Below are positions 1-64,000 of a stretch of 64,000 nucleotides of DNA, one piece after another. Position 1 is the first letter of the stretch. Each line of letters starts with the position of its first letter. A program made the position numbers and the translations under genes. The stretch is from Planctomycetota bacterium. Its GTDB lineage: Bacteria > Planctomycetota > GCA-002687715 > CAIWVZ01. The stretch is taken from NCBI GenBank assembly GCA_044222185.1, contig JBGANV010000004.1, forward strand, positions 472,608 through 536,607, in the 5' to 3' direction. The notes beneath the pieces were generated by a model. The model ran no database searches and was not told where the DNA came from. It saw nothing but the letters and a program-made list of their open reading frames with translations.

Positions 1-1
1 G

Positions 2-874
2 GGGTATCCGGGCGACGTCAACATCCGCAAGGATCGTCGCGTGCTGTTCTCGGAGGACTTCGAGGGCAAGGATCCGTTCCGCAACTGGACGGACGTGAAG
101 GGCGGTGACGGCGTGCGGCTCGTCGAAGACGGGACGCACGCGGGCAAGCGCTCCGTGTCCATCGCCGCCGACCTGTCGCGCGACGACGGCGGACACCTCT
201 TTCGCCGCCTCGCGTTCGGTGAAGACTCGGTGTACGTGCGCTTCTACGTGAAGTTCGTGGCGCCGGTGGAATACGTGCATCACTTCGTCACGCTGTCGGC
301 TGACGATCCGCCGCAGAAGTTTCCGGCTGGCGGCGCGGGCGTGTGCCCCGATGGTGGCCGACGGTTCTCGACGGCCATCGAGCCGTTCGGCTACCACGGG
401 AAGGCCGCGGCGCCGGGGAACTGGAGGCTCGCGTCCTATTGGTGCGAGATGGGGATCTCCTCCGACCTGAAGTACTGGGGGAACGCCTTCGAACCCGAGA
501 CGCCGATTCCGGCCGTTGCCGACACCTGGACCTGCGTCGAGTTCATGATTCGTGCGAACACCACGGCCACGTCGTCCGACGGCGCGCAGGCGTTCTGGAT
601 CAACGGTGAGTCCGGGACGGCCTTCGAGGGTTATCGCTGGCGCACGAACCCCAAGCTCAAGCTGAACGGCGTGTGGTTCCTGTATTTCATGTCGGCCGAC
701 GGCGCGAAGATGCACGGCTCGCTCGAACCGCGGCGCCAGACGTCCGTCCTGTTCGACGACATCGTCGTGGCGCGCGAGTACATCGGCCCGCAAACGGCTC
801 CGCCGCCGGAACCCGAACCGCCCAAGCCTGAAGGCGACGGCAAGGACGGCGACAACCACTCGGCATCGCGCTGA
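2..874 (+). CDS. Hypothetical beta-sandwich (polysaccharide lyase/ConA-like) protein, 5'-partial
   Basis: Frame is open from position 2 (GYPGDVNIRKDRRVLFSEDFE...). Beta-rich 'VYVRFYVKF', 'WTCVEFM', 'FDDIVVA' pattern; Pro-rich tail. Confidence 0.6.
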   Translation, partial: GYPGDVNIRKDRRVLFSEDFEGKDPFRNWTDVKGGDGVRLVEDGTHAGKRSVSIAADLSRDDGGHLFRRLAFGEDSVYVRFYVKFVAPVEYVHHFVTLSADDPPQKFPAGGAGVCPDGGRRFSTAIEPFGYHGKAAAPGNWRLASYWCEMGISSDLKYWGNAFEPETPIPAVADTWTCVEFMIRANTTATSSDGAQAFWINGESGTAFEGYRWRTNPKLKLNGVWFLYFMSADGAKMHGSLEPRRQTSVLFDDIVVAREYIGPQTAPPPEPEPPKPEGDGKDGDNHSASR

Positions 875-896
875 TCGTGCCCGGAGGCCTTGGCGC

Positions 897-1307
897 CTAT
901 TCGAACACGAAGTCGATCGGCGCGTCGATGTCCGGATGGATGCTCCGGTGCACGGGGCATCCGTGGGCGGCGGCCATGAGCGCCTTGTGATCCTCGTCCG
1001 ACAGCCGCATGGGGAACTTCACCGTGACGGGCAGCCGGGCGATGCGCCGCGGCGCCTCCGCAGTCATGTGCTTCTCGACCTTCACGGTGATTCCGCGCAG
1101 GTCGATGCCACGCCGCTCCGCGACCATCGACATGATCGTGACGACGCAGGTCCCGAGCGCCGTGGCCATCAGGTCGGTGGGCGAGAACGCACTCCCGTCA
1201 CCGCCGTTGTCCTTCGGCGCCGTCGTCTGAAGCTCTGAGCCGCTGGGCCCGTGCTTCGCCTTGCACGACGTCTTGCCCAGATAGTTGACCTGGATTTCCA
1301 CTACCAT
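897..1307 (-). CDS. OsmC/Ohr family protein
   Basis: 'FSPTDLMATALGTC' and 'GCPVHRS' conserved Cys motifs; 136 aa. Confidence 0.9.
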   Translation of the reverse strand: MVVEIQVNYLGKTSCKAKHGPSGSELQTTAPKDNGGDGSAFSPTDLMATALGTCVVTIMSMVAERRGIDLRGITVKVEKHMTAEAPRRIARLPVTVKFPMRLSDEDHKALMAAAHGCPVHRSIHPDIDAPIDFVFE

Positions 1308-1395
1308 GGCGTGCTCCTGGATCGGACCCGCAGCCCGCGGATCGGTGGGACAATCCGCGGTGGAGCACGCGCCGGCAAGGGGCGCTGGCGTCAGC

Positions 1396-2055
1396 TCACC
1401 GATCCATCATTTCCGGATGGGCGTCCCCGCGGGACATGCGCCACGAGTGGTAGGCGATCTCGATCGCGTCGACGGACTTCTGGGATTCTTCACGTACCCA
1501 GCGGTCGCGTTCGTCGTGGCAGTGGGCCCTGAGAGCGTCGAGCGCCGGATAGCCGTGGTGGCCCATGCGGCCGAGAGCCATGGCGGCAAACCGCCGGACG
1601 TAGGCGTCCGTGTCGTCCATGGCGCGGGTGAGAGCCGGAACGGCTTCGAGGAACGCCGGCTCGCCGATGTGGTAGAGGGTGAACGCGGCCTGGCGTCGCA
1701 CGGGCACGTCGGGATCGGCGAGGCAAGCGGAGAGCTTGGGCGACGCGGGCAGGGCCTCGGCGCGGTAATTCGCGAGCGTGGAGATGGCTGAGTACCGCAC
1801 GTCGGAGTCGGCGTCCGCGAGCTCGGGCTCGACGGCCGGAATCGCCGAGGGTCCCATCTTGGTGAGCGCCGCGACGGCCGCATCCCGGGTCGCGCGGTCC
1901 TTCGTGTGGAAGTCCTTCGCCCAGTCGGCCGCCGAGCGCCCCTCGGCGACGGGGCGCGACTCGGCATCGGCTTCGGCCGTCGTCTCGCACGCGGAAGTGA
2001 AACCGAGCCCTGCCACCAGGACTACGAACGCGAGTCGATTGATCATGTCCTTCAA
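1396..2055 (-). CDS. HEAT-repeat lipoprotein
   Basis: Signal peptide ending 'FTSAC' (lipobox-like); repeated 'LADxDxxVRxxAAxxL' HEAT/PBS-lyase units. Confidence 0.8.
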   Translation of the reverse strand: MKDMINRLAFVVLVAGLGFTSACETTAEADAESRPVAEGRSAADWAKDFHTKDRATRDAAVAALTKMGPSAIPAVEPELADADSDVRYSAISTLANYRAEALPASPKLSACLADPDVPVRRQAAFTLYHIGEPAFLEAVPALTRAMDDTDAYVRRFAAMALGRMGHHGYPALDALRAHCHDERDRWVREESQKSVDAIEIAYHSWRMSRGDAHPEMMDR

Positions 2056-2228
2056 CGTCCAAGCTCCCTTGAGCGCGCCATCCTATGTCTCGAGGACAGT
2101 TATCGGAATGCGGAGCCGCCCGACCGCACCCGGGATCGCCGGGGATACGGCCTGAGACTTCCACGAGACGGTGGCGCAGGGTCGTACAGCCGCTTGTCGC
2201 CGCCGCCTGGACGGTGCATCTTGCGGAC

Positions 2229-2729
2229 ATGAGCCTTGCTGCCACGACTTTTGGCGAGCTGTACTCGGTGAACTGGGGCTCCTTGCGCGCCACGTGCCGG
2301 GACGTCAGCGAGGACGAGGCGCGCATCCGCCCCGGCGGACGCCAGAACCCGATCCACTGGCTTGCGGGCCACGTCGCTGCATACCGAGCCCACGTCTTGA
2401 AGCGCCTCGACGCGCCGCTCGACGTCGGCCTGGAGCTCGCTCGCCACTTCGGGAAGGACACCCAACCGGGCGAGACGGGCACGACGCCCACCCTCGCCGA
2501 GATCCTCGCAGCGTGCGCCAGGCTGCACGAAGCGCTCCTGGCACGCCTCAAGACCCTGGGTGACGACGCGCTCTCCGTGAAGACGCCCACCCCGGGCGGC
2601 CGTGAGATGCCCGTCGTGTCGTTCTTCTATTTCCACGAGACGTACCACATCGGCCAGATCGGTTACGCCCGCACCTGGCTGGGCAAGGCGCCCCTGGTCC
2701 CCAAGGGCCCGGTGGCGGGCGCGTCCTGA
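2229..2729 (+). CDS. DinB/YfiT family protein
   Basis: 'NPIHWLAGHV' and 'FHETYHIGQI' His motifs; ATG at 2229 chosen. Confidence 0.85.
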   Translation: MSLAATTFGELYSVNWGSLRATCRDVSEDEARIRPGGRQNPIHWLAGHVAAYRAHVLKRLDAPLDVGLELARHFGKDTQPGETGTTPTLAEILAACARLHEALLARLKTLGDDALSVKTPTPGGREMPVVSFFYFHETYHIGQIGYARTWLGKAPLVPKGPVAGAS

Positions 2730-2773
2730 ATCCGACGCCGCACTGCGGCATCGAGAACCGGATCGGCTGAAGC

Positions 2774-3913
2774 ATGCACGTGTTCATCCTGGGTCGGGCC
2801 GAGCGGGCCGAGCGTATCGACCTCCTTCGTCGCGACACGCTCGAGTTTCGCAGTCGCCGCGGCCTGCGGCACGTGGATCGGATCCTCGTCGAAGCTCTGC
2901 CCAAGGTCGCTCCGACGCGCGCCCTGACGGGGCTCGACTCCGAGGGCTCGGTCGCCCTGGCGCTGAACGCCATCCATCCCCAGACGCGCGCCACCTGGTT
3001 TCACTTGGATGCGTACGTTGCCGATCGCGTCGCGGGGAACCTGCGCACGCATGGCGCCGACCCGGCGATCGCCGTCGTCGCGCCGGATCTCCCGGGTCAC
3101 CAACCGGCCGGCGACGTGACGCCGGAATTCGACCTCATCGCCCTGCCGTTTCCGGCGGGCGGCGAGGCGCTCTTCGCCCGGGAACTCGTCGAGGAGGCGC
3201 ACGATCTCCTGCTCGAAGGTGGCAAGCTCATCGCGGCGACGGACCGATCACCGGAGTGGACGGCCAGAGTGGCCCGCGAGGTCTTCGGCAAGATCGACAT
3301 CGTGAAGGCCGAGGGCGGTGGGGCCGTCATCCACTGCGTGCGCCGGTCGATGAAGCGCGCGTGGAAGGATCACAGTCACGTCGTTCACCTCGAACAGGGC
3401 GAGCGCACGCTGGCGTTCCGCACGCGGCCCGGGGTGTTCTCCTACGGTCACGTGGACCGAGGAACGAAGGCGCTCCTCGACGTGGCGAGAATCCCCAATC
3501 GCTCACGGATCCTGGACATCGGCTGCGGCTACGGAGTCCTCGGGATCGCCACGGCCGTGGCGTGCGGCGGATCGACGGTGCTCGTGGACTCGAACGCCCG
3601 CGCCGTGCAGCTTGCGGGGGAGAACGCCGCGACCTCCGGTGTGGCCGACGCCAGGGCGATCCTCGTGGCCGATGCGCCGCGCTTCGACGAGACGGGGTTC
3701 GACGCCGTGCTCGCAAACCCGCCCTACTTCGCCGACTACCGCATCGCCGAATCGTTCATCGAAGGCGCGTGGCGCGCGCTAAAAGCGGGCGGATCCCTCT
3801 GGCTCGTCGCGAAGGCCATCGACGAGCACATGACGCGCGTCGAGGATCGCTTCGGCGTGGCGCACGTGGAGGAGTGCGACGGCTACGGCGTGATCCACGC
3901 GACGCGGGCCTGA
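2774..3913 (+). CDS. RsmC-like SAM-dependent methyltransferase (MTS domain)
   Basis: 'RPGVFSYGHVDRGT', 'ILDIGCGYG', 'LANPPY' motifs; two-domain RsmC/RlmG length. Confidence 0.8.
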   Translation: MHVFILGRAERAERIDLLRRDTLEFRSRRGLRHVDRILVEALPKVAPTRALTGLDSEGSVALALNAIHPQTRATWFHLDAYVADRVAGNLRTHGADPAIAVVAPDLPGHQPAGDVTPEFDLIALPFPAGGEALFARELVEEAHDLLLEGGKLIAATDRSPEWTARVAREVFGKIDIVKAEGGGAVIHCVRRSMKRAWKDHSHVVHLEQGERTLAFRTRPGVFSYGHVDRGTKALLDVARIPNRSRILDIGCGYGVLGIATAVACGGSTVLVDSNARAVQLAGENAATSGVADARAILVADAPRFDETGFDAVLANPPYFADYRIAESFIEGAWRALKAGGSLWLVAKAIDEHMTRVEDRFGVAHVEECDGYGVIHATRA

Positions 3914-3959
3914 GCGGAGCGGCCGCGGCAGCAAGCGCTGCCGCGACGCGCGAGACGCC

Positions 3960-6107
3960 TCAGATCACGACCATGTTGAGGATGTAGGCGCGGGTCGTCG
4001 TCGCCGTGCCGAAGATCAGCTGCTGCTGGATGAAGAGCAGCCAGGACTGGCCGGGGATCGTGAGGCCGCCTTCATTGACGAGGATGGCCGAGTTGAAGCC
4101 GATGCCCGGGCTGCCGCCGTTCGGCCACGCGAACGGGAACGGCGTGACGCCGTCGTCGTCGTTCGTGGCGACGAGCGGGTTGCCGCCCGAGGCGTACAGG
4201 GCGATGAACGGGTTGTAGACGCCGTTCGCCGCGGCGCCCGTCTCGAAGAGCGAGTCGACGAGCGAGTACTGCGACGTTCCCGTCTGCACCTTCACGCCGA
4301 GCACCTCGATGTAGATGTTCTGCCCGGCGCTGACCGGGATGCCGACGATCGTGCCCGGCGGGCTGCCGGTCGTGCCCGTCGCGCCGTAGGTCTGCGTGTT
4401 CGGCGTGCCGGCAGCGCCGCCCGTCGGAACCGCGGACACCGTGCCGCTCTTCACGAACAGAAGTTCGGGAAGGATGCCCACGGGCGCGAAGAACGAGTTG
4501 TCCCAGGTCAGGCTCGTACGGCCCGAGGCGTTGTCCGTGACCGTCACGGAGTGGCCGCCGATCAAGAACCGCGGGTTCGTCGTCGCCAGGTTCGGGATGG
4601 TGAACGTGAGCGTCGTCGCGTTCGTCGGCGTCGCGGTCACGGTGACCGGCGAATACAGGCCGTGGATCGGCGTCAGCGTGATCGTGCAGGGGCCGGCCGG
4701 GAAGTTGTTGCCGGAAATGTCGATGGCCGTGCCGGCAGCCTTGGCGTTGACCTGGAGGCCCGCCGAGTTGAACTGCTTCACCGACGGGGCGTTCGTGATG
4801 ACGTGGACGTTCAGCATGTAGTCGCCCGTGGCGAACGCCGCCGGGACGACCGAACCGACGAGGACCTGGTAGGAGTCGGTGACGCGGGCTTGGAACGTGA
4901 GCTTGGGATTGAAGCCCGGGCCGCTGTCGTCGTCGCCGTGGATGAGGAAGTTGTTGGTGCCCGTCGAGTCGTAGGTGAGCGGCAGGCCGTTCCCGATCTC
5001 GATGAAGTTCAGGAGAAGGTCTGCACCCTGCGTCGCGCCGGGGTTGAACGTGCGGCCGTACCCGTCGAGCAGCGTCGTGCGACCGACGTTCATCGAGAAC
5101 GCCTCGACGGTGACGACGTCGCCCGCGTTCAGCGTCATCGTGTAGGTGTGGACCGCGGTGGCCGAGATCAGCGCGTTCGTGACCGTCGCGTACTTGTCGG
5201 TCGTCGAGTACGGGCTCGTCGTCAGCGTCAATGTGTTGGCGACGCCCGTGACCGCCGTGGGGCCGTTGGGATTGATCACGGCGAGGAACGTGCGCATCTC
5301 GTCGGGATCGGATTCGGACGGATATCCTGGCGCCGTGGAATCTTCGTAGGTCACCGGGCCGGAGCCCGCACCGAGCGGCACGGAGAAGTTCAGCGAGGGC
5401 GAGTTGACGGGGAGCGTGGCTCCACCGTTGCCGTTCGCCGGGTTGAACCGCGTGAAATTCGCGACGCCGCCCGAGCCGCCGGACGTGGAGAGGGAAACCG
5501 GCGTGAACTCACCGGCGAAGTTCGGCGTGATCGATGCGATGCCGGGGTGAACTTCGAGCTGGACTGCGTTGCTGAGGCGCAGCGAGTTGAAGGCCGCCGG
5601 ATCGAGGATGGCTGTCTGAAGCGTCCAGCAGGTGTTGTTGATGCCGGGGACGTTCGCCAGGTTCATCGAGAGCTGGAAGACGAACTGGGGGCTCGGCGTC
5701 GCGATGAACGGGTTCGGGATCCCGAAGTTGAAGAGACCGATGCCATCGGCGATCGCGCCGAACGGCACGGAGAAGTCGAGCCACACGTCTCCCGATCCCG
5801 GAATCGACTGCGGGCCTGCGACGGGCGGGCCCGCCGTGTAGACGATCGAGAGCGGAAGTCCCGCGGAGCCCGAGACGTTCGTCAACTGCATCGTGATCGG
5901 ACCCAGTGCCGACGACACCGCGATGTTGTCCTGCGCCGTCGGGGTGAACAGGCTGTTGGCCGTCGAGTTCGTCTGCGTGAAGACGTTGAACTCGTTGCCG
6001 GTGACGGTCGTGTTGTTCAGGAAGGCCGTCGGCGGCGTATTCGGGCATTGCGCCGCGACCACCCAGGCGAGGGCGAGCGCGAACGGAACGGAGAGGGATC
6101 GTGACAT
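3960..6107 (-). CDS. Large secreted protein with PPC-like and Ig/TIG-like beta domains
   Basis: Signal peptide MSRSLSVPFALALAWVVAAQ; Thr/Asn/Gly-rich; PPC-like segments 'YTMTLNAGDVVTVE...DDDSG' and 'TNDDDG...NSAI'. Confidence 0.7.
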   Translation of the reverse strand: MSRSLSVPFALALAWVVAAQCPNTPPTAFLNNTTVTGNEFNVFTQTNSTANSLFTPTAQDNIAVSSALGPITMQLTNVSGSAGLPLSIVYTAGPPVAGPQSIPGSGDVWLDFSVPFGAIADGIGLFNFGIPNPFIATPSPQFVFQLSMNLANVPGINNTCWTLQTAILDPAAFNSLRLSNAVQLEVHPGIASITPNFAGEFTPVSLSTSGGSGGVANFTRFNPANGNGGATLPVNSPSLNFSVPLGAGSGPVTYEDSTAPGYPSESDPDEMRTFLAVINPNGPTAVTGVANTLTLTTSPYSTTDKYATVTNALISATAVHTYTMTLNAGDVVTVEAFSMNVGRTTLLDGYGRTFNPGATQGADLLLNFIEIGNGLPLTYDSTGTNNFLIHGDDDSGPGFNPKLTFQARVTDSYQVLVGSVVPAAFATGDYMLNVHVITNAPSVKQFNSAGLQVNAKAAGTAIDISGNNFPAGPCTITLTPIHGLYSPVTVTATPTNATTLTFTIPNLATTNPRFLIGGHSVTVTDNASGRTSLTWDNSFFAPVGILPELLFVKSGTVSAVPTGGAAGTPNTQTYGATGTTGSPPGTIVGIPVSAGQNIYIEVLGVKVQTGTSQYSLVDSLFETGAAANGVYNPFIALYASGGNPLVATNDDDGVTPFPFAWPNGGSPGIGFNSAILVNEGGLTIPGQSWLLFIQQQLIFGTATTTRAYILNMVVI

Positions 6108-6291
6108 GGGGATCTCCGAAAGCGGGAGCGTTCCTCTGATGGAAGCAGCGGCTGTTCGCCGCTGGGTGAAGTTCAAGCGCGTCGAGTCTATGAAGCGCGA
6201 GGCCGGACCTGCAAGGTCCTGGCACGATCGGAGATCGGTCTCGTGTGGACCGCGTGGCGCTGGGGATCGGTGGCGGCCGACGCAGGAATGG

Positions 6292-8094
6292 TCAGCCGAG
6301 GTGGGCGCGCGCGCTGTCTCCCATCGGAAGTCCCTCGGGGAAATAGTCTTTCCACCGCCGGTCGACCGTCTCCGCCGTACGTGAGTCGCAGATTAACTCG
6401 GCGGGGTGGTGAGGTTTCTTGCGCGCGTCGATGACGACAGGGGGTGTCCATGACGGGTGGTTGCGCACCAGTTCGAGGCTCGCGGCGTGGATGTCCGCGG
6501 CGGGTTCGAAGCGCGTGAATGTCGTCCAGAGGAACGATGCTTCGGATCGGACGGCCTCGGCGACATCGTCCACGAGTACGACCAGCGGCCACTTCGCAAA
6601 CGACGACGTTCGTGCGACCCGCCGTCCGGCATCGGGTTCGGCGGCGAACGAAGGCCCCGAGACGACGAGACATCCGGGACACCAGGCACGGGCGTCTTCG
6701 ACCTCGGGCGGGAGAGCGCCATCGAACACGGCCGGCAGCGCGCGGATTGCGGGGCCGACTCCCAGGAGCACGCCCTTGCTGCCTTCGTTCACCTTGGGGC
6801 CGCAGTAGTCGAGCGTGTCCATGGAGAGGTTGCCGAAGACGTAGAGGTCCGAGCGGAAATCGGCGCGCGCAAGCACGTGCTCGAGCACGCGACGGAAGTC
6901 GCGCAACGGAACGGACTCGTCCAGGACGAGCAGGAATTTCGTGAGCGAGAGCTGGCCCTCGCCGAGTATGCGGAACGCGCTCGCCATCGCCTCGCGCTTG
7001 TAGCGCTGCGCGACCACGGCGGCAGAAAGCGAGTGGTAGCCCGTCTCGCCGTAGGACCACAGATCGCGCACGGCGGGCATCACGACCGGGAATAGCGGCG
7101 ACAACAGCTCCTGGAGGAAGTCTCCGATGAAGAAGTCCTCCTGGCGCGGCTTGCCGACGACGGTCGCGGGGAGGATCGCATCGCGTCGGTGATAGATCGT
7201 CCGCGGACGGAACACCGGATAGTCGTGCGTGAGCGAGTAGTAGCCGTAGTGATCGCCGAACGGGCCCTCGGGGCGACGCTCGTGCGGGCGCACCTCACCG
7301 ACCAGGGCGAACTCGGCCTCCGCGGGCACGGGCAGGGTCGTTTCCGGGACGCGCACGAGTGGCAGTTTCTCGCCGAGGACGAGCGAGGCGAGCAGGAGTT
7401 CGGGGACGTTCTCGGGAAGTGGGGCGATGGCCGCGAGAATCAGCGCCGGAGGGCCGCCGAGGAACACGTTCACGGGCAGCGGTTCGTTGCGTCCCTCGGC
7501 GACGGCGTGGTGGAATCCGCCGCCCTTGCCGATCTGCCAGTGCATGCCGAACGTGGCGTCCGAGAAGCGCTGCATCCGGTACATGCCCAGGTTGTGTCCG
7601 TGCGTGAGCGGATGCTGCGTGTAGACGAGAGGCAGCGTGAGGAACGCGCCGCCGTCTTCGGCCCAGGTTCGCAGGAGCGGCATGGTCGCCGCCACGCCTG
7701 GTTCGCCACGCACGGCGGACACGGGGCCGGTTCCTCGACGCGCCATCCCTACTTTCGTGAGGGACCGAATCAGGCGTCGCTGTGACCACAGTCGCCCGAG
7801 CGACGGCGGCATGAGCTCTTCCGGCAGCCGCGCGACCTGGGCGATGATCTCGCGCGGCCGATCGCCGAACGCGAGCTGAACGCGTTCGCGAGTCCCGAAC
7901 AGGTTGGTCACGAGCGGGAAGGCCGCGCCCTTCACGTTCTCGAAGAGGAGCGCCGGGCCGCCGGCGGCGATCACGCGGCGGTGGATCTCCGCAGCCTCCA
8001 GGTCCGAATCGACCTCGACGCGGATGCGTCGCAAATCGTTCCGATCGTTCAGTGCGGCGAGGAACTGCCTCAGGTTGCGAAATGCGGCGCCCAT
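6292..8094 (-). CDS. UbiD family decarboxylase (probably menaquinone-pathway type)
   Basis: 'GGPALLFENV', 'NLGMYRMQ', 'EGPFGDHYGYY', 'TVVGKPRQED' motifs; ATG at 8094 chosen. Confidence 0.9.
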   Translation of the reverse strand: MGAAFRNLRQFLAALNDRNDLRRIRVEVDSDLEAAEIHRRVIAAGGPALLFENVKGAAFPLVTNLFGTRERVQLAFGDRPREIIAQVARLPEELMPPSLGRLWSQRRLIRSLTKVGMARRGTGPVSAVRGEPGVAATMPLLRTWAEDGGAFLTLPLVYTQHPLTHGHNLGMYRMQRFSDATFGMHWQIGKGGGFHHAVAEGRNEPLPVNVFLGGPPALILAAIAPLPENVPELLLASLVLGEKLPLVRVPETTLPVPAEAEFALVGEVRPHERRPEGPFGDHYGYYSLTHDYPVFRPRTIYHRRDAILPATVVGKPRQEDFFIGDFLQELLSPLFPVVMPAVRDLWSYGETGYHSLSAAVVAQRYKREAMASAFRILGEGQLSLTKFLLVLDESVPLRDFRRVLEHVLARADFRSDLYVFGNLSMDTLDYCGPKVNEGSKGVLLGVGPAIRALPAVFDGALPPEVEDARAWCPGCLVVSGPSFAAEPDAGRRVARTSSFAKWPLVVLVDDVAEAVRSEASFLWTTFTRFEPAADIHAASLELVRNHPSWTPPVVIDARKKPHHPAELICDSRTAETVDRRWKDYFPEGLPMGDSARAHLG

Positions 8095-8208
8095 GGCGTG
8101 GCAGCTTTGTAACCGGCGGGGTCGTTCGCCTGCAGGCCCGCGCGAGGGACGATCGCCATCGTCGCGGTGCTTTTCGCTGGCGGTCGCGCGGCTACCGTGG
8201 AGCACGTC

Positions 8209-8727
8209 ATGGCCGCTCCTCCGTCCTCATCGTCGTCCCACCGGCAGCCCGCGTCCGGCAGCAAACGCGAACGAAGTCCGGCCCAGATCCGCGAGTTCGA
8301 GCTGCGTGTCTGGGATCTCGCCAAGAACCTCATCCATCCGGCGTTCGTGTACGCGACGTGCCAGGTTGCCATGTGGTGCGCGTTCGAGCGCAACGGGGCC
8401 TTCGCGTGGCCGCACCCCGGGTTCTGGTGGCGGACGGGAATTCACGCCATCCAATTCCTGGGTGCTTGGGCCGTGTTCTACGGCACTTTGCTCCGTGACA
8501 TGCTCGTCGAGACCGTGACGCCGACCGTCATCGCCTGGATCGCCGTCGTCGGCACCGTGATCGCCTGGACGTGGCCGTCACCGCGGTCCGAGCTGGCCTG
8601 CGTCGCCTACTGGGTCATCCTCGGAGTTCAGCTCGCAACGGCGCTCACCGGGTGGGGAATCGCGGCCGCTCAGTGGTTCCGCTCGAAGCGCCGGTACCTG
8701 GCGGAGCATCCGGAGGAGGACGCGTGA
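8209..8727 (+). CDS. Hypothetical membrane protein
   Basis: About 4 hydrophobic segments; stop overlaps next start (GTGA). Confidence 0.6.
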   Translation: MAAPPSSSSSHRQPASGSKRERSPAQIREFELRVWDLAKNLIHPAFVYATCQVAMWCAFERNGAFAWPHPGFWWRTGIHAIQFLGAWAVFYGTLLRDMLVETVTPTVIAWIAVVGTVIAWTWPSPRSELACVAYWVILGVQLATALTGWGIAAAQWFRSKRRYLAEHPEEDA

Positions 8728-9224
8728 TCCACGGGGTCCTTGCAAGTCTCCAGAGCAACGCCGAACGGAGTCAGGAAGACTTCTTCGGCTGGAAGGTCGC
8801 GGCCTGGACGATCATCCCCATGTTGATCGTGTTCCTGCTCGCACGGTCACGGCGGCAGAAGGAGCCCGAGCCGCCGCACGTCACGGACGCCGATTTCGAC
8901 GCCGAGGTGCTCCAGAGCCCCGTGCCGGTCCTCGTCCATTTCTACCGGGAGTGGAGCATCGGTGACCGCGTGATGATCAACCAGGCCCGCAGGCTCGCCG
9001 AGCGGAACGGCCCGGCCCTGAAAGTCCGCTGGCTCGAGGTCGAGCAGTCGCCGGCCACCGTCGCACGGTTCAGCCACATCGAAACGCCGGCGTTCCTGTT
9101 CTTCGCCGATGGGAAGTGCCTTTTCCACTGCGAAGGCGTCGTGGACGAGGCGGACGTTCATCGAGAAATCTGGCAGGCCCACGAAAAACACCTCAAGCGC
9201 CGCCAAAGTCCGCCAGCGGGCTGA
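8724..9224 (+). CDS. Membrane-anchored thioredoxin-fold protein lacking CxxC
   Basis: TM helix, then 'VTDADFDAEVLQSPVPVLVHFYREWSIGD' (WCGPC replaced) and 'ETPAFLFFADGK'. Confidence 0.75.
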   Translation: MIHGVLASLQSNAERSQEDFFGWKVAAWTIIPMLIVFLLARSRRQKEPEPPHVTDADFDAEVLQSPVPVLVHFYREWSIGDRVMINQARRLAERNGPALKVRWLEVEQSPATVARFSHIETPAFLFFADGKCLFHCEGVVDEADVHREIWQAHEKHLKRRQSPPAG

Positions 9225-9285
9225 CCCGCCGTGCTTGCGGGAGCTTGGCGGCCCAATATGATCTCCGGACTCATCGGGAACCCAG

Positions 9286-9603
9286 ATGGCTGAAGCACTC
9301 ATCAACACCAAGCGCAAGCGCAAGCCCAAGGACATCGCTGTCATCACCGACAACTGCACGGGCTGCGCAGGGTCGCCGGTGTGCCAGGAGCTGTGCCCCG
9401 TCGAGGACTGCATGAACCTCATCGTCGACGAGGATCACCAGCCCTTCGGCTACATCTGGGTCGACCCGGTGAAGTGCATCGGCTGCAAGAAGTGCGTGAC
9501 CAAGGGTCCGGACGGCACCTGGCTCGAAGGCTGCCCCTGGAACGCCATCGTCATGCAGCCCACGGCCGAGTGGGAAGCCAGCAACGGCGTCCTGCCGTTC
9601 TGA
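9286..9603 (+). CDS. 2x[4Fe-4S] ferredoxin
   Basis: CTGC-x5-CQELCP and CIGCKKC-x12-CP motifs. Confidence 0.85.
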   Translation: MAEALINTKRKRKPKDIAVITDNCTGCAGSPVCQELCPVEDCMNLIVDEDHQPFGYIWVDPVKCIGCKKCVTKGPDGTWLEGCPWNAIVMQPTAEWEASNGVLPF

Positions 9604-9881
9604 TCAGGCGCCCCCGCCAAGTACGAGCCGCGGTTGCGTGCGGCGTACCGCGATCGTCGACGTAGCGTGGTTCGTGGAGCGACGTCTGCGGGGGTTTCAC
9701 CGCAGGATCGATCATCGCGGCGAGTTCCAGTCAGGCGATCAACTCGATCTATCACCGTGGTCGGGCCAACCTTCGAGCCTCGGCGGCGGCGTTCCGCCAA
9801 GGCTCTCACCCCATCGCGCGGGCTCGGTTCGGCACTCGACGGCGCGTCGACCGCGGCGCGAGTCGGGCCCTGGCCCCTCGG

Positions 9882-11477
9882 TCAGAGCGTGATGCGCGCA
9901 ACGTTCGAGACTGCCGCGATGAACGGCGGCGCCGAACCGAACACGACCGTGACGACGTCGAAGGTCGAGCCGCAAAGGGTGAACGCGCCCGTCGTCGCGT
10001 AGGTCAGATTGATCGGGGGCGTCGTGCCACTCAGCGGGAGCGTTCCATTGAAGGGCGCCGTGAGCACGCAGAGTTCCAGCACCGACCACGGCACGTCGAC
10101 GTCGAAGAACCAACCCGTCGGCGGAGCGGCCGGAAGGGCCGGGCCGGCCACCGTGAGGTACTTGGATCCCGCCAGCGAGCAGAACTTGTTCTGCCAACCG
10201 AAGCCGCCCGTGCAGTTGCCTCCGTGAACGGTGAGGGCGGGCCCCGCCCAGATCGTGACCTTGAAGACTCCGGCGGCCGTCGGCGTCGTCGCGAAACTGC
10301 AGTCCATCCACTCCGGGACGCAATCCCCGTTCACGTCACCGAGGAATGCTGCCGCGCAGGCCGCGCCCTGCGTCGTGTCGACGAACAGCAGCTGGCCCGT
10401 CGCGCCCGAGTAGATCCGTCCAGACACCGAATAGTCGCTCACGCCGTCCGAGTCGAAGTCCTTCCCGCCTGCGCAGACTCCTTGAATGGCCGGGTGCGAA
10501 CGGATCAGGCCCAGGTTCGTTCCGCTCACGACATCGGTGAAGGCGCTCGCCGTGTTGTTCGACACGGCGATGTCACCGAGAAGGTTGTTGTTGACGTCAC
10601 CAACACCAGCGATCCAGTTTGCGTACTGCCCGCCGGGGATCGATCCGTCGCGTGGAGTCGTGTACTGCGTCGGAAGGAATCCCCCGACCGGGACGGTGAA
10701 GACATGGAGGCGGCCTCCGAGCGGGTGATTCGGCGCACCGACCGCGAAGTCAGGCCGGCCATCGCCGTTGCCATCACCGATCGCCGCGACGGACGTGCCG
10801 AACGAGTCCCCGTTCGCCGACCCGGCGAGGAACGTCGCCGAGGAGAAGCTCGGTCCCCAGAACACGAAGACACGCCCCGGATTCGGCGCAAGCATGTTCG
10901 AGCCGACCACGATGTCGGGGAAACCGTCCGCATTCAGGTCGCCGGGAAGGGCGATGGTGCCACCGAACTCGAGGGTCGGCGGAAGGCCGGGCGGCGGCGA
11001 AGGCGGGTAGAGGAACGCGGGAAGTCCCGGCGTCGCGCTGAGTATGGCGACGCGGCCCGTGAACGCCCCTCCCACGACGGCGCCGTTGAAGTTTGGCGCG
11101 CCGATGAGCACGGCCGCCGTGCCCGTCGGTGTGACGGGTCCCATCGTGACGTTCGAGCCGAGGTTCTCGCCCGCCGTCGCGCCATTCGCCTGCGTGACCA
11201 GCGCCCCCGTGCTTCCCGAGTAGACGAACGCTGCCCCCGGGGCCGTCGGATTACCCGATGGATACAACGGCGCGCCGATGGCGTAATCCGGAACGCCGTC
11301 GCCGGTGAAGTCGCCGCCAGTGCCGATCTGGTTGCTTCCGAAATAGATGGGGCCGCCGACGGGTGCCGCGTGAGAGCGGGCCACCCGCAAGGCCGGGAAC
11401 ACCGCCTGGGCGCCGGCAACGCTTGCGAGCGCTGTGGCGACGAAGACGAGAGAGAGTACGCGAGTCGCTGCGGACAT
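9882..11477 (-). CDS. Secreted FG-GAP repeat (integrin-alpha-like beta-propeller) protein
   Basis: Signal peptide from ATG 11477; repeats 'GDFTGDGVPDYAIGAP', 'GDLNADGFPDIVVG', 'GDGNGDGRPDFAVGAP'. Confidence 0.85.
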   Translation of the reverse strand: MSAATRVLSLVFVATALASVAGAQAVFPALRVARSHAAPVGGPIYFGSNQIGTGGDFTGDGVPDYAIGAPLYPSGNPTAPGAAFVYSGSTGALVTQANGATAGENLGSNVTMGPVTPTGTAAVLIGAPNFNGAVVGGAFTGRVAILSATPGLPAFLYPPSPPPGLPPTLEFGGTIALPGDLNADGFPDIVVGSNMLAPNPGRVFVFWGPSFSSATFLAGSANGDSFGTSVAAIGDGNGDGRPDFAVGAPNHPLGGRLHVFTVPVGGFLPTQYTTPRDGSIPGGQYANWIAGVGDVNNNLLGDIAVSNNTASAFTDVVSGTNLGLIRSHPAIQGVCAGGKDFDSDGVSDYSVSGRIYSGATGQLLFVDTTQGAACAAAFLGDVNGDCVPEWMDCSFATTPTAAGVFKVTIWAGPALTVHGGNCTGGFGWQNKFCSLAGSKYLTVAGPALPAAPPTGWFFDVDVPWSVLELCVLTAPFNGTLPLSGTTPPINLTYATTGAFTLCGSTFDVVTVVFGSAPPFIAAVSNVARITL

Positions 11478-11612
11478 GGGTTTCCTCCGAAAACGTCGTG
11501 GCTTGAAGTCACGGCCTGCGAGTGGCCGTGTACGGATCCCCCATGGCCGGAGTGCCGATTTCGTGACACGCGCGCCGCGAGATTCTCGCGCTCGCCGTCC
11601 GTCATGAACCCG

Positions 11613-11954
11613 AGGAGCGCCAGGCTTCGCCTGGCCGGACCGCGAGGCCTCCGGCCTCGCGCGAACGTCGCCGAAACTCAATTCGCGTCGATCGCCGCCG
11701 CCAGTTCCCGGCAGCCCAAGACCCTGCCGTCCATCCGCGTAGAAAGCGCGGCCCGTCGCCGCTGGCCCGAGGTCGTCCGACGGCAGGAGCGCCAGGCTTC
11801 GCCTGGCCGGATCGCGAGGCCTCCGGCCTCGCGCGAACGTCGACGAAACGAAGTTCGCGTCGATTGCCAGCGTGATCTCCGTCGCGCGCTCAATGCCCGC
11901 GACGAGTTCCAAGCAGCTCAGAACCCCGCCGCCGGCCGGCGTAGAGAGCGCGGC
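11613..11954. repeat. Tandem duplicated palindromic (REP-like) element, 2 copies
   Basis: Copies at 11613-11752 and 11785-11954; first 58 nt identical except one base; hairpins GCCAGGC-TTC-GCCTGGC and CGCGAGGCC-TCC-GGCCTCGCG. Confidence 0.85.
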
Positions 11955-11968
11955 GCGCCCTCGCTCGG

Positions 11969-12808
11969 CTACCGCGTGCGCGCCCGCAGGAGCGTGATCG
12001 CTTCCTTCGCCTGCGCCTCCACGTCCTTGTCCAGATCGGGGGTCGCCGCGAGGAACGCTTCGATGTCGGCGGCATGTTCGGCGCGGCCGACGCCGGGGAA
12101 CATGAGGGCGATGATGGCGTCACGGGCGTGCGACTGGGCTGCGCCGAGGGAGGCGATGAGATCACCCTTCGTGAGGTTTGCGTTGGCGGCGGCGAGTTTG
12201 GTGATCTTGCCGACGAAGGGGGGCTCGATGATCAGCGTGCCGCCGGAGGCCTTCGCCAGCGATCCGATCTGGTGACCTCGGTCGAGCGTGTCGCCCACGT
12301 GCGACTTGGGGGTGAACACACCGGCCTCGGGGGCCAGGATCTCGGTGGGCTTCAGCATGCTGCGGAGGATCTCGACTCCGGCGGCCGAGCCGTGACGGGC
12401 CGTCGAAAGCGCAGCGTTGCGGGCGACGATGGCGACGGGGTCGCCGAGCAGGGGCAGCAGCGCGGCACGGAACGTCTCGTCCTTGTTGTCCTCGCCCATG
12501 ACCCACGCGGCGGCCTTGCGGTGCTCCGGGTCCTCGGCCTTCGCCATGGCGATGACGGCGGGGTAGAAGGCCTTCACGCTCGCGTCCTTGGCCTGGATGC
12601 GCCGGGAGACCTCCTCGGCGGCGTGGTAGGCGTCACGCCCCGAACTCGAGTCCGCGAGAAACGCCGTGAGTTCGGCGTCGCTCAGCGGCCTGCGGAGCGA
12701 GTCGCGATTCAGCATGAACAGGCCCGTGCCGAACACGATCACGAGGATCACGAAGGGAAGTAGACGATTCTTCCGTGGAGGATGCGGCGCGTCGGTGGGC
12801 TCGGACAT
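11969..12808 (-). CDS. Membrane-anchored HEAT-repeat protein with biotinyl/lipoyl-like insertion
   Basis: N-terminal TM helix; HEAT units 'EDPEHRKAAAWVMG', 'LLGDPVAIVARNAALS'; barrel-sandwich half motifs 'ILAPEAGVF...VGDTL' and 'IEPPFVGKI...KGDLIASL'. Confidence 0.7.
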   Translation of the reverse strand: MSEPTDAPHPPRKNRLLPFVILVIVFGTGLFMLNRDSLRRPLSDAELTAFLADSSSGRDAYHAAEEVSRRIQAKDASVKAFYPAVIAMAKAEDPEHRKAAAWVMGEDNKDETFRAALLPLLGDPVAIVARNAALSTARHGSAAGVEILRSMLKPTEILAPEAGVFTPKSHVGDTLDRGHQIGSLAKASGGTLIIEPPFVGKITKLAAANANLTKGDLIASLGAAQSHARDAIIALMFPGVGRAEHAADIEAFLAATPDLDKDVEAQAKEAITLLRARTR

Positions 12809-12971
12809 GGCCGGGGATGCTAACGACGGACCCTGAGGGTTCATCGTTCCGGGAGTCGCGCGCGGAGGAAGTCGCGTCGGGTCGACGCTCGCGCGGGGTG
12901 TCCGCGCCGGCGCGAGCGTGTCGCGCCGGGCGGTGGCGGTCACGGCGAAGTACCGCGACCGCGCAAGACGG

Positions 12972-15900
12972 TCACTTCGGCTTGAACACGCCCGGGCTGT
13001 TGAACTGGGCGAGGAAGCGAGCCATCAGGTCGGCGTGGTCGCCGGTGTAGGACTTGAGGGCCTCCGGGACGTCGTTCTTGTTCACGACCCACCGTCGGCC
13101 GTCCCGCTTGAACAGGCCGGTCGGCATGTTCGAGCCCGGGATCAGCTGGGCGGGATCGAGGATCCAGCGCTGGATCCACTGCGGCCGCAGACGCGCCGCC
13201 GCGAGGTGGAAGCCTGGAGCGTTGATGTCCTTCGTGAACGTCGTCTGCTCGCCGGTCGCGTGGCACTTCGCGCAGCCGTTGACCTCGTTGAAGATCGCGC
13301 GTCCAGCCGCCGCCTCGGCGTCCGTGAGCGGCACCTGCTCGGGGCGAACGTAGGGCGTCGTCTGGTTCGCGAGGGCGCCGAAGAACCGAACGATCTTCGA
13401 GATCTCGCCGTCCGACATGTCGTACGTCGGCATGCGGACGTTCAGGTATGGGCGAACGCCGTTGCGGTGGACGTTGGTTCGCGAGAGCGCAGGGTTGCGG
13501 AGGAACTCCGCGAGCCACTGCGGGTCGACGCGCGCGCCTTCACCGACGAGGGTCGGCGGACGACGGCCCGGACCACCGCGGTGCGACTCGCCGTTCTGTC
13601 CAAGCACCTCGGGCATGTCCTCGCCCGCCTTCGAGAACCACGGCGTCGTCCACAGCGCGGGCAGCGCGCCCGCCTCGAATGCGTGGCATCCGACGCAGTT
13701 GTACTTCTTCACGACCCACCAGCCGTCCTGGACCGCCTGGCGCTGATCGGCGGGGAGGTACTGGTACTTCGGTGGGATGTTCGTCTCGAGCGATCCCTGG
13801 ATGAAGGTCGAGACCGCCGTGATGTCGCCGTCCGAGAGGCGGAAGTTGGGCATCTTCAGGCCACCCAGCTCCTCCGCGGGCTCCTTGCCCTGGTCCCAGA
13901 TCTGCGGGTCCTTGAGCTTGCGGTCGACGAAGCCCTTCACGTTGTAGTAGCCGTCGTGCTCGGCGACGTGCGTGAGCTGGCCGAAGTCGAGGCGCTCGAT
14001 CGGCTTCGACCCCTCCTTCGTCAGCTCGGTGCCGATGCGCTGAGCATCTTCCATCCCGGCGATCTCGTGGCATCCGGCGCAGCCGTAGTTCTTCACCAGC
14101 CGCTCGCCGCGGTCGATGAGCTCCTTCGACGCGCCCGTGATGCCCGCCGCATCCGGGTAGCTCGCGCCGTCCTGCTTCTGCGTCATGAGGTACGACGCGA
14201 TGTCGCGTGCATCCTCATCCGAGAGGCGGAGGTTCGGCATCACCGTCATCTGGTGGGTGAGGAGCGTGCCCCACTCCTTCGGCCAGGACGGATTCTGGTG
14301 GTCGAACTCGAACGGGAAACCTGCCTTCTGGAAGTCCTCGGGCGTCAGGTCACGCTTCAGTCCGAAGCTGAACGGCAGCGTCTTCTGCTTGGGATTCGAA
14401 ACCCAGCGAACGAGGTAGTCGAAGTTGTCCTTCTCACCGACGCGCGAGAGGTTCGCCGCGAAGTCGTTCCCGACGATCTCGCCGCCGATCTTGGCCGAGT
14501 GGCAGGCCACGCAGCCGCGATCACGGACGAGGACTTCACCGCGCGCCGCATCGCCCGGCTGCTTCTTCTCGAGCGGGCCGACGACGCCGCGCGACCAGAT
14601 GAACGCCGCGATCGCCTGCGCCTGCCCCTCGTCGATGCGCGCGTAGGTCGGCATCTTCGTGTCGGGCCGGAACACCGACGGGTCCTTGATCCAGCCCGGC
14701 AACCAGGCCGGGTTGATCTTCATGCGCACTTCCTTCAGGCTCGGGCCGACCTTCTTCATCTCGAGGATCAGCTCGTGCTCGCGGGCGGACTTCGTTCCCC
14801 GATTCGTCTGGGCCTGGGAGACCTGCTGCGTCAGGGCCGGGATGCGGTCTTGGAGCGCTTCGATCACCGTCGACTTGAGCTCGTCATCAAGACGCCCCAT
14901 CGACAGCGCCGCCGACAAGCCGGCGTGCTTCGCGGCCGGGACGACGGGCGAGGTCATCGCGACCTCGGCGCACAGCGCGCGAGTTGCGGAATCGAGGATG
15001 TCGCTGCCTTCATGGGCGCCGACACGCGCGATGGCCTTGTTGACGTCCGCGATCTTCGTCTTGACGGCATCCTCAGCGAGATCGAGGGCCTGGATGTCCT
15101 TTCGGACGATCGTCAGTTCCTCGTTCTCCGTGTCGTAGCCCTCGTAACGGTGGCAGCCCCAGCACCCGCGCTTGCGGAAGAGCTCCTTGCCCTGGTTCAG
15201 CGTCGCGGCGTGTCCGAGGACGAGGTCCTTGCCGTGGCACTGATTGCAGCCCGCCTCGCGGTTCTCCTTCTCCCACATGGGCCACAGCCAGTGTTTGAAC
15301 TTGCCGTGGGCCGTCTCGACGTTGATGACGCCGACACCATTGCCCCCGTGGCACGGGCTGCATCCGAAACGATCCGGATCGTGGATCGCCAGGAGCTCAC
15401 CGTTCGGGTGACTCACGAACGTGCGCTCGCCGCCCACGTCTTCCGCCTTGATCGGGATCGGGCTGCGTGCACCCAGGTGGCACGACTCACAGCGATCGAC
15501 GAGTTCGCCCATGTCGGCGACGTGGATCTGCTTGATCTCGTACTTGAAGGTCTCGAGCTCGCCCTTCATCGACGCGATGGCGCCCGACGAGACGCCGCGG
15601 AGCTGCTTCGCCTTGAAGGCGTCGAGTGCCTTGGCGGCCTCCTGCTCAGGACCGGCGAGGATGCCCCGCTCGCCCTGAAGACGGCCCTGCTCCGCCTTGA
15701 GGTACTGGAAGCGCTTCACCAGGCTCACGGGCGTGTACTTGGCCTGGATCGTCTTCGTCGGGTCCTTCGGATCGGGAACCTCGACCGAGAACTCCTTCTG
15801 CTTGAAGCTCTCGAGCTCGGCGCGGAGTGAGTCCTTGCTCGACCCCTCGGCGTTCTCGATGCGGTTCGTGTACTCGTCCATGCGACCCTTCGAGTCGCGG

Positions 15901-16259
15901 AACGTGTAATCCAGAGCCTTGAGCTCGGGGTCGATGGCGTTGAGCTTCGCGATCACCTCGCGCAGTCCGGCCTCGCTCGCCTTCTTCGCGGCTTGGACGT
16001 TTGCGCTCAGCGTCTTGTACTCGGCGGAGGCGATGATCCTCGACTCGCGGTCGCGGACGTCGCCTTCGATGCTCGTCAGGTAGTCGCCGAAGCTCCCGAC
16101 CCAACGCTGCTGGTACTCGATGTAGGGGCGCTTGTGGACGGCCTCGTCCCAGATCGCCCACCCGGTGGTGACGATGAGGAGGAACGTCGATACGGCAATC
16201 GGCATGCTCAAGGACTGCGTGCGGATGGGATCCGGCGGGATCGGCTGCTCTTCAGCCAT
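12972..16259 (-). CDS. Membrane-anchored octaheme cytochrome c of the bc-type complex
   Basis: 8 CxxCH motifs (CESCH, CSPCH, CNQCH, CWGCH, CVACH, CAGCH, CVGCH, CAKCH); N-terminal TM helix and coiled coils; downstream of the cytochrome b genes. Confidence 0.9.
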   Translation of the reverse strand: MAEEQPIPPDPIRTQSLSMPIAVSTFLLIVTTGWAIWDEAVHKRPYIEYQQRWVGSFGDYLTSIEGDVRDRESRIIASAEYKTLSANVQAAKKASEAGLREVIAKLNAIDPELKALDYTFRDSKGRMDEYTNRIENAEGSSKDSLRAELESFKQKEFSVEVPDPKDPTKTIQAKYTPVSLVKRFQYLKAEQGRLQGERGILAGPEQEAAKALDAFKAKQLRGVSSGAIASMKGELETFKYEIKQIHVADMGELVDRCESCHLGARSPIPIKAEDVGGERTFVSHPNGELLAIHDPDRFGCSPCHGGNGVGVINVETAHGKFKHWLWPMWEKENREAGCNQCHGKDLVLGHAATLNQGKELFRKRGCWGCHRYEGYDTENEELTIVRKDIQALDLAEDAVKTKIADVNKAIARVGAHEGSDILDSATRALCAEVAMTSPVVPAAKHAGLSAALSMGRLDDELKSTVIEALQDRIPALTQQVSQAQTNRGTKSAREHELILEMKKVGPSLKEVRMKINPAWLPGWIKDPSVFRPDTKMPTYARIDEGQAQAIAAFIWSRGVVGPLEKKQPGDAARGEVLVRDRGCVACHSAKIGGEIVGNDFAANLSRVGEKDNFDYLVRWVSNPKQKTLPFSFGLKRDLTPEDFQKAGFPFEFDHQNPSWPKEWGTLLTHQMTVMPNLRLSDEDARDIASYLMTQKQDGASYPDAAGITGASKELIDRGERLVKNYGCAGCHEIAGMEDAQRIGTELTKEGSKPIERLDFGQLTHVAEHDGYYNVKGFVDRKLKDPQIWDQGKEPAEELGGLKMPNFRLSDGDITAVSTFIQGSLETNIPPKYQYLPADQRQAVQDGWWVVKKYNCVGCHAFEAGALPALWTTPWFSKAGEDMPEVLGQNGESHRGGPGRRPPTLVGEGARVDPQWLAEFLRNPALSRTNVHRNGVRPYLNVRMPTYDMSDGEISKIVRFFGALANQTTPYVRPEQVPLTDAEAAAGRAIFNEVNGCAKCHATGEQTTFTKDINAPGFHLAAARLRPQWIQRWILDPAQLIPGSNMPTGLFKRDGRRWVVNKNDVPEALKSYTGDHADLMARFLAQFNSPGVFKPK

Positions 16260-16384
16260 GAGTTCAGTGCTCCTTCGCTTCAGGCGGCTCGTCATGCCGC
16301 CTCGTCGGAATCGGTGTTTGGATCAGCGCCGGCGCGTGCCGTGCGCGGGTTTGGTGCGCGCACGAGGCGCGCACCAGGGGGGCG

Positions 16385-17320
16385 TCAGACGTTGAACCAC
16401 GGTGTGACGCAGACGTACTTCACCGTGAACGCGAGGCGCAGGATGATCTTGATCGGGAGGCCGAACATCATGAGCGTCAGCAGGACCGTCGTGATGTACT
16501 GCGGCTTGCTGCAGCGCTTCACGATCTCCGGCAGGTACTTGCGTACCAGCTTGTCCATGATGAAACCGCCGGCCGCGAAGTAGACGCCGAGCACGGTGAG
16601 TCCGAAGAGGGACTTCACCAGCATGGACGCGTCCGTCAGGCCCACGAACTCGTGGAGGTCGCGGTTGAGGGCGTGCACGATGCGATGGTGGTCCCACGTC
16701 TCACCCGGCCAGAACCACATCCAGCCCGGGCCGCGGATGAACGTGCCGATCACGATCAACAGCAGCCAGAGGATGAGGAAGCCGATGAAGAACATCCACA
16801 GGGAGAACTTCCGCTGCTTGTAGGTGTAGTAGCCGTTGCCCCGCGGGTTCGTGTCGATGTAGGGGATCGCCATGAGCCCGAGCAGGATGATCGACGGGAG
16901 CACCACGCCTGCGATCCAGGGATCGAAGTAGACGAGCATCTCCTGGAGCCCGAGGAAGTACCACGGGGCTTTCGAGGGATTCATCGTCAGGTTCGGGTTC
17001 GATGGCTCCTCCAGCGGCGCGTTCAGCACGATCGACCACACCACGAGGATCACCGTGACGATGATCGCCGCCAGGAATTCGATCTTCAGCAGGTACGGCC
17101 ACACGTGAACCGTCGAGTCCCATCCCTTGGCCCAGGGCTGGGTCTTGCGGTGATGGGTCTTCGCCAGTTCAGGGTCGGCCTCGAGGCGGGCGATGAGACG
17201 GTCGTTCGCGAATGCCTGCCGCAGGCCGTACCACGTGTAGAACGGCATGAGGAAAAGCATGATCACGATCGGGACGTTGTCCGCCGCCGACGTGATCTTC
17301 CACAGTTGATGCCAGTCCAT
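16385..17320 (-). CDS. Cytochrome b C-terminal/subunit IV-like protein (PetD/QcrC-like)
   Basis: 'WPYLL' and 'NPSKAPWYFLGLQE' (PEWY-equivalent); multiple TM helices. Confidence 0.85.
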   Translation of the reverse strand: MDWHQLWKITSAADNVPIVIMLFLMPFYTWYGLRQAFANDRLIARLEADPELAKTHHRKTQPWAKGWDSTVHVWPYLLKIEFLAAIIVTVILVVWSIVLNAPLEEPSNPNLTMNPSKAPWYFLGLQEMLVYFDPWIAGVVLPSIILLGLMAIPYIDTNPRGNGYYTYKQRKFSLWMFFIGFLILWLLLIVIGTFIRGPGWMWFWPGETWDHHRIVHALNRDLHEFVGLTDASMLVKSLFGLTVLGVYFAAGGFIMDKLVRKYLPEIVKRCSKPQYITTVLLTLMMFGLPIKIILRLAFTVKYVCVTPWFNV

Positions 17321-17353
17321 GGACTCGGTGTCCTTCCTTGTTCTCTTGTTGAC

Positions 17354-18301
17354 TCAGCGCGTCTTCACAGGGCCGGCGAGATCGGACTCGATCATCACCG
17401 GAGCCGGACCCGAGATCGCCCCGTCCTTACGGATGCGCCAGAAGTGCACGATCATCAGCACGGAGGCGATGATCGGGATCGCGATGCAGTGCCAGATGTA
17501 GGCGCGGAGCAGCGCGTTGGCGTCGACGATCGAACCGCCGAGGAGCGCGAAGCGCACGTCGTTGAATGCCGTCATGCCGAGCTCGGGACCGAGGGGACCC
17601 TCGTGGCCGAGGAGCGGCGTCGCGCGGGCCATGTTGGTACCGACCGTGACGGCCCAGAATCCGAGCTGATCGTCCGGCAGGAGGTAGCCCGTGAACGAGA
17701 GCAGCATGGTGAACAGGAGGAGGAGCACGCCGATGTTCCAGTTGAACTCACGCGGCGGCTTGTAGGACCCCGTGAGGAACACGCGGAACATGTGCAACCA
17801 CACCGTGATGATCATGGAGTGGGCGGCCCAGCGGTGCATGTTCCGCATGAAGTTGCCGAACGGCACGTCATGCTGGAGGTACATGATGTCGCGGTACGCC
17901 TGGCCCTTGCTCGGGTGGTAGTAGTACATGAGCAGCACGCCGGTCAGCGTGAGCACCACGAAGAGGTAGAAGGTGATGCCTCCCATGCCCCACGTGTAGT
18001 TGTACTTGACGGCGTCGCGGTTGATCTTCGCCGGGTGGAGGTGGAGGAAGACGTTCGACAGGACCGCGAGCGACCGATTGCGCGGGGACTCGTCGAGCTT
18101 GTGACGGAAGACCGACTTCCAGATCTGGCCTTCCTTCATCTTCTCCGTGAGCTCGCCCGGGCTCGGGAGCTTGAACTTGGGCTTCTCTGCCTTGGGCGGT
18201 GCCGTCGCCGTGCTGGCGGCGGGCTTGGCAGCTGGCGGAGGGTTGGGGGATGATCCCGCCGGCGGCGGCGTGGCGGGCGTGGGGTCCTTCGTCTCGGACA
18301 T
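17354..18301 (-). CDS. Cytochrome b N-terminal (b6-like) subunit
   Basis: 'MHRWAAH', 'LHMFRVF...YKPPREFNW', 'SFTGYLLP', 'WHC...VHFW' heme ligand helices. Confidence 0.92.
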   Translation of the reverse strand: MSETKDPTPATPPPAGSSPNPPPAAKPAASTATAPPKAEKPKFKLPSPGELTEKMKEGQIWKSVFRHKLDESPRNRSLAVLSNVFLHLHPAKINRDAVKYNYTWGMGGITFYLFVVLTLTGVLLMYYYHPSKGQAYRDIMYLQHDVPFGNFMRNMHRWAAHSMIITVWLHMFRVFLTGSYKPPREFNWNIGVLLLLFTMLLSFTGYLLPDDQLGFWAVTVGTNMARATPLLGHEGPLGPELGMTAFNDVRFALLGGSIVDANALLRAYIWHCIAIPIIASVLMIVHFWRIRKDGAISGPAPVMIESDLAGPVKTR

Positions 18302-18338
18302 CTCGTTCTCCGTTTCCGGTGTGTTTCAGGCTTGCGGA

Positions 18339-18962
18339 TCAGACCGCCAGGAACGCGCCCTGCTTGTCGAAGTTCTCGGCTTCGTACTTCTTGAGCTTGT
18401 CGACGACGATCTTGCCCTCGGCGTTCAGCTCGACGTGGCAACGGGCCATGGGGCGCGGCGCGGGACCGGCGAAGTTGCGGCCCTCGCTGTCGTAGGTGCT
18501 GCCGTGGCAGGGGCACTTGAACAGGTTTTCCGTCGCGAGCCAGTCCGGGGTGCAGCCCAGGTGGGTGCAGATGGCCAGGATGACGTAGACGCCCTGGGCG
18601 CCGCGGCAGACCCAGATCCGCTGGGACTGCTGGTACTTGGTGTCGACGCCGAACCCGTAGTCGCTCGGATACCCGATGGTGAACCGGGTCTTGGGCTCGA
18701 AGAGCGCACGGGGGAAGAAGATCCGGCAGAAGGTGATCAGCGACACCGCGATGAGGCCGGCGACGCCATACCACACGAAGTCACGGCGGCGCTGGAGAGC
18801 CGGGTCCACGGCCACCGCGGGTTCGCCCTTGGCGAGGGGCTTGGGGGGCTGGGGCTTCAATGCGGCGGTGGCGGCGGCGGGCTTGGGCGCCGGGGCTGCC
18901 GCAGGTGTGGCGGGTGCTGCTGCGGCGGGCGGTGGCGGCTGCGGGACTTTCTCTTCGGACAT
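18339..18962 (-). CDS. Rieske [2Fe-2S] subunit of the cytochrome bc complex
   Basis: CTHLGC and CPCHGS boxes; Tat-like 'RRRDF' followed by a TM helix; ATG at 18962 chosen. Confidence 0.92.
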
Positions 18963-19545
18963 CGCGCGAGTCTCCTGGGTCTTTGAGACGCTGCAGGACA
19001 TGCCGAAGCGTTCGATCGAGGCGCGGACACGGAGTCCGCGTCGGTCAGGAAACGGGCGGCACGCCCCGAAATTGACGACGGCACGCCCGGGTCGTGGATC
19101 TCATCACGCCGCTCTCGCCCAGCAGTGCGGAGAAACGGGAGCGAGCCCGGCCGAACGTCGGCGGATCTTATAAGCGAAGGAGTCTCGTTCAAGCGTCCGC
19201 GAGTGGCTCCGGAACGGCGGCGATGCGAGTCATTCGCGAAGCTGCGGGAGCGGTTTGAACGACCTCCGCGCGACGACTCCGACGACACCAAGTCTGGTCG
19301 CAGCGCGGTCGTCAGAATTCACTCCGCGCCGTTGATCCCGAGAACCGGTCGAAGCAACATGGGGCCGCTCGTCGAAGCCCGTGCCGCTGGAACGCTCGGG
19401 AAGGCTGACGCGGTGCCCTCGTTGTCCGAAGACACGCCGGAATCACCGTGTTTGGTCAGGCCTCGCTGCGTGGCGGCTCGCGGCCGGGTCACCGTTCGAG
19501 CCGAATGCTTGACAGCGAAACTCGACTTCGCTGAGGAGAACTCTC

Positions 19546-20364
19546 GTGTCCAAATCCATCCTGATCGGTGTTGCCCTGGCGGCGTTGGTCGTCGGGGGTT
19601 GCGGCAGCAAGAAAGAAGGCGGCGCGGGCACCGGAGGGAGCGGCGGTGGTGGCGCGGCGAAGCCGGAGGCGTCGGCACCCCAGGCTGAAGTCAAGCTCGA
19701 CGCGGCGACGGCCGGCGTCATCAAGGGCAAGGTGACCCTCAAGGGCACGGCCCCGAAGATGAAGGAGATCGACTACGGCGCGAAGGAGCAGGAGTGCCTC
19801 GCCGGGTCGGGCAAGGGCAGCGAGGAGTGGTGCGTGGTGGGCGACGGCAACGCGCTCGCGAACGTCATCGTCACCGTCAAGAAGGGTCCGGCCCTCGGTG
19901 TGAAGACGCCGGTCCCGTCCGAGCCGGTCGTCATCGACCAGCTGCACTGCAAGTACGTCCCTCACGTCGCTGCGATGCGCGCGGGCCAGACGATGATCGT
20001 GAAGAGCAGTGACAAGACGCAGCACAACGTCCACATGACGAGCAAGCTCAACGGCGAGCGCAACCTGTCGATGAACGAGCCGGGCGAGATCAAGCTCGAA
20101 GGCGACAAGGCCATCTCCTTGGCAGAATCGCCGAAGGACCTGCGATTCAAGTGTGACGTGCACCCCTGGATGGGTGCCTACATCGGCGCGTTCAAGCACG
20201 ACTATTTCTCGGTCACGAAGCTCGACGGCGCGTTCGAGCTCAAGAACCTGCCGCCGGGCGACTACGAAATCGAGGCCTGGCACGAGCGGTTCAAGTCGAA
20301 GCCGGCCAAGGTCACGGTTGGCGCGAAGGAAACGAAGGACGTCAACTTCGAACTCGAGCAGTGA
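19546..20364 (+). CDS. Lipoprotein with cupredoxin-like and carboxypeptidase-regulatory-like domains
   Basis: GAGGAG RBS; lipobox 'VVGGC'; 'HNVH' and 'CDVHPWM'; 'LPPGDYEIEAWHE'. Confidence 0.75.
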   Translation: MSKSILIGVALAALVVGGCGSKKEGGAGTGGSGGGGAAKPEASAPQAEVKLDAATAGVIKGKVTLKGTAPKMKEIDYGAKEQECLAGSGKGSEEWCVVGDGNALANVIVTVKKGPALGVKTPVPSEPVVIDQLHCKYVPHVAAMRAGQTMIVKSSDKTQHNVHMTSKLNGERNLSMNEPGEIKLEGDKAISLAESPKDLRFKCDVHPWMGAYIGAFKHDYFSVTKLDGAFELKNLPPGDYEIEAWHERFKSKPAKVTVGAKETKDVNFELEQ

Positions 20365-20422
20365 TCGCAGGCGCGGATCGGTCCCGGCCCCTCGTTCAGA
20401 ACCCGCGGAGTTTCATCGTCTC

Positions 20423-21457
20423 ATGAAGCGTCTTCTTCGCGTCATTTGCCCGCTCGTGGCCTTCCTGGTCACCGTAGCGGTTCCGGCCGTCGCCCAGGAT
20501 GACGGCCACGCGCCGGCGACCTACTGGCTGCCGCCGCGTTCGTCGAACGATCAGGTACCGGTCCGGATCGATCACCTCTTCAGCGTCATCCTCTGGTTGA
20601 CGTCCGTCGTGATGATCGCCGTCTTCATCACGCTCATCTATTTCCTGCTGAAGTACCGCGCTCGCCCGGGACGGCGCGGCACGTTCACGCACGGCAACCA
20701 CTCGCTCGAACTCATCTGGACGATCGTGCCCGCGTGCATCCTCGTCTGGCTGGGCATCACCCAGGTACCGGACTGGAACCGTGCCAAGGTGCCGTCCCAG
20801 TTCCCGGACGCGAGCCAGGCGACGGTCGTGCGCGTCTTTGCGCAGCAGTTCGACTGGAACTTCCGTCAGGCCGGAATCGACGGCAAGTTCGAGAGCTACG
20901 ACAACGCCAAGGCGAAGGACGAGTGGAAGGCGTCGAAGAACGATCCGACGAAGGCGATGATCGAGGAGTTCGACCCGCTCGCCGACAAGTACTTCGGCGC
21001 CGAGGACGACGACGACATCGTCATGAGCAGCCTCGTCGTTCCCGTCGGCAAGCCGGTGCTCATCGAATTGCGGGCGGCCGACGTGACTCACGCGATATTC
21101 CTCCCGGAGTTCCGCCTGAAGCAGGATGCGGTTCCCGGCAAGCCGATGCCCGTCTGGTTCATGCCCTCGAAGGTCGGCGAGTACGAAATCGCGTGCGCCG
21201 AGCTCTGCGGCAACAATCACACGACCATGCGCGCCTGGCTGAAGGTCGTGACGCAGGACGAATGGGAGAACGGCGTCAAGGACCCGAACACCCGAGTCAA
21301 ATGGGCGGGCTTCAAGAAGGAATCGGAGAAGCACAACGGCACCGTCGATCGCGGTGGCGAGAACGTGTGGAAGAACTGGTTCCGCCAGGATCCCGTGAGG
21401 CCGTGGAACGAGCTGCGGCTCGAGAAGCAACTTCTGACGGGCCCGAAGAGCGAGTGA
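20423..21457 (+). CDS. coxB: Cytochrome c oxidase subunit II
   Basis: 'LELIWTIVP', 'DVTH', CuA motif 'CAELCGNNHTTM'; no CxxCH. Confidence 0.93.
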   Translation: MKRLLRVICPLVAFLVTVAVPAVAQDDGHAPATYWLPPRSSNDQVPVRIDHLFSVILWLTSVVMIAVFITLIYFLLKYRARPGRRGTFTHGNHSLELIWTIVPACILVWLGITQVPDWNRAKVPSQFPDASQATVVRVFAQQFDWNFRQAGIDGKFESYDNAKAKDEWKASKNDPTKAMIEEFDPLADKYFGAEDDDDIVMSSLVVPVGKPVLIELRAADVTHAIFLPEFRLKQDAVPGKPMPVWFMPSKVGEYEIACAELCGNNHTTMRAWLKVVTQDEWENGVKDPNTRVKWAGFKKESEKHNGTVDRGGENVWKNWFRQDPVRPWNELRLEKQLLTGPKSE

Positions 21458-21464
21458 TTTCGAA

Positions 21465-23222
<1,758 letters not shown>

Positions 23223-23225
23223 TCG

Positions 23226-24149
23226 TTGTCGACGCACGTCACAGCCATGCCGGCTGAACCCGAACACGCCTCCGCCTCGCCGCGGGGGCGTGGTCGTTTT
23301 GCGGCCGCGCTCGTCGGGGCCACTCTTTTCCTCATTTTCTACGGAGGACAGGTCACCACGACGTTGTCGGGTGACAGCGTCCCGAGTTGGCCTGCGTCGT
23401 TCTTCCTCCCGGCCGACAAGCATCAGTTCTGGGAGCTGGGGCATCGTTGGGTCGCTGGCACCGTCGGGCTCCTGACCGTCGCCCTGGCGGTGGTCGTTTT
23501 CGGCACGGACCGACGGCGCGGAGTGCGTTGGCTCGCTGGCAGCAGCGTCGCCGCGGTGATCGTGCAGGCGCTGATCGGCGGGCTCCGCGTCCGTCTCGGC
23601 CTCGAGCACTCGAACGTCGTCCCGATCATCCACACGATGCTCGGTCAGACGTTCTTCGCGCTCGTCGTGGCCCTCGCCGCCGTCCTTCGGCCGCTTTGGC
23701 TTTCCGGGATCCCGGCGACCGCCGCGCTCGCGACGTCCGTCGTTCGGGGGCGCGCTCGGGCCCTGCTCGTCATGGTGTGGTGCCAGATCCTGCTTGGCGC
23801 GATCCTGCGCCACGCGACGCAGGACAAGACCGCCCTCGGAACCATCGCTCACATCCTCGGCGCGGTGGCGACGGTGATCTTCGGCGCGCGACTGGTCGCC
23901 TCGGTCGTGATCGGCCTGCCGGCGGACTCGGTCTTGCGGCGTCCCGCGTTGTGGCTTGCTGGCGCACTCGGCGTCCAACTCCTGCTGGGACTCGGTGCGT
24001 TCCTCGTGACCCACACGGCGACGGGGTACGTCAATCCGCAGGACGTCCTGTCGTTGCTGCCGACCCTTCACCTCGTGCTCGGGTCGACCATCCTGGGACT
24101 CGGCGTCTTGATCCTGCTCCGCGCCTTCCGCCACCATCGCCCGCGCTGA
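23226..24149 (+). CDS. ctaA: Heme A synthase (COX15/CtaA family)
   Basis: 'ELGHR', 'QALIGGLRV', several TM His residues; directly after coxA. Start TTG 23226 or ATG 23247. Confidence 0.8.
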   Translation: MSTHVTAMPAEPEHASASPRGRGRFAAALVGATLFLIFYGGQVTTTLSGDSVPSWPASFFLPADKHQFWELGHRWVAGTVGLLTVALAVVVFGTDRRRGVRWLAGSSVAAVIVQALIGGLRVRLGLEHSNVVPIIHTMLGQTFFALVVALAAVLRPLWLSGIPATAALATSVVRGRARALLVMVWCQILLGAILRHATQDKTALGTIAHILGAVATVIFGARLVASVVIGLPADSVLRRPALWLAGALGVQLLLGLGAFLVTHTATGYVNPQDVLSLLPTLHLVLGSTILGLGVLILLRAFRHHRPR

Positions 24150-24195
24150 CCATTCGCGGTTACCGTGGTGCCGCGCGCGCGAGCGCGAACCCGTC

Positions 24196-25077
24196 ATGTC
24201 GTCCGAATCCCGCCCGATCCTCCCACTCCGCGCCTGGCTCGACCTGGCCAAGCTCCGGCTGAACGCGCTCGTCGTGTTCGCGGTCGGAGCCACGTTCGTG
24301 ATCGCCGAGCGCGGGGAGATTCACTGGCTGCGGCTCATTTCGACGGTCGCGGGAGCCACACTGACGGCCTCCGCCAGCAGCGCCTTGAACATGGCGATCG
24401 AGCACGACTTCGATGCGCTGATGCAGCGCACGCAGCAGCGGCCGATTCCGCGCGGGGCGATCGGTCGTCGAGCAGCCATCGCGTTCGGGGCCGCGCTCGC
24501 CCTGTCGGGCCTTGCGATCCTGGTCGTCTTCGTGAACCCGACCGCGACGCTCGTCGCCGCGGCGACGCTCGGCATCTATCTGGGCGTCTACACGCCGCTG
24601 AAACGGCGCACCACGTTGAACACCATCGTCGGCGCGGTGCCCGGCGCGCTTCCCGTGATGCTCGGGTGGGCGGGCGCGCGGGGCAACGTCCACGATCCCG
24701 ACGTGTGGGCGCTGTGCGGTGTGCTCTTCCTGTGGCAGATCCCGCACTTCCTTGCGATCGCGCGACGCCACAGGGAAGACTACGCCCGCGGTGGCTTCCG
24801 CATGCTTCCAGTCGTCGACCCCGAGGGAATCACCATCGGGCGCCAGGTGGTCCTCTATTCCGCGGCAATCCTGCCGCTGAGCCTGCTGCCCGTCCGGACT
24901 GGGCTCGCGGGCGGCTACTACTGCGCGGTCGCCATCGCAGCCGGGCTGCTCCTCATCGGATTCTCTCTGGACCACGCCGTCGAGCGCGGGGCCGACTCGG
25001 CTCGGCGCCTCTTCCGTGCGACCCTCGCGTACATCCCGATCGTCTGGCTGGCGCTGCTCTTCGACAAACAGACCTGA
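24196..25077 (+). CDS. ctaB: Protoheme IX farnesyltransferase (heme O synthase)
   Basis: 'DALMQRTQQRPIP', 'YTPLKR', 'GAVPGA', 'LWQIPHF', 'EDY' motifs. Confidence 0.95.
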   Translation: MSSESRPILPLRAWLDLAKLRLNALVVFAVGATFVIAERGEIHWLRLISTVAGATLTASASSALNMAIEHDFDALMQRTQQRPIPRGAIGRRAAIAFGAALALSGLAILVVFVNPTATLVAAATLGIYLGVYTPLKRRTTLNTIVGAVPGALPVMLGWAGARGNVHDPDVWALCGVLFLWQIPHFLAIARRHREDYARGGFRMLPVVDPEGITIGRQVVLYSAAILPLSLLPVRTGLAGGYYCAVAIAAGLLLIGFSLDHAVERGADSARRLFRATLAYIPIVWLALLFDKQT

Positions 25078-25191
25078 GCGGCGACCTCCAGTCGGGTTTG
25101 CCGACGAGTGAGGCCGCGCCCAGACCCGTGGCGCTGGCTCCTCTCCTCGCTATCCTGCACCGGTTTTTCCACCGCCAGGAGTCACGTGCCG

Positions 25192-25815
25192 ATGAGCGAC
25201 CCCGGAGTTCTCTACCGGATTCCCGATTCCGGTCCGCCGATCTCGCGCGGCCGATTCGCGCTGTACCTGTGGCTCGTCTGCGAGACCATGGTCTTCGTCG
25301 GTCTGCTCGGTGCGTTCGTGGTGACGCGTTTCAGCAACGCGCGGATGTGGCCGCCGTCCTACGAAGGGCCTCACAACACGATCGTCACGCCGCCGCTCGT
25401 GGGACTCGCGGCGCCGGTCGCGAACGCCATCGTCTTGGGCCTCCTGATGGCGGTGATCGTGTCCGCAAGGCGTCCGGCACGTCAGGGCGACGTCCTCGGC
25501 ACACAGAAGAGGCTGATGGTGGTGACGACGCTCGGCATCACCTTCCTCGCGATCATGGCCTACGAGTTCGTCCATGAAGCGAGTCGAGGGCTGACCCTCA
25601 CCTCCGGACAGTACGGCGCATACATCGTCGTGATCTCGGCGGTCCACGGTCTGCACGTGCTCGCCGGGGTGATCTGGCAGTTCCTGTCCGGCGGCGCCAG
25701 GCTGAGGATGCCGCTGGGTGGGGTCGACGTGGAACGCGTCGAGCAGCTCTGCGTGTACTGGGGATTCGTCGCCGTCGCGTGGGCCGTGCTGCTTCTGCTC
25801 CTCTACATCCTGTGA
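25192..25815 (+). CDS. Cytochrome c oxidase subunit III-like protein (divergent copy)
   Basis: 'LWLVCETMVF', 'HGLHV', 'YWGFV' are variants of Cox3 motifs. Confidence 0.8.
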   Translation: MSDPGVLYRIPDSGPPISRGRFALYLWLVCETMVFVGLLGAFVVTRFSNARMWPPSYEGPHNTIVTPPLVGLAAPVANAIVLGLLMAVIVSARRPARQGDVLGTQKRLMVVTTLGITFLAIMAYEFVHEASRGLTLTSGQYGAYIVVISAVHGLHVLAGVIWQFLSGGARLRMPLGGVDVERVEQLCVYWGFVAVAWAVLLLLLYIL

Positions 25816-26789
25816 CCGGGGAGCCAGCCATCCAGGTCTGCGACCTGCGCGTGCGCTACGGCGAGACCGAGGCCCTCAAAGGGGTCTCGTTCGACGTCGA
25901 GCGCGGCGTCATCTTCGGCCTGCTCGGTCCGAACGGCGGGGGAAAGACCACGCTGTTCCGAGTGCTTTCGACCTTGCTTCGCCCGACTTCGGGAGGGGCC
26001 CGGGTCGGTGGATTCGACGTCACATCGCAGGCGGCCGACGTTCGCCGGCACCTTGGAGTCGTCTTCCAGTCGCCGGGACTCGACAAGGTCCTGACGGTTG
26101 CGGAGAACCTGCGCTTCCACGGAGCCCTCTTCGGCCTCGCGGGGGCCGATCTGGAGCGTCGTATCGGTGACGCTCTGACGCGCGTCGGACTCGCCGATCA
26201 TCTCGGTGCGCGTGTGAGCACGCTTTCGGGCGGCATGAAACGGCGCGTCGAGATCGCCAAGGGCATCGTGCCCAACCCGACGATCCTCCTCCTGGACGAG
26301 CCGACGACCGGCCTCGATCCCGGCGCGCGGCGGGACGTCTGGGCCTACCTGGCGGAGCTTCGCGACCGCTCGGGCGTCACCTGCCTCGTCACCACACACT
26401 TGATGGAAGAGGCCGAGAAGTGCGATCGGCTGGCGATCCTCCATCGTGGGAGCCTCGTGGCCGGGGGAACTCCCGACGAGCTCCGCAACTCGATCGGCGG
26501 CGACATCGTCAGCGTGGAGACCGCAGACGCCGGATCGCTCGCTACGCGGGTATCCGCGCAGTTCGACGTGGCCGCGGTTTCCGACGAATCCACCGTTCGC
26601 TTCGAGTGTGCGGACGCCCACCGCGTGGTGCCTCGGTTGTTCGACGCGTTCCCGGGAGAGATCCGGTCGCTCCGAATCGGGAAGCCGACGCTCGAGGACG
26701 TGTTCCTGAAACGCACCGGGCACCGATTCCTCGACGGTCAAGCCGACGGTGAGCCCGCGGTCGACAGGGCCAGGAGGAGGCACCGATGA
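25812..26789 (+). CDS. ABC transporter ATP-binding protein
   Basis: GPNGGGKT, LSGGM, LLLDEPT; GTGA overlap with the upstream gene. Confidence 0.95.
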   Translation: MTGEPAIQVCDLRVRYGETEALKGVSFDVERGVIFGLLGPNGGGKTTLFRVLSTLLRPTSGGARVGGFDVTSQAADVRRHLGVVFQSPGLDKVLTVAENLRFHGALFGLAGADLERRIGDALTRVGLADHLGARVSTLSGGMKRRVEIAKGIVPNPTILLLDEPTTGLDPGARRDVWAYLAELRDRSGVTCLVTTHLMEEAEKCDRLAILHRGSLVAGGTPDELRNSIGGDIVSVETADAGSLATRVSAQFDVAAVSDESTVRFECADAHRVVPRLFDAFPGEIRSLRIGKPTLEDVFLKRTGHRFLDGQADGEPAVDRARRRHR

Positions 26790-27589
26790 GTCGCCTGGTC
26801 GGACCTGGACTGGCCCTGTGGCGGCGTGAAGTCATTCGCTTCTTTCGCCAACCGAGCCGCGTCGTCGGCGTGCTCGGAACTGCACTCGTGTTCTGGGCGA
26901 TCCTCGGATTTGGCCTCTCCGACTCGTTTCGTTGGGGTGGCGCGGAGCGACCCCTCGAGGCCGGCGGATACCAGGCGTACTTCTTCCCCGGCATCCTGGC
27001 GATGATCCTCTTGTTCACGGCGATCTTCTCGAGCTTCTCCCTGATCGAAGATCGCAACGAAGGGTTCCTCCAGGGCGTGCTCGTGGCGCCCGTGCATCCG
27101 GGAGCCATCGTTCTCGGCAAGCTGCTCGGGGGGACGACGATCGCGACGCTCCAGGGCGCGTTGTTCCTCCTGCTTGCACCCACCGTCCACATCCCGGTCG
27201 GTCTCGCCAGCGCCGCGCAGGCGATCGTCGTCATGATCGTCGTTTCGTTCGGGCTGAGCGGGCTGGGATTCTGCGCTGCCTGGTGGTTCAACTCGGTCCA
27301 GGGCTTCCACGGCGTGATGAACCTCGTGCTGATGCCGATGTGGTTCCTGTCAGGAGCCATTTTTCCGTCGGACGGCGCGCATGCGGTGATCCGGTTCACG
27401 ATGGCGTTGAACCCCATGACCTACGGTGTGGCCGCGCTGCGTGGCGCGCTCTGGCCGGCGAGCGTCGTGAACCACGCCGATCTGCCGTCGGTCCTGTCCG
27501 GCCTCTCCGTCAGCGTGGTCTTCGCTGCCGTGGCGTTCACGGCGGCCATGGGAATCGCGCGCCGTGTTTCCGCGAGGAACCTCGCATGA
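26786..27589 (+). CDS. ABC-2 type permease
   Basis: 6 TM helices; 'FFPGIL', 'EDRNEGFL', 'FLSGAIFP', 'NPMTY'. Confidence 0.92.
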   Translation: MSRLVGPGLALWRREVIRFFRQPSRVVGVLGTALVFWAILGFGLSDSFRWGGAERPLEAGGYQAYFFPGILAMILLFTAIFSSFSLIEDRNEGFLQGVLVAPVHPGAIVLGKLLGGTTIATLQGALFLLLAPTVHIPVGLASAAQAIVVMIVVSFGLSGLGFCAAWWFNSVQGFHGVMNLVLMPMWFLSGAIFPSDGAHAVIRFTMALNPMTYGVAALRGALWPASVVNHADLPSVLSGLSVSVVFAAVAFTAAMGIARRVSARNLA

Positions 27590-28260
27590 ACGAACTGAAC
27601 CCGTCACCGGCCGTCGAGTCATCCAAGGGACCGCCCATCGGGAAACTGATCGTCGCCCTTTTCGTCCTCATGGGCGTCGCTGCCGGGGTGTTGCGCGTGA
27701 TCGACCGGAATCGGGCCTACGAGAACGCGGTCAAGACCGCGGCCCCGCAGTCGGCCGCGGATCTGCCGGTTCTCGCGACCGTTCCCGACTTCGCGTTGAC
27801 CGATCAGGACGGCCGTCCTGTGAGCGTCGCGTCCCTGCGCGGGAAGGTCTGGGTCGCGGACGTCTTCTACACCTATTGCCGCGGAATCTGCGTCGACATG
27901 AGCCGGGAGATGTCGAAACTCCACGGTGAATACGCGGGCCGGGCCGAGCCGCTGTTCGTTTCCGTGACGTCCGACCCGGGTCGCGACAAGCCCTCGGTGC
28001 TCAAGGACTATTCCGAGCTCTACAAGGCCGACACGTCGCGGTGGATGTTCCTGACGGGCGACCTCGACACCATCCACAACGTCGTCACCAAGGGCTTCCT
28101 CCTCTCCAACAAGAAGGGTGAGCCGGAGGGGCACAGCTGGCGTTTCGTGCTGATCGACCGCGACGGGAAGCTCCGCGGGGTGTACGACAGCAAGGAAAAG
28201 GACCGCCTGATGGAGCTGCGGCGCGACATCTCCTTCCTCCTGAAAGCGACGAAATCCTGA
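27586..28260 (+). CDS. SCO family copper chaperone
   Basis: 'FYTYCRGIC' (CxxxC), 'DPGRD', distal His in 'GHSWRF'; ATGA overlap places the start at 27586. Confidence 0.9.
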   Translation: MNELNPSPAVESSKGPPIGKLIVALFVLMGVAAGVLRVIDRNRAYENAVKTAAPQSAADLPVLATVPDFALTDQDGRPVSVASLRGKVWVADVFYTYCRGICVDMSREMSKLHGEYAGRAEPLFVSVTSDPGRDKPSVLKDYSELYKADTSRWMFLTGDLDTIHNVVTKGFLLSNKKGEPEGHSWRFVLIDRDGKLRGVYDSKEKDRLMELRRDISFLLKATKS

Positions 28261-28261
28261 C

Positions 28262-28684
28262 GTGGACTGGACGATTCTTCCGGCGGTCAACGCCACCCTG
28301 AACGCGACGTCGGCCGTACTGATCGTGACCGGGCTCGTCCTGATCCGCCGGGGCCGGCGCGAGTTGCACGCCCGAGTGATGGCCGCGGCTGTGGGCGTCT
28401 CGGCCCTCTTCCTCGTGAGCTATCTCCTGCACAAGGCCATGGTTGGGCCCCGAGCGTTTGGCCACGAAGGGGAGGGGGTTCGGACCTTCTACCTGGCGCT
28501 GCTCGGGAGTCACACGATCCTCGCGGCGGCGATCGTGCCCATGGTGATCGTGACGGTCCTGCGGGCGCGCCGCGGAGACTTCGTGAAGCACAAGCGCCTC
28601 GCGCGCTGGACGGCGCCGATCTGGCTGTACGTGTCGGTGACCGGGGTCCTCGTCTACTTCATGCTCTATCGGTGGTACGCCTGA
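28262..28684 (+). CDS. DUF420 family membrane protein (CtaM-like)
   Basis: 'LPAVNATLN', 'FLVSY', 'HKRLARWTAPIWLYVSVTG'. Confidence 0.9.
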   Translation: MDWTILPAVNATLNATSAVLIVTGLVLIRRGRRELHARVMAAAVGVSALFLVSYLLHKAMVGPRAFGHEGEGVRTFYLALLGSHTILAAAIVPMVIVTVLRARRGDFVKHKRLARWTAPIWLYVSVTGVLVYFMLYRWYA

Positions 28685-28733
28685 AGGAGTGGTCCTGGGC
28701 GTCGACGCGGCACACGGCTACACTGCGCCCCTC

Positions 28734-28979
28734 ATGGTGACCCTCCGCCGCATCCTTCCGAGCCTGGTCGTCTTCCTGGTCGTCGCAGCCGTCTCGGCCG
28801 CTCCGGCTCACGGATGCCCACGGTGCAAGGACGGGCTTTCGGCATTCGAGCAGGATGCCTGGTTCTGGAGCATCGTCTGCATGGCGTTCTCGCCGTTCAT
28901 CGTGGGCTTGAGTGTGGTCGGCGTCCTGGTTCGCGCCTCCAAGAAGGCCGCGGCCGCCGGCGTCGTCGATGGGCGATGA
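28734..28979 (+). CDS. Small exported/membrane protein with CxxC (81 aa)
   Basis: Signal peptide, 'AHGCPRCK', C-terminal TM helix; last gene of this cox transcript. Confidence 0.6.
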   Translation: MVTLRRILPSLVVFLVVAAVSAAPAHGCPRCKDGLSAFEQDAWFWSIVCMAFSPFIVGLSVVGVLVRASKKAAAAGVVDGR

Positions 28980-29042
28980 GGGATTCGAACCCCCGACCGA
29001 CCGCGTGTAAGGCGGACGCTCTAACCGCTGAGCTAATCGCCC
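28970..29042 (-). tRNA. tRNA-Val(TAC)
   Basis: Cloverleaf GGGCGAT/ATCGCCC, D-arm GCTC/GAGC, anticodon loop CTTACAC, TTCGAAT T-loop; CCA not encoded. Confidence 0.95.
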
Positions 29043-29311
29043 GGTCGGCGGCGTTGTAACACGGGCCATTTTTGCCCGGCCGGACCCCGCCGCCACCCCC
29101 CGTTTGGAACTTCCGGCGGAGTCTGGAGTCTTGCGACGACCGTGAGACAATACCGGCCTCATGCCCGGGCGGGGTGCGTTCGTCGACGCAGCCCACTCGG
29201 ATCGAATCGGTTCGGCGGGGTGACATCGCAGGTCCTCCTCGCGTCTGGCCGATGGGAGAAAGGTTGTGATCCCGGTCGGCCGTCGGTCGAGCGTGGGACA
29301 AGGAGTGACGC

Positions 29312-29965
29312 GTGAGCACAGCGGCAGTCGCTGATCATCACGGCCATGACGTGGCCATCCCGGTCGAGAAGACGCCCTTCGGCGTGACGAACGGCAAGTT
29401 CGCGATGTGGCTCTTCCTGTGCCAGGACTGCATGGGATTCGTGGGCCTGTTCGCCGCGTACACGGCGACGCGCGTTCTCGCGTCCAAGTGGCCCGACCCG
29501 AACGAGATGCTGGGCATCACGTTCACGGCCATCATGACGTTCGTCCTGATCTGCTCGTCAGTCACCATGGTGCTCGCGCACGATGCCTGCACGAAGAACG
29601 ACCAGGCCGGCCTGAAGAAGTGGCTCGGGTTGACCATCCTCGGCGGCGCCTTCTTCCTCTGCGGTCAGGTGTACGAGTACTCGCACCTGATTCTCGTGGA
29701 GGGCATCGAGCCGAGCCTCCACAACTTCTGGGCGACGTTCTTCTCGCTCACGAGCTTCCACGGGCTCCACGTCCTTGGCGGCGTCATCTACCTGTCCTGC
29801 ATGTGGATCGGTGCGGCGCGCGGGAAGTACGGCCCGAAGAACGCGACCCCCATCGAGATCGTCGGCCTCTATTGGCACTTCGTCGACCTCGTGTGGATCC
29901 TCCTCTTCACCTTCGTGTACCTGCTGCCGCCGGCGCACAACGCCATCCTTCACCTTCCGCACTGA
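29312..29965 (+). CDS. ctaE: Cytochrome c oxidase subunit III
   Basis: AGGAG RBS; 'MWLFL', 'TFVLICSS', 'FHGLHV', 'GLYWHFVDLVWI'. Confidence 0.92.
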   Translation: MSTAAVADHHGHDVAIPVEKTPFGVTNGKFAMWLFLCQDCMGFVGLFAAYTATRVLASKWPDPNEMLGITFTAIMTFVLICSSVTMVLAHDACTKNDQAGLKKWLGLTILGGAFFLCGQVYEYSHLILVEGIEPSLHNFWATFFSLTSFHGLHVLGGVIYLSCMWIGAARGKYGPKNATPIEIVGLYWHFVDLVWILLFTFVYLLPPAHNAILHLPH

Positions 29966-29988
29966 ACTCGCACTGGAGTGATGTCGAC

Positions 29989-30297
29989 GTGAGTGACTCT
30001 GAACACGACGCGGGCGCACACGGCTCGCACAAGAAGATCTATCTCCAAATCTTCGGCTGGCTCGTCCTGCTGACGGTCGTCGAACTGCTCTTCGTGAAGA
30101 TGTTCACGGGCGCCGGACTGGTGATCATGCTGGTCGGGGCGGCCGTGACGAAGGCGGCGCTCGTCGCCATGTACTTCATGCACCTGCGCTTCGACAAGCG
30201 GACTCTGGCGATGGTCGCCTGCATGCCGCTGCTGTTCGCCACGATCCTCGTGATCGGGCTGATGCCGGACTCGGCACATTGGGGCCTGCGCGGGTAG
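29989..30297 (+). CDS. Cytochrome c oxidase subunit IV (CtaF-like)
   Basis: 'YLQIFGWLVLLTVVE', 'KAALVAMYFMHLRFD'; GTG start at 29989 after GGAG. Confidence 0.9.
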   Translation: MSDSEHDAGAHGSHKKIYLQIFGWLVLLTVVELLFVKMFTGAGLVIMLVGAAVTKAALVAMYFMHLRFDKRTLAMVACMPLLFATILVIGLMPDSAHWGLRG

Positions 30298-30324
30298 TCA
30301 CTCCCGCCGCGCCGGGCGGCTCAA

Positions 30325-30480
30325 ATGAATGCCGATCGCGAACCGCCCGTGCCCGCTCCCGCCTCCGCCCAGGATCCGTCCGATCGACGCCTGTGGCGCC
30401 TTCTCATCCTTCTCATCTCGCTGGGGTTCCTGGTGGGAATCGGCGTCCTCGTCCTCGCCATCCGGCTCGACTGGACCTGA
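30325..30480 (+). CDS. Small single-pass membrane protein (51 aa), not in the ORF track
   Basis: MNADREPPVPAPASAQDPSDRRLWRLLILLISLGFLVGIGVLVLAIRLDWT*; fills the gap between the subunit IV gene and ugd. Confidence 0.5.
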   Translation: MNADREPPVPAPASAQDPSDRRLWRLLILLISLGFLVGIGVLVLAIRLDWT

Positions 30481-30538
30481 CGCCTGAGCCTGGCCGAATG
30501 AACTCCCATGGAGGCGCCCTCTCGGGCTCTTGCCGCAC

Positions 30539-31843
30539 ATGAAAATCGCAGTCTTCGGAGCCGGGTACGTGGGGTTGGTCGCTGGCACCTGTTTCGCCGA
30601 CTCGGGCCATGACGTGACGCTCGTCGACGTGGACGAATCCCGCGTGCAGATGCTGCGCGACGGGAAGGTCCCGATCTACGAGCCGGGGCTCGAAGAACTG
30701 CTCAAGCGCAACGTCGCCGAGGAGCGGCTTGCGTTCACCACGGATGCTCCCGGTGCCGTGCGCAGCGCCGAGGTGATCTTCGTGGCGGTCGGCACCCCGC
30801 CGGACGCGCAGGGCCGCGCCGACCTGAAATACGTGATGGCGGTTGCGCGCACGATCGGGCAGAACCTGAACGGCTACAAGGTCATCGTCGACAAGTCGAC
30901 GGTGCCCGTCGGAACGGCCGATCGGGTGCGCGCAGCGATCGCATCGAACGCCCCGGAGGGCGCCCAGTTCGACGTGGTCTCGAATCCCGAGTTCTTGAAG
31001 GAAGGCGCCGCCATCGACGACTTCATGAAGCCGGACCGGGTCGTCATCGGCGCGAACAGCGATCGCGCCCGCTCGATCATGGCCGATCTGTACGCGCCAT
31101 TCGTGCGCACGAACAAGCCGATCCTCTTCATGGACGTGCGCAGCGCCGAGCTCACGAAATACGCAGCCAACGCCATGCTCGCGACCCGGATCTCGTTCAT
31201 GAACGAGATCGCGCGGCTGTGCGAGCTTCTCGGCGCCAACGTGGAGCACGTGAGGAAGGGGATCGGGACGGATTCGCGCATCGGGTTCCCGTTCCTGTTC
31301 CCGGGGCCGGGGTACGGCGGGTCGTGCTTCCCGAAGGACGTTCAGGCCCTCGTTCAAACGTCCGCGGAGGTCGGCTACGACCTCAAGATCATGAAGGCCG
31401 TCGAGGACGTGAACGACCTCCAGAAGCACCGCCTCACGGAGAAGGTCCTGAAGAAGTTCGGGAACGACCTGTCAGGGCGCACCATCTGCGTGTGGGGGCT
31501 GGCGTTCAAGCCGAACACGGACGACATCCGCGAGGCCCCGAGCCTCGTGCTGATCCGCGACCTGGTCGAGCGCGGGGCCAAGGTTCATGCGACCGACCCC
31601 GAGGCCCTGGAGTCGACGCGCCGCGCCATTGGCGACAGCGTGCGGTACTTCGAACGGAACTACGACGCCCTCACCGGCTGCGATGCCCTCGTGATCGTCA
31701 CCGAATGGAACGAGTACCGTCGCCCGAACTTCCAGCTGATCAAAGAGCGCCTTCGCACACCCGTGATCTTCGACGGCCGCAACATCTATGACCGCGGGAT
31801 CCTCGAGGGGCTGGGGATCGAGTACCACGGAATCGGCCTCTGA
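30539..31843 (+). CDS. ugd: UDP-glucose 6-dehydrogenase
   Basis: 'GAGYVGL', 'KSTVPVGT', 'NPEFL', 'GYGGSCFPKD', 'GLAFKPNTDD'. Confidence 0.95.
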   Translation: MKIAVFGAGYVGLVAGTCFADSGHDVTLVDVDESRVQMLRDGKVPIYEPGLEELLKRNVAEERLAFTTDAPGAVRSAEVIFVAVGTPPDAQGRADLKYVMAVARTIGQNLNGYKVIVDKSTVPVGTADRVRAAIASNAPEGAQFDVVSNPEFLKEGAAIDDFMKPDRVVIGANSDRARSIMADLYAPFVRTNKPILFMDVRSAELTKYAANAMLATRISFMNEIARLCELLGANVEHVRKGIGTDSRIGFPFLFPGPGYGGSCFPKDVQALVQTSAEVGYDLKIMKAVEDVNDLQKHRLTEKVLKKFGNDLSGRTICVWGLAFKPNTDDIREAPSLVLIRDLVERGAKVHATDPEALESTRRAIGDSVRYFERNYDALTGCDALVIVTEWNEYRRPNFQLIKERLRTPVIFDGRNIYDRGILEGLGIEYHGIGL

Positions 31844-31946
31844 AGGTCGGTTCGTGCGCCTCCCGGCGGGCTCGCCGGACCCGGAGCGAAAGGTCACAAA
31901 AAAATTTCGCCGTTTTCGCCGACCCCCTCGCCAATACCAGTGAACG

Positions 31947-32101
31947 TCAACGGGGCCGAACAGGAACGACCTCGAGGACGCTTCGGTCGAACAAGCGGAC
32001 GACTCGCGAGAGTCCGAAGCCAGCGAGACTGAAGCCCGCGACTTTTCGGGACCGGCACGGGGCCGGGACCGATGAAGGCAGGGGAGTCGGGGCTTCGTTG
32101 A
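31947..32101 (+). ncRNA. Candidate structured small RNA
   Basis: Terminal stem TCAACGGGGCC/GGCTTCGTTGA encloses several short hairpins; a terminator follows directly; no convincing ORF. Confidence 0.4.
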
Positions 32102-32155
32102 GGGCCGGTTCACGGGGCATGTGCGTGACCCCATGAGCCGGCCCTGACTTTTTTT
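32101..32155 (+). terminator. Rho-independent terminator-like hairpin
   Basis: AGGGCCGGTTCA...TGAGCCGGCCCT stem followed by GACTTTTTTT. Confidence 0.7.
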
Positions 32156-32251
32156 CGGCCATCTCTCGCCCCGCCAGGCTGCGCGTCCGCCGATGGCCCG
32201 GCGAGTGGATGCCGTTAGAGTCGCGGCCCGCCGTTGTTGCGGCGGCTCCAC

Positions 32252-35200
32252 ATGTCCGTCTCCGAGCCGCTCCATTCCCCGACCCGCGCCGTCCACCTGC
32301 TCACCGAGTCGGTCAGTCCCGCGGTACGCGAACGCGCGGACTCCTATCTCGGGGCCTCCCGCGTGGACTTCGTCGGACCCACGCTCGTTCGGGGGTGCGC
32401 CTCCGGAAGCGATTCCTATCAGGTCACTCTGTCCCAGTCCGGGGACATGGTCTTCGTTACCTGCGACTGCCCGTACTTCACGGGGAACCCGTCCGCGTGC
32501 AAGCACATCTGGGCCATGATGCTCGTGGCCGCTCCACGAGGATTTCCGGGGCGCCTCCCCGCGAACCTCACGCCGGTCCTCGTGCCACTCCCCGAGCATC
32601 GCCTCCACGCCGACGACGAGGATGGCCGGCAGGCTCGTGAGGCGCGTTCAGCGAAGATCGTCCGGAAGACGCCGGTTCCTGCGTGGGAGCTCCAGCTTCG
32701 GCGCGCCATGGGGAGCCGCCCCGAGCGCAAACGCGTCGAGGCCGTCGTCATCCAGCGCCCGCTCGCGATGGCCTGCGTCATCGACCGGGTCGCCTCGAAC
32801 GGGCAGGTGCTCGCGCTCGATCTCCTGTTCCGCGAGACGCGCCAGGACGGCACCCCAGGTGCATTCAAATCCATGATGCTCAATCGCGCGGACGCCGGGC
32901 AGCGGCTCGATCGCGCGACGTTCCAGCTACTGGTCGGGATCATCGGAGCGGGAAGCGAGCTCTTCAACTTGAGCGACGCCATGTTCCTGTCACCGATCCC
33001 CAATCGCGTCGTGTTGCCGAGGGCTCTCGCGGAGGTCTCGCTGCCGGCGTTGTCGGCGGCGGGATGTTTGTTTGGCGGAACAGCCGGTTCCAAGGAGTGG
33101 ACCCCTCTCGCATGGGATGCCGGTGGGGCGTGGGAGCTGGCTCTCTATCTCGAGCCGGCGAAGACTCCGCCCGAGTCGTATCTCCTCGAGCCGCGACTTC
33201 GTCGGGACTCGCAGTGGCTGGGTGTCGATGCGATCGCGGCGTTGACCTCCGACGGGATCGTCGTCACGCAGTCCACGGTCGGGGCTGCGGAGCTTCGCGG
33301 CGGCGCGCACCTCGTCGACCTCACGCGAACGGACGGCCCGCTCGTCGTCCATCGCAGCGACGTCCTCCGTTTCGCCGATCACATCTTGAAGATGAAGGAC
33401 CTGCCGCCGCTCGTCCTTCCCGAGTTCGTGCGAGTTCCCGCGTCGCCGCCCGTCCCGGTGCCGTGCGCCGTGATCACGAAAGGCGAGGACCGCTCGCGCG
33501 CGAATTCGGAATTCGATGCGGCCGTCAAGTTTGCCTACGGCGAGCGCACGTATGAACTCGGCGACGTGGGGTCGGGGTGGTGCGACGAAGCGACGGCGAC
33601 CGTGACGCTCCGAAACACCGCACGGGAGAAGCAGGCGATCGACGAACTCCTCGAGTCGGGGTTCCGGCTCTCGACGGACATGAACGGGCGCCTCTCGGTC
33701 ACACTGCCGAAGGCCCGGGCGTCCGAAGCGATGCGCGCGCTCATCGCACTCGGCTGGCGTCTCGAAGCCGACGGACGCGTGTTCCGCGCGTCCGGCGCGT
33801 GGAAGCTGTCGGTGGGGTCCGGACTCGACTGGTTCGATCTGGAGGGCGGGCTCGCGTTCGGGGACGAGATCGTCCCGCTGCCGCGCCTTCTCGCGGCGAT
33901 GCGCGACGGGGAGACGACGGTTCTCTTGGGCGACGGCGCGCTCGGGATGATCCCAGAGGAGTGGCTTCGGCGCTTCGGCGGACTCGCCACGCTGGGCAAG
34001 GAGGAGGGCGAGCGGATCCGTTTCACGAGCGGGCAGGTCGGACTGCTCGACGCGATGCTCGCGGTTCAGCCCGAGATCTCGTTCGACGCCAGGTTCCGCC
34101 AGGCCCGTGAAAGGCTCGCGCAGTTCGACCGGATCTCGGCGAAGGACGAGCCCGAAGGATTCGTCGGTACGCTTCGCCCGTATCAGCGCGAGGGCCTCGG
34201 GTGGCTGTGCTTCCTCGAGGAGTTTGGCTTCGGCGGATGCCTCGCCGACGACATGGGACTCGGGAAGACGATCCAGGTGCTCGCGTACCTTCTCGCGCGC
34301 AAGCGGTCGGGCCCGGCCCTCGTCGTCTGTCCGCGGTCGCTCGTGTTCAACTGGACGGCCGAGGCGAAGCGCTTTGCACCGGGGCTGCGTGTCCTCGATC
34401 ACAGTCATGCGGAACGCGGAGTGCCTGGCGACCACTTCGACGAGCACGACCTCGTTCTCACCACGTACGGCATCTTGCGGCGAGACATCACGCAGCTCCG
34501 CGAGCGTGAGTTCGACGTCGTGATTCTCGATGAGGCGCAGTCGATCAAGAACGCGGGGACGGAGGCGGCGAAGGCGGCGCGGCTGCTGAATGGGCGGCAT
34601 CGCCTCGCGCTCAGTGGCACGCCCATCGAGAATCGCCTCTCCGAGCTGTGGAGTCTGTTCGAGTTCCTGAACCCTGGCCTGCTCGGGGCGGCGAAGGCGT
34701 TCGACTCTTTGGCGGCCGCGGCGTCCGACCCCCAGTCGTTGACTGCCGTTTCGCGGGCCGTCCGGCCGTACATCCTTCGCCGGACGAAGGACCAGGTCGT
34801 GAAAGACCTGCCCAAGAAACTGGAGCAGACGCTGGTTTGTGAGCTGGAGCCTGCGCAGCGCAAGCTCTACGACGAACTCCGCGATCACTACCGGTCCGCG
34901 CTCCTGGGTGAGGTCGATCGACTCGGGCTCGCGCGCGCGAAGATCCAGGTTCTCGAGGCGCTGCTCCGACTGCGTCAGGCCGCGTGCCATCCGGGACTCA
35001 TCGACAAGAAGCGAGTCTCCGACTCGTCGGCGAAGCTGGACACGCTCCTCGATCAGATCGAGGAAGTGACGGCGGAGGATCACAAACTGCTCGTGTTCTC
35101 TCAGTTCACGAGCATGTTGTCGATCGTGAAGGCGCGGTTGACGGCGAAGAAGATCGACTTCGAGTACCTGGACGGGAAGACGCGCGATCGCGAGGCGAAC

Positions 35201-35533
35201 GTATCGCGGTTTCGCAACGACCCAGGATGCCGCGTCTTCTTGATCAGCCTTCGGGCGGGCGGGCTCGGGTTGAATCTCGTCGAGGCCGACTACGTGTTTC
35301 TTCTCGATCCGTGGTGGAACCCAGCCGTCGAGGCGCAAGCCGTGGATCGCGCGCACAGAATCGGACAGACGCGCGCGGTGTTCGCGTACCGACTCATCGC
35401 GAAGGACACGGTCGAGGAGAAGGTCGTTCAACTGCAGCAGCAGAAGAAAGCGCTCGCGGACGCCATCATTCGCGCCGACGAGTCGTTGATCCGATCGCTC
35501 ACGCGCGAGGATCTCGAATTGTTGCTGTCGTGA
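32252..35533 (+). CDS. SWIM zinc finger + SNF2-family ATPase/helicase
   Basis: 'CDCP...CKH' SWIM motif; 'LADDMGLGKT', 'LDEAQ', 'SGTPIEN', 'DRAHRIGQ'. Confidence 0.93.
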   Translation: MSVSEPLHSPTRAVHLLTESVSPAVRERADSYLGASRVDFVGPTLVRGCASGSDSYQVTLSQSGDMVFVTCDCPYFTGNPSACKHIWAMMLVAAPRGFPGRLPANLTPVLVPLPEHRLHADDEDGRQAREARSAKIVRKTPVPAWELQLRRAMGSRPERKRVEAVVIQRPLAMACVIDRVASNGQVLALDLLFRETRQDGTPGAFKSMMLNRADAGQRLDRATFQLLVGIIGAGSELFNLSDAMFLSPIPNRVVLPRALAEVSLPALSAAGCLFGGTAGSKEWTPLAWDAGGAWELALYLEPAKTPPESYLLEPRLRRDSQWLGVDAIAALTSDGIVVTQSTVGAAELRGGAHLVDLTRTDGPLVVHRSDVLRFADHILKMKDLPPLVLPEFVRVPASPPVPVPCAVITKGEDRSRANSEFDAAVKFAYGERTYELGDVGSGWCDEATATVTLRNTAREKQAIDELLESGFRLSTDMNGRLSVTLPKARASEAMRALIALGWRLEADGRVFRASGAWKLSVGSGLDWFDLEGGLAFGDEIVPLPRLLAAMRDGETTVLLGDGALGMIPEEWLRRFGGLATLGKEEGERIRFTSGQVGLLDAMLAVQPEISFDARFRQARERLAQFDRISAKDEPEGFVGTLRPYQREGLGWLCFLEEFGFGGCLADDMGLGKTIQVLAYLLARKRSGPALVVCPRSLVFNWTAEAKRFAPGLRVLDHSHAERGVPGDHFDEHDLVLTTYGILRRDITQLREREFDVVILDEAQSIKNAGTEAAKAARLLNGRHRLALSGTPIENRLSELWSLFEFLNPGLLGAAKAFDSLAAAASDPQSLTAVSRAVRPYILRRTKDQVVKDLPKKLEQTLVCELEPAQRKLYDELRDHYRSALLGEVDRLGLARAKIQVLEALLRLRQAACHPGLIDKKRVSDSSAKLDTLLDQIEEVTAEDHKLLVFSQFTSMLSIVKARLTAKKIDFEYLDGKTRDREANVSRFRNDPGCRVFLISLRAGGLGLNLVEADYVFLLDPWWNPAVEAQAVDRAHRIGQTRAVFAYRLIAKDTVEEKVVQLQQQKKALADAIIRADESLIRSLTREDLELLLS

Positions 35534-35753
35534 TGCCGAGTGCTCGAACGCGAGGCTGAGACCCCATCGCACGGGCCACCTTTCGTCGGACTGGCCGCAC
35601 GCTGCCCTTCCCGGAATCGCGCCATCGTTCGGATGTACGGAGCGGGGGTCGCTCTATAGCATCCAGGTCCAGTCGTTGGACGTTCACTCGCCGGGCCGCG
35701 TGCGGAACCCTTCACTGAGCGCGCCCTGCCGGAGTCCCGACCGGAGGCTCGTG

Positions 35754-38063
35754 ATGTTCCGATTCCGACCAGGCGGGCTGTTTGCGGCGCTGGTGTGCGT
35801 ACTCGTCAGTGGGCTCACGCTCGTCCCACCACCTCCGCCGGCGTGGAAGGTGATCGGGTGGAACGACACGGGCATGCATCAGGTGGATCCCGATTACTCC
35901 GTGTTCTCGTTCCATCCGCTCGGGAACGACATCCGCGCGCAGGTGATCTCTCCGCAAGGCGTCCTGATGACGGCACCGGCTGGGATGTCGGTGACTTACG
36001 AAGCCGTCGCTGACGGCAGGGGTTCGCAGAATCGATCATCGGCCGCGAAGTCGAACTTCTGGAGTTTCGTCGGAGGGACATACGGCGCAACGCCCGCGCC
36101 GGACACCGGCCTCGCGGGCGCCATGATGCCGGGGTCGTCGAATACGCCTCGAGCGATGAGCTTCGATCCGACGACGAACGCGTTCCGCGCCAGCGGGATC
36201 CCGGTGACTCCATTCGACGACGGCGGACACTTACGCCCGTTTCCGATGATGAAGCTCGTGCTTCGTGATCCCGCGGGCGCGCCCCTCGCCAGCACGAAGG
36301 TCGTGCTGCCCGTGTCCGACGAATTCAATTGCCGAGTCTGTCACGGATCAGGCATCGGCATCGCACAGCCAACGCACGGGTGGGCGTGGGATCCGAACGT
36401 CGACCGGGATTACCGATTGAACATCCTGCGCATTCACGACGAGTTGAACTCTGGATCACAGGCGTATGCCGCGGCGTTGTTGGCGGCCGGATATGCGCCC
36501 GCGGGACTCGAGTTGACGGCGGCGGGCGGCACGGCCGTGCGCTGTGCGAAGTGCCACGCTTCGAACGCGTATCCGGGCTCGGGCATGGCGGGAATCATGC
36601 CGCTGACCGCAGCGATCCACTCGCTGCATGCCTACGCTCCCGATCCGCAGTTCGGTGTACCGCTCGACTTCAAGAGCGACCGGAGCGCCTGCTATCGCTG
36701 CCATGCCGGTGCGAACACGCAGAGTCTCCGGGGTGTCATGGGGAACCACGTGAGCGATTACGGCACGCGAGACATCCAGTGCCAGAGCTGCCACGGCTCG
36801 ATCCTCGCCGTGGGTGCGCCGACGCGACAAGGCTGGCTCGACGAGCCCACGTGCCAGAATTGCCACACGGGAACGGCGATGAACAACAACGGTGGCATTC
36901 GGTACTCGTCGGCGTTCGACGTCAACGGGGCACTGCGCCCTGCCGCGGATCCGCGATTCGCGACGACGCCCGATGTCCCGTCCCCAGGGCACTCGCTCTA
37001 CCGGTATTCGACGGGACACGGCGGCTTGTCTTGTGAAGCCTGCCACGGGCCGGCGCACGCCGAGGTCGCGTCGTCTCAGGCGAACGACAACGTGCAGAAC
37101 GTCGCTCTGCAGGGCCATGGTGGGAAGCTTGCCGAGTGCACGGCCTGTCACGACACGCAACCGGTGACCGTGAACGGCGGGCCGCACGGAATGCATCCGA
37201 TCGGCGGCAGCTGGATCGATGGCCATGAGAACGTGGGGAGTGCCGCTCTCGCAGGCTGCCGGGATTGCCACGGCTCCGACTATCGGGGGACCGTTCTCTC
37301 GCGGATGCAGAAGACGCGCACGTTCCAAACCGATTTCGGGACCGTTACGTTCGCCGCGGGATCCCAGATCGGCTGTTACTCGTGCCACCAGGGGCCGCAG
37401 AACGAGAACGCCAATCCGAACCACAGACCCGTGGTACAGAACGCGACGGGCGTATCGCAGCTCGGCAACTCCGTCACGGTCCCGCTCTCCGTCACGGATC
37501 AGGACAATGATCCGCTCAATTTGCGAGTCGTGACCCAGCCCGCGCACGGGCGGGTCTCGTTTTCTGGAACGGACGCGATCTATGAGCCGGACCCGGGCTT
37601 CGCCGGATCGGACGCATTCACCTACCTTGCGTGGGACGGCTCGATCGACTCCAACCTCGGCTCGGTCACCATCACGCGCGGTGGGGAGTGGAGCCTCTAC
37701 GGCGACGGCGTTCCTGGCTCGACCTATCAAGCGCCCGTGATCTACCTCTCGTCGACGCCGACCATCGGTTCCACCTCCAACATCTTCGTCGAGAACTCCT
37801 CCTACATGCCGAGCACGGCGTTCCTCATTTTCTCTTCCGAGAAGGCCGCGATTGCGCCGGGTTACGGAGGCCGTTTGTTGTGTGAGCCGGAGTTCGTGGT
37901 GCCAGTGCCTCTGCCCGCGTTCGGCCTCACTCTTCAGTGGGCCATCCCCAACCTCCAGTCCCTGATCGGCGTCACGATCTACGGCCAGGTGATCGAAGTC
38001 GATCCCGGCGCCCATTTCGGTTTCTCGGCGACGCGCGGGCTTCGCGTGACCATCGGTCCGTGA
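35754..38063 (+). CDS. Secreted 9-heme cytochrome c with Ig-like domain and C-terminal beta domain
   Basis: Signal peptide; 9 CxxCH motifs (CRVCH, CAKCH, CYRCH, CQSCH, CQNCH, CEACH, CTACH, CRDCH, CYSCH); Big_9/cadherin-like 'TQPAHG...YEPDPGFAGSDAFTY'. Confidence 0.9.
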   Translation: MFRFRPGGLFAALVCVLVSGLTLVPPPPPAWKVIGWNDTGMHQVDPDYSVFSFHPLGNDIRAQVISPQGVLMTAPAGMSVTYEAVADGRGSQNRSSAAKSNFWSFVGGTYGATPAPDTGLAGAMMPGSSNTPRAMSFDPTTNAFRASGIPVTPFDDGGHLRPFPMMKLVLRDPAGAPLASTKVVLPVSDEFNCRVCHGSGIGIAQPTHGWAWDPNVDRDYRLNILRIHDELNSGSQAYAAALLAAGYAPAGLELTAAGGTAVRCAKCHASNAYPGSGMAGIMPLTAAIHSLHAYAPDPQFGVPLDFKSDRSACYRCHAGANTQSLRGVMGNHVSDYGTRDIQCQSCHGSILAVGAPTRQGWLDEPTCQNCHTGTAMNNNGGIRYSSAFDVNGALRPAADPRFATTPDVPSPGHSLYRYSTGHGGLSCEACHGPAHAEVASSQANDNVQNVALQGHGGKLAECTACHDTQPVTVNGGPHGMHPIGGSWIDGHENVGSAALAGCRDCHGSDYRGTVLSRMQKTRTFQTDFGTVTFAAGSQIGCYSCHQGPQNENANPNHRPVVQNATGVSQLGNSVTVPLSVTDQDNDPLNLRVVTQPAHGRVSFSGTDAIYEPDPGFAGSDAFTYLAWDGSIDSNLGSVTITRGGEWSLYGDGVPGSTYQAPVIYLSSTPTIGSTSNIFVENSSYMPSTAFLIFSSEKAAIAPGYGGRLLCEPEFVVPVPLPAFGLTLQWAIPNLQSLIGVTIYGQVIEVDPGAHFGFSATRGLRVTIGP

Positions 38064-38388
38064 TCCCGCACGGGGCGCGGCGCCGCCGTCTCGCCCGCGC
38101 CCTCTCCCGCCTCCGTTCGCCCTTCCGTTTCTCCGCCGGGCGCCCGCCTCCTGGGACCGCGCTGACATCGCCCCGCTCCGACTTGTTCTCTCCAACTCCC
38201 TCGGCCGATCCCCCGCGGTCCCAAGTCCGCGAGGCTGGGATTCGCCCCACTTCCCTCGCGCACCGTGTCGTTCATCGCCCGCTCGGCTCCGGTTGACCCC
38301 CCCAGACCCGAGGGTTACGATCCGGCCCCCAAGTTCTTCGCTGGGACGCCGTTGCTCGCAACATCGCCCCAGCCAGTCCAGTTCGTTT

Positions 38389-38463
38389 CGGGGCGTGGCG
38401 CAGCCTGGCTAGCGCGCTTGAATGGGGTTCAAGAGGTCGTGGGTTCAAATCCCATCGCCCCGA
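38389..38463 (+). tRNA. tRNA-Pro(GGG)
   Basis: CGGGGCG/CGCCCCG acceptor stem, CTTGA-ATGGGGT-TCAAG anticodon arm, TTCAAAT T-loop; CCA not encoded. Confidence 0.95.
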
Positions 38464-38471
38464 CTTTCGCA

Positions 38472-38512
38472 AGGCCCGACGTGTCAAAGAGATACGTCGG
38501 GCCTCGCTTTTT
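38472..38512 (+). terminator. Terminator hairpin downstream of tRNA-Pro
   Basis: 14-bp stem AGGCCCGACGTGTC/GATACGTCGGGCCT (one G-U pair), then CGCTTTTT. Confidence 0.75.
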
Positions 38513-38889
38513 CCGGCCGGCCCCGAAAACGGCTCTGTACACGCTTAGTACACGCATTCGGCGGGGAGTGCGGGGTTCCGGGGGGAGAGGGGGACTTGTG
38601 ACTCCGCGAGGCTTCACGCGGTCGCGATGGACACGACCGCCCCCCACGTGAATGCGATTCGAGCGGTCGTCCCCTCCGGCGCATCGAGGCGGCTGGCCGA
38701 GAAGCGTCACTGCGCTGACGAATATGAATGTCGGGCACGACGTCGTAGAACTCGCCAGTCGGGCCTGGACACGATTCATGCACCCGAGACCGGATCGAAA
38801 CGGTCCCGAGACCACGGGAGCGCGCCAGGACGGCTCCCGCGCGCTCGCACGGACGAGTCACGCGAGCTTCGTGTCTTCCGAATCCAGTC

Positions 38890-39549
38890 TTATCGGCGCA
38901 CGGTTCCGTTGGAAAAACGGCGAAGCAGCTCGATGCTTTCGGGCGCAATCGTCCGGAAGTTGTGAACCACGCGTTCCAGCGCCCTCGATGTACCACGATT
39001 CACAAAGGCGATCTCGGTGCGCCAGCCGCGCTCGACCGCCTTCTCGAGTGCGGGCACGTAGTCGGCATCGCCCGCAACCAGGATAAGCGTGGAGGGGCCT
39101 GCTTCCTGAAAGAGTGCGGAAGTCATGTCAACCGTAAGATACGAATCGTCTTGCTTGGATCGGTTGTTCGCGCCCAGGTAACCGCGCCGAACCGTAAATC
39201 CTTGATTCTCTGCGTTCGCCCAAAAGGTGTCGTCATCGGGAATCACTCCCGCGATATATGCACTCTTCACAGGTCGTACCACACCGTCTGCGTTTCGCGA
39301 GACCTCGGTCAAGAGCTCTCCAAAGTCAATTCGGAACTCCGGCCCTTTCAGGTCGTTCACGATTCCCCAGAAGAGGTTCTGATCATCGACAAACACGTGG
39401 ACGCATCCGTCGATGAGTTCGCGATGCGGAGGCGCTTTGCCCTGGAGCATCATGGTCGCCTTAGGGATCATGCTAAGTCGATCGATGGCCTGAGCTGTTC
39501 TGCGCTGACGACGGTTTCGTTCACTCTTGACGGGGTCGTGCCTTTTCAT
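38890..39549 (-). CDS. NYN (LabA/DUF88, PIN-like) domain protein
   Basis: 'VFVDDQN', 'KQDD', 'LVAGDADYVPAL...GWRTE'; start uncertain. Confidence 0.85.
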   Translation of the reverse strand: MKRHDPVKSERNRRQRRTAQAIDRLSMIPKATMMLQGKAPPHRELIDGCVHVFVDDQNLFWGIVNDLKGPEFRIDFGELLTEVSRNADGVVRPVKSAYIAGVIPDDDTFWANAENQGFTVRRGYLGANNRSKQDDSYLTVDMTSALFQEAGPSTLILVAGDADYVPALEKAVERGWRTEIAFVNRGTSRALERVVHNFRTIAPESIELLRRFSNGTVRR

Positions 39550-40059
39550 GGATCGTTCCATTCCAAATCGCCGGAGGATGCGATCGGCGAACGCTTCGGC
39601 GGGCGCTCGCTGAGGCGCGCGCTCGACCGGGTGCACTCGCACACAGCGTCGAAACTCGCGGCCGGGGGAGCCGTGCGATGCAATCTGCATGCCGGCTTTG
39701 AGACGGAACGCTGTGGACCCGAGAACCCACGTTTCCAATCGAGCATTGCATTCGAAGCCCGTCCTTTCCTTGAGGGTTCTCGCCCCGCCCGCGCCGCGAT
39801 CGCGCGGAAGGAGGACTCGCTGCCTGCCAAAGCGTCAGCACCCGTCGAGTTGACGTGCTGACGGCGTGCGGATGTTCCCGCCGTCTGGGTTCCGCGCCGG
39901 CTCAGAAAGGTTGTTGACATGGGGTCGTCCGCTGGACGTTGCACAAGGCAGTTCCGAGCCCAGGGCCGCAGCCGGGACGTCGAACAATCCGTGGTCGGAT
40001 GCACCTCCCCCGACCATGGGCGGGCAACGTATCCTCCACCGCCCTGAACGCTGGAGAGC

Positions 40060-42522
40060 GTGCGCCGCGATGGGCCGGAGTTCATGATGAGCGGATTCGC
40101 CGACGTCGAAGACGTCCTCCGGGACGAGACACCCGTCCTCTTGGTGGCCGAGCAAGACTCGTTCGTGTCGAACGGGAACGTCTTCTGCGTCCTCGTGCCG
40201 CTGATGACGAACGACGGCGAGCGGTTCGAAGATCCCGTCGAGGCGTTCCCGAACCGTGGCCGCGTTTGGTGGCTCGCGGGACACGATGGGATCGACCGTG
40301 AACCTCGCCACGGCGACATCGTCACGGGATCCATCGAGCCCGCCCCGAACTACACGACCAAGGACCCTGAGAAGGAGCGCTACCAGATCCGGAGAGGATG
40401 GCGCCCCGGAAGCACGCGCTGGTGGCAGGTGCTCGACTTGTCCGAGCGCAACCTCGAGGTCCCGGATCTCGTCGCGGATGCGGGGATCCCGTGGGAGTCG
40501 GGCGCCCCAGTCACGCGCATCGTCGTCAGGCTCAAGGACGCGGTGGTGGGGCCCTTCAATGCCAGATTGGAGGACGACGGGGAGTCCTTGCTGCTCACGG
40601 CCCTGAATCTCTCGAAGCCCACGGCGCGGCGCCTCCCGCTCGCCGAATTCAGCCGACTCACGACGACTGAACGGTTCGACGATCTCACGGTCTTTCCGAA
40701 CAACCGACGCGTGGGTGCCGTGCCGTTCCCGCTTGAGTTCCTCCACGAACGCTATGCCAAGGTCCTCGACCAGGGCGCGCTCGTCGATGCGTCGAACGAG
40801 AAGTCCCTCGTGAAGTGGGCCCTGGGAGTCGCCCAGGTCACTTCTGCGCAGCGCAATGCCTTTACCGATGCCCTCGGGAGGGTGGCAAGCTACGTCGCGA
40901 AGGACGAGCCGGACGCCGCCGAGCGGATGCAGCGCTTCAAGGCCATCTGCAACAGCGCCGAGCGCGTGGCGGCCCTGGGGCCGGAAATTGCCGCCGAACT
41001 CGCGCGCACCGACGGATTCCGCAAGCTCGTCGAAGACCACATCGCGGAGATCACCACCAAGCGCATCGAGGACGAAGTCTTGCGGCGAAAAGTCGACATC
41101 GAGGCGGCCATCACGGCCCTCGAGAAGCGCCGCTCAGCGCTGGAGGTGGAGTACGACGATGCCAAGAAGCGCCAGGAGGAGGCTCTGGCGCGCGACAACA
41201 AGGCCCGTCTGGAGGACCTGGATCGCCGCGAGAACGAAGTCGCGCGCCGGGAACAGGCGGCGGACGAGAAGGAGCAGGGCATCGCAGCCCGACTCGAGAA
41301 GCTGATCGAGACCTACCGAAGCGAATCCGAGCGCGTCGGCAACGAGATCCTCACCCAGCTTCCGATCCTCATGCGCACGGGGATCGGACCGCAAGCATCC
41401 GCCCCACCGCGCGAGTCTCCCACGGCCGCGCGAGCGATCGGCGCCGTCTTCCTGGAGCGTCCCGTCCCGCAGGAGGCGATCACGGAGTCGCAGTTCCTCG
41501 ACCAGCTCCGTTCCGTCGCAGCGGCACGCGGCTGCGTCTTCTCCGAGGATGACCTCAAGAACTTTCATGTGACGGTGAAGACGGGCACTTGGTCCGTGCT
41601 CGCAGGATCGAGTGGCATCGGAAAGAGCACACTCCCGCGGATCTATGCCGAGGCGCTCGGCATGAAGAACGAGTTCCTCGAGATCGCGGTGCGGCCGGAT
41701 TGGCTCGACGACCGCGACGTCGTCGGCGCATTCAACCCCCTCACCTCCCGCTTCGAACCGGCGGCGACGGGCCTCGTCGATCGCTTGGTCACCGCCTACG
41801 AGGACGCCACGAGCGGGCGAGGCGGCGTGTACGTCATCTGCCTCGACGAAATGAACCTCGCCCGCGTCGAGCACTACTTCGCGCAGTTCCTCAGCATCCT
41901 CGAACGGCCGGAGGGTGAGCGGACGCTGACGCTCTTCGGGCAGGCACTCGAGCGCTCGGGGGATCCCTACTCGCGCTATCGAGAACTCCAATTGGGGGAC
42001 AACCTCCGGTTCGTCGGCACGGTCAACATCGATGAGACGACGCACTTCTTCAGTCCGAAGGTGCTCGACCGCGCGGCGATCGTGACGCTCGAGGACTCGG
42101 ACCATTCGAGGCAGCAGGCCCGGACCCTCAAGTCCCGCGAACTGGCTGTGCGGCCGGTCCACATCGATGTCTATCGGTCATGGATCAAGGACCACCCGGC
42201 TGCGCCAGCGACCGTCCGCGAACTCCTGCTGCAGGTGGATGCGCGGCTCCGGCGCATGCGGAGCGGGCTCGGATTCCGGCTCTTCAACCGCATGCTCAAG
42301 TACGTGGCATCGTCCGCGGATCTACTCGCACCGGATCGCGCTCTCGACTTCGCGCTGGCGCAGTCGATGCTTCCCCGGATCCCGACCCATCATCCGGAAT
42401 TCCAAAAGGAAGGGGCTGCGCTGCTCGAGCTGCTGCCCGCCGACCGTTTCCCCCGCGTCGCGCGGATCCTGGGACCGATGAAGGACTCGGGCGGAGAGCA
42501 TGGCTTCTTCCAGCTCGTTTGA
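40060..42522 (+). CDS. McrB-like AAA+ GTPase with long N-terminal region and coiled coil
   Basis: Walker A GSSGIGKS, 'VRPDWLD', 'LDEMNLARVEHYF', 'GTVNIDET', 'FSPKVLDRA'. Confidence 0.88.
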   Translation: MRRDGPEFMMSGFADVEDVLRDETPVLLVAEQDSFVSNGNVFCVLVPLMTNDGERFEDPVEAFPNRGRVWWLAGHDGIDREPRHGDIVTGSIEPAPNYTTKDPEKERYQIRRGWRPGSTRWWQVLDLSERNLEVPDLVADAGIPWESGAPVTRIVVRLKDAVVGPFNARLEDDGESLLLTALNLSKPTARRLPLAEFSRLTTTERFDDLTVFPNNRRVGAVPFPLEFLHERYAKVLDQGALVDASNEKSLVKWALGVAQVTSAQRNAFTDALGRVASYVAKDEPDAAERMQRFKAICNSAERVAALGPEIAAELARTDGFRKLVEDHIAEITTKRIEDEVLRRKVDIEAAITALEKRRSALEVEYDDAKKRQEEALARDNKARLEDLDRRENEVARREQAADEKEQGIAARLEKLIETYRSESERVGNEILTQLPILMRTGIGPQASAPPRESPTAARAIGAVFLERPVPQEAITESQFLDQLRSVAAARGCVFSEDDLKNFHVTVKTGTWSVLAGSSGIGKSTLPRIYAEALGMKNEFLEIAVRPDWLDDRDVVGAFNPLTSRFEPAATGLVDRLVTAYEDATSGRGGVYVICLDEMNLARVEHYFAQFLSILERPEGERTLTLFGQALERSGDPYSRYRELQLGDNLRFVGTVNIDETTHFFSPKVLDRAAIVTLEDSDHSRQQARTLKSRELAVRPVHIDVYRSWIKDHPAAPATVRELLLQVDARLRRMRSGLGFRLFNRMLKYVASSADLLAPDRALDFALAQSMLPRIPTHHPEFQKEGAALLELLPADRFPRVARILGPMKDSGGEHGFFQLV

Positions 42523-44266
42523 GGTCCTGCTTTCGCAGCGGGGCCACCTCGTCGCCCGGATCGCCTCTGGTGCAGGGGGTGTCGTCTCGCGTGAGATCTC
42601 CGAGCCGCTCGACGGCGCGGCGCCCTTCGAGGTAGCGATCCGGCGCGAAGGGCCACTCCATGGCACTCTGCGCGTCACGATCGAAGACGAAGACATGATC
42701 CTGCTTCTTCCGGGCGATACGTCCGTCCGCGCGGAAGCCCACGGGCTCGACGGTGAGTTCGGCGACGTGGTGCTGCGGTGCATCGAGGAGCGCGCCGAGC
42801 GCGACGGCGATCCGAGTGCCACTGTCGAGGTGCTCATCGAGGTTCGCGCGTCGGCGGAGGTTGTCGCAGCGCACGCCGGCGTCCTGGCCGACCTCGAGCG
42901 GGTGCATCGAGACCTCGCCCTCGACGTCATCGCAAGGACGCACCACCGCGGAGGTGGGACGACGGGCATCCACATGTCCGCACCCGAAGAAGAACTGGCA
43001 CGACTCGCGCGCCTCGAGCGCCGAATGACAGAGGCCGTTCACCGTATCGGTTCCCAGCCGTCGACGGAGGTGAGGAGGACGGTCGAGCGACGCCGTTGGA
43101 AGCCTGGCGTCCGCCTGCGTCCCCACGCGCTTCGCGCCGCGATTCTGGACCCCGAGACGAAGATCGAGAACGGCCGCATCGTCGCCCTCGGGCGCGCCGT
43201 GACGGAGAGCTCCGAGCTCTCGCGCGATATTGCAGAACACCGGCAGATTCGTTCGGGGATCGAGCGACTCCGCGCGAGATGCCGTGCGCTCCAGAGGTGG
43301 TGCGCGGAAGCAGCGCTTCAGTTGACGCAGGAAGCTGAGCGGTGGGGAGGCGATCGGTCGGAAGACTCGATCTATCATCAGGCAACCGCCCCGCGCCTCG
43401 ATCGGCTCGAGACCATCGCGGACCGGGCGTTGCGAATCGACCACGAGCTGCGCCAGATCATCGAGAGGGAACCGTTCCTTCGGGTCGCCGGGGGAGCGCG
43501 CATGCAGCTCGCGCCCACGCCGCTCTTTCTGAATCGGCCGGAGTACCGTCAGGCGTACGTCGCCCTTCGCGAGCTCAACCGTGAAGGATTCGTGTCATTC
43601 ACCGGCGATGAGCTTCGCCTGCGGTTCAAGGCGTTCAGCAGGCTCTACGAGTACTGGTGCTTCATCGCCGTCGTGGAGCTTCTGTCCGAGATCCTCGAAA
43701 GCTCCCCGTTCCCATCACGCTTCAATCTGGTGGACGATCTCTATCGCCCAGATCTCGCTCCGGGTCAGACGTTCAGGTTCGAGGTGGGCGGTGGGGTCCG
43801 CGTATTTGCCACCTACGAGCCGGACATTCGGTGTCCGTCCGACGGCGACTCACTGGCGGCGGACGTGGAACGCCCTTCGTCGCGCTGGGTCGCGGAACTC
43901 TCGACTGCTCCACTTCGTCCCGACATCGTCGTCGAGGTGAGCCGTCCCAACCGCCCGCCATGCGCCCTCGTGCTCGACGCAAAGTGCCGGTGGCATTTCG
44001 ACCGTCACATGCTTTGGGAAGCCAGTGACTACCGCACGCGCGTGTTCGATCCTGCGACGGGCGCGCAGCCCATCCGACAGGTCTTCTTCCTGCACCCGAA
44101 TGCGCGCGCGCGGAATGTCGAGAACATGCGGGGCTATTTGGCTGCCCGTCGCGGAAGCCTGGACAACTCGATCATTGGTGCCGTGGGATTCGCACCCGAC
44201 CATCGGTCAAATGCAAGGCTCGTGATCGCGCGCTTCGTCGATCTCGCGGCCATCGATAGCGCGTGA
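42500..44266 (+). CDS. McrC-like DUF2357/PD-(D/E)xK nuclease
   Basis: 'LYEYWCF', 'RPDIVVE...LVLDAK'; overlaps the end of the McrB-like gene. Confidence 0.82.
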   Translation: MASSSSFEVLLSQRGHLVARIASGAGGVVSREISEPLDGAAPFEVAIRREGPLHGTLRVTIEDEDMILLLPGDTSVRAEAHGLDGEFGDVVLRCIEERAERDGDPSATVEVLIEVRASAEVVAAHAGVLADLERVHRDLALDVIARTHHRGGGTTGIHMSAPEEELARLARLERRMTEAVHRIGSQPSTEVRRTVERRRWKPGVRLRPHALRAAILDPETKIENGRIVALGRAVTESSELSRDIAEHRQIRSGIERLRARCRALQRWCAEAALQLTQEAERWGGDRSEDSIYHQATAPRLDRLETIADRALRIDHELRQIIEREPFLRVAGGARMQLAPTPLFLNRPEYRQAYVALRELNREGFVSFTGDELRLRFKAFSRLYEYWCFIAVVELLSEILESSPFPSRFNLVDDLYRPDLAPGQTFRFEVGGGVRVFATYEPDIRCPSDGDSLAADVERPSSRWVAELSTAPLRPDIVVEVSRPNRPPCALVLDAKCRWHFDRHMLWEASDYRTRVFDPATGAQPIRQVFFLHPNARARNVENMRGYLAARRGSLDNSIIGAVGFAPDHRSNARLVIARFVDLAAIDSA

Positions 44267-44595
44267 GGCGACGGGGAATCGCTGAGCTGCCGTGCGACGA
44301 ACGCGGGAGGCGTCCATTGATCTTCGTGGCCCCCCCCGGACGTAACGCGGCGGCGCTGGCCCCGCGACGCGATCGCCTCGCCCATAATGTCATGGAGCCG
44401 TGAACCGAGTGGCGCTGGTCTTCGATCAACGCTGCACCTCGAAGTCCGCCTTCGTCATGAGTCCGGAGCGGTGCGGGACGAGGCCCGGGTTCGTAGGCAA
44501 CACGCCGCCCGCACGGGCGTTCGCGCCGGTGAGAGGTTGGAGAGGATGGCGCGGTCGGTCCTGCCGCTCGGCCGACGCCGCTTCGACGCACTCGC

Positions 44596-45750
44596 TTAGA
44601 CGCCCGACGCGAGCCGCGACTTGGCGTCGTTGATCGTCGGAAGGACGACGTTCCGGAAGTAGGGGCGCTCACTCGTCGACCAGTTTTGATCGGCCCACGC
44701 GCTCGGATGCGAAAAGTGCGCCGCCAATGAGCGCGACGACCCGAGGTCGAGGACGGAAAGGTGATCGGTGAGAACGGTGGTGCTCTCCGCGATTGCTTCG
44801 AACGGCGCTTGGCCCTGGAGGATCACGATGGTCGGCTCCAGGATTCTCAGCGTCTCGAACAGGTGGCGCCGGCACTGACTCTTCATCACCCGTGAGGCAC
44901 GATCCTTCTTCCCGCCGGCCGGGCTCACCGCCGAGCAGAGAAGCGCGTTCACGAGAGCGAAGTAGTTGTAGAGATGGTTCGCCCAAGTCCTGTCACCTAT
45001 GAACTCGACACCGTCGTCGGTTGGAAGCCCGAAGACGGCGCGCAGGGCAAGCAGTGTGCCGCGCATGTGCGGCGTTCGCCTTTCAATGCCTTCGGCGTCT
45101 TTGCGCAGCATCGCCGTTCGTTTACCGAAGGACACGTGCGACGGTTTGTGGCCGTAGGACATCGCGACCACCACCACGCGCAGGTCGAGTCTGTCGATGC
45201 GGACGTCGTATCGCGAGCCCACATGGGAGAGCTGGCCCTCGTAGAAGCACATTCCTGCGACAGACTCGCGACATTGCAGCGCGCTCGTGCAGACGAACTG
45301 GGAACCGTCCATGACCTCTCGGGTCATGTAGTTCGAGAGCCGGGCGATCCGCTCTTGAGTGCGGGAGGTGTTCGTTGCGAAAGAGGGGTGGCCTACGGCG
45401 CTGGTCGGGAATGCGGCGCGCGGTGGCGGGGATGACAGTTGGCACGGCGGGGTCGCTTCAAACTCGGTGGAGGTGACTGCAGGTGCTCCTCCTTGAACTG
45501 ATCTGCCGACGACCCACAGCCGCGCGGGCGCGCCCGACGGGTCATCCGGGCCGATGCCGATGATGTCGCCGCCGTAGGGTTGCTTCCCTTCGCGCCTGCG
45601 GTTTCTGACTTCGAAAAAGAACTGGCGCACCCGGCCCTCGGGTCGTGCGTACTGCGGGAAATGCCGCGTAAGTTCGCGGGCGAGGTCCGCCTCATTCATC
45701 GGCGCCGGCGCACGCCGGACGAGATCTGCGATCGAAGCGTATTTCTCCAT
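44596..45750 (-). CDS. Uracil-DNA glycosylase superfamily protein with extra N-terminal domain
   Basis: 'LRVVVVA', 'NALLCS', 'CRRHLFETLRILEPTIVILQG', 'FSHPSA' match UDG-fold motifs. Confidence 0.7.
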   Translation of the reverse strand: MEKYASIADLVRRAPAPMNEADLARELTRHFPQYARPEGRVRQFFFEVRNRRREGKQPYGGDIIGIGPDDPSGAPARLWVVGRSVQGGAPAVTSTEFEATPPCQLSSPPPRAAFPTSAVGHPSFATNTSRTQERIARLSNYMTREVMDGSQFVCTSALQCRESVAGMCFYEGQLSHVGSRYDVRIDRLDLRVVVVAMSYGHKPSHVSFGKRTAMLRKDAEGIERRTPHMRGTLLALRAVFGLPTDDGVEFIGDRTWANHLYNYFALVNALLCSAVSPAGGKKDRASRVMKSQCRRHLFETLRILEPTIVILQGQAPFEAIAESTTVLTDHLSVLDLGSSRSLAAHFSHPSAWADQNWSTSERPYFRNVVLPTINDAKSRLASGV

Positions 45751-45898
45751 GAGCGTCCCGGTGATCGTACCGAAAGCGATGAACGGAGGTTCCTGGAGTT
45801 GCCGCCCCGCCCTGTACCGCATTCATCCGGCATCGCACTTCGTTCCCCGATCCGACTGTGCGGCAGGGAACTCAGACGCCACCGTCGAAGCAGTCCGC

Positions 45899-47194
45899 CT
45901 ACCCAGTGACTACGGCCTGGTCCGTCGCCGCGAACGTCGTACGTCGCGGCGCGATCAGTTCGGCGTAGGGCGCGAACGCCTCGTCGACGATATCCCGCAG
46001 CAGCGCATCCGACCTGCCCATGTAGTGCCGCTCGGCGACGGACATGTTCCTCCCGCCTGCGGAGTGGCGGAGCAGCCGGCTGATGACGGACACATCGTTC
46101 CCGGCCTCCGCGAGGATGGTGGCGTACGTCTTGCGCCACCGCTTCCACGTGAAGCCCGGCATTTGCTTCTGGATCGTACGCAGCATCCTCGCGAGCGAGT
46201 TTGGCGTGACCTGCCCGTCGCGGGACGCGGTCCAGATGAAGCCGGACTCGCGGCGCCGCTCGATGAAGAGCGGCCACGCCGCGAGCGGGATCGGCTGCCA
46301 CTGGCGCGCCTGCCGCACCTTGGCGCCGTGGGACTCGGCGACGAAGATGAACCTGTTCTCCCAGTTCACATGCTCCCAGCGCGCCCCGCGGATCTCGACG
46401 GGCCGCAGGCCCAGGACCATGAGCCCGACGCCGAGCCACTCCATGTAGCTCCACCCCTCGGGCCGGAACCGGACGGGCGCGCGCACGAACTCGAAGAACG
46501 CCTTCACCTCGTCGTCCGTGAACGGGTTCGGCTCCGGAAGCTCCTCCTTCGGCCTGCGATAGGTGAGACGCGGGTCCTGCTTCAGCCAGCCCTTCCGTGT
46601 CGCGAAGTGGAAGAGCATCGAGAGCTGCTTCATCTTCGAGCAGACGCCCGAGTTCCTGCAGCCGCGCGCGAAGAGCTTCTTCTCGTACCGCTTGAAGTCG
46701 AGGTCGGACACGAGGTCGACGGCCTTGTCGCCCGCCACGCCGGCGAACTCGCGGAAGATGGCGCCGAGCGACTTCCGATAGGCCGGCGCCTGCCGTTCGC
46801 CGTAGAGCTCGAAGAACGTGTCGATCGCCTTCGACAGCGTCGGCGGGCCCGCCTCGAACGTCTCGGGACGCGCGGATGCAAGGCTGCGGAGGAATGCGTC
46901 ACGCAGCTGACGGGCGAGGTGCTCCGCCGTCTTCGTCGGCTTCCGGACCGTCTCCTCGTTCGGGATCGCGATGCCCGCGTCGGCGTACTTCTCGGGCACG
47001 CAGTTCATGAACTTCCGCTCGTGCGTGAACGGGTCGCGGTACGGGAACCGCCACACGCGCCGCGCCGCGAACCACCAGACCTCGCCGGTAATCGGGCGGA
47101 GGGCGCGCGTGGGCTTCGCGAGGATCGTCGTGTCTTCCACGGTTGTGCTCACGTCGACAGTCACGCTCGTCTCGTCGATCGAGTCAAGGCTCAT
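45899..47194 (-). CDS. Tyrosine integrase
   Basis: 'GLRPVEI', 'KRWRKTYAT' (HxxR variant), 'LLRHS', 'RHY'; start uncertain. Confidence 0.88.
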   Translation of the reverse strand: MSLDSIDETSVTVDVSTTVEDTTILAKPTRALRPITGEVWWFAARRVWRFPYRDPFTHERKFMNCVPEKYADAGIAIPNEETVRKPTKTAEHLARQLRDAFLRSLASARPETFEAGPPTLSKAIDTFFELYGERQAPAYRKSLGAIFREFAGVAGDKAVDLVSDLDFKRYEKKLFARGCRNSGVCSKMKQLSMLFHFATRKGWLKQDPRLTYRRPKEELPEPNPFTDDEVKAFFEFVRAPVRFRPEGWSYMEWLGVGLMVLGLRPVEIRGARWEHVNWENRFIFVAESHGAKVRQARQWQPIPLAAWPLFIERRRESGFIWTASRDGQVTPNSLARMLRTIQKQMPGFTWKRWRKTYATILAEAGNDVSVISRLLRHSAGGRNMSVAERHYMGRSDALLRDIVDEAFAPYAELIAPRRTTFAATDQAVVTG

Positions 47195-47522
47195 CAGAAA
47201 GCTGCTGCGATGCGCCGGACCGACGCGCGCTCCAAGTTGCGATCTGAATGGTGGAGATGCTCAGTCCTACCGCGTTCACGAGCCCCTGGATGAACAGCGA
47301 TTGGCGCGATGCGGGGTCGTTGGCCTCGTTGCTCGTGAGGTACTCGACAAGAATTACCTGCGCATCGTCGTAGAGCCGAAACAGCGTCTTGCTGATGAGG
47401 CGAATGCGCTGCCGGTCACGCGTCTCGGCGCGGAGCCGCCGCTGGGCCGCGACGATCTTGTTCATCAACTCCATCCAAGCACGCGGTATCTCGTTGTCCT
47501 TCGCGAAGCTGACCATGTTCAT
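47184..47522 (-). CDS. Hypothetical protein
   Basis: GAGGAG RBS; overlaps both neighbours (translational coupling). Confidence 0.6.
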   Translation of the reverse strand: MNMVSFAKDNEIPRAWMELMNKIVAAQRRLRAETRDRQRIRLISKTLFRLYDDAQVILVEYLTSNEANDPASRQSLFIQGLVNAVGLSISTIQIATWSARRSGASQQLSDEP

Positions 47523-47812
47523 GTCTCCTCTTGGGTTGTTATTGATGCGTGCCGCTCCGGCTTCGTGCGGCGTCCCTGGCGATCAATTCGATTCGTGAGC
47601 TTCAGCGCGAGGACTCCGTCGCCGGCGTCATGGGGCAGTCGTCCCGTGATGAGACTTTCGACCATCGTGAGGCTCACGAGGTCGACGCCGCAGAGCTGTG
47701 CGAATTGAACCCGTCCCTCCGAAGCCCAGTTTCGGATCGTCTTCTCAGACCTGCCAACCATGGCGGCGAATTCCGCGACCGTGTAGTAGGTGTCGAGCTT
47801 GCCGACGATCAC
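47519..47812 (-). CDS. Excisionase-like helix-turn-helix protein
   Basis: 'YYTVAEFAAMVGRSEKTIRNWASEG'. Confidence 0.8.
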   Translation of the reverse strand: MIVGKLDTYYTVAEFAAMVGRSEKTIRNWASEGRVQFAQLCGVDLVSLTMVESLITGRLPHDAGDGVLALKLTNRIDRQGRRTKPERHASITTQEET

Positions 47813-48096
47813 GGCGTAGCCCTCGCATGCTCACGAAGGACGGCGGCCTCGATCCGCGCTTTGAGCGATGCATCGATCGGAATTGCGACGAGGTGCCGTG
47901 TCCCGTCTTGCGAGCGCCGCACGGGCCACGAGACGTAGCGGCGGCCGGTGATGGAGACACGGATTGCGATGCCGGAAATCATCCATCCGCCGACGATGAC
48001 GCTCGCGAATGAGAGCAAGCCCGCGCGTCGGAGCCCCTCGGACGCGAGCGTGATGCGCACGTCGTCGACGGTCGATGAGGTCGATGTGCGGTTCAT
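47809..48096 (-). CDS. SpoVG-like nucleic-acid-binding protein
   Basis: 'DVRI...LLSFASVIVGGWMISGIAI...YVSWP...PIDASLKARIEAAVL' pattern; GGAGG RBS. Confidence 0.7.
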   Translation of the reverse strand: MNRTSTSSTVDDVRITLASEGLRRAGLLSFASVIVGGWMISGIAIRVSITGRRYVSWPVRRSQDGTRHLVAIPIDASLKARIEAAVLREHARATP

Positions 48097-48218
48097 CGGA
48101 CCTCCGGGCCGGCTGTGCGGACGATCAGGACGTAGCCGCAATAGGCGCACCGCCACGTTCCGACGTCGAGCTCTCGGAGCGCCTCGCGGCAGACGGGGCA
48201 GACGAGGACGATGGTCAC
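48093..48218 (-). CDS. Small zinc-ribbon protein (41 aa)
   Basis: CPVC-x13-CAYC; 4-nt overlaps with both neighbours. Confidence 0.55.
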   Translation of the reverse strand: MTIVLVCPVCREALRELDVGTWRCAYCGYVLIVRTAGPEVR

Positions 48219-48655
48219 GATCCCCCTCCCGCAAACACGTGCTGCTGGGGCTTGGTCGCGCCTCCCGCCGTCAGCGGAGCGATACCCCACAAAAACTCGT
48301 AGAACCGCTCCATCTCCGGAACGGTCGGGTTGCGACTCCACAGATCGCAGCCGGTGATGCGATGGAACATGAACGCGAGGCTCGTGGCGTGGCGACGGCG
48401 ATATTCGGCCATCGTGTCGACGAGGTTGAAGCCGCGATGCGCACCGCCCGCTTCGTGCCTGTCGTCAAGCCACGGATCCCTCGCTGGGGCAGGCGCATGG
48501 AGGACCGCGCGGATTGCGATCGTGCGCGCTTGTAGCTGCGCGATCAGTTTGTCCGTGAGGACACCGTTCGCGTCTCGGAATGAGAGCCCCTCGGGCGAGT
48601 CCTCGATGCGGACGCCCCGGCCTGCGAGTTCCTGGACGATCCGGTGGGCGCTCAT
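48215..48655 (-). CDS. Primase-associated protein (TubC N-terminal-like domain)
   Basis: 'IVQELAGRGVRI...GLSFR...VLT...LIAQL' pattern; coupled to the primase stop. Confidence 0.6.
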   Translation of the reverse strand: MSAHRIVQELAGRGVRIEDSPEGLSFRDANGVLTDKLIAQLQARTIAIRAVLHAPAPARDPWLDDRHEAGGAHRGFNLVDTMAEYRRRHATSLAFMFHRITGCDLWSRNPTVPEMERFYEFLWGIAPLTAGGATKPQQHVFAGGGS

Positions 48656-51468
48656 GTTGCGCTCCCGTCGTCGACCGGTATGTCTTGAAGCAGCTCGTCG
48701 AAGCCCGTTGAGTCGCTCGATGTTGGCCGGGAAGTGTCGGTCGTTGGAGGCGCGGTGGGCGCGTCGTTCTCGGGAGGGCTCTCCGTGGAGATGATCGCGC
48801 TCGCGGGAATCACGACGACGTTGCGTCGAACCCCTTGAATCGTCTTCCGTACATCGCGACGGAGCGCGCCCCCGCGAGTGTCCTTCTCGATGATCAGTTG
48901 GGCATCGTCGAGACGCTGCTTGATCGTCCCCACAGAGAAGGGCAGGTCCTCGCCGGTCTCCTTGGCGAGCTTCTGGACGACAGCGATCGCCGCGGTGAAG
49001 TCCAGGTACAGCGCGTTGCCGTCGAGCCAGCCGACGAGCGTTGACGCCGGCGACATCGGCGTGGTCAGGCCGTCAGGCGACCATCCCCAGCGAGATGGAA
49101 TCGGCGGCGCCGAGCCGTCGACTCCCAACACGTAAGCCCGCCTCGTGGTAATCGCGGTGCCGAGCAGACCGACGAACCGGCGCGCGACGTCGTATTCAGC
49201 CACGTGTCCCGCCTGCTGTTCGCCGACCCCGACCAGTGCGTCACGGCAAGACTTCTGGATCTCAGTGGCGCGGTTCTGATCAATCGCGCGTGCTTTGATG
49301 GCGAATGCGAGGAAGCACTTCAACCCGATCAGGAGATCCGCGATCGCCTCGGGCGTTCGACAGTGCGCGCCGTCGGCTCGGAGTTCGTCGCGGAGACTCG
49401 CAAGCGCGTCGGGCAGCCGGGCGAGGAGCTTGCGCCGAAAGGACGCGAGCCACCTGATGAACCCCGACATCGCGCGCCCATACGCGCCAGAGGTCGCGTC
49501 CGCCTGGCACCCCTTGAGCTTCGTGGCATCGATCGCTCCCTTCGCGATTTCGACGATGATCATGCGCGCCCTGAGGGACTGTCCGCGCGGGATGTCCTCG
49601 CCGGTTGAGAGCAGGAGCGCGCGGGGCGGTTTCGGGGGGCGCAGCGACGTGTCGGCTTTCATGCGGGCGCGACCGCTCGCGTTCGCTTTCGCGCGAATCA
49701 GGCGTTCAGCCTCGCGGTGGATACGAACCCCATCAAGAGCGCTCGTTGGGACGAAGTCGTCGACGACGAGCAAGGCGTCCTTCGCGTAGAAGGCGGTGGC
49801 CTCGAGAGCGTTGCCGGTGGAGGTCCAGCTCGCGGGAAGGTGGTCGGCATCCATCTTCACCCCGAAGTGTCGTTGCATGAGCGCGGCGACCTCGGTCTTG
49901 AATCCTCCGGAGGGACCGAAGAGATGCACGGTCACCTCTGAAGTCGTCATCGCGGCCCTCCACGTTGCGCAGTAAATGGGGGCCGTGATCGAGGGCGGTG
50001 CGAGGTCGAGTAGGCGAAGTGACGCCTGGATGTCGCGCACCAGATCTTCCGGGTCCGGCGGATCGGGCAATGCGAAGTTTGCGAGCGTGCCCTCGAGGCG
50101 GACTTCGATGTTGGGAACCGGACCGCCGGAACCAATCGCGCCGTCGGCGTGGAGGTAGATGGACTCGCCTTCGTATTCACGCCAGCCCGTGTGGCGATAG
50201 ACGGTGCGCGGGACGACGCCGTCGGAGAGGAATTGAACCGCGGCGCGCGTGTGGTCCTTCGCACCGCTTCCCGCGGCGACGATGGCGAGCGGTCCCATGT
50301 GCGCCGTCGGCCAGTTCATGGTCGCGAAGTCAGTGGATGAGACGCGAAACGTGTGCGCGGATCCGTTGAGCGTCGCTTCGATCTGGAACTGGCGGACGGA
50401 TTCGACGCCGTCGTCCTCGGTCACGTCTGCGACGATCGTCGCCGCGAAGTTCGTGAGCTGAACGGGCTGCGTGCCCTCGCTGGTCGGCTTGTAGTAGAAG
50501 ATCCCGTGATCGGTCGCGCCGTAGGGGCAGAACTCCGTCGGTTGCCGCTTCACATCGGGCGCGACGAGCCTCATGAGATCGTCGAACGTCCCCCCGGTCG
50601 CGAAGAAGTCGTCGAGGCCGACCTTTTTGCCATCTGTACCCGAGGGCAAGTAGATCGGGTTGGCCTTTGCACCTCGGCTTCGCACGAAGGCGATCAGTCG
50701 GACCAGTGCGCCGCCGACCGCCTTCTTCTCCATCACATCGGAGTCGAAGACGACGAAGACGTTGCGGTTCTTGAGGACGATCGACTCGAAGCACGCGACC
50801 GCGGCCGATCCGCCCGCAGAGTTCTTCCCGCGCCAGTTCCACACGCCGAGGAGCGCGACGCAGCAGAGGCCGCGCGTGACTGCGGAGTCGGCCTTGCGGG
50901 AGCCCTCGGTGATGAAGAGATCGATCGCGGGATTGCCCAGCGACGCTCGGCTCCCTGGCGGAACGTCGATCACCATCCGCGCGCCCTTCGGCGTCTCGTA
51001 CTTCAGCAGCTTGCCACGCAGCTCGCGAGGGTCGTCGGGGCGGATCTGGTGGAGCGCGACGTTGCCGTGAACGTCGTGGATCGGGATCAACAACGCGGGG
51101 ACGCTGCACTGGACGAATCCGAAGCTGAGCGCACGAAGCTCGTCCTTGTCCGTCACCGAGCGGTAACCGCGCGCCGCAACGACCTCGGGCGAGATTGCGG
51201 ACGCGTCGAGGAGAGATTGATGCTGTGGGAGGAGTGACCGGGTGATCGCGACGGAATGCGCGTTCGCTTCGACGGCGACTCCCTCAGCACTGTGTGGCTC
51301 GACGTCGGCCGGCACTCCATCGGGTGCCTCGGCGCTGGAGACCGCGGCGTCCGGCGGCACGGCGTCGGTTGCGGGGATCGGGTCATTCGGCGCCGCCACG
51401 GTGGGAGGGATGTCGTCAGCTCGATCCGGGCCTTCTGCCTCGCCGTCGTGATCCTCGTCTGCGCTCAT
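48652..51468 (-). CDS. Toprim (DUF3854-like) primase fused to a P-loop helicase-like domain
   Basis: 'ITEGSRKAD', 'GVWNW', 'FDSD', 'GLDDF'; Walker A 'GPSGGFKT', Walker B 'LLVVDD'; ATGA overlap at the start. Confidence 0.85.
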   Translation of the reverse strand: MSADEDHDGEAEGPDRADDIPPTVAAPNDPIPATDAVPPDAAVSSAEAPDGVPADVEPHSAEGVAVEANAHSVAITRSLLPQHQSLLDASAISPEVVAARGYRSVTDKDELRALSFGFVQCSVPALLIPIHDVHGNVALHQIRPDDPRELRGKLLKYETPKGARMVIDVPPGSRASLGNPAIDLFITEGSRKADSAVTRGLCCVALLGVWNWRGKNSAGGSAAVACFESIVLKNRNVFVVFDSDVMEKKAVGGALVRLIAFVRSRGAKANPIYLPSGTDGKKVGLDDFFATGGTFDDLMRLVAPDVKRQPTEFCPYGATDHGIFYYKPTSEGTQPVQLTNFAATIVADVTEDDGVESVRQFQIEATLNGSAHTFRVSSTDFATMNWPTAHMGPLAIVAAGSGAKDHTRAAVQFLSDGVVPRTVYRHTGWREYEGESIYLHADGAIGSGGPVPNIEVRLEGTLANFALPDPPDPEDLVRDIQASLRLLDLAPPSITAPIYCATWRAAMTTSEVTVHLFGPSGGFKTEVAALMQRHFGVKMDADHLPASWTSTGNALEATAFYAKDALLVVDDFVPTSALDGVRIHREAERLIRAKANASGRARMKADTSLRPPKPPRALLLSTGEDIPRGQSLRARMIIVEIAKGAIDATKLKGCQADATSGAYGRAMSGFIRWLASFRRKLLARLPDALASLRDELRADGAHCRTPEAIADLLIGLKCFLAFAIKARAIDQNRATEIQKSCRDALVGVGEQQAGHVAEYDVARRFVGLLGTAITTRRAYVLGVDGSAPPIPSRWGWSPDGLTTPMSPASTLVGWLDGNALYLDFTAAIAVVQKLAKETGEDLPFSVGTIKQRLDDAQLIIEKDTRGGALRRDVRKTIQGVRRNVVVIPASAIISTESPPENDAPTAPPTTDTSRPTSSDSTGFDELLQDIPVDDGSAT

Positions 51469-51680
51469 GCCGTCCTCCGATCCGTGATGGACGGCCACGG
51501 CGGCGACGGAAGGTTCAGAAGCGCCGCGAGCTTCTCGACGTCGTCAGCGGTCCAGAGGAACTGTCCACCCGCGCGCATGGCGGGCTCGATCGCGCCGGAT
51601 CGGATCCGATTGCGGATCCGCGATTCGGGAAGAGGTGGGGTGAAGAGGCGTCGCACCTCGCCGGTCGTCATCAGTTTCAT
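51465..51680 (-). CDS. Small MerR/AlpA-like HTH protein
   Basis: AAGGA RBS; 'MTTGEV...RIRNRIRSGAIEP...FLWTADDVE'. Confidence 0.7.
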   Translation of the reverse strand: MKLMTTGEVRRLFTPPLPESRIRNRIRSGAIEPAMRAGGQFLWTADDVEKLAALLNLPSPPWPSITDRRTA

Positions 51681-51837
51681 GCCGTTCCTTTCCGCAGCTG
51701 TCAGTGCTGCGACGGCATGACCTTGCGACCGAAGTTTGTTTAGGTGCCAGAGAAAAAGAGAACGCCCGGAATCGAGCCATTCCTTCGAGGAAACGGGTCG
51801 ATCGGGCGTGTTGCGAGGATGGGTGTTTAGGACCTGT

Positions 51838-52845
51838 TCAGGTCCAGTTGCTCGGCTTCCCCGCGCGAGCCTGATTGCGTGTGACGGAAGCCTTCAGCAT
51901 CGGGAGCGTCGGCTCGACTTCGATTCTGATCCAGTACTTCTCGCCGTTCGCTGCGTATTCAGGTGGCGGTAGCTCACATCGATCCACGAGACCGTCGAGC
52001 GCCGTTGGCGACGCTGCTCCGCACAGCTCCTGCAGCTGCTTCCGCGTAATTATGTCGTCGCGCCCGGTGGTCTCCGTCAATGCGACCCGATTCGACCTGG
52101 CTGGCGGCACCGTTTCTCCCAGTGCGCTCGAGAGATCGCGCCGTAGCGCGCGGACGTGTTCATGAAGCGAGGCCAGCACGTTCGCAGTAGTCGGCGTGGG
52201 ATGCCGGGCAACGACGCTGCTAATCGCTGTTGCAGAGAGCCGCTCGGTCATCAGTCGTTCCACGATCGCTTGATCAACGTCGCGTTCGAAGCACGCGCGC
52301 GCGAGCGGCAGAACGACGTTTTGGTGAGATGGGGGGTTAGTCTGGAAGACGACGCACGGCAACTGGTGTGGAAGCACATGAAGCGCATCCCTGAGTCGGT
52401 TCGTGCTCCGGGCGATCAGGGTGTCCGGTCCCCCGACATCCTCGCACGCCTTCTGAAACTCCGCGATCAACGCGGGTAAACCGGCGCCGAAGGAGGCCTC
52501 GATGCGGGGGCGGAACTCATCGCCGCAGAGGCGCACGTCATCGACAACGAAGACGTCCATCGCGTCCTTGGTCAGCTGGTCGAGCGCGTCGCCGAGCCGT
52601 CGGAAGAAGCGCCGGGCGTCTTCGCTCGACGGGGAGAAGAGAACCAGCGATCGAACATACGGACGAGTGAGTTCGACGGCACGCCCTGCCACGGCTGCGG
52701 ATCTTCCGCCCCCCACGTTCACCGGGGATGCGGCCGGAGCGATCATGGACACGACACGTTCGACGCGCGTCGTCGCCGCAAACCCCTTCTGCTGGCCGGG
52801 CACGATTGGACCCGTCCGCCCGTCCTGTCCGTACTTGAATGCCAT
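51838..52845 (-). CDS. Hypothetical protein with C-terminal AlpA-like HTH
   Basis: C-terminal 'IITRKQLQELCG...LPPP...YW'; GAGGGA RBS. Confidence 0.6.
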   Translation of the reverse strand: MAFKYGQDGRTGPIVPGQQKGFAATTRVERVVSMIAPAASPVNVGGGRSAAVAGRAVELTRPYVRSLVLFSPSSEDARRFFRRLGDALDQLTKDAMDVFVVDDVRLCGDEFRPRIEASFGAGLPALIAEFQKACEDVGGPDTLIARSTNRLRDALHVLPHQLPCVVFQTNPPSHQNVVLPLARACFERDVDQAIVERLMTERLSATAISSVVARHPTPTTANVLASLHEHVRALRRDLSSALGETVPPARSNRVALTETTGRDDIITRKQLQELCGAASPTALDGLVDRCELPPPEYAANGEKYWIRIEVEPTLPMLKASVTRNQARAGKPSNWT

Positions 52846-53042
52846 ATCGATCCCTCATGGAGGAGTCGCCGCTCCCAGCCACGGCGGATTCCGTCACAGC
52901 CTCCATGGTAGTGAGCCGGGGGGACGGCGGACGAGCGGCTGAGGAGGGCGGGCGATGTCCCGTCCGCAGCGTGCGACCGTTCGCCACGGGAGGGTCCGAC
53001 GACCGGGAATTCGTCGCTCTGGGAATCCCGGGTCGCGCTCGC

Positions 53043-53352
53043 GGGCCATTGGGCCATGGGCCACGGCCCACTTCGGAGAGAGAGCCGGCTGCGGAACGAC
53101 CCCAGATTTCACGGAGGCAGGCGGCCGGGAGCGATCCTGGAGACGTGTGAGAGCGTCGTCGACTACGTCCAAGACGAGGAAGAGGCGGGCCTGATCCAAG
53201 GAACTCTCAAAAACCGATTCTGCGTGATTGACCGGGACCACGCTTCCAACTTCCATGCTCTGAATGGGTTCCAACCGGTCGATGCGAATCTGAGGTTCTA
53301 TACGCCGGGGCCTCTCTCTCCCTATGAGAAATGGCCCATGGCCCAATGGCCC
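53043..53352. repeat. Inverted repeats flanking a 268-bp segment
   Basis: GGGCCATTGGGCCATGGGCCA (53043-53063) and its exact reverse complement (53332-53352); the match extends inward imperfectly. Confidence 0.9.
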
Positions 53353-53358
53353 AGACCG

Positions 53359-54210
53359 TTACCCCTCCAACGCCTGTCGGAGCCGGGTCTCGCAGACGCC
53401 CGTGTAAATCGTCGTGCTCTGGATGGAGGCGTGGTGGAGCGCGGTCTGGACGAGCCGGAGGTCGGAGGTCCGTTCCAGGAGCCGGATGGCGAATCCGTGG
53501 CGGAGGGCGTGGGGTCCAACGTCCACCCCGATTCCAGCAACCCGAAGCCAGTTGCGGAACCGGCGTTGGACTTGGCGGACTGTGACGCGACGGCCGTGGC
53601 GGTCGGTGAACAGGGCTCCGTCTGTCTTGGGGCCGATGAACGCCAGTAAGCGGTCGAGCACCGCTGTCGGGAGAAGGTGTCGCGCGGGTCGCCCCGCCTT
53701 GCTCTGCCGCAGGGTCGCGACCCTCTGTTCCCGATCGATGTCGGCCACGTCGAGCGCGACGGTCGCGCCGATTCGGGCCCCCGTGCCGGACAGGAACGTG
53801 AACAGCGTGTGGTCGCGTTGGGCTTCGAACCCTTGGTTTGCTGCGATCGTCCCGAGCAGGCGGTCCCGGTCGTCGTCGCGAAGCCACCGTGGCGGCGGAC
53901 TCGCACAGAGGGCGCGTCGGACGATGCGGGCGGGGTCGGTTGGGATGATTCCCGCTTCGTGCAGGTAGCGGAACACGCCTCGAACCGAGGTGCGGATCGC
54001 GTTCATGGTGACCGGCCACCTCGAGGCGCGAGTCTCGGGCGCGGCAAGAAACGCTGCGACATCCTCGTGCGTGATTGACTCGACGCTGCGGTCGCCGGCC
54101 CACCCGATGAGCGTCATGACGTGCCGCCGATACTGGGAGATCGTTCCCGGGGCGCGACCGTCCGCCTGCAACTGCGCGAGGAATCGATCGAGGGCGTCTT
54201 GGAGGTTCAT
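53359..54210 (-). CDS. XerC/D-like tyrosine recombinase
   Basis: 'TGARIG', 'PHALRHGFA', 'LHHASIQSTTIY'; 283 aa with core-binding and catalytic domains. Confidence 0.92.
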   Translation of the reverse strand: MNLQDALDRFLAQLQADGRAPGTISQYRRHVMTLIGWAGDRSVESITHEDVAAFLAAPETRASRWPVTMNAIRTSVRGVFRYLHEAGIIPTDPARIVRRALCASPPPRWLRDDDRDRLLGTIAANQGFEAQRDHTLFTFLSGTGARIGATVALDVADIDREQRVATLRQSKAGRPARHLLPTAVLDRLLAFIGPKTDGALFTDRHGRRVTVRQVQRRFRNWLRVAGIGVDVGPHALRHGFAIRLLERTSDLRLVQTALHHASIQSTTIYTGVCETRLRQALEG

Positions 54211-54267
54211 CTTGGAGGTGCCCTGGTTAGAACGAGCGGGCCAAGTTGACCCGCTCCGGAGGATGGA

Positions 54268-54753
54268 TCAGCCCGCCGTCGCGTAGGGGACGGAGGTGAT
54301 CACTCCTGACGCTTTCGCCCAGCTCAGCGCGAGCCTCAGAGCGCGACGCGTCTTCAGGATCGTCGGCTGCGCTTTCGGCTTCCCCTTCTTCGTCTTCGTG
54401 ACGAGGTCGCTCGCTTCGAACGCGGCGATGTCGTCAGGGGTGATCAAACCCGCGACCCTCGAAGCCTCGAAGTGCCTCATGGCAAGTTCCAAGTCACCCC
54501 CGTAGCTCGCGACCGTGGACGCGGTCTTCCCGCGCTCGCGCATGCTGTTCAACCATCCTTCAGCGATCGTCTTCAAGGTGGCAGGGCCGCCACTCGGAGT
54601 GGGTAAGTCTGGCACAGTGCCGAACGCGGCTTCCGGCGCATGGTTCTCCGACGGCGGCGTCGTGCCCTTCGTCTTCTTCCGTGCGGTCGCCACACGGTTC
54701 TTCATCCAGTTTGCGGAGGGTTCGGCCGCGGCCTTCTTGCTCTTCGTCGTCAT
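54268..54753 (-). CDS. Stand-alone integrase core-binding (SAM-like) domain protein
   Basis: 'KTASTVASYGGDL...ITPDDIAAF...PTILKTRRALRLALSWA...GVI'; ends before any catalytic domain. Confidence 0.7.
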   Translation of the reverse strand: MTTKSKKAAAEPSANWMKNRVATARKKTKGTTPPSENHAPEAAFGTVPDLPTPSGGPATLKTIAEGWLNSMRERGKTASTVASYGGDLELAMRHFEASRVAGLITPDDIAAFEASDLVTKTKKGKPKAQPTILKTRRALRLALSWAKASGVITSVPYATAG

Positions 54754-54959
54754 GAGGGGCTCCGTTCTTCGACGACAGCGGCGCGGCCCGGGATCACAAG
54801 GACGATTGTTCCGTCCGGGGTTCGCCCAGGAATCGGAACGCCGTTCAAGCCGCTCGTGAGCGCCTCGAACTCGTCGACGTCCCAGCAGTCCACGATCTGG
54901 TTCCACAACGTGGGATCGGGCGTGAACGTCTCGGGTATCTCGATCAACCGCAGCGTCAT
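54750..54959 (-). CDS. Hypothetical small protein (69 aa)
   Basis: GGAG RBS; ATGA overlap with the downstream gene. Confidence 0.55.
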   Translation of the reverse strand: MTLRLIEIPETFTPDPTLWNQIVDCWDVDEFEALTSGLNGVPIPGRTPDGTIVLVIPGRAAVVEERSPS

Positions 54960-55072
54960 CGTCGCGCTCCATTCACGCCGGCACCATCGCCTGCGCGTGC
55001 GACACATGGAGCCTCGTTTCGCCTCCGATTGGAAGGCAATTCCGCTCGTCTTCCGAGCGGCGGAACCGCGCT

Positions 55073-56353
55073 TCAAAGGATGTAGACACCCGCCTTCTGC
55101 CGAGGCCGAAAATGCCATGCGGCGAGCGCCAGTCCGATCACGCAGTCGTCGTGCATTCCGGACGGCGCGCCAGTCTTGATGTTTCCCGTTTCGCCGACTG
55201 TGAACTCGAATGCTTCGATCTCGTCGATGCCGACCGGCCAGACGATCGCAGACGGCAAGACGATCTCCCGACGTTCGATCAGCAGCACCAGGTTGTCGAT
55301 CAGCGCCGCCTTCGATCGCGACGTGAATGGATATGCGTCCACGCGAACGCCCGCGGCCCGCAGCGTCTCGAACACCGGCTCGCCGGCCCCCGTCGTGTCC
55401 ACCGTAAGCCGGGCGTTGTTGTACCTGCCCGCGATGCCCTTGATCCGCGCGACCTGCGTCGACCAGTCCTCACGGTGGAATCGCTCCGCGTGGACGACGC
55501 GATTCTCCATGTCCATGATCACGAGAACGGTGAAGTCCTCCACCTTCGCGAGGTCCAATCCGCCCACATAGCGAACGTCGGGCCTTGGATCCTCGAAGGT
55601 CCCTGTCGCGCACTCACGCACGCCGCGAAATACCTGGCCCGCGCCCTCCAGGAACTCGCCGCCGAACTCCTGGCGGAAGACGCGCTCCGGAAGCCGATCC
55701 CGCTCCTGTTCGATGAGGACCGCGTTGAGCAGCGGGTTCGTCCAGGACGGCAGGTTCCACGACTGGTAGTCCGGATCGCTGCCGGGCTGCCCTCGGCGCC
55801 ACTGATCGAAGAACCATCCCTTGCCGCGCGGCGTCGAAATCATGAGCGCCCAGCCGTGCTTATCGATCAGGCGTTGGGAGAGGTGCGATTCCCAGATGTG
55901 AGGCCGAAGCCGAGCGGCTTCGTCGATCACGAGCCAGTCCAATCCCTCGCCGAGGAGCGAGACCGGATTGTCCGCGCTCTTGCCACGAATCTCCGACAAC
56001 CCACCACCGAGGTTGCGAAGCACGAGACGACGATCGTGCTCTTTCAGCGTGACGATCCGGTGTCGGAGGTGTTCGGCGGTCAACACCACGATCTCGCGGA
56101 ACACGCGGTCGGCGAGGTCGTACGTCGGCGCGCATACCCATCCGCAGGATCTTCCCGCCGGCATCATCGCTGCTGCGATGCCTTCAGCGGCTGCCGCAAG
56201 AGTCTTTCCCCAACGCACACCGCAGGCGACGATCCGTCGGCGCGCCGTCGAACGGTGGATCTGCACCTGTCCCGCGTGCGGCGCGTAGCCGAGGGACTCG
56301 AACAGTGCCCGCTTGCTGACGCGGAGATCAACTGCCGGTTGCGCTCCAGTCAT
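55073..56353 (-). CDS. Phage terminase large subunit
   Basis: 'GVRWGKT', 'LVIDEAA', 'ISTPRG', 'FRQEF', nuclease motifs 'GLDLA...DFT' and 'HDDCV'. Confidence 0.9.
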   Translation of the reverse strand: MTGAQPAVDLRVSKRALFESLGYAPHAGQVQIHRSTARRRIVACGVRWGKTLAAAAEGIAAAMMPAGRSCGWVCAPTYDLADRVFREIVVLTAEHLRHRIVTLKEHDRRLVLRNLGGGLSEIRGKSADNPVSLLGEGLDWLVIDEAARLRPHIWESHLSQRLIDKHGWALMISTPRGKGWFFDQWRRGQPGSDPDYQSWNLPSWTNPLLNAVLIEQERDRLPERVFRQEFGGEFLEGAGQVFRGVRECATGTFEDPRPDVRYVGGLDLAKVEDFTVLVIMDMENRVVHAERFHREDWSTQVARIKGIAGRYNNARLTVDTTGAGEPVFETLRAAGVRVDAYPFTSRSKAALIDNLVLLIERREIVLPSAIVWPVGIDEIEAFEFTVGETGNIKTGAPSGMHDDCVIGLALAAWHFRPRQKAGVYIL

Positions 56354-56789
56354 CCTTCTCTCCGGGCTTGAGCATCAGTGTCTCGTACTCGCGCTTGATG
56401 ATCGTTGCGACGTCGAGCACAGAACGGTCGGAGGGCTCGCCGCGGATCACCCGCTCCTGATCGACCGCAGCGGCCAACGCTTTCGCGGCAGCCGTGGCGT
56501 TGTCCAGCGGCATGTTCTTCAACGCCTCGATGGCTCGGTTCTGGATCAGGTGGACGAGGCGCAAGTGCCGATCGTTCATCTCCTCGAGCGACTCAATCGC
56601 CTTCTTCTGTGCTTGCTCGCGGGCAGCACGCTCCTGCTGGGCGACCCGGTTCTGCCAGTTCTCCTTCTTCGCCCGCGTACAGACAGAGCGCTTGCACACG
56701 CCGAACTTCTCGGCAATGGCGCCGTAGGATCGGGCCGGGCCGAGTGCGAGGTAGGTCTCGAACGCGTCGTGGGGGAGCTTGCGAGTCAT
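56328..56789 (-). CDS. Putative terminase small subunit
   Basis: N-terminal HTH 'RSYGAIAEKFGV...W' plus helical region; directly upstream of and overlapping TerL. Confidence 0.7.
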   Translation of the reverse strand: MTRKLPHDAFETYLALGPARSYGAIAEKFGVCKRSVCTRAKKENWQNRVAQQERAAREQAQKKAIESLEEMNDRHLRLVHLIQNRAIEALKNMPLDNATAAAKALAAAVDQERVIRGEPSDRSVLDVATIIKREYETLMLKPGEKDDWSATGS

Positions 56790-56918
56790 TTCACGAGAAA
56801 TGTCACCGCGCACACGAGCATCACGTACGCGATGAAAAGGAACTGAATCCACGGGGCAGAGTTCTCCGCGAAGTCCTCGCGGATCCTCCGACTCTGGGTA
56901 CGGACGAACCCGATGAGG

Positions 56919-58262
56919 TCACGCATGGTTGCTTCTCCGTTCGTCTGCACTCGCTGCGAACGTCCGCCCCGAGCCTTCGAGCGTGGCCTCGCGACCGGTC
57001 GCTGTCTGCCAGCGCGTCACGATGACGTCGCAGTACGCCTCGTCGAGTTCCATCAGGAACGCGCGGCGGTTCGTCTGCTCTGCGGCCATGAGCGTCGAGC
57101 CGGATCCTCCGAAGAGGTCGAGGACGTTCTGGTTGATCAGCGATGAATAACCGATCGCGCGAGCCGCGAGTTCGACAGGCTTCTCCGTCAGGTGGACCAT
57201 TTTCACGGGCGCGACCTTCTGGATCTCCCAGACGTCGGGGATGTTGTTTGGGCCGAAGAAGACGTGCGCGGCGCCTTCCTTCCAGCCGTAGAAGCACCAC
57301 TCGTGGTTGCCCATGAAGTCCTTGCGCGTGAGGACGGGGTGGCCCTTCACCCAGATCACGGCCTGCGAGAAGTAGAGGCCGTGGCGCTTCAGGACGGGCG
57401 GGTAGTTCCCGCAGTTCGCGTAGCCACCCCAGATGTAGAACCCGCCGCCGGGCACGAGGACCCGTGCGATGTTGCCGAACCAGGCGTCGAGGAGCGCGTC
57501 GAATGCTTCATCGCTCACGAAGTCATTGGCGAGAGGGCGATCCTTCGCGCGCATCTTCGGCGAAGCCCGACGCGTGCCACCCTCCGCGTCGCTCCGCTGG
57601 TGTTGCATCGTTCCCTGGAACGAGGAGAGGCCGGCCGCGATCGCGTTGTTCGATCGGGGCTCCACCTTCACGTTGTACGGCGGGTCGGTGGTTACGAGGT
57701 GGACGAGCGCGCCGGCGAGGAGCCGATCGAGATCCTGGGCGCTGCCGGAATCGCCGCACATGAGTCGATGCCGCCCCAGGGTCCACAGATCGCCGCGCTT
57801 CGTCACGGGGTTGTCGGGCGGGAGCGGAGGTTCGTCTTCGGCGACATCGCCAACATCCGAGAGCAACTCGTCCACGTCCGCGTCGCTGAATCCCACACCA
57901 TCCATCGCGCCGGCATCACGCAGCTCGGAGAGGATCCTCGCGAGCACCTCGTCGTCCCACGTTGCGGTCTCGGCCGACCTGTTCAACGCGATGCCGAGCG
58001 CCGTCGCCGTCATGTCGTCTACGTCCAGCTCGACCACATCGGCCTCGCTCCAGCCGAGCGCCTTCATGGCCGTGAGACGCCCGTGCCCGCCGATGATGCG
58101 TCCGGTCTTCGCCTGGACCACGAGCGGTTCGGCTTGTCCGAAACGACGAAGCGACGCCGTGATCGCATCGAGGTTCTCGTCGGGGTGGCGACGCGCGTTC
58201 GCGGGGTCGGGGACGAGGGACGAGAGTGGACGACGCCTGATCGTCAGCGAGTCTCCGGACAT
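56919..58262 (-). CDS. ParB-like domain + DNA methyltransferase (phage type)
   Basis: 'PDPANAR', 'IIGGHGRL'; 'TDPPYN', 'HLTEKP', 'LDLFGGSGST'; GGAGG RBS. Confidence 0.9.
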   Translation of the reverse strand: MSGDSLTIRRRPLSSLVPDPANARRHPDENLDAITASLRRFGQAEPLVVQAKTGRIIGGHGRLTAMKALGWSEADVVELDVDDMTATALGIALNRSAETATWDDEVLARILSELRDAGAMDGVGFSDADVDELLSDVGDVAEDEPPLPPDNPVTKRGDLWTLGRHRLMCGDSGSAQDLDRLLAGALVHLVTTDPPYNVKVEPRSNNAIAAGLSSFQGTMQHQRSDAEGGTRRASPKMRAKDRPLANDFVSDEAFDALLDAWFGNIARVLVPGGGFYIWGGYANCGNYPPVLKRHGLYFSQAVIWVKGHPVLTRKDFMGNHEWCFYGWKEGAAHVFFGPNNIPDVWEIQKVAPVKMVHLTEKPVELAARAIGYSSLINQNVLDLFGGSGSTLMAAEQTNRRAFLMELDEAYCDVIVTRWQTATGREATLEGSGRTFAASADERRSNHA

Positions 58263-58391
58263 GGAACCTCCAAGTGTGGGGTCGCGTCGGGCGTGCTTGG
58301 AGGTATGCGGCGCGTGCCGCCTGTGAGGTGTGCCCGACCGCCAGAATCTACGTCACGGAGGGGGCGCGGTGAAGTTCAACGCGCAAGAATC

Positions 58392-58719
58392 TGCACCGCC
58401 GCCGTGCGGAACGCGCCCCTCTGGCAGGCGCGGTGCAAATGGCCGCGACGGTGCCGAGCGCGGGGGAGCCGCGGAGACTCCGGGAATTCCGCGCTGGATC
58501 GGCTGTTCCCTCCACGGCGGCGACTGCACCGCGCGCGTCGTCGGGACGTGGTCGTCGTGTCCCCTCGATCCGCGCATGTCACGGTGGCCCGCGAAGATGG
58601 GAGCGTGCGTGCCCGTCGACACGATCTCCGTAGGGGTGATGTTCCGGTGCAATTGGTGCAGGTCGCACACTGCAGGATGTGCGACATCCGAACTTGCACC
58701 GGACGATGCAATCGGTGCA
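58392..58719. repeat. Iteron-like array of TGCACC/GGTGCA
   Basis: Copies at 58392, 58432, 58525, 58646, 58655, 58695 and 58714 in both orientations, in non-coding DNA. Confidence 0.65.
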
Positions 58720-58728
58720 GTTGGCGGA

Positions 58729-59622
58729 TCAGTCCTCCGCGAAGTAATCGCTGTCGAGCTTCTTCACCGCATAGATCTGCCGGTCCACGACGCCCACGCC
58801 GTGGTCGATCATGAGGTCGGCGAGTTGCTCCCCGTCAAGGAGGACGATCCGTTTCTCGATTTGCTCGGAGTACTTCCTGGCCTCGGCGCTGAATGTGGAT
58901 GTCGTGATCAAAACTCCGCGCCTCGATCGCACGCCGTCGAGGCTGCCGGCGAACGTCTGCACGACGGGCCTGCCGACGACTCCACCCCAACGTTTCGCTT
59001 GGATGTAGACCGTGTCGAGACCGAGCTTGTCCTCGCGGATCAGTCCGTCGATTCCGCCGTCACCGCTTCGCCCGAGGACACGTCCTGCGTTGCGGGCGTC
59101 GCCGCCGTACCCCATCGCCACCAGGACGTCGATCACGATCTTCTCGAAGAACGCGGGTGTACCAGCCTTGATGGTCTCGATGATGGTCTGGGCGAGGTCA
59201 CGTCGGAGGACTTGGTATGCCGCCTCAATCGTCTCTTCGGGCGTCTCGACTTCCTTCGCCGTGGTGACCACCGACGGTTCAGCCTCGCGGAACGCGCGGT
59301 ACTCCGCGTACTGCTGCAGGACGCTCATGTCGATTCGTTCTGGCTTGGACGCGAGGAGGGCATGACCACGCGGCGTGATTCGAACGACTCCGCGCGACGG
59401 CTTTTCGACCAGGCGGGCCTCCTGCATGTGTTTGATTGCCCACCCGACTCGATTGTCAGCGCGGCGTTGCCTGCCGCTCGGCAGTCTTTCTTCCAAGTCG
59501 GAGTCTGTGAGACGGAGATTCGCGGAGAGTTGCACGACGATTTCGGGCGCTCGCCGGTCCTTGTCGTCAGAGAGCAGGCGCAGCGTCGGAAGCATGAGGG
59601 ACTGGAAGTCGGGAATCGCCAT
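58729..59622 (-). CDS. mrr: Mrr family restriction endonuclease
   Basis: 'MAIPDFQSLMLP', 'NRVGWA', 'DGGIDG', 'YIQAKRW', 'GVLITTS'. Confidence 0.93.
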   Translation of the reverse strand: MAIPDFQSLMLPTLRLLSDDKDRRAPEIVVQLSANLRLTDSDLEERLPSGRQRRADNRVGWAIKHMQEARLVEKPSRGVVRITPRGHALLASKPERIDMSVLQQYAEYRAFREAEPSVVTTAKEVETPEETIEAAYQVLRRDLAQTIIETIKAGTPAFFEKIVIDVLVAMGYGGDARNAGRVLGRSGDGGIDGLIREDKLGLDTVYIQAKRWGGVVGRPVVQTFAGSLDGVRSRRGVLITTSTFSAEARKYSEQIEKRIVLLDGEQLADLMIDHGVGVVDRQIYAVKKLDSDYFAED

Positions 59623-60216
59623 GAGGGGGCAGAGTATAGCCCAACCCGCGCACGCAGATGGGGCGCGCGTGTGCGCACGGCGGCGCGCTACATCGACTCC
59701 GAGCCTGATCTCACACAAGCGACACGCACGCGACGGAAGGTAGACCGGGGGTTGCAAGAGAGCAAGAAATGAGCCCCCTGCCGACCGCGTCCGCGCGGTC
59801 CTGAAGACGAGGTCGGCGCGCCAGGAACGGGCGCCGGCGTCAGGCGTGCCTTCTACGCGGCGGACGGGACGGTGGCGTTGCTCCGGCCGAGGCGACCCGA
59901 TGAGCTGTGTGGGGCAGCCGTCATGCCGGGAGATGGTCGTCGTCTGCTCTCACGGCGCCGAGGTCTGGCGAGATGGTCAGGTGGCGCCTGACCGGTGGCC
60001 TTCGCCGGCAGATGACTGGTCATTCTCGGGCGGCGCCGCTAACGGATCGTGCCACGCAGTACCGCCGGCTCGTGTCGCAGAGCTTGGACTGCGAGGACGT
60101 TGGCGGAGCAACGAACCACACGCCCTGGAGGCCGCGTGCATTCAGCACGCGGGAATTCGCTCGCGCGGGCCCGGGCGTCGCAGCGCCCGCGGGTAGGTGA
60201 CATACGGCGATTCGAT

Positions 60217-60684
60217 CTACCCCTCTCGCTTCCACCGAGCTCGGCCGATCGAAATGAACTTGCCGACTCCCAGCGAGCCTCGTTCATTTCGGGCCTTTGA
60301 TCCGGGCGCTGTGAGAGCCATTCGAACGGCTTCATAGTCCGCCTCGTAGATTGCGACCGCGGCAAGATTGTCGTCAAGCAAAACCAGCAAGACCGCGTCG
60401 CACTTCGCGTCCAGGCGGATGCTCCCCACCCGCTGCGACTTCTTGGATCCGGGGACCAGGGAGCGTCCCTTAATCTGCAACAGTCGCGTGCCCTGTCGGA
60501 TTCGTTCAGTGGCGTCGTAGCCGGCCTGGCGGGCCCGGGCCAAGTCGAGTCCGAGGATTCTGGCGGCCTCGTACTCGGCCACTTCGCCGGTGACTCCAAG
60601 CGGTTTTCCGGTGAGTTGCCGATACCTGATTGCCAAGGGTTTGACGCCCGCAAGTATCTCGCTGATTTCGTCGTGAGAAGACAC
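60217..60684 (-). CDS. Small PD-(D/E)xK-like nuclease-fold protein
   Basis: 'TGEVAE...GYDA...LQIKG' (E...D...QxK). Confidence 0.7.
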   Translation of the reverse strand: MSSHDEISEILAGVKPLAIRYRQLTGKPLGVTGEVAEYEAARILGLDLARARQAGYDATERIRQGTRLLQIKGRSLVPGSKKSQRVGSIRLDAKCDAVLLVLLDDNLAAVAIYEADYEAVRMALTAPGSKARNERGSLGVGKFISIGRARWKREG

Positions 60685-60931
60685 GCTGTGATCGTCGTGC
60701 CGTTCGGCGAGGAAGTCAAGGACTCACCCGCGGTCCCGACTCGTGGCGCCGCCACCGGCGCGTTGCACATCTCGTCGCCGCGCCAGGTGAACCGACGGTG
60801 AAACGTGGCATGCATGCGTGGCATCCCGGCTCCGCCCAAGGCTTCTCCGACGTACCCTGAGATGCAGAAAAAATGAAACCCGGCTATCCTCTGCGCCGGT
60901 CATGCGTTCGATCGCAACGACCCGCACAGAT

Positions 60932-61711
60932 ATGGATGCTCCAACCGAGTTCTGCTCCTGGCTGAGTTCGCACGTTGCGAATGACCACAAGTACGGTCGC
61001 GACGTGTTTCGGTATCACCCTCGGTCCGACGCCCACTCCAGGAAGCTCTGTGAACTCGTGCTGCGTGACCTCGCGGTCGCATGCCCGGTCCTCGCAAGGC
61101 ACCTCGCCGCGCACGTCGTCATCGGGGTGACGAACGCCAGGTACGAGTTCCCGAGTGGGAAGCGCAAGGCCCTCGATCTGCTGGTCTGTGACGCGCCACG
61201 CGCGACCGACGCAGCAACGGCGCTCATGATCACGTCGCTTGGCCAGCCGGAGAGCTCATCGCTTCGTGTCTCGGTGGAAGCGAAACAGTGCATGACGGAG
61301 CACGGGAAGACGCAGCCCCGGATCTTCGACGAGCTGTCGTCGTCACACGAGATTGTTCACCAAGGGTGTCGAAACTCGATCGCCGGTGGTATCGTCGTTG
61401 TGAACGTGGCGACTGCCTTCGCTTCCCCATTGCGGCAGGTTTCCTCGACGGGGCCGTTGGTCGTGAGCCGCCATCGTCAGCCGGCCGTCACAGAGGCGAT
61501 GATCAAGCACCTGCGCGGCCTCAAGCAGCGAGAGAGCCCGACTGAAATCGGATTCGACGCGTTCGCGACGGTCGTCGTCGACTGCGACAACCTTGGAGCC
61601 TGCCGCCTTCACACCGAGCGACCTGCACCCCAGCCGGGTGATCTCGATCACTACGCGACGTTCATTTCGCGTCTCGCGCGCGCGTATGAATCCCGGTTCG
61701 GCGATGCGTAA
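60932..61711 (+). CDS. Putative type II restriction endonuclease
   Basis: 'LDL...VEAK' PD-(D/E)xK-like motif; convergent with a methyltransferase; start could be 60902. Confidence 0.65.
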   Translation: MDAPTEFCSWLSSHVANDHKYGRDVFRYHPRSDAHSRKLCELVLRDLAVACPVLARHLAAHVVIGVTNARYEFPSGKRKALDLLVCDAPRATDAATALMITSLGQPESSSLRVSVEAKQCMTEHGKTQPRIFDELSSSHEIVHQGCRNSIAGGIVVVNVATAFASPLRQVSSTGPLVVSRHRQPAVTEAMIKHLRGLKQRESPTEIGFDAFATVVVDCDNLGACRLHTERPAPQPGDLDHYATFISRLARAYESRFGDA

Positions 61712-62639
61712 AAATCGGCTTCGCATCGAATAGCGACGGCTCCGACAACTCGCGATGTATGCGAGCTTTCGCGAGCGTGGAGTAGGCAGGATCGATTTCG
61801 TTGCAGACGCTGTGTCGGTTGGCGCGGATCGCTGCGATCGTGACGGTTGCCGTGCCCGCGAAGGGGTCGAGAACGGTGTCTCCCGTGAACGAGAACATCC
61901 GGATCAATCGGTAAGCGAAGTCGACCGGGAATGGAGCCGGGTGCTCGCGCGTTGATGCCCCGGTGATGTCCGACCAGAGAGGCCGGAACCATGCGCCCTG
62001 CTCTTCCTTCGTCAGTCGCGAAGTCTCACGCTGGGATTGGGACGGGCTGCGGTAGTCCCCGTGCTTGCGGAGCATGAGCACGTACTCCACATCGTTCTTG
62101 ATGATCGCGTTGGGTTCGTACGGCTTGCCGAGGAATCCCCCACCGTTGCCGGCGGCCTCGAACTTGGCGTTCGCGATCTTGTTCCAGAGGATCGGCGTGA
62201 GGTAGTCGAAGCCGATCGCTCGGCATCGAGTGCTGATGTCGGCGTGAAGCGGCAGCACGTGGTGGCGGCCACCGTTCCTCCGGCGTGCGATGCAGACGTC
62301 GCCGACGTTCACAACGAGACGCCCGCCCGGAACGAGCGTCCGGTAGCAGTGTCGCCACACCTTGTCCAGTTCGTCGTGGAAGGCTTCGTAGTCGTCGATG
62401 TCTCCGAGCTGCGCCTCGTGGTCGTTGTACTTCTTGAGGTTGAAGTAAGGAGGTGAGGTGACGACGAGGTGGATCGACCCATCGTCTATCCAGCCAAGCT
62501 CGCGGGCGTCCCCGGTGTTGAGGACGTGGTGGGTGGGCTCTCCGTCGTATTTGCGAGGGACGGGAATCGCGGTGGCTTCTGCGCGGGTTCGACGTAACGC
62601 CGAAGTGGGATCGGGGGGCATCTTCTGGGGCTGTGGCAT
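61662..62639 (-). CDS. Site-specific DNA methyltransferase (beta class, probably N4-cytosine)
   Basis: 'VTSPPY' precedes 'HPAPFP' and 'VLDPFAG'. Confidence 0.92.
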   Translation of the reverse strand: MPQPQKMPPDPTSALRRTRAEATAIPVPRKYDGEPTHHVLNTGDARELGWIDDGSIHLVVTSPPYFNLKKYNDHEAQLGDIDDYEAFHDELDKVWRHCYRTLVPGGRLVVNVGDVCIARRRNGGRHHVLPLHADISTRCRAIGFDYLTPILWNKIANAKFEAAGNGGGFLGKPYEPNAIIKNDVEYVLMLRKHGDYRSPSQSQRETSRLTKEEQGAWFRPLWSDITGASTREHPAPFPVDFAYRLIRMFSFTGDTVLDPFAGTATVTIAAIRANRHSVCNEIDPAYSTLAKARIHRELSEPSLFDAKPIFTHRRTGIHTRARDAK

Positions 62640-63013
62640 GGACGACACGAGACTTTACCGACCTCCGCCACGTGTGGAAGGCGCGGACAGGAACGATGAG
62701 GTGCGGACCCGTGGCTGGCCGAAAGGGATCATCGCATCGCGGGGTGACATCCGCCTTCCTACCGAGATTCCTAGGCAGGAGGCTCCAAGATCCCGCGATC
62801 ATCGAGATTGTCATCGGAGGGCCGCTCCACCGCGGTGGGCCAGTCGGCGAAGACGGTGACAACGGAGGATGTCCGGTAGGTTGTCGTACTCCGCGGCAAG
62901 AGGTCCGCGATGGCAGTTGCGGCCTTCGGCACGGCTGCGGTGGTGGTCATGCCATGCGCGGTGCGGGGCGCGTCCATCTCAGCTCACCTCGGTCCCCTCT
63001 GTGCCCTGCACGG

Positions 63014-64000
63014 TCAGCGATAAAGTGCTGCGGCGGACGCTGCCACTCGATTCAGCGTGGACCGGACTTCGAATAACAGATCGTCAGCTGGCATGTTGGC
63101 ATCCTGCTTCAGGATCTCGTACCCGAGCGCCATCGCGTACTCGCTGAACGCGATCTCGTACGACAGCCGCCGGAAGGTGGGGTCCTCGACGCGCCCTCCG
63201 CCGAGCGCGGCGGCCACGACCGAGTGGTCGAGATTGATGAGGATCGTCAACGTTGTCGAGTCGTATCGAGATCGCTCTTCATCGCGGCCGAGGTTCTTGT
63301 AGTCAACCCGGAAGCCACCGCGGGGACGACGCTGAGGGCCCGCTCCACCCCGAGGATCGACTGAGCTCTTGCCGGCATCGTGGGGCGTCCCTCGCGGGGT
63401 CACGGTCGGCACCTTTCGCCCTCCTCCTCCGCTGCCCTCGCTTCCCGGGTTACTTGGTTCGACGTCTCCTGGCCGCTTCGTGCCCTTCACCCAGTCATCG
63501 GCCTCATCGCCGGCCGGTTCGCCAGAACCGAATGGCGCCGCCGTTGCGCCTCGATGAGACGCTGCCGCCCGGATCTGGTGAAGGCGGTCGCGCACACGCT
63601 GGAAGTCTTGGTTCAAGATCTCGGCGATCTTGTCCGCCTCGACCGAGAGACGACGCGCCTGCTCGGTTCGTCTTGCTTCTTTCGCGCACTCAACCAGCTT
63701 GGTTCTGACCTGTTCGAGCTTCGACCCAAGGAACGGGATGAGCTCCGCAACGACCGGATGTTGCGGATTCAGCTCAAGCGAGCGTGTGGCGGTGTAAGGC
63801 GCGATCTTGGTGTCGAAGGTCTCGATTGCCGGAACATCGACGTTCCCGAAGAGGTAGTTTCCGAGTTCCTTCGTTTCGATCCCACAGCTTTCAACAGCAA
63901 CCGTGTTGCCCGGGCCGGCGGTGACGACGATGCCTTGGAATCCTTCCGGTAGCGGCGCGCACGCGACCTTAATGGTCAGCTTGATCGCGCCTACGACCTC
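63014..64000 (-). CDS. C-terminal part of a probable GHKL/MORC-like ATPase (5'-partial)
   Basis: Frame is open to the window end (EVVGAIKLTIKV...YLFGNVDVP...TATRS), then a coiled coil, a low-complexity linker and 'ILINLDH'; the ATPase domain itself is not in the window. Confidence 0.55.
   Translation of the reverse strand, partial: EVVGAIKLTIKVACAPLPEGFQGIVVTAGPGNTVAVESCGIETKELGNYLFGNVDVPAIETFDTKIAPYTATRSLELNPQHPVVAELIPFLGSKLEQVRTKLVECAKEARRTEQARRLSVEADKIAEILNQDFQRVRDRLHQIRAAASHRGATAAPFGSGEPAGDEADDWVKGTKRPGDVEPSNPGSEGSGGGGRKVPTVTPRGTPHDAGKSSVDPRGGAGPQRRPRGGFRVDYKNLGRDEERSRYDSTTLTILINLDHSVVAAALGGGRVEDPTFRRLSYEIAFSEYAMALGYEILKQDANMPADDLLFEVRSTLNRVAASAAALYR

Follow-up and report, generated by a model that had tools for sequence, protein, structure and literature searches.

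The question raised by this locus is what kind of element carries a complete phage packaging enzyme and no genes for a shell to fill. The window, the whole 64,000-nucleotide stretch of Planctomycetota DNA that was analyzed, contains a co-oriented minus-strand gene run that a sequence-only reading had taken for a phage-satellite-like element. GC3-based gene calling and family matches place the run at 45899–58262, and its features are listed below.

Gene content of the locus

56919–58262, minus strand, ParB_N and N6_N4_Mtase fusion (ParB-MTase), 447 aa; phrog_498, 4.9e-120
56328–56852, minus strand, TerS, 174 aa; phrog_6299, 1.6e-15
55073–56353, minus strand, TerL, 426 aa; phrog_2, 1.5e-42; Terminase_6C, 2.5e-9
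54268–54972, minus strand, protein with a core-binding (SAM-like) domain only, ORF of 234 aa; N-terminal part of phrog_1, 3.9e-7
53359–54210, minus strand, Xer-like tyrosine recombinase, 283 aa; PF00589, 1.9e-27; SAM-like N domain
53043–53063 and 53332–53352, no strand, arms of a 21-nt perfect inverted repeat
51838–52845, minus strand, 335-aa orphan protein
51544–51780, minus strand, small unconfirmed ORF, 78 aa; no library match
48652–51498, minus strand, DUF3854 (Toprim-like) and DUF927 primase-helicase, 948 aa; PF12965, 8.1e-15; PF06048, 1.4e-4
48215–48655, minus strand, 146-aa counterpart of the replicase C-terminal region in other elements (jackhmmer)
47809–48234, minus strand, SpoVG-like protein, 141 aa; PF04026, 8.3e-6, below cut-off
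47519–47812, minus strand, HTH_17/MerR/excisionase-like protein, 97 aa; HTH_17, 6.1e-6
47184–47522, minus strand, hypothetical protein, 112 aa; GC3 of 0.79 fits the coding frame
45899–47194, minus strand, tyrosine integrase, 431 aa; phrog_1, 1e-31; PF00589, 2.4e-8
44596–45822, minus strand, 408-aa orphan, following the integrase after 76 bp; element membership uncertain

Several small genes were assigned differently in the sequence-only reading. Its labels TubC-N-like, Zn ribbon and MerR-like HTH (48215–48655 and 51544–51780) have zero matches in Pfam, PHROGs and NCBIfam, and its small ORF following TerL (54750–55118) is unsupported. The GC3 rule favors an alternative ORF at 51465–51680 over the one at 51544–51780, which had been called the MerR-like HTH.

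A recurrent element family

A TerL-anchored scan identified 77 loci in 53 assemblies. Sixty-seven of the loci are labeled Planctomycetota, and 13 of the 53 assemblies carry 2–5 loci apiece. ParB-MTase relatives lie directly upstream of TerS in 62 of the 77 TerL loci, TerS relatives immediately ahead of TerL in 70, and relatives of the Xer-like recombinase in 44. The layout farther downstream was counted for the 38 loci in which 8 kb or more of sequence follow TerL. A tyrosine recombinase is found within 8 kb past TerL in 25 of these long loci, a same-strand replicase in 21, SpoVG in 14, and a terminal recombinase in 18; the integrase is the last gene of the conserved layout. In the long-flank loci, the terminal recombinase ends a median 9.7 kb from the TerL start. 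The window holds one copy of this family of ~11–12.5-kb integrative elements of Planctomycetota.

The order of ParB-MTase, TerS, TerL, core-binding protein (in some loci) and Xer, which the sequence-only reading had suggested as a search target, is present in dozens of genomes, where the ORFs are intact and dN/dS is low. This recurrent, selected architecture upholds the earlier argument against simple decay. A decaying prophage remnant that kept its terminase by chance would account for the few degraded loci (a frameshifted TerL in L049, a fragmentary serine recombinase in L057), but it is contradicted by the recurrence of the gene order in dozens of species-level genomes, the intact ORFs, the low dN/dS, and the invariant catalytic residues described below. 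Replication and integration modules are also exchanged around a constant block. We give this explanation next to no weight.

Element ends and the search for structural genes

Defence genes were claimed for both sides of the run, and they are found there together with a palindrome.

58729–59757, type IV Mrr
60217–60684, methyl-directed REase-like gene
61662–62648, MTase
40060–44266, McrBC-like PDC-M26A/B pair, on the other side of the run
58644–58702, nested palindrome, 27 nt beyond the stop codon of Mrr and ahead of ParB-MTase by ~380 nt

In L051 the element has a NERD-kinase and a PglX-like MTase for neighbors. The palindrome is not followed by a T run and is absent from the terminator scan list. 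It is probably the end of the Mrr transcription unit, and therefore the element probably ends between the palindrome and 58262. Beyond the integrase, the 408-aa orphan has no library match and no relatives in the loci; its one weak lead is the UDG superfamily (atlas score 0.89). Searches for att repeats were negative in the window and, at a length of at least 13 nt, in 22 other loci. L057 is bounded over 12.3 kb by a direct repeat (54 bp) that copies the 3' end of tRNA-Met and begins 380 bp ahead of ParB-MTase. In L051 and L055 a tRNA sits right next to the ParB-MTase end, in L023 and L008 next to the integrase end. Circular forms were seen in 0 of 27 whole-contig loci.

The 241 proteins encoded in the 9 kb downstream of TerL and the 203 encoded in the 8 kb upstream (47 loci) were scanned with PHROGs; the downstream set gave no match to a portal, major head protein, protease or connector, and the upstream set none to a portal, capsid, protease, connector or tail protein. 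The sensitivity of PHROGs for planctomycete phage structural proteins rests on one positive control, the distant phage L071, a 35%-identical outlier whose portal (2.3e-54) and major head protein (3.7e-23) were both recognized. The window has no structural gene after TerL, as had been noted, and when the absence of portal and capsid genes was tested in the homologous loci, a portal appeared only in L071. No unannotated protein family of at least 280 aa recurs across the loci, and the coding capacity of the window copy is too small for a portal plus a capsid protein.

There is a slim chance that the locus belongs to a complete virus whose structural genes are too divergent to recognize or lie elsewhere as in a split prophage, possibly beyond position 64000. 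The window stops 5.7 kb upstream of ParB-MTase inside an unannotated open ORF (63014–64000), orphans are numerous among the element proteins, hardly any planctomycete phages are known, and profile sensitivity is uncertain. However, the 12.3-kb spacing of the L057 att repeats and the tRNAs abutting ParB-MTase in L051 and L055 count against this, the upstream scan and the search for recurring families were empty, and the upstream genes in the window encode restriction and methylation.

The packaging block

ParB-MTase is the first gene of the packaging block and also matches PF01555 (1.1e-25), ParB_N (7e-4), and phrog_620 (1.6e-42). TerS overlaps the TerL start by 26 nt in the window. Phage AcaML1 carries a 37.5% ParB-MTase relative upstream of TerS-TerL-portal, and the same ParB-MTase, TerS, TerL order is found here without the portal. 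The block is phage-derived.

The window TerL has ATPase and RNaseH-like nuclease domains with ~34–35% identity to the TerL of Thermus phages P23-45, P74-26 and G20c, and it aligns to the solved ATPase (4zni, 4e-36) and nuclease (5m1f, 7e-22) domains. Walker A K50, Walker B D144-E145, and the nuclease residues D267, D319 and D402-D403 are invariant in 27 sequences. TerL dN/dS is 0.04–0.13 in seven pairs, some of which are copies within one genome. The invariant catalytic residues and purifying selection indicate that the main-lineage TerL looks functional. Where P74-26 TerL has its trans-acting arginine finger, an invariant leucine is found. TerL conservation is 56–71% among the full-length matches of the scan, far above that of the neighbor genes, and TerL is duplicated in tandem in six loci.

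A sub-lineage of eight loci from six assemblies has an ATPase-only TerL in which a CxxC...CxxC zinc ribbon replaces the nuclease. Its ORFs are intact with a dN/dS of 0.13, and it sits uneasily with TerL cutting DNA by a classical headful or cos mechanism.

The terminase might serve a purpose other than packaging, either as an anti-phage decoy or interference factor that jams or misdirects phage packaging motors, or as a capsid-independent DNA translocase or processing machine. The defence genes around the element in the window and in L051, the intact zinc-ribbon TerLs, the tandem duplicates, the leucine in place of the arginine finger of the closest solved TerL, and the conservation of TerL relative to its neighbors are consistent with such a use. 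It is nevertheless distinctly improbable. All main-lineage nuclease and ATPase catalytic residues are invariant, TerS and ParB-MTase accompany TerL in phage order, the excision and replication gene set is full, as expected if the element itself is what is transferred, and no PADLOC model matches any core gene.

Recombinases and exchange of the block

For the core-binding ORF, Met74 (54753) is the most likely start codon, giving 161 aa, because residues 1–73 resemble non-coding sequence. Its C-terminal 100 aa are conserved in 28 of the 77 loci, just ahead of Xer, and jackhmmer links the protein to Xer N-termini. It is a core-binding-only paralogue of the tyrosine recombinase. In the Xer-like recombinase itself, R146, H244-x-x-R247, H270 and Y279 are visible. 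It was rejected as a XerC/XerD orthologue because the models score 133–136 bits, far under their cut-offs of ~330. Each 21-nt arm of the inverted repeat consists of three GGGCCA units, and 268 bp lie between the arms, in the gap that separates Xer from the next gene. Similar inverted arms of tandem octamers lie past Xer in only L012 and L043 among 38 Xer loci examined. The repeat is a candidate iteron/operator or recombinase site.

The packaging genes and Xer behave as a unit of exchange. Two loci of one assembly, L046 and L068, are 98.8% identical along 5.9 kb of DNA that begins ~570 bp before ParB-MTase and ends 65 bp beyond the Xer stop; the coding sequences in it are identical, and the replicases and integrases that come next are unrelated. 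In one genome with five copies, the block is 91–93% identical between copies and breaks off sharply on its left, ~630 bp before ParB-MTase. Xer lies on the opposite side (Xer-ParBMT-TerS-TerL) in L039, L066 and L069, farther upstream of the block in L008, L017 and L053, and is absent altogether from some loci. In nine of the 38 long loci, the packaging block is followed by no same-strand replicase, SpoVG or tyrosine recombinase.

The suggestion that the locus is two fused elements is thus borne out in part: the packaging genes plus Xer exchange as a block in L046/L068, but as a rule they come attached to a backbone of replicase, SpoVG and integrase. In a composite structure, an Xer-carried cassette of ParB-MTase, TerS, TerL, core-binding protein and Xer would enter or swap between unrelated tycheposon- or PICI-like replicative islands and make them packageable, and the window would hold two elements with one recombinase each. 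The identical block on unrelated backbones, the resemblance of the Xer position shift to circular permutation, the sharp left edge, and the nine loci without the usual backbone favor this structure. Mosaic exchange by homologous recombination would look alike, however, no repeats flank the common block in L046 and L068, the slot protein (below), replicase, SpoVG and integrase follow the block in that order in most long loci, and the loci entirely without Xer do not fit. We judge it unlikely; it concerns structure and is compatible with the element being a satellite.

The replication and integration backbone

The slot between Xer and the replicase is hypervariable, with proteins of 300–420 aa that fall into 35 unrelated groups in 44 loci. 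The 335-aa orphan fills it in the window. This protein has no match in Pfam, PHROG, NCBIfam, PADLOC or the atlas, retrieves itself alone among 5.8 billion proteins, and has an AF2 pLDDT of 34; a C-terminal HTH-like motif is visible. The primase-helicase also matches phrog_1139 and phrog_16213, both DNA primase, and has relatives in L031, L038 and L075, with different replicases in other loci. The replicases of the family include DUF3987 + Toprim, Prim-Pol, D5_N/DUF5906, DUF3854/DUF927 and PolA. The 146-aa protein has no library match, and its jackhmmer match (9e-28) is the C-terminal end of the Prim-Pol protein of L010, which has 1001 aa.

Relatives of the SpoVG-like protein follow the replicase (26 ORFs by jackhmmer; 11 loci by tblastn), and a profile of 21 members matches the SpoVG structures 2i9x, 2i9z and 2ia9 at 7e-7 to 6e-6. 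The 97-aa HTH protein scores 26.8 bits for HTH_17 against a cut-off of 27 and matches phrog_2474 (MerR-like), phrog_575 (Cox-like excisionase), and phrog_66 (excisionase). The 112-aa protein has no match in Pfam, PHROGs or NCBIfam. The terminal recombinase is a tyrosine integrase in 12 loci and a large serine recombinase in 10, the serine-type module being DUF2924 plus the large serine recombinase.

A proposed satellite with its own terminase

The favored interpretation, with a probability of roughly 0.55, is a PICI-like satellite equipped with a terminase of its own, in a layout like that of a phage-inducible chromosomal island. The satellite life style is suggested by anatomy. Counting against it are the empty att searches, the nine long loci lacking the usual backbone, the nuclease-less TerL sub-lineage and the leucine at the arginine-finger site. 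In the excerpts of the published accounts available, PICIs, VEIMEs and tycheposons are described with TerS only, whereas the present element has TerS and TerL. In the same excerpts, TerL in satellites is described only alongside capsid genes (cfPICI, MiniFlayer/MulchRoom), and here TerL stands without them. Among the phages of the INPHARED copy there is no TerL relative above 36% identity, and therefore no helper candidate.

In the proposed mechanism, a helper phage would trigger excision through Int and the Xis-like protein, and the element would be replicated by its own replicase. ParB-MTase would modify, and possibly nick, the DNA ahead of packaging. The element TerS would recognize a pac site on the element DNA, and TerL would dock on the helper portal and pump the element DNA into helper procapsids, probably in concatemeric form given the small size of the element. 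Once injected, the redundant DNA may be resolved or circularized by the Xer-like recombinase, and the integrase would insert the circle. Cre/lox adjoins pac in phage P1, which offers a model for an Xer-like recombinase beside a packaging block. The element looks like a new kind of phage parasite, one with a complete packaging enzyme and no shell genes.

Gene organization of the element

The minus-strand genes of the element run unbroken from 58262 down to 45899 by third-position G+C gene calling and ORF listing, and profile searches with Pfam, PHROGs and NCBIfam identified their products. These data bear out the co-oriented run proposed from the sequence alone. The G+C content is 61–70% across the whole window, and the region shows no compositional break.

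Genes of the element and the defence genes around it (window coordinates)
61662–62648, MTase (PADLOC)
60217–60684, methyl-directed type II-like restriction-enzyme-like gene (PADLOC)
58729–59757, type IV Mrr (PADLOC)
56919–58262, minus strand, ParB-like domain fused to an N6/N4 methyltransferase (ParB-MTase)
56328–56852, minus strand, TerS, 26-nt overlap with the TerL start
55073–56353, minus strand, TerL
54268–54972, minus strand, core-binding protein, matching only the N-terminal core-binding part of integrases
53359–54210, minus strand, Xer-like tyrosine recombinase (Xer), all catalytic residues visible in the sequence
51838–52845, minus strand, 335-aa orphan
48652–51498, minus strand, DUF3854/DUF927 primase-helicase, matching DNA primase PHROGs
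48215–48655, minus strand, 146-aa protein
47809–48234, minus strand, SpoVG-like protein
47519–47812, minus strand, 97-aa HTH_17/MerR/excisionase-like protein (6.1e-6; 26.8 bits against a cut-off of 27)
47184–47522, minus strand, 112-aa protein
45899–47194, minus strand, tyrosine integrase (phrog_1, 1e-31)
40060–44266, McrBC-like pair PDC-M26A/B (PADLOC)

The five genes from ParB-MTase to Xer are referred to as the packaging block, and the position between Xer and the replicase as the slot. The core-binding gene probably starts at Met74. The sequence-only reading had also placed a small ORF after TerL and labelled three small ORFs TubC-N-like, Zn ribbon and MerR-like; we found no support for these four assignments. 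A homologue search with the 335-aa orphan retrieved only itself, the atlas returned no usable match, and its single-sequence fold has a pLDDT of 34. The neighbouring 408-aa orphan gave a weak UDG lead and nothing else. A tRNA was the sole Rfam match over 38000–64000, and the promoter and terminator scan returned nothing exceeding shuffled sequence. Positions 1–38000 are host backbone rich in respiratory genes, none of them phage-like; they include a cytochrome c oxidase cluster, Rieske/cytochrome b, large multihaem cytochromes, UbiD and a SNF2/SWIM helicase.

Defence genes had been noted on both sides of the element, and PADLOC agrees. Methylation-dependent restriction genes and an MTase surround an element that encodes a DNA methyltransferase of its own. 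Within the core genes, PADLOC matched only the MTase domain of ParB-MTase, through generic MTase models. TerS, TerL, the core-binding protein and Xer match no PADLOC model, and a known anti-phage defence system was rejected on this basis. In the relative's locus L051 (13447–21055), two TerL genes are directly followed by a 1445-aa NERD and protein kinase protein and a 1088-aa Eco57I-type MTase with DUF7008, which look like Pgl/BREX-type defence genes.

Recurrence of the family

TerL relatives are numerous: of the candidates scored, 1475 proteins reached E ≤ 1e-10, and identities for the top 120 range from 64 to 100%. Scanning one genome per species with a pattern derived from a 27-sequence TerL alignment gave 148 matches, of which at least 80 were confirmed; these define at least 77 loci from at least 53 assemblies. 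A Planctomycetota or planctomycete-lineage label is carried by 67 of the at least 77 loci, including L021, a full copy in cultured Rohdeia mirabilis Pla163 at roughly 1.481–1.492 Mb of NZ_CP036290.1. The other 10 are labelled Dehalococcoidia, Rickettsiales (three), Gemmatimonadales, Sandaracinaceae, Coatesbacteria and 'uncultured bacterium' (three). At least 13 assemblies hold 2–5 loci each. Searched by tblastn with the window proteins, 77 loci, many of them on short contigs that end within the element, contain TerS (70), ParB-MTase (62), the Xer-like recombinase (44), the core-binding domain (28), SpoVG (11) and the primase-helicase (3). Jackhmmer identified 26 SpoVG-like ORFs in the loci. 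None of the 27 whole-contig loci is circular. Beyond the family, a representative-library TerL search gave a smooth ladder of identities from 51% down to 36% among sequences without genomic context, and no TerL in the INPHARED phage collection exceeds 36% identity. The best plasmid TerL match (34%) lies on a haloarchaeal 16.7-kb plasmid that has head genes after its TerL, and it was therefore rejected as an analogue.

Gene maps, Pfam searches on family representatives and local profile classes define a common order. ParB-MTase, TerS and TerL are followed by an optional core-binding protein and Xer, a 300–420-aa slot protein, a replication module, a SpoVG-like protein and a recombinase. The slot is hypervariable: 44 slot proteins fall into 35 unrelated groups of 200–890 aa, mostly 300–420 aa, and a few have HTH_3 plus M78 peptidase or C-terminal winged-helix motifs. 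The replication module differs by locus (DUF3987 helicase plus Toprim, Prim-Pol, D5_N/DUF5906, DUF3854/DUF927 or family A polymerase), and the element closes with a tyrosine integrase in some loci and with DUF2924 plus a large serine recombinase in others. A TerL ORF is present in 72 loci. Of the 54 loci with at least 2.5 kb downstream of TerL, 22 have the start of a full-size tyrosine recombinase in that interval. Where at least 8 kb is available (38 loci), a tyrosine recombinase lies within 8 kb in 25, a same-strand replicase in 21, SpoVG in 14 and a terminal recombinase in 18; replicase, SpoVG and tyrosine recombinase are all absent on that side in 9. Terminal recombinases were found in 22 loci, 12 tyrosine-type and 10 serine-type, and the median distance from the TerL start to the end of this gene is 9.7 kb. 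With about 1.9 kb added for ParB-MTase and TerS, the elements measure ~11–12 kb; the window copy is 12.4 kb.

Additional genes occur in some loci. L055 (4909–6990) and L056 (5010–7226) share a two-gene unit encoding a 448–490-aa metallo-beta-lactamase-fold protein and a 244-aa partner. It lies inside one element and upstream of the other, on opposite strands relative to TerL, and is probably mobile cargo. Two ParB-MTase genes have intein-like inserts, one with Hint_2/Intein_splicing Pfam matches (L008:7531–9723) and one encoding 761 aa, the middle part of which is foreign (L074:2–2287).

Absence of structural genes

The sequence-only reading described a complete terminase with no capsid, portal or tail genes, and named portal and capsid genes after TerL in the relatives as the observation that would overturn it. 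The downstream set comprised 248 proteins, one per local family, of at least 100 aa and starting no more than 9 kb downstream of TerL. PHROG profiles (E ≤ 1e-5) were applied to 241 of them; the remaining 7 had non-structural Pfam matches. No portal, major head protein, protease, scaffold or connector was detected in the 241. Two rows fell in structural categories: an opposite-strand FtsK-like ATPase in L016 that matches a 'terminase' PHROG, and the metallo-beta-lactamase-fold protein of L055, which matches a 'tail protein' PHROG and has a Pfam Lactamase_B domain. On the upstream side, the 47 loci with usable flanks contributed 203 proteins (minimum length 120 aa, up to 8 kb from the packaging block), and none of these matched a portal, capsid or tail profile at E ≤ 1e-6. 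The structural categories contained nothing here except a secretin in L052 and the L056 member of the same beta-lactamase-fold family. Pfam and PHROG searches of the window proteins likewise revealed no major capsid protein, portal, protease, head-tail adaptor or connector.

The positive control was L071, a distant Coatesbacteria locus with a TerL 35% identical, in which the genes directly following TerL were recognised by the same approach as portal (2.3e-54) and major head protein (3.7e-23). The missing head genes thus held up in the relatives. Structural genes that are unrecognised or lie farther away keep a share of the probability; L071 is the single gauge of the sensitivity of these scans for planctomycete phage proteins. 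A functional temperate phage, which would have portal, capsid, tail and lysis genes between its attachment sites, was rejected on these scans and because the attachment repeats of one relative, L057, enclose 12.3 kb.

The most economical reading, to which we assign a probability of roughly 0.55, is a PICI-like satellite that carries its own complete terminase and depends on a helper for the rest of the particle. Beyond anatomy, conservation and selection, its biology is what we infer: a helper phage would supply procapsids, tails and lysis, and the Xer-like recombinase would resolve or circularise packaged redundant DNA. SaPI Stl master repressors are divergent, and by analogy the hypervariable slot protein could act as a helper-sensing regulator. 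The remaining probability is shared by hidden structural genes, a packaging cassette within an island, a role for the terminase other than packaging, such as interference, and decay.

The terminase and its variants

The TerL ATPase domain aligns with its solved counterpart from Thermus phage P74-26 (4zni, 4e-36), and the nuclease domain aligns with the G20c/P74-26 structures 5m1f and 5tge at about 1e-22. Catalytic residues are conserved: across all 27 aligned sequences there is no change at the Walker A Lys, the Walker B Asp-Glu or the three acidic positions of the nuclease. The closest characterised TerLs are those of Thermus phages P23-45/P74-26/G20c (4zni, 5m1f, 5tge), which are 34–35% identical over >90% of the length and have the same ATPase and nuclease catalytic residues, but these enzymes are encoded in 75–86-kb phage genomes. 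They also differ at one position. The Arg→Ala residue that distinguishes 4zni from 4znj aligns with the second Leu of an invariant SLLGEG motif (window TerL residues 132–137), so that an invariant Leu stands in the element TerL where P74-26 TerL has the Arg that we take to be the trans-acting arginine finger. An invariant Arg follows Walker B in the element TerL.

Nei-Gojobori dN/dS values are 0.04–0.13 for TerL in seven pairs that include within-genome paralogues, 0.08–0.24 for ParB-MTase with one outlier of 0.71, and 0.10–0.39 for Xer. Decay would make the element a defective prophage remnant, and this alternative is contradicted by the TerL values together with the recurrent gene order.

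Two variants of the motor were found. A short TerL of 305–350 aa is encoded by intact ORFs in eight loci from six assemblies (L060, L062–L067 and L069; for example, L065:9992–10972). In it the nuclease is missing, and a CxxC...CxxC zinc-ribbon-like segment comes after the ATPase domain; only ATPase-domain Pfam models match in 8/8, and tblastn for the nuclease part in any frame of these loci found none. The short TerLs are monophyletic within the element TerL clade, and their dN/dS of 0.13 indicates purifying selection. Under the mobile-cassette reading considered below, which we regard as unlikely, motor and cutter would be separate proteins in this sub-lineage, with the ParB-like nuclease as a candidate cutter, or the motor would be used outside classical capsid filling, for example, in interference with infecting phages or in a capsid-independent route. 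The second variant is a tandem pair of full-length TerL genes in six loci (L001–L004, L047 and L051). The two copies in L002 have about 75% DNA identity and a dN/dS of 0.18 between them, and each is conserved among that genome's copies.

Exchange of the packaging block

The possibility that the element is two fused elements, each ending in a tyrosine recombinase, was assessed by comparing loci. L046 (7656–13536) and L068 (509–6390), from one assembly, are 98.8% identical over 5.9 kb of DNA. The shared stretch starts about 570 bp upstream of ParB-MTase and ends sharply 65 bp past the Xer stop; all four coding sequences are identical, and the replicases and integrases beyond it are unrelated. 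Five copies within another genome have blocks that are 91–93% identical from about 630 bp upstream of ParB-MTase. The position of Xer also varies: in L039, L066 and L069 it precedes ParB-MTase, and in L008, L017 and L053 it is found at a greater distance on that upstream side. These data are evidence that the packaging genes and Xer form an exchangeable block, and this part of the fusion proposal stands.

In a structural rival, compatible with satellite function, the block is an independently mobile cassette inside an island. Two points count against it: no repeats were seen flanking the shared block, and homologous recombination among mosaic elements would give the same picture. In its full form, an autonomous, recombinase-borne packaging cassette moves between unrelated replicative Planctomycetota islands and makes them transducible, and in one sub-lineage its TerL has a zinc ribbon in place of the nuclease. 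We consider this version unlikely.

Boundaries and inverted arms

The clearest element ends are in L057, where 54 bp that include the tRNA-Met 3' end (7749–7802) recur at 20062–20115 with one mismatch. The enclosed 12.3 kb begins 380 bp upstream of ParB-MTase, and this element is partly degraded, with a serine recombinase fragment and a BNR-repeat cargo gene. In L051 and L055 a tRNA gene immediately precedes ParB-MTase, and in L023 and L008 one lies just past the integrase. Exact repeats of at least 13 nt gave nothing convincing in 22 other loci, leaving L057 as the only one with a clear repeat.

No attachment repeat was found in the window by four approaches: a direct-repeat search of 38000–64000, a query with the tRNA-Pro 3' end at up to 3 mismatches, exact repeats of at least 12 nt between the two flanks, and local alignment of the flanks, which scored no better than shuffles. 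The tRNA-Pro gene (38389–38464) keeps its own hairpin and T run at 38473–38512 and is therefore probably not the attachment site. At the other end, a nested palindrome at 58644–58702, 27 nt past the Mrr stop, suggests that Mrr is a separate unit and that the element ends between Mrr and ParB-MTase.

Directly downstream of Xer, a perfect 21-nt inverted repeat built of GGGCCA units (53043–53063 and 53332–53352) brackets 268 bp. Inverted arms of two or three tandem 6–9-bp units bracketing about 110–340 bp after Xer are present in the window, L012 and L043 (3 of 39 Xer loci). An invertible switch was rejected as a family feature since only 2 of the 38 other Xer loci have comparable arms, which could be iterons, operators or recombination sites.

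Comparison with known satellites and phages

In PMC10085698, a PICI comprises an integrase, a regulator, a primase-replicase, an optional capsid-morphogenesis gene and TerS, and a cfPICI adds TerL together with capsid, adaptor and connector genes. The element shares with PICIs and SaPIs, as described there, an integrase at one end, a candidate excisionase/regulator-like gene, a primase-replicase and TerS at the far end, as well as a size of about 10–12 kb, the possibility of several copies per genome and, for some, a location at tRNA genes. It differs from the same description in carrying TerL, ParB-MTase and a second, Xer-like recombinase and in lacking the capsid-morphogenesis gene. The host phylum, Planctomycetota, also differs, and dependence on a helper is for the element a prediction. 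A strict PICI, with TerS or Rpp as the sole packaging gene, does not accommodate the full TerL and the phage-type ParB-MTase.

According to PMC10690885, the Streptomyces satellites MulchRoom and MiniFlayer encode a portal, a capsid protein, a scaffold and an adaptor in addition to the two subunits of the terminase. The element resembles them and the cf-PICIs in encoding TerS and TerL. In contrast, these satellites are described as adding a portal, major capsid protein, protease/scaffold and head-tail adaptors, and none was found in the element or among 444 neighbouring proteins of relatives. Assignment to the cf-PICIs was rejected: TerL and TerS are present, but capsid, portal, protease, adaptor and connector gave no match.

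P4-like satellites are defined by the capsid-size and decoration genes Sid, Psu and Delta. In the element, the terminase was the sole head-related match with general PHROG and Pfam profiles, and a P4-like satellite was rejected. VEIMEs (PMC9618062) and PICI-like tycheposons (10.1101/2020.12.28.424599) are described as carrying TerS or a capsid gene, and EPIPs as carrying TerS (PMC12822802). Swapped integration and replication modules, tRNA-gene integration and tyrosine or serine recombinases are common ground with the tycheposons and VEIMEs (10.1101/2020.12.28.424599, PMC9618062), and a replication module and tRNA association were seen in the relatives. By these descriptions, tycheposons and VEIMEs have TerS or a capsid protein, whereas the element has a TerS and TerL pair.

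ParB-MTase relatives are common in phages (708 records). Acidithiobacillus phage AcaML1 has a ParB-MTase (37.5% identical), TerS and TerL in the order of the element. A portal follows TerL in AcaML1, whereas the core-binding protein and Xer-like recombinase occupy that position in the element; the AcaML1 order shows what the element has replaced. In phage P1, a complete 90-kb-class phage, Cre/lox is located near pac. The element is analogous to P1 in having a site-specific tyrosine recombinase genetically linked to packaging genes, and on this analogy the recombinase could plausibly serve to resolve or circularise redundant DNA packaged by the headful mechanism. The 21-nt inverted arms of the window are not conserved across loci.

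Significance

P4 and PLE borrow the large terminase of their helper. In the literature consulted, so do PICIs, VEIMEs, tycheposons and EPIPs, and cf-PICIs and MiniFlayer/MulchRoom bring a whole head module. Our literature search found no element with TerS and TerL that lacks capsid genes, and none for Planctomycetota; it covered texts outside supplementary tables, and unremarked catalogue entries are possible. If the satellite reading is correct, this widespread family would follow a third satellite strategy, in which the complete motor (TerS plus TerL) is all that the element brings, and it would imply a foreign TerL able to dock on the portal of a helper. For the questions of how a small element is cut, packaged and made circular again, the nuclease-less TerL and the terminase-linked Xer offer testable leads. 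TerL is very strongly conserved and could be used as a marker gene in searches for the elements and for their helpers. To our knowledge, almost no phages are known from Planctomycetota, and the family would be a first handle on phage-satellite biology in this phylum.

Follow-up and report, generated by a model that had tools for sequence, protein, structure and literature searches.

A candidate iteron-type replication origin at the seam between the packaging and replication genes of an integrated element in a Planctomycetota bacterium

An origin made of opposed iterons and served by a self-loading primase-helicase is a design already known from phage P4 and from the SaPIs. The alpha protein of P4 joins a primase, a helicase and a C-terminal origin-binding domain in one polypeptide; the P4 origin has short repeats in both orientations, and a second cis site, crr, located some kilobases away, is also needed. 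SaPI origins are described as having 6-12 iterons immediately 3' of rep with an AT-rich centre, at least two of them on each side and running in opposite directions; the C-terminal winged helix of Rep binds the iterons, the suggestion being that each side receives one of two hexamers (PMC9371898). Proteins of the DUF3854 type are plasmid Rep proteins in cyanobacteria (PMC10079941).

The stretch analysed here, which we call the window, comprises 64,000 nucleotides from a Planctomycetota bacterium (contig JBGANV010000004.1, positions 472,608 to 536,607). It contains a 310-bp segment bounded by an inverted repeat that, we propose, is probably the iteron-type replication origin of an integrated satellite- or plasmid-like element, served by the primase-helicase that the element itself encodes. 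The first-pass annotation of this DNA had put forward opposed iterons marking a satellite-type origin as its second reading, after that of an invertible switch, and the comparison with relatives speaks for this second reading. What we observed directly is the repeat, the fact that it is unique, and its association by position with replication genes in related elements. The features to which the text refers are the following:

45899 to 47194, minus strand: tyrosine integrase of 431 aa (Pfam Phage_integrase), at the far end of the replication block
48652 to 51498, minus strand: primase-helicase of 948 aa, with DUF3854 Toprim-like and DUF927 domains (Pfam) and a PHROG assignment as DNA primase; the proposed initiator
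51465 to 51680, minus strand: ORF for a small protein of 71 aa, just upstream of the primase, called "HTH" in the first-pass annotation
51838 to 52845, minus strand: ORF for p335, 335 aa, the first gene after the array
53043 to 53063, no strand assigned: outer left arm, on the p335 side, with three tandem GGGCCA(T) units (8, 7 and 7 nt), candidate iterons; TRF period 7, 2.8 copies
53064 to 53108, no strand assigned: inner left arm, imperfect, with a fourth unit, CGGCCCA, oppositely oriented, followed by GGAGAGAGAG and CCGGC
53109 to 53286, no strand assigned: central spacer, with the lowest G+C of the region; a candidate unwinding region
53287 to 53331, no strand assigned: inner right arm, imperfect, with CCTCTCTCTCC and neighbours
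53332 to 53352, no strand assigned: outer right arm, on the recombinase side, with three GGGCCA(T) units in the orientation opposite to that of the left arm, ending 6 bp from the recombinase stop codon
53359 to 54210, minus strand: XerC/XerD-like tyrosine recombinase of 283 aa (Pfam Phage_integrase plus a SAM-like domain), abutting the array
54268 to 54972, minus strand: CB-only protein of 234 aa, whose C-terminal half resembles a recombinase core-binding domain, without a catalytic domain
55073 to 56353, minus strand: TerL (Pfam, PHROG), in the packaging block, which spans 55073 to 58262
56328 to 56852, minus strand: TerS (Pfam, PHROG), packaging block
56919 to 58262, minus strand: ParB-N/DNA methylase (Pfam, PHROG), packaging block

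The anatomy of the repeat agrees with what had been annotated from the letters. The two outer arms (53043-53063 and 53332-53352) form a perfect inverted repeat, with 21 nt per arm, 100% complementarity and 268 nt between them, and the iterated GGGCCA(T) units of which they had been said to consist were recovered independently, since TRF calls a period of 7-8 with 2.8 and 3.1 copies in the two arms. The imperfect inward extension of the arms was confirmed as well, over 28 nt at 71%, and over 66 nt at 76% when the segment was compared by BLAST with its own genome. Two further details of the first-pass annotation hold: 6 bp separate the right arm, which ends at 53352, from the stop codon of the recombinase, whose ORF including the stop begins at 53359, and the ORFs found on both strands across the repeat (53056-53649 on the plus strand and 52894-53346 on the minus strand) both start with MGHGP.

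The repeat is also unique in its surroundings. When up to three mismatches were allowed, the 21-mer had just two sites in the window, which are the two arms, and none of 100 dinucleotide-preserving shuffles reached two matches. No other opposed array of this style was detected between 44000 and 64000 of the window, and one local 6-2-6 palindrome (TGGGCC-AC-GGCCCA) is present, at the left arm only. The 310-bp segment occurs once in the genome (7.08 Mb in 16 contigs, 93.8% complete), and because it is single-copy we rejected the idea that it is a MITE or another transposon with terminal inverted repeats. The strong predicted fold of the segment (z -5.2) is what an inverted repeat by itself would give. 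The covariance models of Rfam 15 returned no match at E values up to 1 in 52000-55000, and a known structured RNA family was discarded as an identity for the segment.

Between the arms the base composition changes. The G+C content is 0.547 in 53150-53299, against about 0.65-0.69 around it; taken over the whole spacer it is 0.59, with a lowest 40-nt window of 0.42 and flanks of 0.65, so that the dip is real but modest. In several related arrays the spacer shows no enrichment in AT (G+C 0.74 in L076 and 0.68 in L095); this, like the modest size of the dip in the window, we count against an origin. A gene within the spacer was considered and rejected: the two open frames found there have GC3 values of 0.65-0.70, compared with 0.72-0.82 in the neighbouring genes, and thus no coding bias; they matched nothing in Pfam, and no homologs were found, the tblastn matches being exclusively antisense to the recombinase. 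No sigma-70-like promoter or terminator consensus was detected in 52600-53500, although sigma-70 may not be the promoter type of this host.

All genes from about 45.9 to 58.3 kb lie on the minus strand. Taken in their reading direction, the ParB-N/DNA methylase, TerS, TerL, the 234-aa CB-only protein and the XerC-like recombinase precede the repeat, and p335, the 71-aa protein, the 948-aa primase-helicase, a 146-aa protein, a SpoVG-like protein and the 431-aa tyrosine integrase follow it. The repeat is therefore located at the seam between a packaging/recombinase block and a replication block, and its position upstream of the HTH, primase and integrase genes, already proposed in the first pass, is borne out by this gene order. 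The same module order would account for the neighbour of the array: the packaging/recombinase block ends where the replication block begins. The XerC-like recombinase, although adjacent, is probably not the partner of the array. About 1.35 kb separate the array of the window from the primase start, with p335 and the HTH gene in between; SaPI origins directly follow their initiator gene, and this difference counts against the origin reading.

Several of these proteins deserve comment. The recombinase alignment shows no variation in the catalytic R, K, H, R and H columns, and of the 10 sequences that reach the tyrosine column 9 have this residue; the scores of the protein against the XerC/XerD models are about 135 bits, under the cut-offs of 279-335. 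The CB-only protein matches a PHROG integrase profile (profile positions 136-250, E 3.9e-7) and, of 10 other loci tested, 9 encode it upstream of the recombinase. Neither p335 nor the 71-aa protein had a match in Pfam, PHROG or NCBIfam; for p335, neither the rest of the genome nor the retrieved loci contained a homolog, and the 71-aa protein gave a weak tblastn match to the equivalent gene in L020. The 431-aa integrase is the probable chromosomal integrase of the element; a search of 36-64 kb for direct repeats that would bound the island as attachment sites revealed none that was convincing.

The packaging/recombinase block has two further copies in the same genome (contigs C6 and C3), and relatives elsewhere. 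The C6 paralog is 88% identical to the window in TerL, 88% in TerS, 84% in the ParB-methylase, 78% in the CB protein and 49% in the recombinase, and it carries neither a primase nor a GGGCCA array, of which there is no other example anywhere in the genome. The presence of closely similar TerS, ParB-methylase and CB proteins in a paralog that has no array argues against these proteins as its binder. An alignment-driven scan for the recombinase found 80 metagenome loci and 3 viral-contig loci, with identities of 39-49%; a search of genome contigs with the single recombinase sequence had given one distant match. Two relatives, L020 and L023, reproduce the full layout of the window with different replication proteins (a DUF3854 protein of another lineage and a DUF3987 protein), and encode a large serine recombinase in place of the terminal tyrosine integrase, which means that these elements do not use the internal XerC-like recombinase as their chromosomal integrase.

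Does the array travel with the recombinase? The first-pass annotation had made conservation of the repeat beside homologous recombinases a test of its switch, and this conservation was not borne out: of the 66 recombinase loci whose downstream sequence reaches 500 nt or more, only four (the window, L023, L084 and L020) carry a strong inverted repeat immediately behind the gene. In those four the repeat scores range from 15 to 30, compared with a 95th percentile of 12 in 593 control windows, and the array starts 5 bp (L023), 6 bp (window), 8 bp (L084) and 70 bp (L020) past the recombinase stop. All have arms made of tandem arrays, but the units are unrelated (GAGGGTTTT, GTCGAATTC, GCTGACAAC); the arms are perfect over 21-24 bp in the window and L023, and near-perfect over 30 bp in L084. 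In three of these four loci no more than 8 bp lie between the recombinase stop and the array, which may point to a link with the recombinase and is counted against an origin; we read it as compact spacing.

Elsewhere in the family the arrays are found at the replication genes. Six family elements (L074, L076, L077, L081, L095 and L104/L105) have arrays located 2.4-4.2 kb from the recombinase, with two or three 9-bp units per side in opposed orientation; their starts fall in the interval from about 400 nt ahead of the stop of a large replication ORF to 12 nt past it. The replication ORFs with which arrays are associated span DUF3854/DUF927, Prim-Pol, D5_N/NrS-1/DUF5906 and DUF3987 families, and some that are unassigned, each with its own repeat unit. 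With a strict detector, which demands that each strand have two or more exact 6-mers spaced 7-11 nt apart, 17 arrays were identified in 587 kb of recombinase-family loci and none in a shuffle. An array was seen in only 13 of the 35 recombinase loci with about 5 kb downstream, a fraction that counts against the origin reading. Opposed arrays are likewise present upstream of the ParB-methylase (L023, 2492-2632; also the genome's own C3 copy, L019) and beside TerS (L084, 1625-1733); the array style is therefore not exclusive to replication genes, and these elements put it to at least one further use, perhaps packaging.

The association was also approached from the side of the primase. The window primase matched 29 of 401 genomes of the phylum at E 1e-30 or better, and 6 loci in viral contigs. 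In the 35 primase loci so obtained, with that of the window left out, the strict detector found 15 arrays in 176 kb, compared with 0.0 in shuffles. All 15 map to the margins of the primase gene or outside it: five precede its conserved part at a short distance (L110, L138, L112, L116 and L124), eight are no more than about 360 nt from the stop or immediately follow it (L076, L115, L117, L120 and L139-L142), and two are further downstream (+477 and +1337). In the 4-12 kb upstream of the five upstream cases, tblastn at E 1e-5 detected no homologs of the recombinase, the CB protein, TerL, TerS or the ParB-methylase; primase genes can thus have an array where neither a recombinase nor a terminase homolog was detected. 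Two aspects of this survey count against an origin served by the primase, namely that only 13 of the 35 primase loci show an array, and that the sequence of the unit does not follow overall primase identity, L110 and L138 (46-47% identity) carrying ACCGCT. A GGCCCA-type core that would track primase relatedness (window, L076, L124 and, in part, L025) could not be established for the same reason, as the closer L110 and L138 use ACCGCT. The L124 array (GGCCCACTTC followed by a GGAG-rich stretch) resembles the arms of the window by eye, and DNA homology between them was rejected because the alignment z of at most 3.0 versus shuffles is not significant.

The primase itself offers a candidate binding domain. 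In an AF2 model of its residues 680-915 (236 residues, mean pLDDT 81), a helical bundle is followed by a winged-helix-like unit. The best match among solved structures was the C-terminal domain of SaPIbov1 Rep (residues 372-558; 8tch), with a Foldseek E of 0.013 and a probability of 0.97, and VIA comparison of the two gave a Z of 8.8 over 178 residues with an rmsd of 7.5; the next matches were winged-helix DNA binders and the SCCmec Cch helicase. With scores this marginal, the modelled likeness to SaPIbov1 Rep should be taken as a hint; at the sequence level no relation between the DUF3854/DUF927 primase and SaPI Rep was detectable. From the arrangement as a whole we infer binding, melting and origin activity, in the following manner. 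Two opposed sets of three to four 7-8-bp units flank the 268-bp centre of lower G+C; the primase-helicase would bind the units through its C-terminal winged-helix region, one assembly would load on each arm, the two facing each other, the centre between the arms would melt, and priming would proceed in both directions, after induction or excision of the element.

The preferred interpretation of the first-pass annotation was a switch of the FimB/FimE type, in which the recombinase would flip 53064-53331 and make the replication and excision genes phase-variable. The geometry is classical: invertons have inverted repeats around about 0.1-1 kb, and here perfect 21-nt arms, 268 nt apart, lie beside a tyrosine recombinase gene. 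The rest of the evidence does not support it, and we consider such a switch very unlikely. The repeat adjoins the recombinase in just the four loci mentioned, with arrays located elsewhere in the family, and the tyrosine-invertase models score far below their cut-offs (NF007371, 44.6 bits versus 222; NF007370, 36 bits versus 221). No promoter consensus was seen inside the segment, with the caveat that the sigma-70-like type searched may not be that of the host. The mapping of both orientations that the first-pass annotation had suggested was made on assembled Logan contigs of four public runs, at low depth, and is a weak test because contigs drop rare variants; within this limit, a contig (2563 nt, depth about 7) of X1, the one run with the whole stretch, spans 52400-53684 in the orientation of the window, the only orientation seen, and the contigs of the four runs show no strand-switch joints at the arms, where rare variants would be missed; other runs that contain some of the stretch have small shares, which tell nothing about habitat or orientation. 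The comparison of orientation in relatives pointed the same way and revealed no inversion. A 217-nt contig of run X2, which matches only 53043-53092 (46/50 nt) and has unlike flanks, has, next to the left arm, the initial 29 nt of the inner spacer in unchanged orientation, and is therefore not inverted there; the two copies in genome G354 also share one orientation.

Other functions could be imagined for such an array. It might be an operator, with binding sites for the 71-aa HTH protein, p335 or the SpoVG-like protein, that controls transcription of the next gene and not the initiation of replication. Tandem units of 7-9 bp are typical of some repressor operators, every array seen is intergenic or at a gene end and precedes a gene of the same orientation (p335 in the window, the SpoVG-like gene in L074), and the spacers of several related arrays are not AT-rich. 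Yet the arrays follow unrelated families of replication genes, also in loci that were found through the primase alone, the lack of a p335 homolog in any other locus means that p335 cannot be their common partner, and the region 52600-53500 lacks the sigma-70-like promoter that was searched for, which may not be the type used by the host; an operator is, on balance, unlikely. We regard as quite unlikely that the XerC-like recombinase next to the array, alone or with the CB-only protein, uses it for multimer resolution or as a secondary attachment site, the arms being accessory or core sites. Recombinases are often encoded beside their own sites, and in the window, L023 and L084 the array is 5-8 bp past the stop of a recombinase that retains its catalytic residues and that, in an element with a separate terminal integrase, needs another job. 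This reading has to contend with the scarcity of the array downstream of homologous recombinases (4 of 66 loci), with arrays that exist without a recombinase homolog in the flanks examined, and with the architecture of the arms. The cores of dif, lox and IRS sites consist of two inverted half-sites of about 11-13 bp, 6-8 bp apart; here there is no half-site pair at 6-8 bp, the arms are 268 bp apart and the local 6-2-6 palindrome is restricted to the left arm. A pac or cos-like packaging site recognised by the TerS of the element appears very unlikely, even though TerS and TerL are encoded 2-3 kb away, P1 pac comprises two sets of short repeats around the cut site, and other arrays of the family are beside TerS or upstream of the ParB-methylase. 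The C6 paralog, with a TerS 88% identical, has no GGGCCA array; L023 and L084 carry two different arrays each, of which that abutting the recombinase lies farther from the packaging genes; and some arrays are at primase genes whose examined flanks lack a terminase homolog. Finally, the site could serve two uses, as an iteron origin whose symmetric arms are also substrates of the CB-only/XerC-like pair, for a fork flip or for multimer resolution at the origin. This would explain both the position of the array no more than 8 bp from the recombinase stop in three of four cases and the perfect (window, L023) or near-perfect (L084) arms, and, if true, one fork would be turned round by recombination between the arms while replication proceeds in both directions, as in the FLP-driven amplification of the yeast 2-micron plasmid; we give it a very small chance.

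An iteron-type origin served by the primase-helicase remains our preferred reading of the segment. If it is correct, it provides a concrete and testable origin for a widespread, uncharacterised family of integrated elements in environmental bacteria, whose members carry TerS, TerL, a ParB-methylase, the CB-only/XerC-like pair, interchangeable replication modules and a terminal integrase. It also implies that an inverted repeat beside a recombinase gene should not be taken for an inverton until it has been checked whether the repeat travels with the recombinase or with the replication genes.

How does the proposed origin compare with the known systems? With fimS and its FimB/FimE recombinases, and with other invertons, the segment shares inverted repeats around a few hundred base pairs beside a tyrosine recombinase gene. 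The invertons, however, have a single short repeat with flanking half-sites, whereas the arms of the window are made of tandem iterated units; and, unlike FimB and FimE, the recombinase of the window is XerC/XerD-like, one orientation of the segment was seen, and the repeat is not conserved beside the homologs. Like the alpha protein of phage P4 and its origin, the element has a single primase-helicase polypeptide, with origin binding proposed for the C-terminus, and short repeats in both orientations. It differs in that crr has no counterpart, a second GGGCCA array being absent from the island and from the genome. The comparison with the SaPI and PICI origins reveals differences in detail. 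The units are 7-8 bp long in the window and 5-6 in the SaPIs; the 268-bp centre is mildly AT-enriched (G+C 0.59 versus 0.65), whereas that of the SaPIs is simply described as AT-rich; the initiator is of the DUF3854/DUF927 type, without a detectable relation to SaPI Rep in sequence; and the array precedes the replication block, where that of the SaPIs directly follows the initiator gene. What the described SaPI origins and the window have in common is the overall design. Both have short iterons in two opposed sets around a centre, which in the window, with its modest dip in G+C, is a candidate for easier melting; where the SaPIs are described with at least two opposed iterons per side, the window has three perfect units per arm and one more at the left arm. 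Both belong to an integrated element with its own primase-helicase, integrase and terminase subunit, and the C-terminal winged helix described for SaPI Rep/PriRep may have an equivalent in the modelled C-terminus of the window primase, which matches SaPIbov1 Rep best, at marginal scores. Even the 3' position typical of the SaPIs is found within the family, in the arrays of L074, L076, L077, L081, L095 and L104/L105.

A block comprising a ParB-methylase, TerS, TerL, the core-binding-like CB-only protein and an XerC-like recombinase is present in three copies in the source genome, one in the window and the others on contigs C6 and C3:

Window 54268-58262, block copy
C6:910836-916890 (element copy L018), block copy
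C3:26759-31858 (element copy L019), block copy
Window 54268-54972 (-), CB-only protein, 234 aa, with a recombinase core-binding-like C-terminal half

The C6 copy is without a primase, and in it TerL is doubled in tandem, the two genes being 88% and 76% identical to the window TerL. The other half of the CB-only protein, at its N-terminus, is basic, and a catalytic domain is absent. Its gene lies immediately upstream of the recombinase in nine of the ten other loci tested. In the recombinase alignment (A1), the homolog from locus L011 (G002:C610) carries a Cys in place of the expected catalytic Tyr (STIVCAKA); this copy could be inactive, or the Cys could reflect an error in sequencing.

Run X2, from another metagenome, has contigs that match the region of the repeat arms beside the window recombinase. 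A 217-nt contig aligns at 46 of 50 nt only to window 53043-53092, which covers the left arm and 29 nt of inner arm, with both flanks unrelated, and another contig matches 53314-53569 at ~98%. At a depth of ~3, these matches hint only weakly that the arms are kept in a related element amid differing surroundings.

Some elements carry opposed tandem-repeat arrays of a second class, built of other units. These lie either next to TerS or on the upstream side of the ParB-methylase and may serve as packaging sites:

L023 2492-2632 (oriented), array
L019 12010-12268 (oriented; own genome, C3), array
L084 1625-1733, array
L098 124-802, array

The equivalent place in the window holds just a weak inverted repeat (28 nt, 75%) at 58518-58726. 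At locus L076, a repeat array (7408-7576) lies inside the primase ORF as called, its units translating to AHEAHEAQ; either it occupies a dispensable C-terminal tail of the primase or the real stop lies earlier.

The window element also contains, or is flanked by, the following genes:

47809-48234 (-), SpoVG-like small protein (Pfam SpoVG, score under gathering)
42500-44266 (+) and 58729-59757 (-), restriction-type flanking genes
61662-62648, additional DNA methylase

The SpoVG-like gene directly past the replication gene is conserved in the window, L020, L023 and L074. One of the restriction-type genes encodes a DUF2357/PD-(D/E)XK protein, the other an Mrr-family endonuclease.

Many metagenome contigs also carry the ParB-methylase/TerS/TerL/CB-only/recombinase block, and no capsid genes were found near it. 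The block may represent an undescribed family of capsid-less integrated elements that bear a terminase.
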